Shown here: positions 1-32,000 of the stretch, piece by piece
Layout: each line of letters opens with the position of its first letter
Numbering within the stretch: the stretch's first letter is position 1
NCBI GenBank assembly: GCA_031256725.1
Contig: JAIRQE010000021.1
Span: forward strand, 60,001 to 92,000
Reading direction: 5' to 3'
DNA length: 32,000 bases
Source of the DNA: Propionibacteriaceae bacterium
GTDB taxonomy: Bacteria; Actinomycetota; Actinomycetes; Propionibacteriales; Propionibacteriaceae
Made by a program: the position numbers and the translations under genes
Notes under the pieces: generated by a model
Seen by the model: only the letters and a program-made list of their open reading frames with translations
Told to the model about the DNA's origin: nothing
The model's database searches: none

Positions 1-68
1 ATTTCACTAAGGAGGGATGTCCTCGGTGTCATCCTGCGCGAAGTTGCAGAATCCAGGATGGGTTTCAT
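1..68 (-). CDS. possible 5' end of a gene running off the left edge (MKPILDSATSRR...)
   Basis: Minus-strand ATG at 68..66, preceded by GGAGAG with a 6-nt spacer. Only about 22 codons are visible, so no family can be assigned. Confidence 0.2.
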   Translation of the reverse strand, partial: MKPILDSATSRRMTPRTSLLSE

Positions 69-360
69 GTTTTACTCTCCATTCGGGGCTCGATTATTGC
101 TCGCGGCCTATGTTTGCACCTGGGTTGGGCCCTGAATTTGGCACCTAAACACTGCCGCCAGTCTTTATCTCTAGGAGTACCCGAAGCATTGGTGGATTAT
201 CGACGATTGACTGCAGTACTACTGGAGGAAGGGTTGTTCTCATTGTGGACATCACTCTCATATATAATGTCATGAAATTATGAGAAAACTCGCGTTAGTG
301 ATAATCGAACTCGTGTTGACTGGATGCGTATCTCAAAGAGCTCGGAGATGGATCACAGAG

Positions 361-1026
361 TCAGTCTTCCGCTGCGATGCAGTAGTCGTAGAAAGGCATC
401 AAAAACGTGTATCCAGCCACGAGGTGATCAGCAAGCTCAGGTTTGAATAACTCTTCGCTGATGTCTCCGTAATGAATCAGTGAGAAGGACTTCATGTTGT
501 ACCATTCCTGAGTCTTGGGTGTGGGGGCCTGCTTTTGTCGGGCGTACGGTGGACCTTCAAGGATGAACTCATCTTGGCTGGCGAGAAGGTCTATCAGCGA
601 TTCGAGTGCTGCTGGATTCTCATCTATTTGTGTGCGCAGTTTCGCCATTGTTGCCGCCTTGGCAGCGTAGTACCCAAGACCATAGCTCCAACCCTCGGGG
701 TTGAGGTCGAACCAATATGTCAGGATGCCTGCGCTTTCCGTGCCCTCGGCGGAGGGTCTTTCCACTGAGAACCAAAGGCTGTCCCTGTACGGATGTCCGT
801 CGTGGACGCGCCTGGCGTCTTTATAGATGCGTGAGAGTTTGTGGATGAATCCGTAGTGCTCGTATTCGACGACCATTCGGGTGAAAACCTCGTGTCCCAG
901 CTCTTTCATGGGAGTTTGAAAGTCCTGCTTGAAAATATCCTTGTGGGCTTCAAACCATGCCTTGTTGTTATTCATGCGGATATTCCACATGAAGTCGATG
1001 GTCCTTTGGGTAAAACCTGTGAACAT
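361..1026 (-). CDS. DUF2461 (TIGR02453-like) family protein
   Basis: The N-terminus MFTGFTQRTIDFMWNIRMNNNKAWFEAHKDIF matches the family pattern (F-GF...FL..L..NN...WF..HK). An AAGG Shine-Dalgarno lies about 9 nt upstream of the ATG at 1026. The longest ORF would start at 1062. Confidence 0.8.
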   Translation of the reverse strand: MFTGFTQRTIDFMWNIRMNNNKAWFEAHKDIFKQDFQTPMKELGHEVFTRMVVEYEHYGFIHKLSRIYKDARRVHDGHPYRDSLWFSVERPSAEGTESAGILTYWFDLNPEGWSYGLGYYAAKAATMAKLRTQIDENPAALESLIDLLASQDEFILEGPPYARQKQAPTPKTQEWYNMKSFSLIHYGDISEELFKPELADHLVAGYTFLMPFYDYCIAAED

Positions 1027-1117
1027 ATCTGTTACCTTACTTCCTCGTTGGTGCTGTGACAATGATCTAGGTCATGATTTGATCTCGGTCATGATTTCCT
1101 CGTCCTGGTTCAGGCAG

Positions 1118-1141
1118 TGTCGGGGGACGTATCTCCTGACA
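1118..1141 (+). promoter_or_regulatory. 24-nt hairpin element TGTCGGGGGA-CGTA-TCTCCTGACA (copy 1)
   Basis: 10-bp stem including two G-U pairs that form only in plus-strand RNA, with a 4-nt loop. 23/25 nt are identical to a second copy at 11522-11546. It lies in the divergent region between the DUF2461 and PFOR genes. Confidence 0.5.
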
Positions 1142-1387
1142 TACGTATCGTCCGACTCTCTAAGCCGTGAGTTTCAATACTGCCGTCCTCTGACACTGGC
1201 ACTTTTAGACACTCCCTGACACGGGTTTCCCCATGAATGGGGGGGTACCTCACTCTCATGGGGGATTTCGTACCCAAAAACCACCCCAAAATCTGGCCCG
1301 AAAAGGGAAGAACTGCGCGGAGGTGGTAACATCACATAGCGTCACCAACTGCACAAATTCAACCTGCCGATAAGGGAAGGTGTTGCG

Positions 1388-4300
1388 ATGAACGAGAGCC
1401 CCAGGTACCCCGGGATCCCTAATGTCATTAATGGTAATGGAGCCGTGGCTTATGTCATGGGACACGTATGTGGGGGGGTGATTGGATACCCTATTACTCC
1501 GTCGACGGAAATCTCGGAAATCTTTGAGGCTGCGCGCGCGGATGGGCAACTCAACGTATGGGGAAAGCACCCGTTCTTCGTTGAATCTGAGGGTGAACAC
1601 TCAGCCCAATCGGGAGCCCTCGGAGCAGCACTCACAGGTGGCAACTACATCTCGAATGCGAGTTCTGCCCAGGGGATCCTCTACGCCTTGGAGTCACACT
1701 ATGTGACTGCGGGGAAGAAGATTGGTGGGTTCGTACTCCACGTGGCTGCACGTGTGGTGACTCGCCACTCCTTGAACGTCATGGCGGGCCATGATGACAT
1801 CTATTCGCTTATCCCAACGGGGTATACGATCCTCTTCGGGTCCGATCCCCAGGAGGCGGCTGACCTCGCGGCCATCGCCTATAGGACGAGTTCCCTGTCA
1901 CTGATTCCGGTCGCCAATGCCATGGACGGGTTCGCAACCTCTCATGTCATGAGCGAGGTACTTCTCCCCGAGTCGGATCTTCTTCACATCTATCTTGGTG
2001 ATCCCGCTGGTCGTATCCCTTGCCCGACACTCGCCCAGGAGGTTCTCTTTGGTGCAAAGGGTCGCGTCGAGTACCTCCTCAAATGGGTGAAGGATCATCG
2101 CAGTTCCCTCTCGGCCGAAAACTTCACTGCCCTCCATCTCATTCTCACCCAGAATGTGGATGCTATCGAATCCGATAACGAGGGCCACCTTATCTCCAAG
2201 GTTGATGATTATATCCCTGAGGCTCTTCGTGGAGCATGGAAGAGGGCTTGGAAGGGTGCTTGGGCTAAGGGTACCCGTCAACGCGTTCCAGCGATCATCG
2301 ATCCCAATAATCCCGGTCTCGCAGGTGGGGTACAAAACCAACCCGATTTCCAGGCCGGTGCAGCCGACCACCGTACCCATTTCGCCGCCGCTGTACCCAT
2401 GCTTGTTCGCCAAGCCATGCAGGAGTACTCCGAACTCACTGGTCGCACATATTCCCCTGTTCACCGATATGGCCCCGAGGATGCTGATCTGGTCCTGGTT
2501 GGTATGGGTTCAATCACCGACGACGCGAGGGCGCTCCTGCCGTACCTTGAAACCCAAGGGTTGAGGGTCGCTGTAGTCTCAGTAAAACTCCTGCAGCCTT
2601 TCCCGACTGAAGAGTTGATCGCTGCCCTTGGTTCCGCACGACATGTCACGATTCTGGAGCGTTCCGAGGATCTGGTGTTGACTGGAGAAGTCAAAAAGGC
2701 ACTGTTTGAATCAGGGATGAGTGCCAGGGATCTTGGACTTACGACAGCCATCTTCGGTCTGGGCTCCCATGATGTACAACCGCGTGACCTGATCGCTGTC
2801 GTCAAGAAGATGACTGACAACAATCCACCGTCATTGGTCTATGTTGGTTCACAGTTCTTCGTTAAGAATCCTGCATCCGACAAGCTCATTGAACTCCAAA
2901 CCAAGATGCGTGCCGCCTATCCTGAGACCGAGGCTATGGCGCTGGAAACTGGCGAGAACCCCACTGGTTTGATGCCTGCCGAGGCTCTGAGGATTCGTTT
3001 CCACTCAGTGGGTGGCTATGGAACGGTTGCGACCGGCAAGCTGTTGACCGACATGCTGTCGTCGATGCTGAATATGCATTCCAAGTCGTCTCCGAAGTAC
3101 GGCTCTGAGAAGTCGGGCGCACCCACGAACTTCTATATCACCTTATCTCCTGAGCCTGTACTGTTCACGAATGCCATGCTTGAAGAGGTGGAGGTTGTGA
3201 TCTCGCCTGACCACAAGGTCTTTGAGCATGAGCGTCCCTTGAGGGGTCTGGTCCCTGGTGGAACGTTCATCCTCCAGTCGGATCGTAATCCACTCGAAGT
3301 CTGGGCTGGACTACCCGCCTATGCCCGCGAGGAGATCAAGACCAAGAAGATTCGTTTCCTCGTGATTGATGCATTCGCAGTGGCTAAGGTTCATGCTCCG
3401 ACCGCGAACCTTGAAACCCGGATGATGGGTGTCGCCTTTATCGGTGTGGTGATGGGTCATGTGGATCGTGTCTCACATGGTGCTGATCTTGAGCAGGTCA
3501 AGGTCTTGATCCGCAAGGAATTGGATAAAAAGTTCGGTTCCAAGGGTGGTGCCGTCGTTGAGGGCAATTTGTCAACGATCGTGGACGCTATTGCTGCAAC
3601 GACTGTTGTGAATTATGAGGCTCCTGAGTTTGCAGCTGCTGAGGTTGAGGCTGCAGAGAAGACACCTGTACTCACAGGCAAGCTCATGCGTAGTCCTGGG
3701 TTCACTCCCACGGGTATGTTCGATCCAGAATACTTCGATGACCTGTTGGGTCGCCCCTTCCGTGAAGGATGGGCTGGTTCTTCACCCGTACTTCCAGGAA
3801 CCGGTTTGTTCATTCCCTCAGCGTCGGCGGCAACCAAGAATAAGGGGCTGTTCAGACGTGACGTACCAGTGGTCGACATCCAGAAATGTACCGCCTGTCT
3901 AGAATGTGCAATCGCTTGTCCTGATTCGGCAATCCCCAACCAGGCACATGAACTCGCTGATGTGATCGCCCGAGCCATTGGGGCCACCAAGCTCCAAGAC
4001 GACCACAAGGCGTACCTCCTCGGTTTCGCTGCCCCCTGGGCTGAAAGGGTACGAGCGGCACTCCTCGAAGACACGTCGATCAAGACGCTTAGTGAGGTCA
4101 TTCGCAAGACTTCGGATGCTGTACCTTCGATCCCGAGTACCCATATCAATGCCATCGTTGAGGAACTTGAGGCCTTCCCCGTTGGGCGTATCCGCCCCAT
4201 CTTCGACCAGATGGAGAAGAAGGAATCTGGTACAGGTGCACTGTACTCTGTGGTCATCGACCCGTGGAAGTGTACCGGTTGTCTGCAATGTGTGGATGTC

Positions 4301-6352
4301 TGCGGGCCCGGCGCTCTGAGTGCTGCCACCCAGGAGGACGCCATGGTTACTGCCATGGAATCCACCTTTGCTCGGTTTGCTCAGCTACCGAATACTCCTT
4401 CGCGGTTCACTGAGGGCGCGGCTGCCCCAGGTGGGGATGCCAAGCGCGTGCTCATGGATCACAATAACTATTACGCTCTGGCTGGCGGCCATGGTGCATG
4501 CAAGGGATGTGGAGAGGTCACAGCAACCCACCTTGTCACTGCACTCGCTGAGTCTGTGGGTCAGGAGAAGAGGCGCAAGCGCATCGCACAATTAGAAGCC
4601 CTTATCTATTCGCTGACCGCGAAGGTCAGTGTCGTTGACCCAGATCGTGCGAACAGGATCCAGCGGGTCATCTCCCTGCTGGAGGCAAGCCTATGGCGTT
4701 ACGAATCCGGCCCGACAGGTAAGGGTCCAGCCTCCACAGTGATCGTCAACTCGACTGGCTGCTCCTCGGTGTACGGGTCGACCTTCCCCTTTAACCCCTT
4801 CACTCAACCGTGGGTCAACTCCCTCTTCCAGGATGCTCAGGCAAGCGCGATGGGCGTTTTCGAGGGGCTCGTTTCTACTTATGTTGAAGAGGTACAAGCT
4901 TGCCGAATCGCCAAGATGGAACTGGAGGATTCCTTCATCCCAGGTGAGGCAGAATCCGGCCTCGCAACCCTGAATTGGCGTGAGTTCACTGACGAGGAAA
5001 TGTCACAACTACCGTTGGTGCTCACCATCTCTGGTGACGGTGCAGCCTACGATATCGGCTTCGGCGCGATGTCGAGGGTACTCGCGTCCCAGACTCCAGT
5101 GAAGATGCTCGTCTTGGATACAGGCGGCTATTCCAACACGGGTGGTCAGGCTTCAACCGCGACCTTCACGGGACAGAATGCTGACCTTGCTCGTCACGGC
5201 AAGGCCCACAAGGGCAAGACCGAGAAGCGTAAAGAATTGGCTCTGTTGGCGGCCCTCCATCCCGGAGTCTTCGTCGCCTCGGTTTCTGCGGCCTTCCATT
5301 CCCACTTCATGGCTGCCACTGCTCGTCTGTTGGCCTACCCCGATGGTTCGGGCGTACTCCAGGTCTACACCCCATGTGGGTTCGAGCAGGGCTTCGCCGA
5401 CGATCTGTCGAACGCCAGATCCCAAGAAGCGATACGCGCGCGCATGGCTCCCCTGTTCGTTCACGATCCCGATGGTGGTCCGTCAATCAGCGACCGGATC
5501 TCCCTCGACGGCAACCCTGAGATCGACAAGGCTTGGGCGACACGCAACCTGAAGTACGTCGATGAGACAGGTCAGACCAAGATCCACACCTCGCCGATGA
5601 CTCCAGCGGAGTTCGCCTATAGTGAGATTCGCTTCGCTAAGCACTTCACCCCCTTAGCTGATACGGTCGAGAATCCGACCCCCATTGCTGAGTTCGTTGA
5701 ACTCAGCATCGAGGATCGCCAGGGTCGTACCCCCTTCATCACGGTCGCTGAGAATGGTGCTCTGAAGAGGATCGAAGTCTCGGCAGCAATCGTCGAACTT
5801 GTTGAGGATCGACAAAGGTATTGGCAGTTGCTCAGGTACCTCGCTGGTCGCGATTCCCAGATCCAGGCCAAGGATGCCGAAGCAGCACTCAAGGCTATCC
5901 GCGAGGAACTCGATACGGCCATCGCCTCACGCGAGGAAGGCATTGATGCGATTGCCCATGCACTGGCATCCCTGGCCACCGCCAGTGATCCGAAAACCGT
6001 AGCCATCCCAAGCTTCGGTTCCACCCCAACTCCAGTGGCTACACCTGTACCGCAGGCAAGTACCCCCGCAGCGACGGTTCCCCAGGCTCCCGTAGCCTCA
6101 GGTTTGGGAGCGAAACCTGCGGGTGCGCCAATCTGGTTGGCTGAGCAGGATGTACCAAAATGTACGGACTGTGCGACCTGCTACCAGGAGCTACCCTCGA
6201 TCTTCGAGCAGACCACCATTGTGGTCAATGGCGAAGCCAAGGATGTCTCCCAAATGAAGCAGGGTTGTCTGGACGGGTTGGAGGTAACACCAGAATTGGT
6301 GAGCCTTATGGATCGAGTTAAGGGTACCTGCGACGCGGAGATCATCCAGTGA
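1388..6352 (+). CDS. pyruvate/2-oxoacid:ferredoxin oxidoreductase family protein, atypically long (1654 aa), with a C-terminal ferredoxin-like domain
   Basis: - Domain I: GYPITPSTEISE.
- Gamma domain: FHSVGGYGTVATGKLL.
- Two CxxCxxCxxxCP ferredoxin motifs: CTACLECAIACP and CTGCLQCVDVCGP.
- Proximal cluster: CKGCGE.
- TPP motif: SGDGAAYDIGFG...LVLDTGGYSNTGGQAS.
- Pro/Thr/Ala-rich linker followed by KCTDCATCY...GTCDAEII.
- AAGGGAAGG Shine-Dalgarno upstream of the ATG. Confidence 0.9.
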   Translation: MNESPRYPGIPNVINGNGAVAYVMGHVCGGVIGYPITPSTEISEIFEAARADGQLNVWGKHPFFVESEGEHSAQSGALGAALTGGNYISNASSAQGILYALESHYVTAGKKIGGFVLHVAARVVTRHSLNVMAGHDDIYSLIPTGYTILFGSDPQEAADLAAIAYRTSSLSLIPVANAMDGFATSHVMSEVLLPESDLLHIYLGDPAGRIPCPTLAQEVLFGAKGRVEYLLKWVKDHRSSLSAENFTALHLILTQNVDAIESDNEGHLISKVDDYIPEALRGAWKRAWKGAWAKGTRQRVPAIIDPNNPGLAGGVQNQPDFQAGAADHRTHFAAAVPMLVRQAMQEYSELTGRTYSPVHRYGPEDADLVLVGMGSITDDARALLPYLETQGLRVAVVSVKLLQPFPTEELIAALGSARHVTILERSEDLVLTGEVKKALFESGMSARDLGLTTAIFGLGSHDVQPRDLIAVVKKMTDNNPPSLVYVGSQFFVKNPASDKLIELQTKMRAAYPETEAMALETGENPTGLMPAEALRIRFHSVGGYGTVATGKLLTDMLSSMLNMHSKSSPKYGSEKSGAPTNFYITLSPEPVLFTNAMLEEVEVVISPDHKVFEHERPLRGLVPGGTFILQSDRNPLEVWAGLPAYAREEIKTKKIRFLVIDAFAVAKVHAPTANLETRMMGVAFIGVVMGHVDRVSHGADLEQVKVLIRKELDKKFGSKGGAVVEGNLSTIVDAIAATTVVNYEAPEFAAAEVEAAEKTPVLTGKLMRSPGFTPTGMFDPEYFDDLLGRPFREGWAGSSPVLPGTGLFIPSASAATKNKGLFRRDVPVVDIQKCTACLECAIACPDSAIPNQAHELADVIARAIGATKLQDDHKAYLLGFAAPWAERVRAALLEDTSIKTLSEVIRKTSDAVPSIPSTHINAIVEELEAFPVGRIRPIFDQMEKKESGTGALYSVVIDPWKCTGCLQCVDVCGPGALSAATQEDAMVTAMESTFARFAQLPNTPSRFTEGAAAPGGDAKRVLMDHNNYYALAGGHGACKGCGEVTATHLVTALAESVGQEKRRKRIAQLEALIYSLTAKVSVVDPDRANRIQRVISLLEASLWRYESGPTGKGPASTVIVNSTGCSSVYGSTFPFNPFTQPWVNSLFQDAQASAMGVFEGLVSTYVEEVQACRIAKMELEDSFIPGEAESGLATLNWREFTDEEMSQLPLVLTISGDGAAYDIGFGAMSRVLASQTPVKMLVLDTGGYSNTGGQASTATFTGQNADLARHGKAHKGKTEKRKELALLAALHPGVFVASVSAAFHSHFMAATARLLAYPDGSGVLQVYTPCGFEQGFADDLSNARSQEAIRARMAPLFVHDPDGGPSISDRISLDGNPEIDKAWATRNLKYVDETGQTKIHTSPMTPAEFAYSEIRFAKHFTPLADTVENPTPIAEFVELSIEDRQGRTPFITVAENGALKRIEVSAAIVELVEDRQRYWQLLRYLAGRDSQIQAKDAEAALKAIREELDTAIASREEGIDAIAHALASLATASDPKTVAIPSFGSTPTPVATPVPQASTPAATVPQAPVASGLGAKPAGAPIWLAEQDVPKCTDCATCYQELPSIFEQTTIVVNGEAKDVSQMKQGCLDGLEVTPELVSLMDRVKGTCDAEIIQ

Positions 6353-9033
6353 ACGCCCACGCAGCAGAGTTGGCCCTGATTGCCCGCCGACTTGAGGAGA
6401 ACCCCAGAGCCTTCCGCGACATGTTTATCGCTGACGGTGTCTCCACGGTCGCCTCGGAATTCTCTCAAGAGTTGAATGCCGAGTTTGTGACGAAGCTGTG
6501 GGAGATACTTCTTGATGGGGGAGACGCGGCGAGTGCGTTGATGAGGTTCCTGTGGCACCTGCCTGTTGCTAAGCAACGTGTGTGGCTGCGAGGGGTGGAT
6601 ACCCACCTTTCTGAGCGTTATCCGATGTTCAAGGGTCTCTCGGATTCCTGGCCGGCGCAAAATGGGATGGGGCCCTATATTCGTACCCCTGAATCCAGAT
6701 CCAACGACTTCGAGCTCGTCAATCAGGGGTACATGGGGTACATGTCCATCGGGTACACCCTGCGCGAAGTTGAACTCTTTGTATGGTTGGAATCTCTGCG
6801 TGACAAGCAGTGTTCCGAGAAGCCCTGCGAGATCGGGAAACTCATCGAAGGACACAAGGAACGTAAGGGTGGATGTCCTGTACAAATACACATCCCGACG
6901 ATGTTCGAACTCATTGGTCTCGGCAAATTTGATGAAGCCCTCGCGATGTTGGAGGATTGCAACCCACTACCGAATGTGACTGGGCGTGTTTGCCCCCAGG
7001 AACTCCAATGCCAGGGTGTGTGCATCCACAAGCTGCCCATGTCGATTGGTCAGATCGAATGGTTCCTGCCTGAATGGGATAAGGCCGCCCATCCTGGTGA
7101 GGCTTTGGTTCGCGTTGAGGGTACCCCCGATCCGTGGCTGACAAGCACAAAGCCTCCCGTGGCTGTCGTCGGTTCTGGACCAGCCGGCCTGATCAACGCC
7201 TACTTGTTGGCGCGTGCCGGGTTCCCGGTGACCATCTTTGAGGCTTTCCATGAACTCGGTGGGGTACTCCGTTTCGGGATCCCCGAGTTCCGTTTACCCA
7301 ATCAGCTCATTGATGATGTTGTGGAGAAGATTCGCGCCCTCGGTGGTCGCTTCGTCACCAACTTCGTTGTCGGCAAGACAGCAACCCTTCAGGATCTCCA
7401 AGACGCCGGATTTGCTCGAATCTTTGTGGGTTCCGGCGCAGGTCTTCCGATGTTCCTGAATGTTCCAGGCGAGGAACTCCTTAACGTGATGAGCGCCAAC
7501 GAGTTCCTCACCCGCGTCAACCTCATGCACGCCAATCTCCACGAGTACAAGACCCCACTGCCCTATGTGGAGGGTCGCAGTGTGCTCGTGATTGGTGGTG
7601 GGAACACTGCCATGGATGCCGCACGTACAGCACGACGACTCGGTGGGAATGTGACCATCGTGTACCGTCGAACGAAATCCGAGATGCCCGCTCGTGAAGA
7701 GGAACTCCATCACGCGCTCGAAGAGGGGATCCAGGTCGCTGAGTTGCGAAACCCAGTCGAGTTCATCGGCAACGAGAACCACTTCGTGGAGAAGGCAGTG
7801 CTTGATGTGATGAAGCTCGGTGAGCCCGATGACTCTGGTCGTCGACGCCCGATCTCTACTGGTGGTACAGAAACCATGGATGCCTCGTTGGTCATCATGG
7901 CTCTCGGAAACTCCGTGAACCCGATCATCCGCGAATCCGAACCCAGGTTGGATGTCACCAAATGGGGTACAGTCATCCTCCGCAAGGATGCCCAAGAGAC
8001 CTCACTTGATGGTGTTTTCTCCGGTGGTGACGCGGCCCGTGGTGGCTCGACTGCCATCCGTGCAGCTGGTGACGGTCAGAGTGCCGCCCGCGAAATCATG
8101 ACTGCCACCGGAGTGATGGGAAACCGTACCAAAGCTCTCGAATTCACTGAGCGCGCTCAAACAGTTCCAGTGATCATAGCCAAGCGTGAACTCACTCCAG
8201 GGATCGTCGAATTCCGTGTACAGTCACCCGCAATCGCATCCTCGGCCCAGGCCGGGCAATTCGTACGCGTCCATCCTCGTGATCGCGGCGAACTCATCCC
8301 GCTGACCCTGGCCGATTGGAATGCTGATGAAGGCTGGATCGCCCTCGTTGTCCAAGCCATGGGTGTCAGTTCGATTGAGATCAACCAGATGGAAGTAGGA
8401 CAGTGCTTCGAGGGCATCGCTGGCCCTCTGGGTCGCCCCTCCCATCTAGAGAAGGTACCAGGCGGTCAAACTGTCGTATTCACCGCCGGTGGATTGGGGC
8501 TCCCCCCAGTCTTTCCGATCATGCGTGAACACCTACGTTTGGGCAACCATGTCACACTCATCGCTGGCTTCAGATCTAAGGACCTCATGTTCTGGACTGA
8601 GGAGGATGACTATGTGGGCCAGATGAAAGCCCAGTACGGCGACCTCCTGGACATCATCTATGCCACGAATGATGGATCCTATGGGATTGAGGGTTTCGTG
8701 ACCGTACCCTTGAAAGAGATGCTTGACAAGAAGCATCCCATTGCCAAGGTTGTGACCATTGGTCCACCCATGATGATGCGTTCAGTTTCCGACCTTACGA
8801 AGCCGTACGGTGTACTCACTGAGGCCAGTCTTAATGCGTTGATGGTTGACGCAACAGGGATGTGTGGTGCCTGTATGGTTCCCTACGAAGAGGATGGCAA
8901 ACTCGTACGCAAGCATGCCTGTGTGGATGGGCCCGAGTTGGAGGCTCATCGGATCGACTGGGACAAATTCCTTCCACGGTTTAACTTGTTTAAGACTCAG
9001 GAGATGGAAGCGCGTAGTCGTCACGGGTACTAG
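6349..9033 (+). CDS. fused NfnB/GltD-like (FAD/NAD(P), Fe-S) and NfnA/PyrK-like (FAD, 2Fe-2S) oxidoreductase with an extra N-terminal domain (894 aa)
   Basis: - GTG start overlaps the PFOR stop (GTGA).
- GltD-like motifs: GRVCPQELQCQGVC, VAVVGSGPAGL, VLVIGGGNTAMDAART.
- PyrK/NfnA-like C-terminal half: QFVRVHP...LIPLTLADW, TAGGLGLPP, MVDATGMCGACMV...ACVDGPE. Confidence 0.88.
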   Translation: MNAHAAELALIARRLEENPRAFRDMFIADGVSTVASEFSQELNAEFVTKLWEILLDGGDAASALMRFLWHLPVAKQRVWLRGVDTHLSERYPMFKGLSDSWPAQNGMGPYIRTPESRSNDFELVNQGYMGYMSIGYTLREVELFVWLESLRDKQCSEKPCEIGKLIEGHKERKGGCPVQIHIPTMFELIGLGKFDEALAMLEDCNPLPNVTGRVCPQELQCQGVCIHKLPMSIGQIEWFLPEWDKAAHPGEALVRVEGTPDPWLTSTKPPVAVVGSGPAGLINAYLLARAGFPVTIFEAFHELGGVLRFGIPEFRLPNQLIDDVVEKIRALGGRFVTNFVVGKTATLQDLQDAGFARIFVGSGAGLPMFLNVPGEELLNVMSANEFLTRVNLMHANLHEYKTPLPYVEGRSVLVIGGGNTAMDAARTARRLGGNVTIVYRRTKSEMPAREEELHHALEEGIQVAELRNPVEFIGNENHFVEKAVLDVMKLGEPDDSGRRRPISTGGTETMDASLVIMALGNSVNPIIRESEPRLDVTKWGTVILRKDAQETSLDGVFSGGDAARGGSTAIRAAGDGQSAAREIMTATGVMGNRTKALEFTERAQTVPVIIAKRELTPGIVEFRVQSPAIASSAQAGQFVRVHPRDRGELIPLTLADWNADEGWIALVVQAMGVSSIEINQMEVGQCFEGIAGPLGRPSHLEKVPGGQTVVFTAGGLGLPPVFPIMREHLRLGNHVTLIAGFRSKDLMFWTEEDDYVGQMKAQYGDLLDIIYATNDGSYGIEGFVTVPLKEMLDKKHPIAKVVTIGPPMMMRSVSDLTKPYGVLTEASLNALMVDATGMCGACMVPYEEDGKLVRKHACVDGPELEAHRIDWDKFLPRFNLFKTQEMEARSRHGY

Positions 9034-9228
9034 TTTGTGACTGTATTTCGTGGATGCATTATGCATTTGCAGAATTTGTGGCTGGTGTGTTTCTAGCAAT
9101 ATCGTTTCAGTTTTTGAAAAGGTATCTTAGGACTGTCTCCGGGGCATGAATGTTGGCAAAAACGAACCGATCCCGCTGTACTGAGTGTATGCTGATTCTC
9201 TAGGTTCCTCGCGGGGCAGGATGGGAGT

Positions 9229-10395
9229 ATGCGCATCGCAGTCTTGGGGGCTGGGTACGTTGGTTTTTCTAATGCTGTGGTCATGGCCCAGCATCATGAT
9301 GTGGTGGTTGTTGATGTTGACCCCGCCAAGGTACGAAGTATTACCCGCCAAGAGTCGCCTGTTTCAGAGATGGCGCTTTGTGAGTTTTTCAACAGTGTAC
9401 GCAGTTCCTTGGCGGCAACTACGATCCTGGGTGAGGCGGTGGAGGGTGCGGACTGGGTGATTATTGCTACCCCGACTGACTATGATCCGAGGACTCGGCA
9501 TTTCGATACATCGTCGGTGGAGGAGTGTATTGCCCAGACACTTCAGGTTAATCCCGAGGTCGGGATTGCTATTCGGTCAACAATTCCGGTGGGGTTCACT
9601 GATCGGATGAGGCAACAGTATGGGAGTACGCGAATCCTATTTGTCCCTGAATTTCTTCGGGAGGGACAGGCTCTGGAGGATTCCCTGAATCCGTCACGAA
9701 TCATCGTGGGGGATCTCAATGAGGATGCTGAAGCTTTTGCTGGGATTCTAAGACAGGCATGCGCTCGTTCGGATGTACCCATGTTGTTCACTGGTACCCG
9801 TGAAGCGGAAGCCATCAAGTTATTTGCGAACTCCTATTTGGCCTTGCGGGTTGCGTATTTTAATGAGATTGACACCTATGCGATCTCGCAGGGGCTTGAT
9901 ATCCACTCCATCATTATGGGGGTCGGCTTGGATCTGCGCATTGGTACCCACTACAACAATCCATCGTTCGGATACGGAGGTTACTGTCTGCCCAAGGATA
10001 CGAAACAGCTTCTCGACAACTATTCGGGGATCCCCCAAGATCTGATCTCGGCAGTGGTACGGGCCAATGAGACCCGCCAGACCTTCATTGCCTACGACAT
10101 CCTGGCTCGAAATCCGAAGACTGTTGGAATCTATCGCCTCATCATGAAAGCTGACTCCGACAACTATCGTTCCTCATCTGTTCTGGGGGTCATTGAGGTA
10201 CTCAAGGAGTCCGATGTCACGGTTGTGATCTATGAGCCCATTGCTCGCGGATCACGGGTGGCTGACTGCGAGATCATTGAGGATCTTGCTGAGTTCAAAC
10301 GCAGAAGCGATGTCATCGTGGCGAATCGCAGGTCTGTGGATCTTGGAGACGTGGCTGCGAAGGTGTACACCAGGGATCTGTACTCCAGAGATTGA
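9229..10395 (+). CDS. ugd: UDP-glucose 6-dehydrogenase
   Basis: N-terminal Rossmann motif MRIAVLGAGYVG, catalytic-Cys motif GYGGYCLPKD, and a length of 388 aa typical of the UDP-glucose/GDP-mannose dehydrogenase family. Confidence 0.9.
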   Translation: MRIAVLGAGYVGFSNAVVMAQHHDVVVVDVDPAKVRSITRQESPVSEMALCEFFNSVRSSLAATTILGEAVEGADWVIIATPTDYDPRTRHFDTSSVEECIAQTLQVNPEVGIAIRSTIPVGFTDRMRQQYGSTRILFVPEFLREGQALEDSLNPSRIIVGDLNEDAEAFAGILRQACARSDVPMLFTGTREAEAIKLFANSYLALRVAYFNEIDTYAISQGLDIHSIIMGVGLDLRIGTHYNNPSFGYGGYCLPKDTKQLLDNYSGIPQDLISAVVRANETRQTFIAYDILARNPKTVGIYRLIMKADSDNYRSSSVLGVIEVLKESDVTVVIYEPIARGSRVADCEIIEDLAEFKRRSDVIVANRRSVDLGDVAAKVYTRDLYSRD

Positions 10396-10417
10396 TCTCC
10401 TGTTGTATCCTGGTTTC

Positions 10418-11500
10418 ATGGACTTGGAAGGGCAAAGGCCCCTAGGTGGAGATCAAGGAGAATTGTATGCGCCCCCACCGCTTGTACCTTCTGATCCTGC
10501 GCCGGTACCTCCGGTGGCTGAGTCTCTAGCTGTGTGGCCGCAGACCTATGAGTCCTTTCCCGTTGAGGATCCTCCCAAGAAGTCGACATGGTTGAGGAAT
10601 CCATCCGGGTTCGTTGTTTTCCTGGTGGTGGGCCTTGTTGGGATAATCACTTACACGGTGGGCACGATCACTAGCCCATGGATTTCGAACATGGATGGCT
10701 CCGTGGTTGTTGAGCCAGTTGAGGGAACCGATTGGTGGTTCGTCGAGTTGGGGGAGGATGTGATTCCCAGCATCCAGGAGGTTGTGAACGAAGACTATCG
10801 AGCGAGTTCCTATGATGAACTCACGGACAATTACCTCATAGTGCATTACACGGTTTCTGTCACGGGTGAGGACCTTGAGACCTACATCCGATTCCTGGTT
10901 GATAATGAGGGTTTCCGTATCGCGCTCTACTCAGACTTCACTCGGTCTCCTGGTAGGGCGTACCTATGGAAACCCTCTGCGGAGACAGACAAGGCTCTCA
11001 CCATAGGTATCTGGTACGGTGTGGATGCTAGTGGCAAGGTTAACTGTGGGATTACGTACTTCCTTGACCCGAAACCCGAACCAGACGAACAACCATTGTT
11101 TTTCCACTACAAGAGACCACCGGGCTGGGAGATAAGTGTGGGTACATTTGAGTGGCTGGTTTTTGAAAAGGATGAGTCTGAGATCGTCCTTGTCAACGAC
11201 AGGGCCTTCGATTTGTGGGATGGGTCACCGCAGACTTGGGAAGAATGGACTGATCATTCGCGGGTGGCCCTTGACAGTCATGGTGTGTACTCCGAGATCA
11301 CCGAGAATGAGCGGATCACTGTCGGGGTTCATGAGGGGATTGAGTACCACTACACCGTCGCCGAAACTGGGTACGAAGGAAGGGTTTTCGCCGTACCGAA
11401 TTCCCATGATGTCCTCAGTGTCCGATGTACTATTCCCAAGGATCGGGACAAGGAAATGAGGGACTGTACTGACCTGATCGAGAGTATCGAATTCACTTAG
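10418..11500 (+). CDS. membrane-anchored hypothetical protein (Pro-rich N-terminus, 1 TM, about 250-aa extracytoplasmic domain); paralogue of the next gene
   Basis: ATG at 10418 is the first start after the ugd stop; the 10232 start would overlap ugd by 164 nt. TM segment: FVVFLVVGLVGIITYTVGTI. Shares FLVxNEGFR, LWxxS and C-terminal C...C..xxES blocks with 11702..12928. Confidence 0.7.
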   Translation: MDLEGQRPLGGDQGELYAPPPLVPSDPAPVPPVAESLAVWPQTYESFPVEDPPKKSTWLRNPSGFVVFLVVGLVGIITYTVGTITSPWISNMDGSVVVEPVEGTDWWFVELGEDVIPSIQEVVNEDYRASSYDELTDNYLIVHYTVSVTGEDLETYIRFLVDNEGFRIALYSDFTRSPGRAYLWKPSAETDKALTIGIWYGVDASGKVNCGITYFLDPKPEPDEQPLFFHYKRPPGWEISVGTFEWLVFEKDESEIVLVNDRAFDLWDGSPQTWEEWTDHSRVALDSHGVYSEITENERITVGVHEGIEYHYTVAETGYEGRVFAVPNSHDVLSVRCTIPKDRDKEMRDCTDLIESIEFT

Positions 11501-11522
11501 TTGGATCTCTTCGATGGGTGGG

Positions 11523-11546
11523 TGTTAGGGGACGTATCTCCTGACA
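11523..11546 (+). promoter_or_regulatory. 24-nt hairpin element TGTTAGGGGA-CGTA-TCTCCTGACA (copy 2); possible terminator or leader structure
   Basis: Same right arm and loop as copy 1. The left-arm changes (CG to TA) keep both pairs: C-G becomes U-G and G-U becomes A-U. It lies 22 nt after the stop of 10418..11500, is followed by CTTTGAT, and is 156 nt upstream of the 11702 start. Confidence 0.5.
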
Positions 11547-11701
11547 CTTTGATCAGGGTACCCCACCCCTGCGCTTGTCTTCCAGGACGCACCTTGGTCC
11601 GGGTAGTCACCCCAGTTTCCTTGTGAGACCATTGATGAAGATGATAGTGCTCTTCGTGGAGGGACTTCCTCTAGGGATGTCCGGGAGAAACAAGGAGGAT
11701 C

Positions 11702-12928
11702 GTGGTCAAGATCTGCCAGCACTGCCAGGTGGAGTCCGCTAGTACGGCCTACCTGTGTAAGGGGTGTGGGCGTGTCCTACGACCCCCCGGTACGATGACC
11801 CCGACTCGAAAGGTACCAGGTCGAGCCGTCGGAGATGGTACCCCCCGGCGCGGATTGGGTGTCGAGTCCAGACTTCCGGCGGGCTATGAATCCGCCGTAC
11901 CATCGCGGGGGAATGCAGATGAACCGAGTGGCTCTGAACCAAGTATCCACAGTCACCAAAGAGTTCAGTCCGAACCCTCGAATGAACCTAACGTAGAAGC
12001 TGATCTGGTCCAGAACGGGGGATTGGATCGACCCAGGTTTGTGGCTCCCGTGGTACCAAAGAAGAAAAATCAGGCTCTTCGGCGACTTCTTGCCCTTGGG
12101 ATAGCATGGGTATTAGTCCTTGTGGGGGTCTCTTTCCTCTATGTACATAGTATGGGGCGGCTCGATTTTTACACCCTTGGTGAGGATCAGATCACCTCGG
12201 TTAAGGGTGTCGTGGGCGCTCGACATGTGTATGAGTGGCATCGGGAATCCCATGAGTGGTCGTGGCGGTTGAACCTGGATTATCGTGTTCCTCGCGAAGC
12301 GACAAGGGACGTGGAAGCATATAGTGCCTTCCTGGTGGCCAACGAGGGATTCCGTGTTGTGGAGGCTCCCGATTTCGAGCAGCCCACTGGGGTGGTTGTC
12401 CTGTGGCGTGAATCAGAGAATCCTTTCGAAGACGTGATAGTGAGGATTCGCTATTGTGAATCGGGGTACACGTTGGAGTTCCTCAAGAACAGGCGTTCTT
12501 CTGAGTTGGTGCCCGCTCTTGATCCTGGGGCTGAGAGTGCCATTACTCTTCGCATCGAACCTGTTGAGGGATGGACCTCGGTCGGGGGTTCCACGGAACT
12601 TGAATACTCGTCTGACAAGGGTTTTTTTGGGATAGGGGTACGCTACCTTCCATCCGGGATGACTGCCAAAGAGTATGTTGAGGGGGTACATCAGGCGGCT
12701 TCGGCAAACTCCGTTGAGCGTACGAGTGTCACTGAAATGAGTGAGGTCTCGGTTGTAGGATTCAATGGGTGGGAATTCTTCAGGACCGTTGGGGTTGTGG
12801 AAACCCGAGAAACCTTCCTCCATGATGGCCCCCGAATCTACCGAGTCTCATGCATCCTCATGTCAAAATCATCCGATGAGGATTACGGGCAATGTACGGA
12901 AATGATGGAGTCTCTCACTACGTCATGA
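11702..12928 (+). CDS. zinc-ribbon / single-TM / extracytoplasmic-domain hypothetical protein; paralogue of the previous gene
   Basis: GTG start with a strong AAGGAGGA Shine-Dalgarno at 11692-11699. N-terminal CxxC-x10-CxxC (CQHC...CKGC), a disordered linker, and TM segment LLALGIAWVLVLVGVSFLYV. The C-terminal domain aligns by eye with 10418..11500. Confidence 0.8.
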   Translation: MVKICQHCQVESASTAYLCKGCGRVLRPPGTMTPTRKVPGRAVGDGTPRRGLGVESRLPAGYESAVPSRGNADEPSGSEPSIHSHQRVQSEPSNEPNVEADLVQNGGLDRPRFVAPVVPKKKNQALRRLLALGIAWVLVLVGVSFLYVHSMGRLDFYTLGEDQITSVKGVVGARHVYEWHRESHEWSWRLNLDYRVPREATRDVEAYSAFLVANEGFRVVEAPDFEQPTGVVVLWRESENPFEDVIVRIRYCESGYTLEFLKNRRSSELVPALDPGAESAITLRIEPVEGWTSVGGSTELEYSSDKGFFGIGVRYLPSGMTAKEYVEGVHQAASANSVERTSVTEMSEVSVVGFNGWEFFRTVGVVETRETFLHDGPRIYRVSCILMSKSSDEDYGQCTEMMESLTTS

Positions 12929-12940
12929 ATCCTGGGGGTG

Positions 12941-12964
12941 TGTCAGGGTACGAATCTTCCTAGA
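12941..12964 (+). repeat. degenerate third copy of the hairpin element (TGTCAGGGTACGAATCTTCCTAGA)
   Basis: About 17/21 matches to copy 2 with one indel, but the stem is largely lost. It lies 13 nt after the stop of 11702..12928. Confidence 0.35.
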
Positions 12965-12983
12965 TGTGCGAAGTTTGAAGAGT

Positions 12984-14186
12984 TTAGGTCGGATTGATGG
13001 GTACGTACCCAGTGTCTTCGATAAGGCGCTGGCCTTGGGGGGAGAGAATCCAGTCAACGAGCTCCTTGGTTGTACCCGTGGGCTCGCCAACAGTCACAGC
13101 ATAGAAGTCACCTACGAAAGGATAGGTACCATTGTGGATGGTCTCGGTCGTGGGCATTACCCCATCGACACCAAGGAGTTTGGTATCCGGGTTGGAGTAC
13201 ATTGTTGTCGCGAAGTACCTATAGGAGTAGCCGAGCGCAGGTTGTACCCCTTGCCATTCGACCGAGACCTGTTGTACCAGAGAATTCTCCCCAAGAAGGC
13301 TCGGATCGGGCAGCGGTTGGGGTACCTGAATGGGAATCTGACGCCCAATGAAAGCCGCAAGACCGGTCTGGCTACCTGAACCTTCAGGGCGTTGGAAGGC
13401 GATAATTTGGCCACCCTCGTTCCAGCCAAGAGTACGCCACTGGGAAGTTTTGCCGGAGTAGATCGCGCGCAACTGATCCTGGGATACTTCGGTGATGGGG
13501 TTATCTTTGCCCACGAGGAAGACAAAGGCCTCGCGCCCAATCGGAGTGAACACCAACTCGATCCCAGCCTGGCGAGCGGCTTCTCTCTGCTTCTGGGAGG
13601 CCTGAGCCACGAAGATCACATCAGCCTCACCGGTCATCAGCGCCTCAAAAGAACCGCGGGTGTTGGTACACACAACGTCATCCTCGGTGAAAGTCTGTCG
13701 GTCGTAAGCGGCTTCAGCGAAGGCCGAATAGAGGGGGTACGAGGCGGTCGCGCCATCGAGTTTGGGGAGGTTTCCGGTCAGGGTGAGGTCCGATTTCTCG
13801 TCTAGTTTCACGGTGAGGGAACCCTCGAGGAAGGGGGCGTACAAGGTGAGGTCCGGGGCAGCCTCACCGGTAGTGGAGGCGGTCGGGTTGATCCACCAGT
13901 TCCCACGAAGTGCATTAGGGAAAAGCGCGACGGATGCGACAAGGATAATGGCAAGAATGATCGTGGATGCGCGGTTACTACGGTGGCGGATCCATGTCAG
14001 GGCAATAATCATGGCGACTGCAGTGGCGATGAGAACAACCGGGATCATACCCACGATATTGTCGGTGACGTGGAATTGGGAGAGGTACTCGAAGTGTTCG
14101 AGGATGATCAAACCGATGACCAGCGCGGCGATTGAAATGGTGATTTTCAGAACTGTCCCTATGGGCAGTGCATTGCGACGAATCAT
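12984..14186 (-). CDS. PstS-family (PBP_like_2) substrate-binding domain protein with an N-terminal 3-TM anchor
   Basis: Binding-domain motifs LDGATASYPLYS and QRPEGSGSQTG, plus IFVAQASQKQ. Three hydrophobic helices lie in the first about 95 aa. Confidence 0.75.
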   Translation of the reverse strand: MIRRNALPIGTVLKITISIAALVIGLIILEHFEYLSQFHVTDNIVGMIPVVLIATAVAMIIALTWIRHRSNRASTIILAIILVASVALFPNALRGNWWINPTASTTGEAAPDLTLYAPFLEGSLTVKLDEKSDLTLTGNLPKLDGATASYPLYSAFAEAAYDRQTFTEDDVVCTNTRGSFEALMTGEADVIFVAQASQKQREAARQAGIELVFTPIGREAFVFLVGKDNPITEVSQDQLRAIYSGKTSQWRTLGWNEGGQIIAFQRPEGSGSQTGLAAFIGRQIPIQVPQPLPDPSLLGENSLVQQVSVEWQGVQPALGYSYRYFATTMYSNPDTKLLGVDGVMPTTETIHNGTYPFVGDFYAVTVGEPTGTTKELVDWILSPQGQRLIEDTGYVPINPT

Positions 14187-14404
14187 TGTTTTTCCTTCAA
14201 TGTTTCTTGGCCCCCGCGTTATTGGGTCTTCATCATCTTGGTACGGCCCTCGCTGTTTAGCGAAGGACTCCTATCCATCTGAGCGTTTCCTTGGTTATTC
14301 TGTTTCATGTATCCTCCTCCACGTCGCAGGATCCAGATAGTCGATCAGATGATACGAGTATGAAGATCTTGACAGGATTCGGGTCTGGGCGAATTCTTCT
14401 AACG

Positions 14405-14764
14405 TCACATCAGTGATATCAAGCCAGTATAGGCGCCGATAAAGAAGAAGAGAACGAATACGATGATGATGACTGGGATCGCCACAGCAATGGCTGCCAG
14501 GATGACACCAACCACCCCGATTCGATTCTTCGCCCTACTGAGGCAGATAGCGCCAATGATCAACCCTGCGATGGGACCCACCATGGTGATGAGAAGAACC
14601 ACGCCAGTTATGTACACGCCCATCCATGTGACGATGTATCCCACGAGTACCGGAAGAAAAACCAGTCCAAGGGCCAGCAGTGGAAGCCCGACCCCTTGAA
14701 GTTTAGGGACCAACTGGGTGGGAGTATCATCGGAGATCTCGGTCGGCTCTTGAATAACGCTCAT
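14405..14764 (-). CDS. small integral membrane protein (119 aa, 3-4 TM), unknown family
   Basis: Open frame with strongly hydrophobic helices. No convincing Shine-Dalgarno, so the start is uncertain. Confidence 0.55.
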   Translation of the reverse strand: MSVIQEPTEISDDTPTQLVPKLQGVGLPLLALGLVFLPVLVGYIVTWMGVYITGVVLLITMVGPIAGLIIGAICLSRAKNRIGVVGVILAAIAVAIPVIIIVFVLFFFIGAYTGLISLM

Positions 14765-15220
14765 ACCTTCAAGGATACGGAGAAAACTAAGGAGTACAAC
14801 CCCCTGGTCATTCTGGGTATAGACATGGGCCTTGGGGTGTTCCTCAACCCAGAGGGAAACCTCTACCCGCCTTCGATATTAAGCGACCGTGTACAAGTAC
14901 GGCATAGAAAATCGCACCAGAAACACTGTATCCGGCTGAAAACCTCGACTCTAGTTCCCCATGAACCTGAAAGAAGGAACTAATGGAGTGGAATTCCGAG
15001 AGGGTGCATCGATTTAGGGACGTACTTCGTGATTCCTCAAGAGTCGTCGGCTCCAGAAGGATTGCTTCTGTGGTATTCAAAGGATCTTGTAGTTGGTGAA
15101 CAGGGATACATAGCATGAGTGAGATTAAAATAATCAAAGATGTCTTGACGTCCTAATTATTAGGATATTTCGTTATCAAAAGAAGAATCCTCGTGGGTGC
15201 TTCACCCCATCCCCGCTTTC

Positions 15221-15242
15221 AGCGGCGAGACAGCGGCGAGAC
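15221..15242. repeat. tandem 11-bp duplication (AGCGGCGAGAC x2) covering the 3' end of tRNA-Ser
   Basis: Exact adjacent copies at 15221-15231 and 15232-15242. The second copy is part of the tRNA acceptor and T stem. Confidence 0.9.
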
Positions 15243-15318
15243 AGGGATTCGAACCCTGGAGGCTGTTACACCTGGCCGCTTTCAAGGCGGCTGCACTAGA
15301 CCACTATGCGATCTCGCC
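15234..15318 (-). tRNA. tRNA-Ser (anticodon UGA)
   Basis: Hand-folded cloverleaf:
- acceptor GGCGAGA/TCTCGCC
- D arm GCAT-AGTGGTCTA-GTGC
- anticodon stem GCCGC/GCGGC with loop CTTGAAA
- 16-nt long variable arm
- T arm CAGGG-TTCGAAT-CCCTG
- discriminator G; no encoded CCA. Confidence 0.9.
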
Positions 15319-15366
15319 AACGGGTATCAATCATACCTTGTCGCCGGTGTGAGTGAGCAACATGGG

Positions 15367-16236
15367 TCATGGAAGTCGTACTGCTTCCCCTTCGCGTACT
15401 GCCAAACCATCCACGATCAACCCATCCAAGGCTCGCTCCATCTGGGATCTGGGGGATTGAAGGGCAAGGAGGGCAGCCACGGGTACCCTCTCTCCCTCTG
15501 CTTCTCTTAGAACAGCCATGACTTTTCCTCGGGCCTGGCGGTCGGTACCCTTCCACCCTTGGGTACGGCGCTGCCCAGCATAGAGATCACCAGGGTACCC
15601 AGCCTCACGCCAGGAGCATAACTCCTTGACAGGGCAGGGTTCGCAGGTGTGTTCTCGGGCTTGGCAGAGGATAGCACCCAACTCCATGGTTGACTGATTC
15701 CACAACACAGATTCCGCGATATCCTGGGGTACAAGCCGCGCAGCCATCTCCCGTTCAGCCGTCGTCAAATGGGGTACGGGCAGGGCTTCGCCACTGTGGG
15801 CGCGTGCCAGAACCCGACGAATGTTTGTATCGAGTACCACCGTTCGACGCCCATAGGCAAAGGCGGCCACAGCAGCCGCAGTGTACTCTCCAATCCCAGG
15901 AAGCCCGCGCAAAACCTGATCTTCACTAGGTACTTTACTGCCGTGGGAATCGGTGATGATCTTCGCACATTCTTGGAGTCTGAGGGCGCGTCGTGGGTAA
16001 CCCAGGGTTCCCCAAGCGCGGATGACCTCAGCAACGGGAGCCTCGGCGAGGTCCACTGGTTCCGGCCAGGTGGTCATCCACGATTCCCAGTACGGAATCA
16101 CTCGCGCGGCTGGTGTTTGTTGAAGCATGATCTCAGAGACGAGTACCCCCCAGGCTGAGACCTTCGGATCTCGCCATGGCAGTGGCCGCGCATGAGCAAG
16201 ATACCACCGCCCCAGGGGTACAACTAAAGGATTCAT
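15367..16236 (-). CDS. mutY: A/G-specific adenine DNA glycosylase
   Basis: LPWR...WGVLVSEIMLQQT HhH-GPD N-terminus and Fe-S loop C-x6-C-x2-C-x5-C (CQAREHTCEPCPVKELC). The longest ORF extends to 16293; I prefer the ATG at 16236 (MNPLVVPLGRWY). Confidence 0.88.
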   Translation of the reverse strand: MNPLVVPLGRWYLAHARPLPWRDPKVSAWGVLVSEIMLQQTPAARVIPYWESWMTTWPEPVDLAEAPVAEVIRAWGTLGYPRRALRLQECAKIITDSHGSKVPSEDQVLRGLPGIGEYTAAAVAAFAYGRRTVVLDTNIRRVLARAHSGEALPVPHLTTAEREMAARLVPQDIAESVLWNQSTMELGAILCQAREHTCEPCPVKELCSWREAGYPGDLYAGQRRTQGWKGTDRQARGKVMAVLREAEGERVPVAALLALQSPRSQMERALDGLIVDGLAVREGEAVRLP

Positions 16237-16353
16237 GTACCAATGATAAAGGGATCTACTTGTGCAAAATCTAACTGAATCAGGAAACCTCACCTAACTA
16301 CGCAGAGTCACGAAGGCATGCACTGTCGAGACGATGTCCAAAACCGAGGTATG

Positions 16354-17238
16354 TCAGAATTCGGTTTGCTCAGAAGGGTCCCCAACCAATCTATCCATCA
16401 ACCGCTGGATTCTTTCGTCAACTCCACCGTCGGGGTCTAGGGCAGCGACGATGGCGCCGAAGGTATGAATGGCAGTGAGAGCAAATCCAAGGTCTTGGTC
16501 TTCCTGGGTTGGTTCGCCTTCTCCGCTGCGTGTACGGCGTACCACTCCTGCCGCGAGATCCTGGGACTGGGCCAGCAGGGGTACCAATGCCCCCCGGGCC
16601 TGTGGGTGGCGGATTCCGTAGAGGTAGAGTTCCAACCCCAGGAGGGTGTTGGCCGTGTGCTCGGGTGAGTCGACGCAGGAGGTGAAGGCCTCGGACACGG
16701 TCAGATCCTGGATTTGGGTACGGGCCTCATCATTAGCTAGGGCCTCGCGAGCGAGGGCCAAGAGCAGGGCCTCCTTGGAGTCGAAGTTCGCATAGAGGGC
16801 GCCTTTGGTATATCCAGCGGCTGTGGCGACATCACCTACTGAGGCACCTTCGTACCCTTTTTCGGCGAAGACTCTTGCGGCGGCAGCAAGCAACTCCGAG
16901 CGGGTACGCTCGGCTTTGGAACTGTTACCTTTGAGCCTGGCGCTTGCTGCTTGTACTGCTTCATTGATGTCTTTGGTTGCTTGGCGTAACTCTTCGGCGA
17001 TTTCTCGGGTCACTTGGCTGGTGGTACTTGTGACTGCGGCAACCTCGCGGTGGGTCTGGGTGGTGGCGTCAGTGACCTTGCGGCGAAGTACGCGGTTGAG
17101 CTCGGCTGTGGCTTCCCGGACCGCCCGTGATGCGGATCGGAGGTCTTTGTCCGCTGATGCGGCGCCAGCGACCAGACGGGTACGCAATTCCTCGGCTGTG
17201 GCGGAAACCTCACTCATCGGATCTGTGTTACCTGACAT
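16354..17238 (-). CDS. TetR/AcrR family transcriptional regulator with an about 105-aa N-terminal helical extension
   Basis: HTH region RSELLAAAARVFAEKGYEGASVGDVATAAGYTKGALYANF begins near aa 110. The gene is divergent from the ABC operon, with palindromic operators between them. Confidence 0.85.
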   Translation of the reverse strand: MSGNTDPMSEVSATAEELRTRLVAGAASADKDLRSASRAVREATAELNRVLRRKVTDATTQTHREVAAVTSTTSQVTREIAEELRQATKDINEAVQAASARLKGNSSKAERTRSELLAAAARVFAEKGYEGASVGDVATAAGYTKGALYANFDSKEALLLALAREALANDEARTQIQDLTVSEAFTSCVDSPEHTANTLLGLELYLYGIRHPQARGALVPLLAQSQDLAAGVVRRTRSGEGEPTQEDQDLGFALTAIHTFGAIVAALDPDGGVDERIQRLMDRLVGDPSEQTEF

Positions 17239-17273
17239 GAAGACAGACTACAGGTGATGCCAATCCACTTGCA

Positions 17274-17319
17274 ATACCGACCGGTATGTACTAGTCTCTC
17301 AAAATATACTGACCGGTAT
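17274..17319. promoter_or_regulatory. two 14-bp palindromic operator candidates, ATACCGACCGGTAT and ATACTGACCGGTAT
   Basis: Sites at 17274-17287 (perfect ATACCG-AC-CGGTAT) and 17306-17319 (one mismatch), in the 79-98-bp TetR/ABC divergent region. Confidence 0.6.
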
Positions 17320-17335
17320 GGATTGGAGAATGGAC

Positions 17336-18094
17336 ATGGACGAAATCCTCAGAATCGAAGGATTAAGCAAGTGTTATCGAAGTGGCAAAAAGGCCGTACA
17401 CGCCAACGATCACGTCACCCTGCAGATCAAGGCGGGCCAAGTCGTCGGCCTACTTGGACATAATGGGGCTGGAAAAACGACCCTCGTCAACCAAGTCGTG
17501 GGTCTCGCAAAACCAGATTCAGGGCAAATCACCCTCGCCGGAATCAATGCCATCACCCATCCCCACCAGGCTCGACGCTTGGCGTCCGTACAAGCCCAGG
17601 CGAACGTACCAATCACTGGGCTTACTCCTCGTCGCGCCATAGAGTTGGTGGCACAGATTCGCGGAGCCTCCCGTACCCAAGCTCGCAAAGACACCGCCCA
17701 CCTGATCGAAGCCCTCGACCTGGGACCCTGGGAAAAGGTTGCAGCCGAGAAGGTCTCCGGCGGTGTAGCCCGGCTCACTGCCTTCGCCATGGCAACAGTG
17801 GTACCAGGTCGGCTCGTCGTCTTGGATGAACCCACCAATGACGTTGACCCCGTACGCCGCAGGTTGCTTTGGGAGGAGATCCGCCGGGTTGCTGACGCGG
17901 GATCCGGAGTGTTGCTTGTCACCCATAACGTACGCGAAGCCGAGTCCGTTGTTGACCGCGTCACGATCCTCCACCATGGACGGGTACTCGTGGATTCCAC
18001 TCCCAGTGAGCTCACGAGTACCCACGAGACCCTTGAAGACGTGTACATCACCCTCGTCGGAACAGATACCACAGAATTGGAGTACGCATCATGA
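17336..18094 (+). CDS. ABC transporter ATP-binding protein (ABC-2/DrrA-like)
   Basis: Walker A GHNGAGKTT, signature VSGGVARL, Walker B LVVLDEPT. The ATG at 17336 has GGAGA 7 nt upstream. The 17318 ATG lies inside the second operator. Confidence 0.9.
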   Translation: MDEILRIEGLSKCYRSGKKAVHANDHVTLQIKAGQVVGLLGHNGAGKTTLVNQVVGLAKPDSGQITLAGINAITHPHQARRLASVQAQANVPITGLTPRRAIELVAQIRGASRTQARKDTAHLIEALDLGPWEKVAAEKVSGGVARLTAFAMATVVPGRLVVLDEPTNDVDPVRRRLLWEEIRRVADAGSGVLLVTHNVREAESVVDRVTILHHGRVLVDSTPSELTSTHETLEDVYITLVGTDTTELEYAS

Positions 18095-18198
18095 GTACAA
18101 CATCGCATCCCATCGTAGATCACCCATCCACCGACTTACTCGAAGACGTGTACACCCTCGTCGGATCTGACATCATAGAAATGGAGAATGTTTCATGA
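18091..18198 (+). CDS. 35-codon relay ORF created by duplication of the ATPase/permease junction (MSTTSHPIVDHPSTDLLEDVYTLVGSDIIEMENVS)
   Basis: Its ATG overlaps the ATPase stop (ATGA), and its TGA overlaps the permease ATG (ATGA). Its C-terminal half repeats the ATPase C-terminus LEDVYITLVGTD. Confidence 0.35.
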   Translation: MSTTSHPIVDHPSTDLLEDVYTLVGSDIIEMENVS

Positions 18199-18986
18199 GC
18201 ACCATTGCCCCCCACAGGACTACGGATCTTCTTAGTACCACCTTCTCGGCAGTCTCGGTCCTTCGCCAACTGCCACTCATCATTCAATGGCAGTTCCTCC
18301 GCATGTCTGGGCATATTGCCCTGCTTGTCATCATTCAGATCCTCCTCTCGGTCACCACTGTGCTTGGGTACGGCCTGCTGGTTGGTATCCCCTCCCCAGA
18401 GCAGGCGCTTTATCTGGCAACCGGTGCATCCACGGTCACCCTGATCATGGTTGGTTTAGTGATGACGCCTCAAATGGTGACGACCTCTCGTACCGAGGGA
18501 TCACTTGACTGGATACGTACCCTGCCTGTCCCCAGAACCATCTTCCTCATCGCAGACCTCACCATCTGGACCTTCATCGCTCTGCCTGGTACAGCCCTGG
18601 GAGTGATCGCCGGAGCATGGAAGTTCGACATCGACCTGTCACTGTCACCCTGGCTTCCCCTGGCCGCCATCGCAGTCTCCCTCACCTCCTCCTGTGTAGG
18701 CTATGCGATCGCCTGCCTGTGTTCACCTCAGATAGCGCAACTCATGTCACAGGTACTGATCTTCGTTCTTCTCTTCTTCTCCCCAGTGAGTTATCCGGCT
18801 TCCCGTCTTCCCACCTGGCTAGCAGAGGTACACCAGTGGCTCCCCATCGAGCCCATGGCCGACGCCATGAGAGCTTCCTTAGTCAGCGATGTCTTCACAG
18901 TCTCAACCCGCTCCGTTGTTGTGCTGAGTGTATGGCTGGTCGCCTCAATCACCGGAGTCAGCTGGGCCCTAAGTAGGCGAATATAG
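18195..18986 (+). CDS. ABC-2 type transporter permease
   Basis: 263 aa with about 6 TM helices, immediately downstream of the ATPase. This is typical ABC-2 organisation. Confidence 0.85.
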   Translation: MSTIAPHRTTDLLSTTFSAVSVLRQLPLIIQWQFLRMSGHIALLVIIQILLSVTTVLGYGLLVGIPSPEQALYLATGASTVTLIMVGLVMTPQMVTTSRTEGSLDWIRTLPVPRTIFLIADLTIWTFIALPGTALGVIAGAWKFDIDLSLSPWLPLAAIAVSLTSSCVGYAIACLCSPQIAQLMSQVLIFVLLFFSPVSYPASRLPTWLAEVHQWLPIEPMADAMRASLVSDVFTVSTRSVVVLSVWLVASITGVSWALSRRI

Positions 18987-19015
18987 CCTTTATGGGACAG
19001 AGGAAGAGTAGGAAT

Positions 19016-19032
19016 TATAGCTCGCAGCTATA
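19016..19032 (+). terminator. weak hairpin TATAGCT-CGC-AGCTATA after the ABC operon
   Basis: 7-bp perfect inverted repeat 30 nt after the permease stop, followed by TTGATTT. The stem is AT-rich, so this is a weak call. Confidence 0.3.
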
Positions 19033-19061
19033 TTGATTTAGGGTCTTGGTGGGAATATAAT
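19033..19061 (+). promoter_or_regulatory. sigma-70/SigA-like promoter TTGATT-17 nt-TATAAT for the AT-rich cassette
   Basis: -35 box at 19033-19038, exactly 17-nt spacer, consensus -10 box at 19056-19061. It lies about 100 nt upstream of the AAGGAG Shine-Dalgarno (19157-19162) and the ATG at 19169. Confidence 0.6.
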
Positions 19062-19096
19062 GGTCTAGCAACCACGGTTCTTCGCACGTAGCGTAG

Positions 19097-19140
19097 ATGT
19101 CGATATGATTCCAGCAGGTAGAATGTAGTACTATCGACAT
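19097..19140 (+). promoter_or_regulatory. 5'-UTR stem-loop (ATGTCGATA ... TATCGACAT)
   Basis: 9-bp perfect inverted repeat at 19097-19105 / 19132-19140 with a 26-nt loop, between the predicted promoter and the Shine-Dalgarno. Confidence 0.4.
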
Positions 19141-19168
19141 TGGTTCGAAAGTTGAAAAGGAGTTATGA

Positions 19169-19825
19169 ATGCCTACTGGTACGCAAAGTTCTCTACTACG
19201 CCAGGCAATCACGACAATAAAGAATGCAACCGATAATCAATTAGATAGCTTTGAGGAAGCGGCGGAATTGGCTTCGCAATCAAATTTTGTGAATGAAATT
19301 GCCAAGAAAACTGACCTCCCTGATGACGAAGTGAAGGCTCTAGTCAATGCTGTCTTATCGTTCCTGTTTGCTGCATATCAAAACTCAATTCAAAAAGATG
19401 ACCGCCCAAAACGATTCATCGAGCCTCTGGTGGATGAATTTCCTGACTATTGTAATGAAGAGCTTCTTGGCAGAATTGCTAAGATCTTGGCAATCAGGCC
19501 TCTCGCTATACGGGCGAAGAGGAACTTTCTTTCGCGCGCACATAACACCAAACTCTTGTCATGTGCCATCGTGACAGATCAGCGCCCAGTTTTTGGCGAT
19601 GATCCTGAAGTTGGAGATCACGGTGTGATAATTTACGAAAATCTCAATTTCACATATCTTGAGGCCGGTAGGGATGTTCGAACGCTGTCACTGGCGTGTA
19701 GTATCGATGACCTAAAATCTCTGGAACAGCAGATTGAGCGGGCACGCAAAAAATGGGAAGCGCTGGCGAAGACTCTCAAAGACAGTGGGCGAACAGTTCT
19801 AAACGAAATAGAAGAGATTCAGTAG
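19169..19825 (+). CDS. hypothetical soluble protein (218 aa), cassette gene A
   Basis: AAGGAG 6 nt upstream of the ATG. No TM segments. Helical N-terminus and coiled-coil-like C-terminus (LKSLEQQIERARKKWEALAKTLK). I recognise no family. Confidence 0.7.
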   Translation: MPTGTQSSLLRQAITTIKNATDNQLDSFEEAAELASQSNFVNEIAKKTDLPDDEVKALVNAVLSFLFAAYQNSIQKDDRPKRFIEPLVDEFPDYCNEELLGRIAKILAIRPLAIRAKRNFLSRAHNTKLLSCAIVTDQRPVFGDDPEVGDHGVIIYENLNFTYLEAGRDVRTLSLACSIDDLKSLEQQIERARKKWEALAKTLKDSGRTVLNEIEEIQ

Positions 19826-20466
19826 TGAATGATCAACTGGCAACGTCTATGCCGCACAAAGACTATGTATCGTCAACTTACCTCAGTGTAAGAGATAGCA
19901 GTAGCCTCAGTGTAAGAGATGACAGCAATAGCTTCGATAGTATGTGGGATTATGCAGCGAAAAAGGGTGCTCATCCGCCTTCGTTTCCGAACAGCCAAGT
20001 TTCACATGGCGGGGTAACCCGCCCGTCATCACGAAATGACATCTGGACCTGTATTCAATCCACAGAAGTATCCTTGTGGACCTTTGAATTCACTAGAGAT
20101 ACTAGAGATAATAGTTTGCTCTTCCGTGGACCGATGCCTTTTGTTTTTCCGCAAGCAATCCAATTGTTTGTGTCTGCTTCTGGTGAAAGGGCGTCATATT
20201 CACGTGATGGTTCGGCGAGACCTGTACTATCCGCTATTACACAAAAAACAAAAGAGCTTTTTCGGATTCACAGAACCTTGTGGCTCGTGCTTGTAGTGTG
20301 GGCTTCAATTGGTTGGCTTCTGTTAGGGCTTTCGATTGCTTCGGTAGTGCCATGGCTGACGGTTCCACTTTATGGGGCAGTGGTCATCTTGGTCGCGTCT
20401 GTTGTTGTGGGGGCTTACTTATGGCGGTCTGGAAACAATTTCATTCGGGGTGGTCGTGACACCTGA
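19825..20466 (+). CDS. hypothetical membrane protein (about 213 aa; Ser-rich repeat N-terminus, two C-terminal TM helices), cassette gene B
   Basis: GTG at 19825 overlaps the gene A stop by 1 nt (TAGTG); an alternative ATG is at 19849. TM segments: LWLVLVVWASIGWLLLGLSI and LTVPLYGAVVILVASVVVGAYLW. The 19753 start would overlap gene A by 73 nt. Confidence 0.6.
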   Translation: MNDQLATSMPHKDYVSSTYLSVRDSSSLSVRDDSNSFDSMWDYAAKKGAHPPSFPNSQVSHGGVTRPSSRNDIWTCIQSTEVSLWTFEFTRDTRDNSLLFRGPMPFVFPQAIQLFVSASGERASYSRDGSARPVLSAITQKTKELFRIHRTLWLVLVVWASIGWLLLGLSIASVVPWLTVPLYGAVVILVASVVVGAYLWRSGNNFIRGGRDT

Positions 20467-20800
20467 GGGGAAAAATAGAAAATCTAAAAAAAAGAAAAAT
20501 AAAAACAAGACATCTGAAAATGGAGTTGCTGTACCAAATGGTCAAGCATTAGTAAGGATGTTTGGTGACAAACATGTAAATAAAAGTTTTGTTCGCAGGC
20601 TTGTAAAAGCTTTTGAGACAGAACCTCACATTCTAGTCATGCTAATATTTGGTGGTGCGCTAGTTTTCTCTATTTACCGAGGCGAGATGATCAGCATGAT
20701 AGCCATGGGGGTCTTTCTTGTCGCAACGCAGCTAGTCACGAAGCTTTTTGATAAGGATCATAAGGTTCAAAAAGATCTTAAAAAGCTAACAGAATACTGA
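20450..20800 (+). CDS. small membrane protein (80-116 aa; Lys-rich N-terminus, 2 TM, charged C-tail), cassette gene C
   Basis: GTG starts at 20450 or 20456 overlap the end of gene B; an alternative ATG is at 20558. TM segments: ILVMLIFGGALVFSIY and ISMIAMGVFLVATQLV. C-tail: KLFDKDHKVQKDLKKLTEY. Confidence 0.55.
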   Translation: MVVTPEGKNRKSKKKKNKNKTSENGVAVPNGQALVRMFGDKHVNKSFVRRLVKAFETEPHILVMLIFGGALVFSIYRGEMISMIAMGVFLVATQLVTKLFDKDHKVQKDLKKLTEY

Positions 20801-20903
20801 TATGCGTCGATTAGTCCTGCTGAGCCACTCAGCCATAGAAACCTAGTCTCCGCCTAAAACTCACAGAACTTCTCAGCATCAAGTGGTTCTTCTAACTCCG
20901 CTC

Positions 20904-21009
20904 GGGATTGGGAAGTTGTACCCCAATTCTGGTGCTGATCTGCGTACCAAAAGTTCACAACTTGAGAAGAGCCATGGTCCAAGATCCAGGGATTGAGAAG
21001 TTGTACCCA
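20904..21009 (+). repeat. two 21-bp direct repeats (GGGATTGRGAAGTTGTACCC) flanking the palindrome AAGTTCACAACTT
   Basis: Repeats at 20904-20924 and 20989-21009 (19/21 identical); palindrome at 20951-20963. All lie upstream of nfeD. Confidence 0.7.
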
Positions 21010-21107
21010 CCTCATGACGAAGCAGCACAACAACTAAGGGTTCACTCATCAATCCAAACCTGGCATTCCTGGTAGAATTGACTTCCGGAACTAGTGAAAG
21101 ACTCCAC

Positions 21108-21626
21108 ATGGTCGGTTTCATTTTGACGGCCGCTATCGGCCTTATTCTCCTTCTCGTTTTTCTGATTTTTGATGGCATCTTGGATGCTGTCCATGTTGAT
21201 TTCGGTGGGTCGGGAATCTTCTCAGGTGCGTCTATTGGCGGGCTGTTGACGGGGATCGGATGCGGCGGAATCATTGGTACCTCCCAGGGTTGGGGATTCC
21301 TCGCCTCCTTCATGCTGGGCGTACTCGTTGGTGTGGCTATCGCCGCCATTGCTGTAGTCCTTTACCGGCTTCTTCGCAAAGCAGAGGAAACCGAAGCGGA
21401 GGTCTCTCTAGATCGTCTAGTCGGAACAACTGGTGTTGTCACTGCTGGGTCTAAGCCCGGCTCTAGGGGCCTCGTGCAGGTGATGTACCTCGGCTCCCCG
21501 CGTACCGTCTCTTTTACGTGCGAAACCCCTTTGGCTACTGGCGATCCTGTGATCGTCACTGAAGTACTCGCTCCCGAAGTTGTCAATGTCATCCCAAGTC
21601 TCCCAACAGGAAGGACCCTTGAATGA
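21108..21626 (+). CDS. NfeD family membrane protein
   Basis: N-terminal TM helices plus a C-terminal OB-like segment (GTTGVVTAGSKPGSRGLVQVMYLGSPRTVSFTCE...GDPVIVTEV). ATGA overlap with the flotillin gene. An alternative TTG start is at 21078. Confidence 0.8.
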   Translation: MVGFILTAAIGLILLLVFLIFDGILDAVHVDFGGSGIFSGASIGGLLTGIGCGGIIGTSQGWGFLASFMLGVLVGVAIAAIAVVLYRLLRKAEETEAEVSLDRLVGTTGVVTAGSKPGSRGLVQVMYLGSPRTVSFTCETPLATGDPVIVTEVLAPEVVNVIPSLPTGRTLE

Positions 21627-23026
21627 GCCCCGAAACTGTCACCATGATTGGTATCGTCATTGCGGTTATCGCAGTGGTGATCATCATATTTGCCATAGCC
21701 AAGCGCTATAAGATCCCGGATGCCAACGAGGCCCTGATCGTCACAGGTGCCAAGGGACGCAATACCGACGGTACGGCAGCACTCAAAGTCGTCATGGGTG
21801 GTGGCTCCTTCATCATCCCCTTCGTGCAGAGGTGCCGCGTACTCTCCCTTGACGCAACCGAGATCGCCATGCAGGTGCCGGAAGGTGTTTCCAAGGACAA
21901 TATCAAAGTTGTTGTGGACGCTGTCGCCCTCGCAAAGATCGATGGAACCCCCGCTGGTGTACGTTCCGCCGCCCAGCGCTTCCTTGGACGTGAGGATCAG
22001 ATTCCTCGCATCATCCAGTCGATCCTCGCTGGTGCTCTGCGTGGTGTGGTCGGCAACATGACCATTGAGGAGATGCTCCGTGACCGCGAAGGTCTGGCCA
22101 CCAAGATCCAAGATGCCGCCGCTTCAGCACTCTCTGATGCAGGCCTTCGTGTCGACACCCTCCAGATCAACGGTATCTCCACAGACCCGGTTGACTACAT
22201 CACGAACCTTGGTCGCCCCCAAGCCGCCCAGGTACGAAAAGCCGCTGAGGTCGCTGAAGCCCAGAACGATCAGGAAGCCGCCCGCGCCAAGGCCGAGGCT
22301 CGAATCCAGATCTCATCCGCCAACAAGGATGCCCAGCTCCGCGAAGCCGAGTTCCTCAAAGAAACCGCCCAGGCGGAAGCCGAGGCCGACGCTGTTGGTC
22401 CCATGACCAAGGCCGCCCAGGATGCGCTCATCACCCAGGCTGAGCAGGCGAACGCCCAGCAGGTGGCCACCCTCACCAAGCTCCAGCTTGATTCAGAGGT
22501 ACGCGCGAAGGCTGATGCAAACCTCTACGCAGCCCAGAAGGCCGCTGATGCTGAGCTTTATACAGCCGAGCAGAGGGCTAAGGCCCAGGCAGTACAGGTC
22601 ACCGCCAAAGGCCAAGCGGATGCCGACATCATCAGAGCCACAGGTGAGGCGGAAGCCCGAACCATCAAAGCCAAGGGTCAGGCCGAAGCCGAGGTCAAGG
22701 AACTCCTCGCTGAGGCCTACGCCAAGTACGGTCAGCAAGCCGTTATTGATCGTGTACTAGCCTCTATGCCGGACATGCTTGCTGCCGCAGCAAAGCCAAT
22801 TGGTGATGTGGACAACATCACGGTTATCGGAGATGCCGGTGCAGCAAACGGGATTACGAAGATCTCCACAGATCTGTTGGTCAAGCTCCCCGCAATCATC
22901 AAGGCTGCAACAGGCCTGGATACCACCGAACTGATGAAGACCTGGTTCTCAGAAGATATGGTGGTCGAGGTGGATGACCCCAAGAAAGTAAAGACACCAA
23001 AAGAGGTTGAAGCACAGGAATCGTGA
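21623..23026 (+). CDS. flotillin / SPFH (band 7) domain protein
   Basis: N-terminal TM followed by KRYKIPDANEALIVTG and an SPFH core, then a long Ala/Glu/Gln-rich coiled-coil region (AEAxA repeats) typical of flotillins. Paired with NfeD. Confidence 0.9.
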   Translation: MSPETVTMIGIVIAVIAVVIIIFAIAKRYKIPDANEALIVTGAKGRNTDGTAALKVVMGGGSFIIPFVQRCRVLSLDATEIAMQVPEGVSKDNIKVVVDAVALAKIDGTPAGVRSAAQRFLGREDQIPRIIQSILAGALRGVVGNMTIEEMLRDREGLATKIQDAAASALSDAGLRVDTLQINGISTDPVDYITNLGRPQAAQVRKAAEVAEAQNDQEAARAKAEARIQISSANKDAQLREAEFLKETAQAEAEADAVGPMTKAAQDALITQAEQANAQQVATLTKLQLDSEVRAKADANLYAAQKAADAELYTAEQRAKAQAVQVTAKGQADADIIRATGEAEARTIKAKGQAEAEVKELLAEAYAKYGQQAVIDRVLASMPDMLAAAAKPIGDVDNITVIGDAGAANGITKISTDLLVKLPAIIKAATGLDTTELMKTWFSEDMVVEVDDPKKVKTPKEVEAQES

Positions 23027-23106
23027 TGAAGGTGCCCGCAACTCCGCCAGTGAAGGCTTCTTGGATTGCGGCGATGGTGCCGGCAAATACCCTTGTCGAT
23101 GGGGAA

Positions 23107-23126
23107 ATAGCTGTACAGGCAGCTAT
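23107..23126. terminator. weak hairpin ATAGCTG-TACAGG-CAGCTAT between convergent genes
   Basis: 7-bp perfect inverted repeat between the flotillin and trmH-like 3' ends. There is no clear U-tract. Confidence 0.25.
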
Positions 23127-23161
23127 AGAATTCTTAACCAGCGTCCAAAAGCCGACCTGCG

Positions 23162-23989
23162 TCAGATGGTTTGATCTCTAGACAGGGAGTACCTTCGCAG
23201 GTACAGCACAGCGCTGACGGATGTAGCGAGGTTGAGACTCGAAACATGGGGTTCCATCGGGAGGGAAACGATCTGGTCACACCAGGAACGTACCTCGTCT
23301 GACAAGCCACTACGTTCGGACCCAAAGGCAAAGATGGTGGGATTGGGGGAATCGCAGGGCTGGAATTGGGGGGCATCAGCATCAAGCCCTACAAGCGTGA
23401 AGGGTCGGACCTCATGGCCTATCTCTGGGGTATCAAAGTGTGACAAAGAAGAACCGTCCCCAGTGTCACAATGACCTGTCCCTGTGCCACGGAAACGTGA
23501 CAAAAACGAACCGGCTCCACTCCAGCAGGGGATGGCCCATTGGAGTCCGGCACCACCTCGTACCGCCATCGGGTTGAAGAAATCCGCAGGTCCATGGGCG
23601 AGTACACCGGCCGCTCCTACGGCTGCCCCCACGCGTACCACTGCCCCCAGGTTCTTAGAATTTCTGGGATCATCAAGGAGGATTGTTGGTTTCTCCGCAG
23701 TGGGCATACACTGCTCAAGGGTGTAAGTCGGTCGCTCAGCATAGGCGAGTACATGGGTAGGAATCGGCTGGGTGGCCCGCTCTCGAAAGTGCGAGGTCGA
23801 AATGACCTGGGCCCGCTCCACAAGTGGCCGAAGATCATCCGAGATTCCATCGGCCAGCTCAAGAGCCTTATCCAAATCATCAGTCAGGATCTCAGTGATC
23901 CGTGCCCCAAAACGCGAAGCATGCTTGAGCGCATGGAGCCCCTCCAGAATCACAGTACCCATATGCCCAGAGTATCCGAGAAGTACCAC
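23162..23989 (-). CDS. TrmH/SpoU family RNA 2'-O-methyltransferase
   Basis: SpoU motifs NLGAVVRVGAA, FGSERSGLS and LPM...SLNLATSVSAVLY. Confidence 0.85.
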   Translation of the reverse strand: MVLLGYSGHMGTVILEGLHALKHASRFGARITEILTDDLDKALELADGISDDLRPLVERAQVISTSHFRERATQPIPTHVLAYAERPTYTLEQCMPTAEKPTILLDDPRNSKNLGAVVRVGAAVGAAGVLAHGPADFFNPMAVRGGAGLQWAIPCWSGAGSFLSRFRGTGTGHCDTGDGSSLSHFDTPEIGHEVRPFTLVGLDADAPQFQPCDSPNPTIFAFGSERSGLSDEVRSWCDQIVSLPMEPHVSSLNLATSVSAVLYLRRYSLSRDQTI

Positions 23990-24008
23990 CCCTCACGAGT
24001 AAAGCACG

Positions 24009-24104
24009 AAACTGGACCAATCTGAGGTATATAGGGGTCTCTTCTATGAATGGTCCAGTTGTGCAGGGTCCTGAACAAGAATTTGCCACCAAACTGGACC
24101 AATC
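24009..24104. repeat. three copies of the AACTGGACCA motif (two direct 14-mers AAACTGGACCAATC plus one inverted)
   Basis: Exact 14-mers at 24009-24022 and 24091-24104, plus an inverted TGGTCCAGTT at 24051-24060. All lie immediately upstream of the trmH-like start. Confidence 0.7.
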
Positions 24105-24204
24105 GCGGAAACAAAGGCTGAAAAAGGGACCCTCCCCATTCATCAACCATAAGTACGAGTCAGATGTAACTTCGCGCAGAATGACGGTTGAGTATTAACG
24201 TACC

Positions 24205-25191
24205 TTAGGAGCGTACCTCAGGAGGAAGAGCAAAGGTCAAAGTCTCCTCGATACAAAGAGTTTCACTGACATCGTCGAAACCCAGTTCCTGAAGACGGGT
24301 GACTACTTCTCGTACCAAATGGTCGGGGACAGAAGCACCTGAGGTGACGCCGATTGTACGAGCCTCAGCAAGCCAATCCGGGTCAATCTCGCCCACATCA
24401 TCAATGAGATAGGCTGCCCCAGCGCCAGCATCCAGGGCGACTTCGACTAGGCGTACTGAGTTGGAGGAGTTTCGGGAACCGACAACCAGGACGCAGTCGC
24501 ATTCGGGCGCCACCTGACGCACTGCAGACTGCCGATTCTGGGTGGCATAGCAGATATCATCAGTGGGGGGATCGGTGAGTTCGGGGAACCGGGCTCGCAA
24601 GCGTTCGACGGTTTCACGGGTTTCATCAACGCTCAAGGTGGTCTGGGAGAGCCAGGCAAGACGAGTGGGATCCTCGACCTCAACGGTGTCAGCATCCTCG
24701 ACGTGTTCGACGAGTCGGATCACATCAGGGGCTTCACCTTGGGTACCTTCAACCTCTTCGTGGCCAGCGTGACCGATGAGTAGTATTTCCAAACCGGAGT
24801 CGGCTAGACGCTGGGCTTCTTTGTGTACCTTTGTGACGAGGGGACAGGTAGCATCGATGGTTATGAGGTTTCTTTCGGCAGAGGCGGTACGTACAGCAGG
24901 GGAGACCCCATGCGCAGAGTAGACGACAACTGAGCCGGGTGGTACCTCATCTACTTCATTGACGAAGATGGCACCCTGGTCCCGGAGGGCCGAAACCACG
25001 TGTTTATTGTGGACGATCTCCTTGCGTACATAGACCCCAGGGCCGTGGATCTCCAGGGCCTTCTCGACGGTGGCGATGGCGCGATCCACCCCGGCGCAGT
25101 AGCCGCGTGGCGAAACCAGTATGACCCGGCGCGTACCCTGGGATGGGGTTGGGCCTCCTGGTAAAGTGGCGGAAGCGATCATGGGGTTCAT
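24205..25191 (-). CDS. ispH: 4-hydroxy-3-methylbut-2-enyl diphosphate reductase
   Basis: [25 protein letters not shown]...EIVHNKHVV and the following conserved blocks. The longest ORF (to 25275) would abut the divergent DJ-1 start, so I prefer the ATG at 25191. Confidence 0.9.
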
Positions 25192-25273
25192 ATGAATAAG
25201 TGTACCCTTTGCAGTAAGGGGGGTTACTTGGGGGCTTGGTGTACCGTCTTTTGAGCCACTAGGAGTTGTAAGC

Positions 25274-25852
25274 ATGACGATGACTATTGGGTTGCTGGCC
25301 TTCCCGCAGATGGAGATGCTGGACTACATGTACCCCTATCAGGTCTTTACCACTGCTGCACAGATTACAGAAACCCAGTCTGACAAGGAAATTCTTTTAG
25401 TTACGATAGCTGAGACTTCCGATTGTTTTGAGGTACGCGATGGAGTTCCCCTGCAGCCGCAGGCAACCATTGATGACCATCTGGAGTTGTCTTGCTTAAT
25501 CATTCCGGGCGGGAAAGCCGGTGTTGATCTGGCTATAGAGGGTGGCCGGATTGCGCCATGGCTTGAAGCCCAAGCAATGTGTACAGCGATTCTTGCGAGT
25601 CTTTCGACGGGTACCTTTCTCCTAGCTCAGACGGGTCTTTTGAATGGGTTGGAAGCCACCACTTCTGGGGAGCACATTGAGGAGTTGCGTAGACGATTCC
25701 CAGCCATTGATGTTGTGGACCGTGACTGGGTGGAGTCTGGGCGTTTCTTGACGGCTAGCTGTAGTAGTACCGGTGTGGATATGGCGCTTCATGTGGTGAA
25801 GAGGATTCTGTCTCCCGAGATTGCTCAGGCAACAGCTGAGCGGATGAAATAA
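25274..25852 (+). CDS. DJ-1/PfpI (GATase1-like) family protein
   Basis: [23 protein letters not shown] start and IIPGG motif. The nucleophile-elbow region reads [23 protein letters not shown] lies 8 nt upstream of the ATG. Confidence 0.75.
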
Positions 25853-25903
25853 CAGGATAGTTCCCAAGTACCTTCGAGAGGCAGCCTTGCTGGTCCAAGT
25901 TAT

Positions 25904-25920
25904 CTGACATTTCGTGTCAG
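25904..25920. terminator. hairpin CTGACA-TTTCG-TGTCAG between convergent genes
   Basis: 6-7 bp inverted repeat in the 80-bp convergent spacer. Confidence 0.3.
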
Positions 25921-25932
25921 GATGGGACTCCC

Positions 25933-26205
25933 CTATCCTCCGGTGATGGAGGTCCAAGCGTAGTCGATCAGTGATAGTAGTGCTGCACCGACCCAGGGGA
26001 ATGCGGTACATACGAGCCCAACGATCACAACAACAAGGATCACGCGTACCCATGTTTTGATGAATGACTTGACGATTCCAAGAACCAAGAGGATCAAGAG
26101 TGCGACCGCAGAGATAATCAGGATGGTATGCCATTGCGCGGGCATGGACTCCCACATTGATGTCGCCTTATCCATCCAATCCTGGAAATTGTCCGCAAAT
26201 TTCAT
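25933..26205 (-). CDS. small membrane protein (about 90 aa, 2 TM), unknown family
   Basis: AAGGA lies 5 nt upstream of the ATG at 26205 (MKFADNF...). The longest ORF extends to 26241. Two long hydrophobic helices. Confidence 0.55.
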   Translation of the reverse strand: MKFADNFQDWMDKATSMWESMPAQWHTILIISAVALLILLVLGIVKSFIKTWVRVILVVVIVGLVCTAFPWVGAALLSLIDYAWTSITGG

Positions 26206-26347
26206 GATCATCCTTGTCTCGATAGTTGCTGTAAGAACCATTCTACTCTGAGAACTTTCACGGATGGATAAGCATCAGAATGGCTAACGCCAAGGTGAGC
26301 ACTTCAAAGGCTTGTTCGTGGGATCTGCCACTGAATCCCCATACGCA

Positions 26348-26375
26348 GATGTGCCCCGGTTTCCCAGGGCACATC
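26348..26375 (-). terminator. hairpin GATGTGCCC-N10-GGGCACATC downstream of glpK
   Basis: 9-bp perfect GC-rich stem about 53 nt after the glpK stop. There is no U-tract, which is common in actinobacteria. Confidence 0.45.
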
Positions 26376-26427
26376 ATTAGTTCGGATACTTACATGTGTA
26401 CTAGCCGCACTAGTAACAGGACAGTTA

Positions 26428-27942
26428 TCACTCCTTGACGTCGTCATCTACCCACTCGAAGGTCTTAGTGACGGCCTTCTTCCAGTTGCGGTACAGTCGG
26501 TCGCGCTCGGAGGAATCCATTGCGGGCAGCCAGCGCTTGTCTTCTGCCCAGTTAGCGATAACGTCTTGCTCGCCATTCCAGAATCCGACGGCGATGCCAG
26601 CTGCATAGGCTGCACCCAAAGCGGTTGTTTCTGCAACCACAGGGCGTACCACAGGGACACCAACCATGTCAGCCTGGAACTGCATAAGGGTGTTATTGGC
26701 GGTCATACCACCATCAACCTTCAGTTCAGCGAGCTTAGCACCCGAGTCGGCTTCCATAGCATCCAGTACCTCGCGGGTCTGGAAAGCGGTTGCTTCAAGG
26801 GCTGCACGAGCAATATGCCCGCGATTAACGTACCTGGTCAAACCGACGATTGCGCCACGGGCGTCACCACGCCAATAGGGAGCAAACAACCCGGAGAATG
26901 CGGGTACGAAATAAGCCCCACCATTGTCCCCAACAGACAGAGCCAGTTTCTCAACCTCGGGGGAGGAATCGAACATGTTGAGGTTGTCGCGCAGCCACTG
27001 TACGAGCGAACCAGTGACAGCAATGGAACCCTCAAGGGCGTAGACAGGCTTCGAGTCACCGATCTGATAGCATAGGGTGGTGAGGAGGCCATTCTTGGAG
27101 AAGACCGGCTCTTCGCCTGTGTTCATCAGCATGAAGCAACCCGTACCATAGGTGTTCTTCGCCTTGCCGACCTCGAAGCAGGCCTGGCCAAAGGTTGCAG
27201 CCTGCTGGTCACCCAAGTCACCCGAGACGGGAAGACCGGCGACAACTGGCTCCTTCGCAGTGCCATAGACCATGGATGAGGGCTTGATTTCGGGAAGCAT
27301 GGACATCGGGATCGTCATGTCGGCTGCGATGTCGGTTGCCCAGGAGAGAGTACGGGCATCCATGAGCATCGTACGTGAGGCGTTCGTCACATCGGTGATG
27401 TGGAGTCCGCCATCGACGCCGCCGGTGAGGTTCCAGATGAGCCATGTGTCGATGTTGCCCATGAGGAGTTTTCCAGCCTCTGCTGCGGCGCGGGCGCCAT
27501 CAACATTATCCAGAATCCACTTCACCTTTGGGCCTGAGAAGTACGTAGCCAGTGGGAGACCCACGCGGGAAGCGTACTTATTCTGATCGCCGCCGCCGAG
27601 TTCGTCGACGATAGCTTGGGTACGGGTGTCCTGCCACACGATTGCGTTATAGACCGGTTGACCCGTGGTCTTGTCCCAGACGACTGTTGTCTCACGCTGG
27701 TTGGTGATACCGATTGCTGCGATGTCATCCTTGGTGACCTTGGCAGCGTTCAATGCACCTGTGATGACCTGTACGGTACGGGTCCAGATTTCGATCGGAT
27801 CATGCTCAACCCAACCGGCGCGGGGGAAGATCTGCTCGTGTTCGAGCTGATGGCTTCCCTCAATACGCCCGGCGTGATTGAAGACGATTGCGCGTGAGCT
27901 GGTCGTGCCGGAGTCGATAGCTAGGATGTACTTTTCTGACAT
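26428..27942 (-). CDS. glpK: glycerol kinase
   Basis: [17 protein letters not shown]...[12 protein letters not shown]-terminus, 504 aa, downstream of glpF. Confidence 0.95.
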
Positions 27943-28045
27943 TATTCCTCCACATCTATGGATTGATGATTGCTATTTGTTTGATTGCTGTATTCTCAGT
28001 GCTAGGGCCGCCGTGGCATCTAGTACTGATGTGCTTGCTTCGGGT

Positions 28046-28122
28046 GGTTCAAGACTGGTGGGATCATCCCTTCTTGAACCTTTGGTGGATGAATGCCGGG
28101 AATCTTAAGTGTGATTCCCGGC
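28046..28122 (-). promoter_or_regulatory. two strong inverted repeats in the glpF-glpK spacer
   Basis: GGTTCAAGA...TCTTGAACC (28046-28080; 9 bp, with a nested GGGAT-C-ATCCC) and GCCGGGAATC-N8-GATTCCCGGC (28095-28122; 10 bp). Confidence 0.5.
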
Positions 28123-28149
28123 ACACATAAATCCTTACAGGATCAGGGA

Positions 28150-28908
28150 TCAGTAAACTGCTGCGACGCCAAGATAGGCGACTGCGGCAATGATGCCACC
28201 GAGGATTGGGCCAACAACGGGTACCCATGCATAACCCCAGTCAGAGCTACCCTTGTTCTTGGTAGGCATGACTGCGTGCCATAGACGAGGTCCGAGGTCA
28301 CGAGCTGGGTTGATAGCGTATCCGGTAGGTCCACCGAGCGAAGCACCGATAGCGACAACCAGGAATGCAACACCGAGAGCGTTCAGCCAGCCGAGGTCGC
28401 CAGAGTTGCCCTGGTAACCGCTGATCAAAACAACGAAGACCAACACGAAGGTGGCGATGATCTCAGTGACGAGGTTCCAACCATAGGAACGTGAAGCAGG
28501 TCCAGTCGAGAAGACACCAAGCTTGGCACCCTCGGGCTGTTCAATGTCGAACTGCTTCTTATAGGCCAGCCATGCGAGTGCTGCACCAACGAAAGCACCG
28601 AGCATCTGTGCTGCGATATAGATAACAATATCCATTGCGGACAGCGCAGCAGCAGTACCTGCATTAGCGATAGCAATACCAACAGTAACGGCTGGGTTCA
28701 AGTGGCCGCCGGAATGGAAGGCAACCAACACGCCGGAGAAGACCGCGAGGCCCCATCCGAAGTTGATAAGCAACCATCCGCCGTCTTTGCCCTTGCTCTT
28801 GTTGAACGATACATTCATGCACACACCAGCACCAAGGAGGAGCAGCATTGCGGTGCCCATAAACTCTGCTAGGAAGATCTGCATAGAGGTCTCACTTTCT
28901 GACATCAT
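28150..28908 (-). CDS. glpF: glycerol uptake facilitator (MIP/aquaporin family)
   Basis: Two NPA boxes (HLNPAVT and INPARD) and six hydrophobic helices. The start is ambiguous among TTG 28911, ATG 28908 and ATG 28905. Confidence 0.92.
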   Translation of the reverse strand: MMSESETSMQIFLAEFMGTAMLLLLGAGVCMNVSFNKSKGKDGGWLLINFGWGLAVFSGVLVAFHSGGHLNPAVTVGIAIANAGTAAALSAMDIVIYIAAQMLGAFVGAALAWLAYKKQFDIEQPEGAKLGVFSTGPASRSYGWNLVTEIIATFVLVFVVLISGYQGNSGDLGWLNALGVAFLVVAIGASLGGPTGYAINPARDLGPRLWHAVMPTKNKGSSDWGYAWVPVVGPILGGIIAAVAYLGVAAVY

Positions 28909-28985
28909 CAATGATGCCTAGTAGTCGATGGACCCAATCTTGCCGAAGTTTGGGCGTTTGATCCAGACCGTGGGAGAATGTGCAA

Positions 28986-30002
28986 ATGGAAGGCAAAATC
29001 ATGCACGAGCGGTACGAGGATATGCATGAAGCTTGCGTGCGTTATTACGTACAAGACGAGACCATGGAATCGATCGCTCGACACCTGAAACTCTCTCGCT
29101 CCTCAGTCTCCCGTCTTCTTGCTGAAGCCAGAAGTACGGGGATGGTGCGAATCACAGTGGAGGCTCCGGGGGGGTCGTCTTCACCTGTTGCTCGTAGTGT
29201 TTCAGCTATTTTCGGTGTACGTGTACATCTCGCCCAAGTGGGTGAAGCTGCATCTATTGCTAGTCGTTTTGAGCGAGTATCCCGTCTCGCAGCCGCCACC
29301 CTTCGTAACAGTGTCAAAGATGGTGACTTCATTGGAGTCGCCTGGGGGGTTACTCTTTCGAATATCGTTCCCTATCTGGAGCAGCGTCCCCTTCATGATG
29401 CCACAATCGTGCAGATGAATGGTGGTACTAATTTCCATGACACGTCGGCTCGCCATGTTGCGGCCATCCTTCAGGCTCTATCTCAGACCTTCGATGCCCG
29501 AATCGTACAATTCCCTGTCCCAGCGTTCTTCGATTATCCCGAAACGAAGAGAGCAATGTGGCGGGAGAGATCGGTACAAATGGTACGAAATCTTCATTCA
29601 AAGATTGATGTGGCCATCTTTGGGGTTGGTGGAATCGGAGCCCGGGTGCCGTCATATGTCTATTCGGCGGGATTCCTTGACGAGGATGATGCTGAGAAGA
29701 TGCACAATGACGGAGTCGTTGGAGACGTGTGTACTGTCCTACTTCGCGAAGATGGAAGCTATCACAACATCGCCCTCAATGAACGAGCATCAGGTCTGAC
29801 CCCACATGAACTGCATCGGATACCTAAGCGGATCGGTGTCGTGGCGGACCCCTCTAGGGCGAATGCTCTCTTGGGGGCGTTGAGGGCACGAACCATTACA
29901 GACCTGGTTTGTGATGATACAACTGCTAGGGATCTACTGGATCTGGTTGATCCTGAGGATCGCAAGGCTGCACGAGCGGCGATGGCCAAGGATCACAGTT
30001 AG
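28986..30002 (+). CDS. SorC/DeoR-type sugar-binding transcriptional regulator (likely glp regulator)
   Basis: N-terminal HTH (ACVRYYVQDETMESIARHLKLSRSSVSRLLAEARSTGMVRI) plus a sugar-binding domain. Divergent from glpFK. GGGAGA lies 8 nt upstream of the ATG at 28986. Confidence 0.85.
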   Translation: MEGKIMHERYEDMHEACVRYYVQDETMESIARHLKLSRSSVSRLLAEARSTGMVRITVEAPGGSSSPVARSVSAIFGVRVHLAQVGEAASIASRFERVSRLAAATLRNSVKDGDFIGVAWGVTLSNIVPYLEQRPLHDATIVQMNGGTNFHDTSARHVAAILQALSQTFDARIVQFPVPAFFDYPETKRAMWRERSVQMVRNLHSKIDVAIFGVGGIGARVPSYVYSAGFLDEDDAEKMHNDGVVGDVCTVLLREDGSYHNIALNERASGLTPHELHRIPKRIGVVADPSRANALLGALRARTITDLVCDDTTARDLLDLVDPEDRKAARAAMAKDHS

Positions 30003-30649
30003 GGATCCAGGAAGTCTGCACAGAAGTCGGAGATGAGCTGAGCAAGTTCTGCCGGGTGGGTCTTCAAAAGATTGGGGTCCGTACCAGGCAGGAGACGTTT
30101 GGTCGCTTTGGCCTGCGCAATGAGATGCTCAGCGCTGGCACGACCCATGGGATCACCATCGGCTGCGATCGTGAGCGTTGGGGTTGCGAGCCCAGACAGA
30201 TCGACTCCCATATCTGATTCGGCTAGGGCCCCAAGGGCCGCAACGACATGCTCTTTCGAGATCTGTTTGAAGAGCATCGATGGGGTGAGTCGTGCCATCC
30301 ATAGTTGGCGGGATAGGGTGGCTTGGGCTGGGATCATCGGCGTCGAGATGAGGACGGTGTGCCTGATTTTCTGTGGATATTTCATTGCGGTACGAAGGGC
30401 GACAAGTCCACCAAGTGAGAACCCTACGAGATCTGCTTGGTCGACACCACGTACTTCCATGACATCAAGGATCGCTTCCACAGCCGAATCCATGTTGAAC
30501 CCGTCATGCTCAGTGGGTTTCAACCCTTTGAGCCAGGGTGCCACCATCTGCTGATCCGGGTTGATGGCTCCGACCACATCCTGCCATACAGGAGGGGATT
30601 GCCCAGGTCCATGAAGAAAGATCAGCAAAGGAGTGTCCATGGGTACCAT
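29999..30649 (-). CDS. alpha/beta hydrolase fold protein
   Basis: LLIFLHGPGQS and the nucleophile elbow GFSLGG. The longest ORF (to 30817) would overlap the divergent aminotransferase gene, so I prefer the ATG at 30649 or 30640. Confidence 0.75.
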   Translation of the reverse strand: MVPMDTPLLIFLHGPGQSPPVWQDVVGAINPDQQMVAPWLKGLKPTEHDGFNMDSAVEAILDVMEVRGVDQADLVGFSLGGLVALRTAMKYPQKIRHTVLISTPMIPAQATLSRQLWMARLTPSMLFKQISKEHVVAALGALAESDMGVDLSGLATPTLTIAADGDPMGRASAEHLIAQAKATKRLLPGTDPNLLKTHPAELAQLISDFCADFLDP

Positions 30650-30698
30650 CTTCTCACGTAGAGGGGAAATACCCAGTTTTAGTCTCGGTGGTGGGGTT

Positions 30699-31961
30699 AT
30701 GTACAGTGGAGTTGTGAGTACTTCCCGACGAGCGACACCAGGTGAACCGAATTCCATCGCCACGAGGTACTCCGAACTCCAGTCAACCGGAATTGAGCTG
30801 ACCGATCTCACGAACACAAATCCGACCAGATGTGGGCTCTTCGATCCAAGGATCCTAGAGGTTGTCAGCGACCATCTTCCCCAGGCGAGTACCTACCAAC
30901 CGAGTCCTCGTGGCCCATGGCCGGCACGCGCTGCCCTAGCCGAGAGGTACGGTGGTAATCCAGACGACTATTGGCTGACCGCATCGACTTCGGAGGCCTA
31001 TAGTTGGCTGTTTACGATCCTCGCCGATCCGGGGGATTCTGTGGCGATCCCCAACCCTGGGTACCCTCTCATTGAGCCACTTGCCCGCCTCCAGTCGATC
31101 ACGGTACAGCCCTATCATTCCTTCTATGTACCCACAGGTTGGGAGGTTGACCTCGATTCCCTTTGCGCTGCTCTAGATGCACAGGTACAAGCGGTGGTCG
31201 CTGTACATCCGAATAACCCAACGGGGGCCTACTGTCCTGTGACGGTACCTCAGTTGGCCGCTGAGCATGGAATTCCACTTATAGCGGATGAGGTGTTTCT
31301 TCCCTATTTCCTTGGTGAGGGTGACCCTCCTCCACGCATTGGAGACTATCCCATCTCTTCTTTCGGTCATCCGGGAGTCCGTCCTGATCCAGTAGTCCTT
31401 CCCGGTCATCCTGCGCGTAAATCGCAGGATCCAGGCATCAACGACGCAGTCATATTCAGTCTTGATGGCTTATCGAAACTTCTCGCCGCTCCCCAACTCA
31501 AGCTGGGGTGGATTCGCTTGTCAGCCCCCATTCTTTCCCGTGAGAAATATGCCCAAGCACTCGATGCAATTGCTGACACCTATCTGTCAGTGAACACTCC
31601 AGTCGCTCTCGCATTACCGGATCTTCTCGACTTGGCTGAGTCGGTTGTACCCATGATTACGGCAAGACTCAGGGCAAATCTGGCAATAATCACTGAGACT
31701 TTCGGTCAAGAAAGAGTCCGTACAACGCACGGCGGGTGGATGGTACTTCTGGATGTACCACCGATGATGGAAGCTGAAGCTTTGTGCGTGGAACTCATGG
31801 AATTAGCGGGACTCTACGTTCACCCAGGGTACTTCTATGACCTGCCAGACTCGACCCTCGCGATCTCCCTCCTCCCGGAAACCCCCATCTTTGAGGAGTC
31901 ATGCATACGACTCAATGCGGCTCTTGTTGTTCTCGGAGAAAAGCTGAGAGGAATCCTTTAA
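30699..31961 (+). CDS. class I/II PLP-dependent aminotransferase
   Basis: Motifs SEAYSWLF, PNPGYPL, HPNNPTG, ADEVF and the Lys motif SLDGLSKLL...KLGWI. I prefer the ATG at 30699; the longest ORF starts at 30633. Confidence 0.85.
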   Translation: MYSGVVSTSRRATPGEPNSIATRYSELQSTGIELTDLTNTNPTRCGLFDPRILEVVSDHLPQASTYQPSPRGPWPARAALAERYGGNPDDYWLTASTSEAYSWLFTILADPGDSVAIPNPGYPLIEPLARLQSITVQPYHSFYVPTGWEVDLDSLCAALDAQVQAVVAVHPNNPTGAYCPVTVPQLAAEHGIPLIADEVFLPYFLGEGDPPPRIGDYPISSFGHPGVRPDPVVLPGHPARKSQDPGINDAVIFSLDGLSKLLAAPQLKLGWIRLSAPILSREKYAQALDAIADTYLSVNTPVALALPDLLDLAESVVPMITARLRANLAIITETFGQERVRTTHGGWMVLLDVPPMMEAEALCVELMELAGLYVHPGYFYDLPDSTLAISLLPETPIFEESCIRLNAALVVLGEKLRGIL

Positions 31962-32000
31962 TCACCAAATTCCAACACAGGACACTAGTAGAATTGCCGT

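Follow-up and report, generated by a model that had tools for sequence, protein, structure and literature searches.

According to the textbook view, PFOR and Nfn communicate via a diffusible ferredoxin pool. The locus described here raises the question of whether the two enzymes may also be wired to one another without such a pool. In a 32,000-nucleotide stretch of DNA from a Propionibacteriaceae bacterium (GCA_031256725.1 JAIRQE010000021.1:60001-92000; hereafter the window), a very long PFOR-like gene is followed by a gene for an Nfn-like flavoprotein, and a first-pass annotation had proposed that the two form a dedicated, self-contained 2-oxoacid:NAD(P)+ oxidoreductase module. All features discussed below lie on the + strand, and coordinates are those of the window.

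Translation of the first open reading frame (ORF1, 1388..6352) yields a protein of 1654 aa with an ATG start, a long-form single-chain 2-oxoacid:ferredoxin oxidoreductase. The Pfam families found along it (POR_N 31-197, PFOR_II 366-467, POR/gamma 542-732, Fer4 826-975 and TPP_enzyme_C 1211-1315) follow the order of domains I, II, III, V and VI in the likewise single-chain homodimeric PFORs (D. africanus 1B0P, M. thermoacetica 6CIN; TIGR02176). Domain I (residues 31-197, 1478..1978; E 2.4e-33) aligns with residues 5-182 of 6cin and holds YPITPST and HVAAR122, the carboxylate-binding Thr/Arg motifs common to the solved PFOR, while domain II (366-467; PFOR_II, E 2.9e-10) and domain III/gamma (542-732; POR, E 3e-23) occupy 2483..3583. 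Domain V (3863..4312) carries two [4Fe-4S] motifs, CTACLECAIACP at C834-C844 (C834/837/840/844) and CTGCLQCVDVCGP at C962-C972 (C962/965/968/972), with 8/8 Cys invariant in 60 sequences. Both had been annotated as CxxCxxCxxxCP and both are present, but the second reads CxxCxxCxxxCGP, not the strict form. The two motifs are split, relative to 6cin, by an insertion of approximately 90 aa with an identity of 0.21-0.25 in the 60-sequence alignment. Domain VI (4475..5482) is a TPP-binding fold (Pfam TPP_enzyme_C) that aligns with residues 961-1106 of 6cin; it displays GACKGCGEV at 1036-1044, SGDGAAYDIG...DTGGYSNTGGQ at 1215-1254, and the four invariant ligands of the TPP-proximal [4Fe-4S] cluster (C1038, C1041, C1125 and C1330). 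As in homodimeric PFORs, the core thus holds GDG...YSNTGGQ and three sets of four Cys ligands, invariant at 12/12 positions (60 sequences), and the hallmark motifs first listed for this frame (domain I, gamma, dicluster motifs, CKGCGE, GDG...YSNTGGQ) were all recovered.

On these motifs, ORF1 reads as a complete yet highly divergent PFOR. Its closest solved relative, M. thermoacetica PFOR 6cin (E 5.5e-83), aligns in five collinear pieces, and its score against TIGR02176 (370.3 bits) falls below the equivalog cut-off of 911.35, which places it among PFOR-like enzymes of a separate clade, outside the equivalog. Searches recovered more than 120 homologues, 1620-1713 aa in length. Pyruvate is the most probable substrate, an assignment drawn from two observations: PFOR models give the best, albeit sub-cut-off, similarity, and the Thr/Arg carboxylate motifs are conserved. 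Solved enzymes measure 1171 and 1231-1232 aa, in agreement with the canonical length quoted in the annotation; ORF1 is approximately 480 residues longer than homodimeric PFOR, with insertions at about 193-302, 858-948 and 1053-1117 and a C-terminal extension of approximately 290 residues.

This extension comprises a beta region with a helical hairpin, a tether and a ferredoxin carrying a fourth cluster. Its structured part (residues 1375-1531, 5510..5980; AF2 pLDDT 83-97) consists of beta strands and, after them, a long helical hairpin at 1466-1531, is not present in canonical PFOR, and retrieved no match in a Foldseek search against the PDB. It is followed by a Pro/Ala/Thr-rich tether (residues ~1532-1585, 5981..6142), which is gappy and length-variable among 60 sequences, with a column identity of 0.16-0.35; residues 1544-1580 were modelled by AF2 with pLDDT <50 and without secondary structure, so that approximately 50 residues are predicted to be disordered. 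The chain closes with a single-cluster ferredoxin domain (residues ~1586-1654, 6143..6349; AF2 pLDDT 76-85) of the form C1592-x2-C1595-x2-C1598...C1648 that ends CDAEIIQ, all four Cys being invariant in 60 sequences. Its size and CxxCxxC...C arrangement are those of single-cluster ferredoxins (Fer4_15/Fer4_13, ~60-70 aa), and its profile matched a 72-aa ferredoxin in the PDB (7m1o/7m1n, E 2e-4) over the full ferredoxin length. Pfam Fer4_15 matches 18/19 members (best E 1.4e-6), the window's own sequence alone being below the Pfam cut-off. The annotation was therefore right that a ferredoxin is fused to this PFOR, but the motifs it cited are those of the ordinary domain V; the extra ferredoxin, which it did not list, is by its sequence the Fer4_15-type domain at the C-terminus, on the tether.

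The second frame (ORF2, 6349..9033) encodes 894 aa from a GTG start and is a fused NfnB-NfnA flavoprotein of NCBIfam NF009415/PRK12779, a profile that it matches with 1527 bits (cut-off 1519) over positions 43-943 of 944. Its AF2 model (pLDDT 78, pTM 0.75) resembles both subunits of P. furiosus NfnI in Foldseek comparisons (5jca_L, TM 0.84; 5jca_S, TM 0.86). The NfnB-like module (residues ~145-590, 6781..8118) matches the large subunit 5jca_L over residues 145-583 (E 3e-106), in keeping with the GltD/NfnB-like middle that had been described. As in NfnAB, the FAD site GSGPAG (275-280) and the NADPH site GGGNTA...YRRT (GGGNTA at 416-421) are conserved; of the two dinucleotide-binding motifs announced as GxGxxG the first stands, whereas the second is GxGxxA. 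The stretch GRVCPQELQCQGVC lies at 212-225. The cluster ligands of this module are C155, C160, C176, C215, E218, C221 and C225, i.e. six invariant Cys and a Glu, which NfnAB shares as the CPQE ligand, against the seven Cys and a Glu counted from the NfnI-L alignment. The difference lies in the first cluster motif, C-x4-C-x15-CP with three invariant Cys in ORF2 versus CxxC-x6-C-x3-CP with four in NfnI-L. Being one Cys short, this motif implies that one cluster may differ, which could alter or abolish bifurcation.

The NfnA-like module (residues 603-894, 8155..9030) matches the small subunit 5jca_S over residues 609-885 (E 4e-66) and Pfam DHODB_Fe-S_bind and NAD_binding_1. It combines FAD/NAD domains with a [2Fe-2S] site formed by D834, C839, C842 and C858, an Asp/Cys3 set common to NfnAB and invariant in 56 sequences, and with GMCGACMV...ACVDGP at 837-862, so the PyrK/NfnA-like nature claimed for this C-terminal third is borne out. 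With E-values from 1e-23 to 0, the matches of ORF1 and ORF2 are not due to chance. Unlike NfnAB, in which nfnA and nfnB encode two subunits in that order, ORF2 is one polypeptide with B before A, and it is preceded by an extra N-terminal helical domain of approximately 110-150 aa. The latter (residues 1 to ~113, 6349..6687) is modelled as five helices between residues 3 and 87 (AF2 pLDDT 67-92) followed by a conserved loop region, contains many invariant W/P/R/Y residues, and has no relative in Pfam or the PDB. The Fer4_20 profile is aligned only from its position 33 onwards in the ORF2 family, versus from positions 3-8 in other B-A fusions. We regard this domain as a candidate PFOR-docking element.

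Separate NfnA and NfnB subunits are indeed the usual case, as the annotation held, but fused forms had already been catalogued. A 2019 review describes a ‘Pattern C’ fused Nfn (e.g. Mobiluncus curtisii ADI67453) in B-A order, approximately 200 aa longer than other fused Nfn and found in Actinobacteria, Alpha- and Gammaproteobacteria, and calls it uncharacterised (Liang, Huang and Wang 2019, PMC6405883). In B-A order, N-terminal extension and taxa, ORF2 is a ‘Pattern C’/NF009415 member and does not differ in kind. The available part of the review text describes no obligatory long-PFOR partner, while the abbreviation PFOR appears in the legend of its gene-neighbourhood figure (PMC6405883). In Propionibacterium/Acidipropionibacterium, a PFOR gene adjoins a pyridine-nucleotide-disulfide oxidoreductase/gltD-like gene; PFOR is transcribed and regulated together with the Nfn-like genes that flank it, its expression on sugars is 2-3 times that of pyruvate dehydrogenase, its knockout cripples growth, and a complex of PFOR with the Nfn-like proteins with bifurcating properties was postulated (McCubbin et al. 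2020, PMC7650540). The PFOR of that study is a putative counterpart of ORF1, the long form, tethered ferredoxin and gene overlap being absent from the paper (PMC7650540). Given the catalogued fusion and the complex postulated in 2020, the novelty of the locus is smaller than the annotation implied. Nevertheless, the long form did not prove to be a characterised family with another known partner, and we found no biochemistry on the pair of long PFOR and fused NfnBA in the literature.

That both proteins work together is indicated by their genes. Direct reading of the window confirms that the stop and start codons overlap as GTGA, with GTG at 6349-6351 lying over TGA at 6350-6352; the junction (6337..6352) also includes a GGAG Shine-Dalgarno sequence at 6337-6340, within the last PFOR codons and 8 nt from the start. 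Across phyla, 59/64 intact junctions overlap (4 nt, ATGA/GTGA, in 49; 1 nt in five; 11 nt in four; 20 nt in one), GGAG is present in 59/64, and the PFOR chain ends in a conserved DAEII[QRHK]. Wherever a genome locus includes downstream sequence (68/68), the gene immediately after the long PFOR, on the same strand, encodes an ORF2 homologue; at phylum or class level these loci fall into five groups (Actinomycetota, Alpha-, Beta- and Gammaproteobacteria, and Eremiobacterota). In the reverse direction, a long PFOR lies directly upstream of NfnBA in 25/27 loci; the two others, L096 and L097, have an NfnBA homologue but, over the 4.5 kb of sequence present upstream, no PFOR, and a degenerate paralogue with the N-terminal domain sits alone in one genome. 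No third conserved gene was detected near the pair in 67 loci. Finally, pairwise identities of long PFOR and NfnBA are correlated (r = 0.93; 0/1000 permutations as high in a Mantel test). The idea of one dedicated module, for which conservation of the neighbourhood and of the overlap had been named as checks, thus came through both.

The hosts include facultative or aerobic organisms (Azoarcus, Cohaesibacter, a Brevundimonas MAG, Nostocoides) and fermenters (Cellulomonas, Propionicimonas, Brooklawnia, Actinotalea fermentans, Roseiarcus fermentans and MAGs with termite-gut-style names).

A second association was observed in a sister clade of long PFORs with a C-terminal ferredoxin, hosted by Bacteroidota and Gemmatimonadota, whose genes lie directly upstream of rnfCDGEA in 5/5 loci inspected. 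These proteins share with ORF1 the long architecture (33-38% identity over residues 5 to ~1513), the structured extension (tblastn alignments extend to residues 1513-1539), the C-terminal single-cluster ferredoxin, and a ferredoxin:NAD+ oxidoreductase directly after. They differ in that this partner is the membrane Rnf (rnfC-D-G-E-A, then a NAD_binding_1 gene and rnfB) instead of the soluble NfnBA, that the junctions are gaps of 4-112 nt instead of overlaps, and that the ferredoxin domain runs approximately 25 residues past the last Cys. No published description of a long PFOR in rnf operons was located. Together with the NfnBA pairing, this clade indicates that the tethered ferredoxin has repeatedly been wired to a ferredoxin:NAD(P)+ oxidoreductase, and its Rnf wiring may be viewed, by analogy, as an independent parallel.

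From these results we consider it likely that long PFOR and NfnBA form a dedicated electron-transfer pair, one in which electrons probably travel between a 2-oxoacid and NAD(P) with no need of free ferredoxin. In the mechanism that we propose for this self-contained two-gene redox module, ORF1 would act as a TPP- and CoA-dependent PFOR-type 2-oxoacid oxidoreductase with the usual three [4Fe-4S] clusters plus its own C-terminal ferredoxin, and ORF2 as a whole Nfn in one chain behind its family-specific helical domain, with two Fe-S clusters, the bifurcating FAD and the NADPH site in the NfnB part and a [2Fe-2S] cluster, FAD and the NAD site in the NfnA part. The two proteins would be in physical contact, and the tethered domain would take the role of the soluble ferredoxin of classical Nfn, carrying single electrons from the distal PFOR cluster to the NfnB clusters. 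Running in the oxidative direction with Nfn-type confurcation by ORF2, the pair would catalyse, reversibly, pyruvate + CoA + NADH + 2 NADP+ -> acetyl-CoA + CO2 + NAD+ + 2 NADPH, and the overlapping codons, with the Shine-Dalgarno sequence within the last PFOR codons, would hold the synthesis of the two chains in stoichiometric balance. For this full mechanism, tethered carrier and confurcation included, our confidence is evenly balanced.

PNO of Euglena and Cryptosporidium is a single chain in which PFOR is joined to a cytochrome-P450-reductase-type FMN/FAD domain. The proposed net function of the pair, in which PFOR chemistry feeds NADP+ with no free carrier in between, would be the same; however, the pair consists of two chains, with a tethered ferredoxin and a flavoprotein of the Nfn type, and Pfam detects neither a flavodoxin nor a CPR domain in either ORF. 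It is thus, at the level of function proposed here, a PNO analogue and not a member of that family.

The alternative that survives best, although we hold it to be rather unlikely, keeps the dedicated wire and makes ORF2 a non-bifurcating, plain reductase of NADP+ or NAD+ fed by the tethered ferredoxin, so that the pair would perform the PNO-like reaction pyruvate + CoA + NAD(P)+ -> acetyl-CoA + CO2 + NAD(P)H. Adjacency and tether fit this equally well, and the stoichiometry would be simpler for catabolism; the 2 NADPH per pyruvate of the Nfn stoichiometry fit poorly with a flux that serves catabolism alone in fermenters. The first NfnB cluster motif, one Cys short, points the same way. NfnB-like modules are known in non-classical contexts (NfnABC and StnABC), and a distinct class of ferredoxin:NADP+ oxidoreductases has reportedly been the title subject of a 2025 JBC paper. 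Against it stands the NfnA module, which is whole, with invariant Asp/Cys3 ligands and NAD-binding fold in 56 sequences, and folds like NfnI-S (TM 0.86), a conservation hard to account for if the NAD(H) branch were idle.

PFOR and Nfn are both reversible, and the direction of the pair could also be reductive. Acting as a pyruvate synthase, it would use ORF2 to bifurcate 2 NADPH to NAD+ and the tethered ferredoxin, and so drive acetyl-CoA + CO2 -> pyruvate where ferredoxin is otherwise not reducible. That many hosts are facultative or aerobic is in line with this, and the sister clade sits on Rnf in largely aerobic Bacteroidota, where a backward Rnf reducing ferredoxin would fit. Yet many hosts are fermenters, no conserved CO2-fixation or acetate-assimilation genes occur near the pair (67 loci), and the Acidipropionibacterium PFOR is up on sugars and linked to acetate production (McCubbin et al. 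2020, PMC7650540). We consider this direction unlikely as the main role.

That there is no dedicated complex but mere co-expression appears improbable. Classical PFOR and Nfn work via diffusible ferredoxin, and here PFOR would likewise reduce a soluble ferredoxin or flavodoxin pool that ORF2, a general Nfn, re-oxidizes; the C-terminal domain would then be a fourth relay cluster or a stabilizing or oxygen-protecting appendage. The C-terminal extension (domain VII) of D. africanus PFOR, which is linked to oxygen stability, is a precedent for such an appendage, and L096, L097 and P0244 demonstrate that NfnBA-like genes can lie apart from PFOR. However, the invariable adjacency, conserved 4-nt overlap and lack of any other conserved neighbour are much tighter than is usual for enzymes sharing a pool, the two proteins co-diverge, a ferredoxin on a disordered tether is unlike a fixed relay cluster, and the sister clade pairs this same appendage with Rnf. 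The quinol-linked confurcation of McCubbin et al. (2020), in which a PFOR/Nfn-like complex would reduce NAD(P)+ with reduced ferredoxin and menaquinol and so solve the redox problem that propionibacteria face in lactate fermentation, was based on co-transcription and on the likeness of an upstream DHOD-like gene (PACID_05160) to quinone-linked enzymes (PMC7650540), and is very improbable for the present pair, as that gene is not conserved in our loci and lies outside the module, neither ORF1 nor ORF2 matches a membrane-protein or quinone-binding family in Pfam, and the NfnA-like part matches the soluble NfnI-S and PyrK.

Returning to the dedicated pair, we tentatively propose, with a little less than even confidence, that long-form PFORs constitute a distinct class of 2-oxoacid oxidoreductases, carrying their ferredoxin on a flexible arm and hard-wired genetically to a ferredoxin:NAD(P)+ oxidoreductase (in Actinomycetota, Proteobacteria and Eremiobacterota this is NfnBA; in Bacteroidota and Gemmatimonadota it is Rnf), and that the NfnBA version is a swinging-arm supercomplex linking pyruvate oxidation reversibly to the NADH-assisted reduction of two NADP+ without a ferredoxin pool. 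If the pair needed free ferredoxin, it would be just an operon of two known enzymes. If the proposal is true, a widespread and horizontally mobile two-gene unit, with ferredoxin built into PFOR and Nfn in one chain, would connect pyruvate and NAD(P) independently of any ferredoxin pool in facultative anaerobes of soil, wastewater, gut and plants (Cellulomonas, Propionibacteriaceae, Nostocoides/Tetrasphaera, Azoarcus, Brenneria, Psychromonas), and, taken together with the Rnf-linked sister clade, would define a PFOR class of new architecture. It would also be a compact engineering module, for NADPH from pyruvate or for NADPH-driven CO2 fixation into pyruvate. For the organisms themselves, it would offer a testable answer to the question raised in 2020 of where the PFOR electrons of propionibacteria go, and the swinging-arm supercomplex would account for the way in which low-potential electrons are discarded or produced in propionibacteria, Cellulomonas and many facultative anaerobes.

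The long PFOR-like 2-oxoacid oxidoreductase (ORF1; 1388..6352, + strand, ATG start, 1654 aa) and the fused NfnB-NfnA flavoprotein (ORF2, or NfnBA; 6349..9033, + strand, GTG start, 894 aa) both exist in the window as the first-pass annotation described them, and the GTG of ORF2 (6349-6351) overlaps the TGA of ORF1 (6350-6352). ORF1 was used to scan one genome per species and gave 80 loci, belonging to the Actinomycetota (Propionibacteriaceae MAGs at 63-77% identity, Cellulomonas, Demequina, Nostocoides, Piscicoccus, Kineosphaera, Brooklawnia and Bifidobacteriaceae MAGs), the Alphaproteobacteria (Cohaesibacter, Roseiarcus fermentans), the Betaproteobacteria (Azoarcus, Propionivibrio and MAGs labelled Accumulibacter), the Gammaproteobacteria (Brenneria corticis, Psychromonas) and, with one MAG, the Eremiobacterota. 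Wherever over 150 nt of sequence is available past the PFOR gene (68 loci), an ORF2 homologue (60-88% identity) lies directly downstream on the same strand; in the 12 loci lacking one, a contig end interrupts the sequence. Conversely, when metagenomes were scanned with ORF2, 27 close homologues with upstream room were retrieved, 25 of them directly preceded by a long PFOR; the two samples overlap, since several metagenome contigs correspond to genome loci. The proposed neighbourhood of the two genes thus holds well outside the window.

The two exceptions (loci L096 and L097) share a single arrangement. Their NfnBA homologue (61% identical, 965 aa; 4311-7208 in L096) is accompanied by Type III restriction/helicase genes and small unknown ORFs at the place expected for the PFOR, and by a HigB toxin gene downstream, on contigs that end 4.5 kb upstream of the NfnBA gene. 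A mobile-element insertion may have split the pair there.

The junction itself is equally well kept. Among 64 intact junctions, PFOR stop and NfnBA start overlap in 59: by 4 nt (ATGA/GTGA) in 49, 1 nt in five, 11 nt in four and 20 nt in one, the other five being gapped by 2-17 nt. A GGAG stands 8 nt ahead of the NfnBA start in 59/64 junctions, and the junction DNA GCGGAGATCATCCARTGA, which codes for the PFOR C-terminus ...CDAEII[QRHK], is conserved. ORF1 and ORF2 are in different frames and 49 loci keep the overlapping ATG/GTG start, which rules out a frameshift or single-ORF fusion of the two genes; the same conserved start excludes an internal start of ORF2 at 6370. Moreover, both proteins diverge together, with a correlation of r = 0.93 between pairwise identities (Mantel test, 0/1000 permutations as high). 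A conserved third gene (free ferredoxin, regulator, pta/ack or similar) was sought around the pair in 67 loci without success; the most frequent neighbour cluster, an ABC ATPase, covers 8/67. The pair is a self-contained unit, and moves as such.

Its surroundings in the window are ordinary chromosome. The pair is flanked by two unrelated genes, for a DUF2461 protein and a UDP-glucose dehydrogenase, and the remainder encodes a phosphate-binding protein, a TetR regulator, an ABC transporter, flotillin, IspH, a tRNA-Ser(tga) (15233-15318, - strand) and a glycerol-utilisation cluster (26428-30002) made of an FGGY kinase, glpK (26428-27942, -), a MIP channel, glpF (28150-28911, -), and a SorC-type sugar-binding regulator (28980-30002, +). 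Two large + strand ORFs have no Pfam match, one of 422 aa (10232-11500) and one of 408 aa (11702-12928), which starts with a zinc-ribbon-like CxxC...CxxC; the only homologues of the latter are in the two closest MAGs (L002, L005), where they too lie downstream of the pair. Promoter and terminator scans returned counts equal to or under shuffle expectation. Where the DUF2461 gene and ORF1 diverge, the DNA between them holds an 11-nt direct repeat, GGTCATGATTT, at 1070-1080 and 1087-1097 (17 nt apart), and CTGACA occurs three times within 1130-1222; judging from the sequence, these copies could be candidate regulator sites. The exact ORF1 and ORF2 proteins were found on one 240-kb JGI contig, and the nearest relatives of the pair are Propionibacteriaceae MAGs, whose isolate names alone suggest a termite-gut metagenome origin.

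ORF1 presents the canonical PFOR order in Pfam (POR_N, PFOR_II, POR(gamma), Fer4, TPP_enzyme_C), and the motifs quoted in the first-pass annotation are all present, with two differences of detail: CxxCxxCxxxCGP for the second dicluster motif, and GxGxxA for ORF2's second dinucleotide motif. The claim of unusual length is also borne out: as solved canonical PFORs measure 1171 and 1231-1232 aa, ORF1 is approximately 430-480 residues longer. It matches the PFOR of M. thermoacetica (6cin) in five collinear pieces, relative to which it carries insertions at approximately 193-302, 858-948 (splitting the pair of cluster motifs in domain V) and 1053-1117, and a C-terminal extension of approximately 290 residues. 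In an alignment of 60 full-length homologues taken from genome loci, 16 cysteines are invariant: eight in domain V, the four of the TPP-proximal cluster (C1038, C1041, C1125, C1330) and four at the extreme C-terminus (C1592, C1595, C1598, C1648). ORF1 is a member of a separate PFOR-like clade; it scores 370 bits with TIGR02176 against a cut-off of 911, and databases annotate the clade as ‘2-oxoacid:acceptor oxidoreductase family protein’, nothing more.

The fused ferredoxin attributed to ORF1 does exist, but not where it had been placed, as the two CxxCxxCxxxC motifs cited for it belong to every PFOR. Instead, it is a tethered C-terminal domain, since the C-terminal 70 residues match ferredoxins and lie behind an unconserved, unstructured tether. 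These last 70 residues constitute a single-cluster ferredoxin: the domain profile matches the 72-aa ferredoxin 7m1o/7m1n end to end (E 2e-4), and the Pfam family Fer4_15 matches 18 of 19 members. The tether joining this domain to the enzyme body (residues approx. 1532-1585) is Pro/Ala/Thr-rich, variable in length and almost without conservation (identity 0.16-0.35 among the 60 homologues), and in the AlphaFold2 model its pLDDT stays under 50 and secondary structure is lacking. The ferredoxin domain and residues 1375-1531 (a beta region and a long helical hairpin) are predicted with confidence. Foldseek found no significant PDB match (best E 0.35) for the AlphaFold2 model of the fragment 1166-1654, in which the TPP part is poorly modelled when the rest of the enzyme is absent.

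ORF2 is likewise recognizable in its parts. Residues 145-583 match the large subunit of P. furiosus NfnI (5jca_L, E 3e-106) and residues 609-885 the small subunit (5jca_S, E 4e-66); the AlphaFold2 model (pLDDT 78, pTM 0.75) superposes on the two subunits with TM 0.84 and 0.86, and with 1527 bits the protein clears the NCBIfam NF009415/PRK12779 cut-off of 1519. It belongs to the fused Nfn type named ‘Pattern C’ by Liang, Huang and Wang 2019 (PMC6405883), which is B-A ordered, approximately 200 aa longer and found in Actinobacteria and Proteobacteria, and which that paper explicitly calls uncharacterised (see also PMC6085437). Among the 56 homologues compared, there is little or no variation in the [2Fe-2S] ligands of NfnA type (D834, C839, C842 and C858), the CPQE Glu ligand E218 and the NADPH signature YRRT. 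Whereas P. furiosus NfnI-L has CxxC-x6-C-x3-CP as its first NfnB cluster motif, that of the PFOR-linked NfnBA family (window 6811-7026, ORF2 155-225) reads C-x4-C-x15-CP, with only three invariant cysteines and a C160-C176 loop of varying length. One [4Fe-4S] cluster of ORF2 may consequently be a [3Fe-4S], or have a non-Cys or partner-supplied ligand.

Besides that cluster motif, the family is set apart by the N-terminal domain of ORF2 (approx. 110-150 residues), in which five helices are predicted and many W/P/R/Y residues are invariant; no relative of it turned up in Pfam or the PDB. In most other lineages (loci L003-L078), ORF2 starts at the same overlapping codon and has 30-45 extra residues before this domain, a few having shorter or longer extensions (0-81 residues overall); these segments, rich in Leu, Glu, Ala and Thr, are weakly similar to one another and are missing in the window as in the three relatives closest to it (L001, L002, L005). 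The idea that the N-terminal domain is PFOR-specific is weakened by P0244 (L126 7001-9544, GCA_003391095.1), a standalone, partly degenerate paralogue (36% identical, 847 aa) which retains it, together with the cluster motifs and the NfnA part. P0244 lacks much of the NADPH-binding/FAD region (approx. 480-570), and no PFOR lies within 7 kb of it. More distant sequences (L111-L125, 38-41% identity) were considered as B-A fusions devoid of the N-terminal domain and rejected for their different, 1305-aa architecture. Indeed, those of human-gut metagenome contigs (L111-L122, L125; 1298-1305 aa) combine an N-terminal 2Fe-2S/4Fe-4S (NuoG/HydA-like) part with a C-terminal NfnB-like module and have no PFOR nearby, so that the whole group shows only that distant NfnB modules exist without a PFOR neighbour.

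A second partner emerged when plasmids were searched by tblastn. Distant long PFORs (33-38% identity over ORF1 residues 5 to approx. 1513) sit on megaplasmids of Gemmatirosa kalamazoonensis and Persicobacter psychrovividus; both have a single-cluster ferredoxin domain with CxxCxxC...C at the C-terminus (Fer4_15 E 3e-8 in Gemmatirosa), and neither is followed by NfnBA. This sister clade is abundant in Bacteroidota (more than 100 clusters, 1617-1656 aa). In four of the five loci examined (L128 ~6001-15205; L129 5977-15495; L130 8001-19837; L131 8001-19329; L132 927-12482) the PFOR is directly upstream of rnfC-D-G-E-A, with a NAD_binding_1 gene and rnfB next in three (Aquiflexum balticum, a Muricauda species and a Saprospiraceae MAG); in Gemmatirosa (L128), rnfC, rnfD, rnfG and apbE are downstream and an rnfB-like gene upstream. 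As the partner is either NfnBA or Rnf, operon organisation ties the long PFORs that bear a tethered ferredoxin to either of two ferredoxin:NAD(P)+ oxidoreductases that are unrelated to each other. This parallel is the strongest, if indirect, support for the tethered domain being an electron hand-over element.

The best-supported reading is a path from ORF1 through its tethered ferredoxin to an Nfn-type ORF2. The data establish the parts with their ligands and tether, an obligatory adjacency of the two genes with its coupling signal, the co-divergence and the Rnf parallel. ORF1 would oxidise a 2-oxoacid, most likely pyruvate, because its best family matches are all PFOR/PorA models (below cut-offs) and the YPITPS and HVAAR carboxylate motifs are retained. 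The tethered ferredoxin would carry single electrons to the NfnB clusters, presumably through contact between the two proteins, and a confurcating ORF2 would give pyruvate + CoA + NADH + 2 NADP+ -> acetyl-CoA + CO2 + NAD+ + 2 NADPH, a reversible reaction which we infer to run in this direction.

The missing NfnB cysteine counts against an Nfn-type mechanism, and a non-bifurcating wire, comparable to that of the eukaryotic pyruvate:NADP+ oxidoreductase PNO, has a modest chance of being correct. Membership of the PNO family is a separate matter and is ruled out, the CPR domain being absent from the pair in Pfam. The NADPH-heavy stoichiometry is also awkward for a catabolic flux; a reductive role, as pyruvate synthase, seems unlikely to us. 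Similarly, the two loci without an adjacent PFOR and the standalone, degenerate P0244 count against a dedicated module; that the genes are only co-expressed and communicate via the ferredoxin pool is an improbable account of the pair. The quinol-linked model of McCubbin et al. is hardly credible here.

McCubbin et al. 2020 (PMC7650540) worked on Propionibacterium and Acidipropionibacterium, likened here to our pair by the description in that paper. Their PFOR, putatively of the long form, is flanked by co-transcribed, co-regulated gltD-like/pyridine-nucleotide-disulfide oxidoreductase and DHOD-like genes, is expressed on sugars at 2-3 times the level of pyruvate dehydrogenase, and its knockout cripples growth; from this gene setting, expression and knockout they postulated a bifurcating complex. 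The fused Nfn is already catalogued, though uncharacterised (PMC6405883). A literature search of limited extent found no biochemical study of the PFOR-NfnBA pair, and no description of its long architecture, tethered ferredoxin, conserved overlap or cross-phylum distribution, nor of the Rnf-linked sister clade and its PFOR-Rnf operon. The PFOR-NfnBA module is partly anticipated by earlier work, and is well supported by comparative genomics.

Follow-up and report, generated by a model that had tools for sequence, protein, structure and literature searches.

What kind of element is the AT-rich, three-gene cassette lodged between an ABC-2 permease gene and the nfeD-flotillin genes of a Propionibacteriaceae bacterium, and what might its products do? 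The cassette lies in a 32,000-nucleotide stretch of contig JAIRQE010000021.1, which was analyzed as a whole and is referred to below as the window. A preliminary description, made from the DNA letters, viewed it as a horizontally acquired cargo island of a defense or abortive-infection-like type, encoding three proteins of no recognizable family. Re-examination of the composition, coding content and relatives of the cassette upholds much of this picture, and places the first of the three proteins in a family with eukaryotic counterparts.

Composition, boundaries and operon layout

The region 18987-20835 has a G+C content of 44.2%, as compared with 54.8% in the rest of the window, with 100-bp windows ranging from 36 to 53% inside the cassette and climbing to 60% at 21201. 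The AT-rich block reported earlier is thereby borne out in the direction of the contrast, its size being about 10 points instead of the 15-25 originally estimated. Consistent with this, the GC3 values of genes A, B and C (0.42, 0.43 and 0.34, respectively) are set apart from the 0.53-0.66 seen in seven flanking genes, and tetranucleotide frequencies mark the cassette as the top outlier among 1.8-kb windows (z = 4.4). The earlier count of four GTAC sites is exact (19128, 19179, 20224 and 20531), and amounts to 2.2 per kb as against 8.9 per kb outside. This number is near the compositional expectation of 7.0, and the GTAC enrichment lies in the host, with 269 sites observed for 115.5 expected (O/E 2.3). 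Together, G+C, GTAC, tetranucleotides and GC3 delineate a foreign, AT-rich and GTAC-poor segment at 18987..20850 (no strand assigned), comprising the cassette, its promoter and a 3' hairpin. As had been described, it starts directly after the stop codon of the ABC-2 permease gene (18984-18986); likewise, the annotation has no integrase or transposase beside the window's cassette, and a repeat search around it yielded no convincing flanking direct repeat.

Inspection of the + strand points to a putative sigma-70-like promoter at 19033..19061 (TTGATT-17-TATAAT), a pattern match only, which agrees with the consensus at 10/12 positions and is the best such site in 18700-21300. The Shine-Dalgarno AAGGAG can be read from the sequence at 19157..19162 on the + strand, 6 nt before the gene A ATG at 19169. 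While both of these signals had been correctly picked out, the structured leader of about 100 nt proposed along with them did not stand up: its MFE of -19.3 kcal/mol is weaker than the shuffle mean of -21.4 (z = +0.66), and it contains a single local 10-bp hairpin only. The tight packing of the three genes is evident in the A stop and B GTG, which overlap as TAGTG at 19823-19827, and in the possible GTG starts of C, which are in frame at 20450 and 20456 and overlap the end of B. Their coding potential was further examined by shuffling: the + strand stop-free runs of 242 (gene B), 218 and 146 (gene C) codons are longer than those in any of 2,000 shuffles, with the longest run on the - strand spanning 73 codons. 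Downstream of C, a hairpin at 20804..20853 on the + strand (core stem GCTGAG/CTCAGC at 20819-20833; MFE -15.4 kcal/mol, z = -1.58) lacks a U-tract and might be a weak or uncertain terminator; a scan for terminators gave none in the interval from C to nfeD. As judged from these sequence features, the cassette appears to be a self-promoted operon of three tightly packed genes.

Gene A encodes a COMMD-like protein

Gene A (19169..19825, + strand) encodes a protein of 218 aa that is identical to the NCBI entry 'MAG: hypothetical protein LBG99_07210 [Propionibacteriaceae bacterium]'. The initial statement that it belongs to no family proved wrong, as sequence profiles, an AF2 model and Foldseek searches all identify it as a prokaryotic COMMD-like protein, a group typified by Flavobacteriaceae MBK5214510 (PDB 9Q6A/9Q6C/9Q6D; Liu et al., Nat Commun 2026; PMC13392464). 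In hmmsearch comparisons, the family profile A2 (35 members) matches PDB 9q6a_A over its full length, with positions 2-213 aligned against 21-235 (E 2.4e-38), and the close-subfamily profile A1 (four members) recovers 9q6a from the PDB with an E-value of 5.5e-6. The AF2 model, built from 12 sequences (pLDDT 82.6), predicts helices at residues 4-19, 22-34, 40-47, 52-71, 76-90, 92-95, 97-107 and 110-125 (pLDDT mostly 85-94), followed by strands at 128-142, 150-165 and 169-177 and a helix at 179-205. This would correspond to an all-helical N-terminal (HN) domain, which has six helices in 9Q6A, at residues 1-126 (19169..19546, + strand), and to a COMM domain at residues 127-205 (19547..19783, + strand), in which a three-stranded antiparallel sheet is joined to an extended C-terminal helix and the motifs IVTDQRPVFGD and DDL...RARKK are found.

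Foldseek searches with this model retrieve 9q6a as the best match (E 1.9e-7, TM 0.53, alignment of 212-219 columns) and human COMMD chains next, with the top 20 PDB matches all being COMMD-like or COMMD chains. The resemblance thus extends to the HN and COMM fold of eukaryotic COMMD1-10 of the Commander/CCC complex (PDB 8F2R, 8P0W, 6BP6; E 6e-5 to 1e-3), and the COMM domain taken with that of Commd9 (6bp6) gives a TMt of 0.73-0.75. The family-invariant R139, R191 and K195 are all retained, as are the near-invariant D137, P140, F142 and D181. Like other prokaryotic COMMD-like proteins, then, the gene A product displays the HN and COMM architecture in about 220 aa and has a sporadic phylogenetic distribution, even though its identity to 9Q6A is only about 17%. 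Unlike the eukaryotic COMMDs, with which the prokaryotic proteins share <20% identity (PMC13392464), it has no match to the Pfam COMM_domain (PF07258) at E <= 0.1, and neither do 10 family members at E <= 0.01. The solved prokaryotic members assemble into homo-octameric or homo-decameric rings via their COMM domains or COMM-domain dimers (PMC13392464), and are homomeric in contrast to the heterodecameric COMMDs of Commander; by analogy, the gene A protein would probably form a ring as well.

Genes B and C encode membrane hairpin proteins

Gene B (19825..20466, + strand) encodes 213 aa from the GTG at 19825, with an alternative ATG start at 19849, and combines a predicted cytoplasmic N-terminal region with a C-terminal TM hairpin. 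The former bears a Ser-rich tandem repeat (19881..19925, + strand; repeat family D2) of two 21-nt copies with a 24-nt period and 90% identity. The hairpin (20275..20424, + strand) consists of TM1 at 151-173, a VVPW loop and TM2 at 178-200, with hydropathy peaks of 2.1-2.3, the conserved motifs RLHR-x2-W, LGL, P-x-WL and LG-x2-LW, and basic residues at both ends that predict an N-in/C-in orientation. Gene C (20450..20800, + strand) encodes 116 aa from the GTG at 20450, or 142 aa from the ATG at 20372 chosen by the gene caller, and displays a Lys-rich N-terminus (15 K+R in 56 aa), a TM hairpin (57-75, 81-101) and a charged tail. The repeat search and the hydropathy and topology analyses therefore agree with the layouts first described for both proteins. 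The basic residues on either side of both TM hairpins place the soluble portions of B and C, by prediction, in the cytoplasm, where A resides; both are likely to be small inner-membrane proteins that combine a single TM hairpin with a cytoplasmic N-terminal stretch.

The preliminary description was right in finding no family for B and C: family and profile searches returned no matches for either, and sequence comparisons place their relatives only in three further versions of this cassette. The C-terminal half of B shows 34-38% identity to its counterparts, the second genes of L001, L003 and L004, and its hairpin keeps every subfamily-invariant residue, while its N-terminal half is shortened and diverged relative to the other cassettes; the metagenome gene caller skipped B. 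An hhalign comparison reveals no relationship between B and the middle gene commonly found in the COMMD-like family (probability 0.1%). The third genes of L001, L003 and L004 are mutually homologous (E 1e-5 to 1e-16), and C of the window matches them in position and topology, with no detectable sequence similarity to them.

Horizontal acquisition of the cassette

Searches with blastn and tblastn showed that A, B and C are missing from 51/51 related nfeD-flotillin loci, with mutY directly adjoining nfeD in about 14 of the 51. Homology to these loci ends at about 16236 in mutY and resumes at about 21069 in nfeD. The segment missing from the relatives (16240..21068, no strand assigned) thus exceeds the cassette itself and also includes the TetR, ABC ATPase and ABC-2 permease genes, which are of host-like composition. 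L001, L002/L003 and L004/L005 likewise have the genes in the order A-B-C, and together with the window make up four cassette versions; this is a very rare subfamily, with no more than these 4 among 5.8 billion clusters. The homologous cassettes are found in unrelated contexts, of which the L002 region is transposase-rich. The foreign composition, the absence from 51 relatives and the unrelated contexts of its homologs together support the horizontal acquisition of the cassette, and to that extent the original view of it as a cargo island.

Genomic partners of the COMMD-like family

An HMM search at E <= 1e-3 expands the COMMD-like family to 2,749 representatives, almost all with lengths of 200-235 aa; the published catalog, which was compiled by structure search, lists 250 from bacteria (PMC13392464). 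The family is large and sporadically distributed, and the cassette represents one deep subfamily within it. Published neighborhoods are confined to Myxococcota (T6SS-like), Chlamydia and Haloarchaea, where no AlphaFold-predicted complexes were obtained between COMMD-like proteins and neighboring gene products, and the function of these proteins in prokaryotes is described as not known (PMC13392464).

To survey the partners more broadly, the genes around the family member were mapped at 14 loci from genomes and 5 from metagenomes. Across these, the COMMD-like gene is usually the first in a compact 2-3-gene operon, in which the downstream genes are interchangeable. They include a protein of about 170-190 aa with DUF7689, a protein of about 320 aa with a metallophosphoesterase, a 316-aa protein with a RES-domain toxin, cl9 with a protein of about 125 aa and, as in the window, two TM-hairpin proteins; these partner types are spread over about 20 loci and at least 8 phyla. 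The DUF7689 match (E 1.9e-34) is accompanied by the invariant C32, H105 and H127 in these partners, the Metallophos match has an E-value of 1.7e-11, and the RES match (E 1e-11) exceeds the Pfam cut-off, with the domain retained in L013. Partner type follows the A tree only loosely, the tree itself being poorly resolved. Among 150 pooled neighbors, whose positions are unmapped and which come without a background control, are DarT, DarG, SIR2-pAgo, RT-protease, HEC-09 and PDC, in addition to transposases, Phage_GPA and RadC. A full-length HmaA-like helicase lies 1.2 kb from the L010 operon, and most of the immediate neighbors tested have no defense match. The features by which conflict systems are recognized, namely a conserved core gene with swappable effectors, patchy distribution and horizontal transfer, are found in combination here.

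Functional inferences and comparison with known systems

The layout of a conserved core with swappable effectors is typical of conflict systems, and on this basis the cassette most likely functions as a toxin-type or abortive-infection-type conflict module, with B and C as its membrane-acting arm, a reading in which our confidence is about even. The cytosolic COMMD-like ring would act as a conserved scaffold or regulator that grips the cytoplasmic parts of its partner proteins or uses them for sensing, and B and C would be the effector arm that perturbs the membrane upon being clustered or released. Contact of A with B and C, toxicity of the latter and an anti-phage role are all presumed in this scheme. 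The earlier defense or abortive-infection call is plausible in its light, with DarTG, SIR2-pAgo or HmaA-like genes near some family loci also in its favor, though PADLOC (PADLOC-DB v2) gave no significant match for A, B or C, with SngA the only match for A (E 0.025, 12 bits), and PHROG, NCBIfam and Pfam gave none for any of the three. A more sweeping proposal, which we regard as tentative and rather doubtful, is that COMMD-like rings form the core of widespread, unrecognized, mobile and modular three-gene conflict systems, whose effectors would be a TM-hairpin pair, a RES NAD+-targeting toxin, a Cys/His DUF7689 hydrolase or a metallophosphoesterase.

Comparison with better-understood systems helps to sharpen these inferences. 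In Commander, the HN domains bind the extended N-terminal regions of CCDC22/93 and the complex acts at membranes, and this offers a possible model for the way in which a ring could grasp the cytoplasmic portions of B and C. However, the cassette is devoid of CCDC, Retriever and WASH components, and the candidate partners are tiny TM proteins from the same operon; this invariable succession of an A subfamily gene by two TM-hairpin genes is absent from the published account of COMMD-like proteins. A kinship in layout with RES-Xre toxin-antitoxin operons and other multi-gene toxin modules is seen in the compact, overlapping and horizontally mobile organization, and in the sister operons L012 and L013, in which a RES protein comes last and a 316-aa protein before it occupies the place of the antitoxin. 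The RES domain is nevertheless limited to these sister operons and absent from A, B and C, Pfam and PDB searches found no Xre/MbcA-type domain in the 316-aa protein, and there is an extra, putatively ring-forming first gene. Small two-TM proteins with charged termini are also known as the TM effectors of CBASS and Pycsar and as class II holins. With CBASS and Pycsar the cassette shares small TM proteins 3' of a cytosolic component and the nature of a foreign, patchy cassette; in contrast to these systems and to holins, it has no cyclase, nucleotide sensor or endolysin, and no PADLOC or PHROG model matches it.

Alternative explanations

The holin-like layout of C, a small protein in which two TM segments precede a charged C-terminal tail, and the AT-rich foreign composition could be taken to indicate a prophage or lysis-cassette remnant, with C as a class-II-type holin and A and B as phage accessory proteins. 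This is very improbable, given the lack of endolysin, spanin or phage genes nearby and of PHROG matches for the three proteins, the absence of relatives in IMG/VR with two pattern sets, of matches for a family member among 50,697 phage records and of fold matches in BFVD at E <= 0.001, and the cellular nature of the COMMD-like family from which A derives. A decaying remnant, in which A alone is functional and B and C are degenerating or spurious frames, is also quite unlikely. It would account for the omission of B by the gene caller, the shorter and diverged N-terminal half of B and the dissimilarity of C from other third genes. It is at odds with the shuffle-exceeding frames and short - strand runs noted above, the intact invariant residues of the B hairpin, the absence of frameshifts and internal stops, the tight start/stop overlaps, and the preserved position, size and topology of C.

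Of greater weight are two readings that accept all three genes as functional. In the first, which we consider somewhat unlikely, the ring is tethered by B and C as anchors and organizes or stabilizes membrane proteins or domains, with no toxin involved, as a prokaryotic counterpart of the eukaryotic COMMD membrane role and possibly in concert with the adjacent NfeD-flotillin (SPFH) microdomain system. The COMMD fold of A and the hairpins of B and C with their cytoplasmic extensions fit such a scaffold, as does the endosomal membrane trafficking function of eukaryotic COMMD proteins (PMC13392464). The nfeD-flotillin genes follow the cassette directly in the same orientation, no canonical terminator separates the two, and two Band_7 genes are found 3.5 kb away from another family operon (L072). 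Yet this adjacency arose by insertion, as relatives have mutY beside nfeD and no cassette; the other three A-B-C cassettes are not beside SPFH genes, and Band_7 is absent from the recurrent neighbor families in 15 loci. Moreover, sister operons have RES toxin or hydrolase-type partners instead of membrane proteins, and the foreign composition and patchy distribution better fit an accessory element. The other reading, a selfish toxin-antitoxin-type addiction module that stabilizes its mobile DNA, with B and/or C as toxins, A as neutralizer or regulator and no dedicated anti-phage role, appears unlikely. It draws on the compact, translationally coupled operon with its own promoter, the horizontal acquisition, the transposase-rich context of L002 and the presence of RES, a classical toxin domain of toxin-antitoxin systems, at the end of sister operons. 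Against it, there are three genes rather than two, A, as a ring-forming scaffold of 218 aa, would differ from the usual small antitoxins, the window copy has no recognizable mobile-element backbone (integrase, transposase or repeats), and a search with a family member gave no plasmid or phage matches. It differs from the conflict-module reading mainly in biological role.

Implications

Prokaryotic COMMD-like proteins were recognized only in 2025/26, and their structures were solved with no binding partners predicted from the published neighborhoods. The window and its related loci furnish candidate partners, whose genes share a tightly coupled operon with the COMMD-like gene and are inherited together with it in four versions of the cassette, and the sampled loci suggest a general rule in which a COMMD-like gene comes first and is followed by interchangeable genes, with a bona fide toxin domain (RES) among their products. 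This raises testable questions as to whether the ring binds its operon partners, whether these are toxic, and whether the ring controls them. Should B and C be inert anchors, or the operon association incidental, the cassette would be one more accessory island with a member of a known family. If the proposed wiring is true, it would be the first prokaryotic COMMD-like protein connected to dedicated membrane partners. If the more sweeping proposal of widespread conflict systems is true, the COMMD ring of Commander would descend from a bacterial toxin-regulating or immune scaffold; with a conflict-system or membrane-tethered scaffold as its ancestor, COMMD would join the eukaryotic machineries that derive from bacterial conflict systems.

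Composition and signals of the cassette

The region at 18987-20835 had been singled out in a preliminary description as an AT-rich, GTAC-poor cassette of three genes with its own promoter, and this picture stands with corrections. Its G+C content is 44.2% against 54.8% in the remaining window, the third-codon-position G+C of its genes A, B and C is 0.42, 0.43 and 0.34, respectively, against 0.53-0.66 in seven flanking genes, and no other 1.8-kb window deviates as strongly in tetranucleotide composition (z = 4.4). It contains exactly four GTAC sites, a density of 2.2 per kb where the sequence outside has 8.9. This count is near the compositional expectation of 7.0, whereas outside the cassette 269 sites are observed against 115.5 expected (observed/expected 2.33); hence, in the GTAC contrast, the unusual party is the host and not the cassette. 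The host sequence is likewise enriched in GATC (1.98) and depleted in TTAA (0.27), TATA (0.34) and CTAG (0.42), a palindrome bias that could reflect codon or dipeptide bias, methylation or the absence of cognate restriction systems.

Pattern matching recovers a promoter-like site, TTGATT-17-TATAAT (19033-19061), which agrees with the consensus at 10 of 12 positions and is the best in the region. An AAGGAG motif lies 6 nt upstream of the gene A start codon, ATG, and the stop of A overlaps the start of B as TAGTG. On the plus strand the stop-free frames span 242, 218 and 146 codons, each exceeding all 2,000 composition-matched shuffles, in which the longest run reached 212 codons and the third-longest at most 108; the longest stop-free run on the opposite strand is 73 codons. 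The leader of about 100 nt, originally described as structured, shows no unusual structure (fold z = +0.66) and matches no Rfam family at E <= 1; a structured leader or riboswitch is not supported.

Gene A encodes a divergent COMMD-like protein

Direct scans with Pfam, PADLOC, NCBIfam and PHROGs yielded nothing significant for A, B or C, the weak DUF2802 match on A (E 3.6e-5) falling below the cut-off. A word-indexed search with the 218-residue product of gene A (19169-19825) against 5.8 billion protein clusters returned only A itself, whose identical protein is annotated as a hypothetical protein in a Propionibacteriaceae metagenome-assembled genome (MAG), and three relatives at about 50% identity. 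A profile of these four sequences, scored against 1.84 billion representatives, recovered 2,749 proteins at E <= 1e-3, the great majority 200-235 aa long, and a word-indexed search with a 35-sequence family profile recovered at least 11. The 35-member alignment features the motifs R-I-x-T-D-x-R-P-I-F-G-D and A-L-D-x-x-D-L...R-A-x-x-K.

Against the PDB, the 35-sequence profile matches entries 9Q6A, 9Q6C and 9Q6D ("COMMD-like protein MBK5214510") over the full length at E = 2.4e-38, and the four-sequence profile alone does so at E = 5.5e-6. An AlphaFold2 model of A built from 12 sequences has a mean pLDDT of 82.6 and supersedes an earlier run with four sequences, in which the COMM region was unmodelled (pLDDT 25-32). 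In this model residues 4-125 are helical and are followed by strands at 128-142, 150-165 and 169-177 and a helix at 179-205. Foldseek places 9Q6A at the top of the PDB matches (E 1.9e-7, TM 0.53), with many human COMMD chains from Commander/CCC structures next and the isolated Commd9 COMM domain (TMt 0.75) after these. Further, A retains the invariant COMM-domain residues of the family (R139, R191, K195). The absence of a match to the Pfam COMM_domain model is expected, since the reported identity of the prokaryotic proteins to eukaryotic COMMDs is below 20% (PMC13392464). [quoted passage not shown]

Genes B and C encode membrane hairpins

Gene B (19825-20466) encodes 213 aa from a GTG start, with a Ser-rich tandem repeat, a poorly conserved region that is predicted to be cytoplasmic and a C-terminal hairpin of two transmembrane (TM) segments at residues 151-173 and 178-200. 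Gene C (20450-20800) encodes 116 aa, also from a GTG; its N-terminus is rich in Lys, with a net charge of +11 in 56 residues, and is followed by TM segments at 57-75 and 81-101 and a charged tail. Both hairpins are flanked by basic residues, and the soluble parts are therefore predicted to be cytoplasmic. A homologue of B follows A in all three relatives, its C-terminal half being 34-38% identical to that of the window B, with the conserved motifs RLHR-x2-W, LGL, P-x-WL and LG-x2-LW. In each of the three, this is followed by a small two-TM third gene; these third genes are mutually homologous (E 1e-5 to 1e-16), and what window C has in common with them is limited to its position, size and topology. 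B and C are genuinely coding, each for a membrane hairpin, and the three genes are co-inherited.

The gene caller used for the assembly skipped B and began C at an ATG at 20372, for which reason a protein search with B returned nothing, not even B; it also called a 35-aa ORF (18091-18198) where the ABC ATPase gene gives way to that of the permease. In this AT-rich island, automated annotation is unreliable.

Horizontal acquisition and the flanking regions

Metagenome contigs scanned with the downstream flotillin gene provided 51 related loci (flotillin 74-95% identical), none of which contains A, B or C, and in about 14 of these mutY directly adjoins nfeD-flotillin (NfeD 71-78% identical). Nucleotide homology to the window ends near 16236 and restarts near 21069, so the missing segment also includes a TetR regulator (16354-17238, minus strand), an ABC ATPase (17318-18094) and an ABC-2 permease (18195-18986), all of which have host-like G+C, third-position G+C and GTAC density. 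The pattern suggests two events, either nested or successive; the compositionally foreign one is the A-B-C cassette, and 16240-18986 looks like a second variable module beside it, either compositionally ameliorated or native-like. A functional link between the two was discarded, as the other cassettes lack the TetR/ABC module. The TetR-family regulator itself, a protein of 294 aa, carries an N-terminal helical extension of about 110 residues before its HTH (TetR_N at residues 116-162) and gives weak matches to apolipoprotein-like repeats.

The other copies of the cassette reside in unrelated contexts; that on contig L002 lies amid ISL3, DDE_Tnp_1, rve and Transposase_mut genes. On contig L001, proteins of 1,200 and 398 aa are encoded directly upstream of the cassette on the same strand (L001:2264-5866) and are absent beside the other cassettes; the larger has weak matches to MarR_2 and DUF5663 and a weak Csa3-like match (E 7.6e-5). 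The window copy is bounded by no integrase, transposase or convincing flanking repeat; candidate insertion scars amounted to short low-identity pairs, such as a 17-nt inverted pair at 76%, and were rejected.

Two further elements were observed nearby. A tRNA-Ser gene (anticodon TGA; 15233-15318, minus strand) adjoins mutY and is about 0.9 kb away from the missing segment's left edge; no att-like repeat was found. A 20-nt direct repeat, GGGATTG[G/A]GAAGTTGTACCC, occurs at 20904-20923 and 20989-21008, 85 nt apart within the 277-nt C-nfeD spacer; it is unique in the window and might serve the nfeD-flotillin operon as an operator. Considered as a possible host element that would mark the right boundary, it has a single 3-mismatch match, in the relative L056 about 245 nt upstream of nfeD, and pairwise alignment is uninformative.

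Operons of the wider COMMD-like family

A genome scan with a 10-sequence subset alignment identified 14 loci from named genomes, spanning Actinomycetota, Planctomycetota, Acidobacteriota, Proteobacteria, Bacteroidota, Armatimonadota and others, to which five metagenome loci were added. In most sampled loci the COMMD-like gene heads a compact co-directional operon with varying downstream genes; L014 and L075 have no close co-directional partner. The commonest architecture sampled, in seven loci (L007, L008, L010, L011, L072/L073, L076, L077), comprises a protein of about 170-190 aa followed by a DUF7689 protein (E 1.9e-34). The invariant Cys32, His105 and His127 of the latter, in the pattern YNC...H...DIxH, suggest a papain-like or NlpC-like hydrolase; sequence searches found no solved homologue of DUF7689 or of the middle gene. 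Homology of B to this common middle gene was rejected (hhalign probability 0.1%).

Two loci instead carry a protein of about 320 aa followed by a calcineurin-like phosphoesterase, and three have a protein of about 200 aa and then one of about 125 aa, with weak mutual similarity. In two others, from Acidimicrobiia-type MAGs, a 316-aa protein in the antitoxin position precedes, as the third gene, a RES-domain toxin gene (L012:7700-8422 and L013:7461-8177); the RES match (E 1e-11) passes the Pfam cut-off, and the copies share 67% identity. A suspected Xre/MbcA-type domain in the 316-aa partner was confirmed neither by Pfam at E <= 0.5 nor by phmmer against the PDB. The partners in the window subfamily are the two TM-hairpin proteins. 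In a crude, poorly resolved neighbour-joining tree of A, this subfamily forms a separate deep clade and operons with the other partner types branch from within the DUF7689-type ones, a topology that would fit partner swapping.

Among 150 neighbours pooled from 15 loci are DarT, DarG, SIR2-pAgo, an RT-protease and HEC-09, together with transposases, RadC and a phage GPA replication protein. Most of the immediate neighbours give no defence match; pooled without a background control, these observations are only suggestive of a defence-type neighbourhood. At L010, a 1,138-aa SNF2 helicase (L010:8981-12397) with a full-length match to the defence protein model HmaA (E 6.7e-192) lies 1.2 kb downstream of the COMMD-like/DUF7689 operon. 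At L072, two Band_7 (SPFH) genes (L072:4635-6644) lie 3.5 kb from such an operon; SPFH proximity is seen in two of about 20 loci, this one and the window cassette, and is possibly a coincidence.

Functional implications

In the description of the family by Liu et al. (Nat Commun 2026, PMC13392464), a structure search recovered 250 bacterial and 111 archaeal members, with the HN plus COMM architecture and forming homo-octameric or homo-decameric rings. Their prokaryotic function was declared unknown, and in Myxococcota, Chlamydia and Haloarchaea AlphaFold predicted no neighbouring gene product to bind them; toxins, immunity, operons and transmembrane partners go unmentioned in the text. The literature searched appears to contain no report of an operon that dedicates two membrane proteins to a COMMD-like gene, of modular partners among the sampled family members, of an association with RES toxins or of the far larger family size that HMMs recover.

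In the eukaryotic Commander complex, extended N-terminal segments of CCDC22/93 are held by HN domains, which suggests that A would most likely contact B and C through their cytoplasmic N-terminal regions. We consider it about evenly poised whether the cassette is a conflict module, in which A would assemble into a ring like its solved relatives and act on the products of the downstream genes as their conserved scaffold or regulator, with B and C forming a membrane-acting effector arm. Alternatively, the cassette might provide a non-toxic membrane scaffold, possibly tied to the adjacent NfeD-flotillin system. The family operon near two Band_7 genes at L072 speaks for this, but the flotillin adjacency arose by insertion and is not common to the other cassettes, which weakens it, and this proposal seems rather unlikely.

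A purely selfish addiction module is a still more doubtful prospect. That these genes, with their three long open frames, are a decaying remnant is improbable. A remnant of prophage lysis is scarcely credible. Two IMG/VR scans of viral contigs, tblastn searches of phage and plasmid collections with a family member as query, and a fold comparison with the viral predicted structures of BFVD recovered no relative, and a phage or plasmid origin was rejected. The window cassette matches none of the known defence systems, holin or lysis cassettes and RES-Xre toxin-antitoxin systems, RES occurring only in the sister operons L012 and L013. Under the conflict-module interpretation, ring-mediated clustering of 8-10 hairpins would offer a simple route to membrane perturbation. 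Across the sampled loci, the family couples a conserved first gene to variable downstream genes, including a classical toxin domain.
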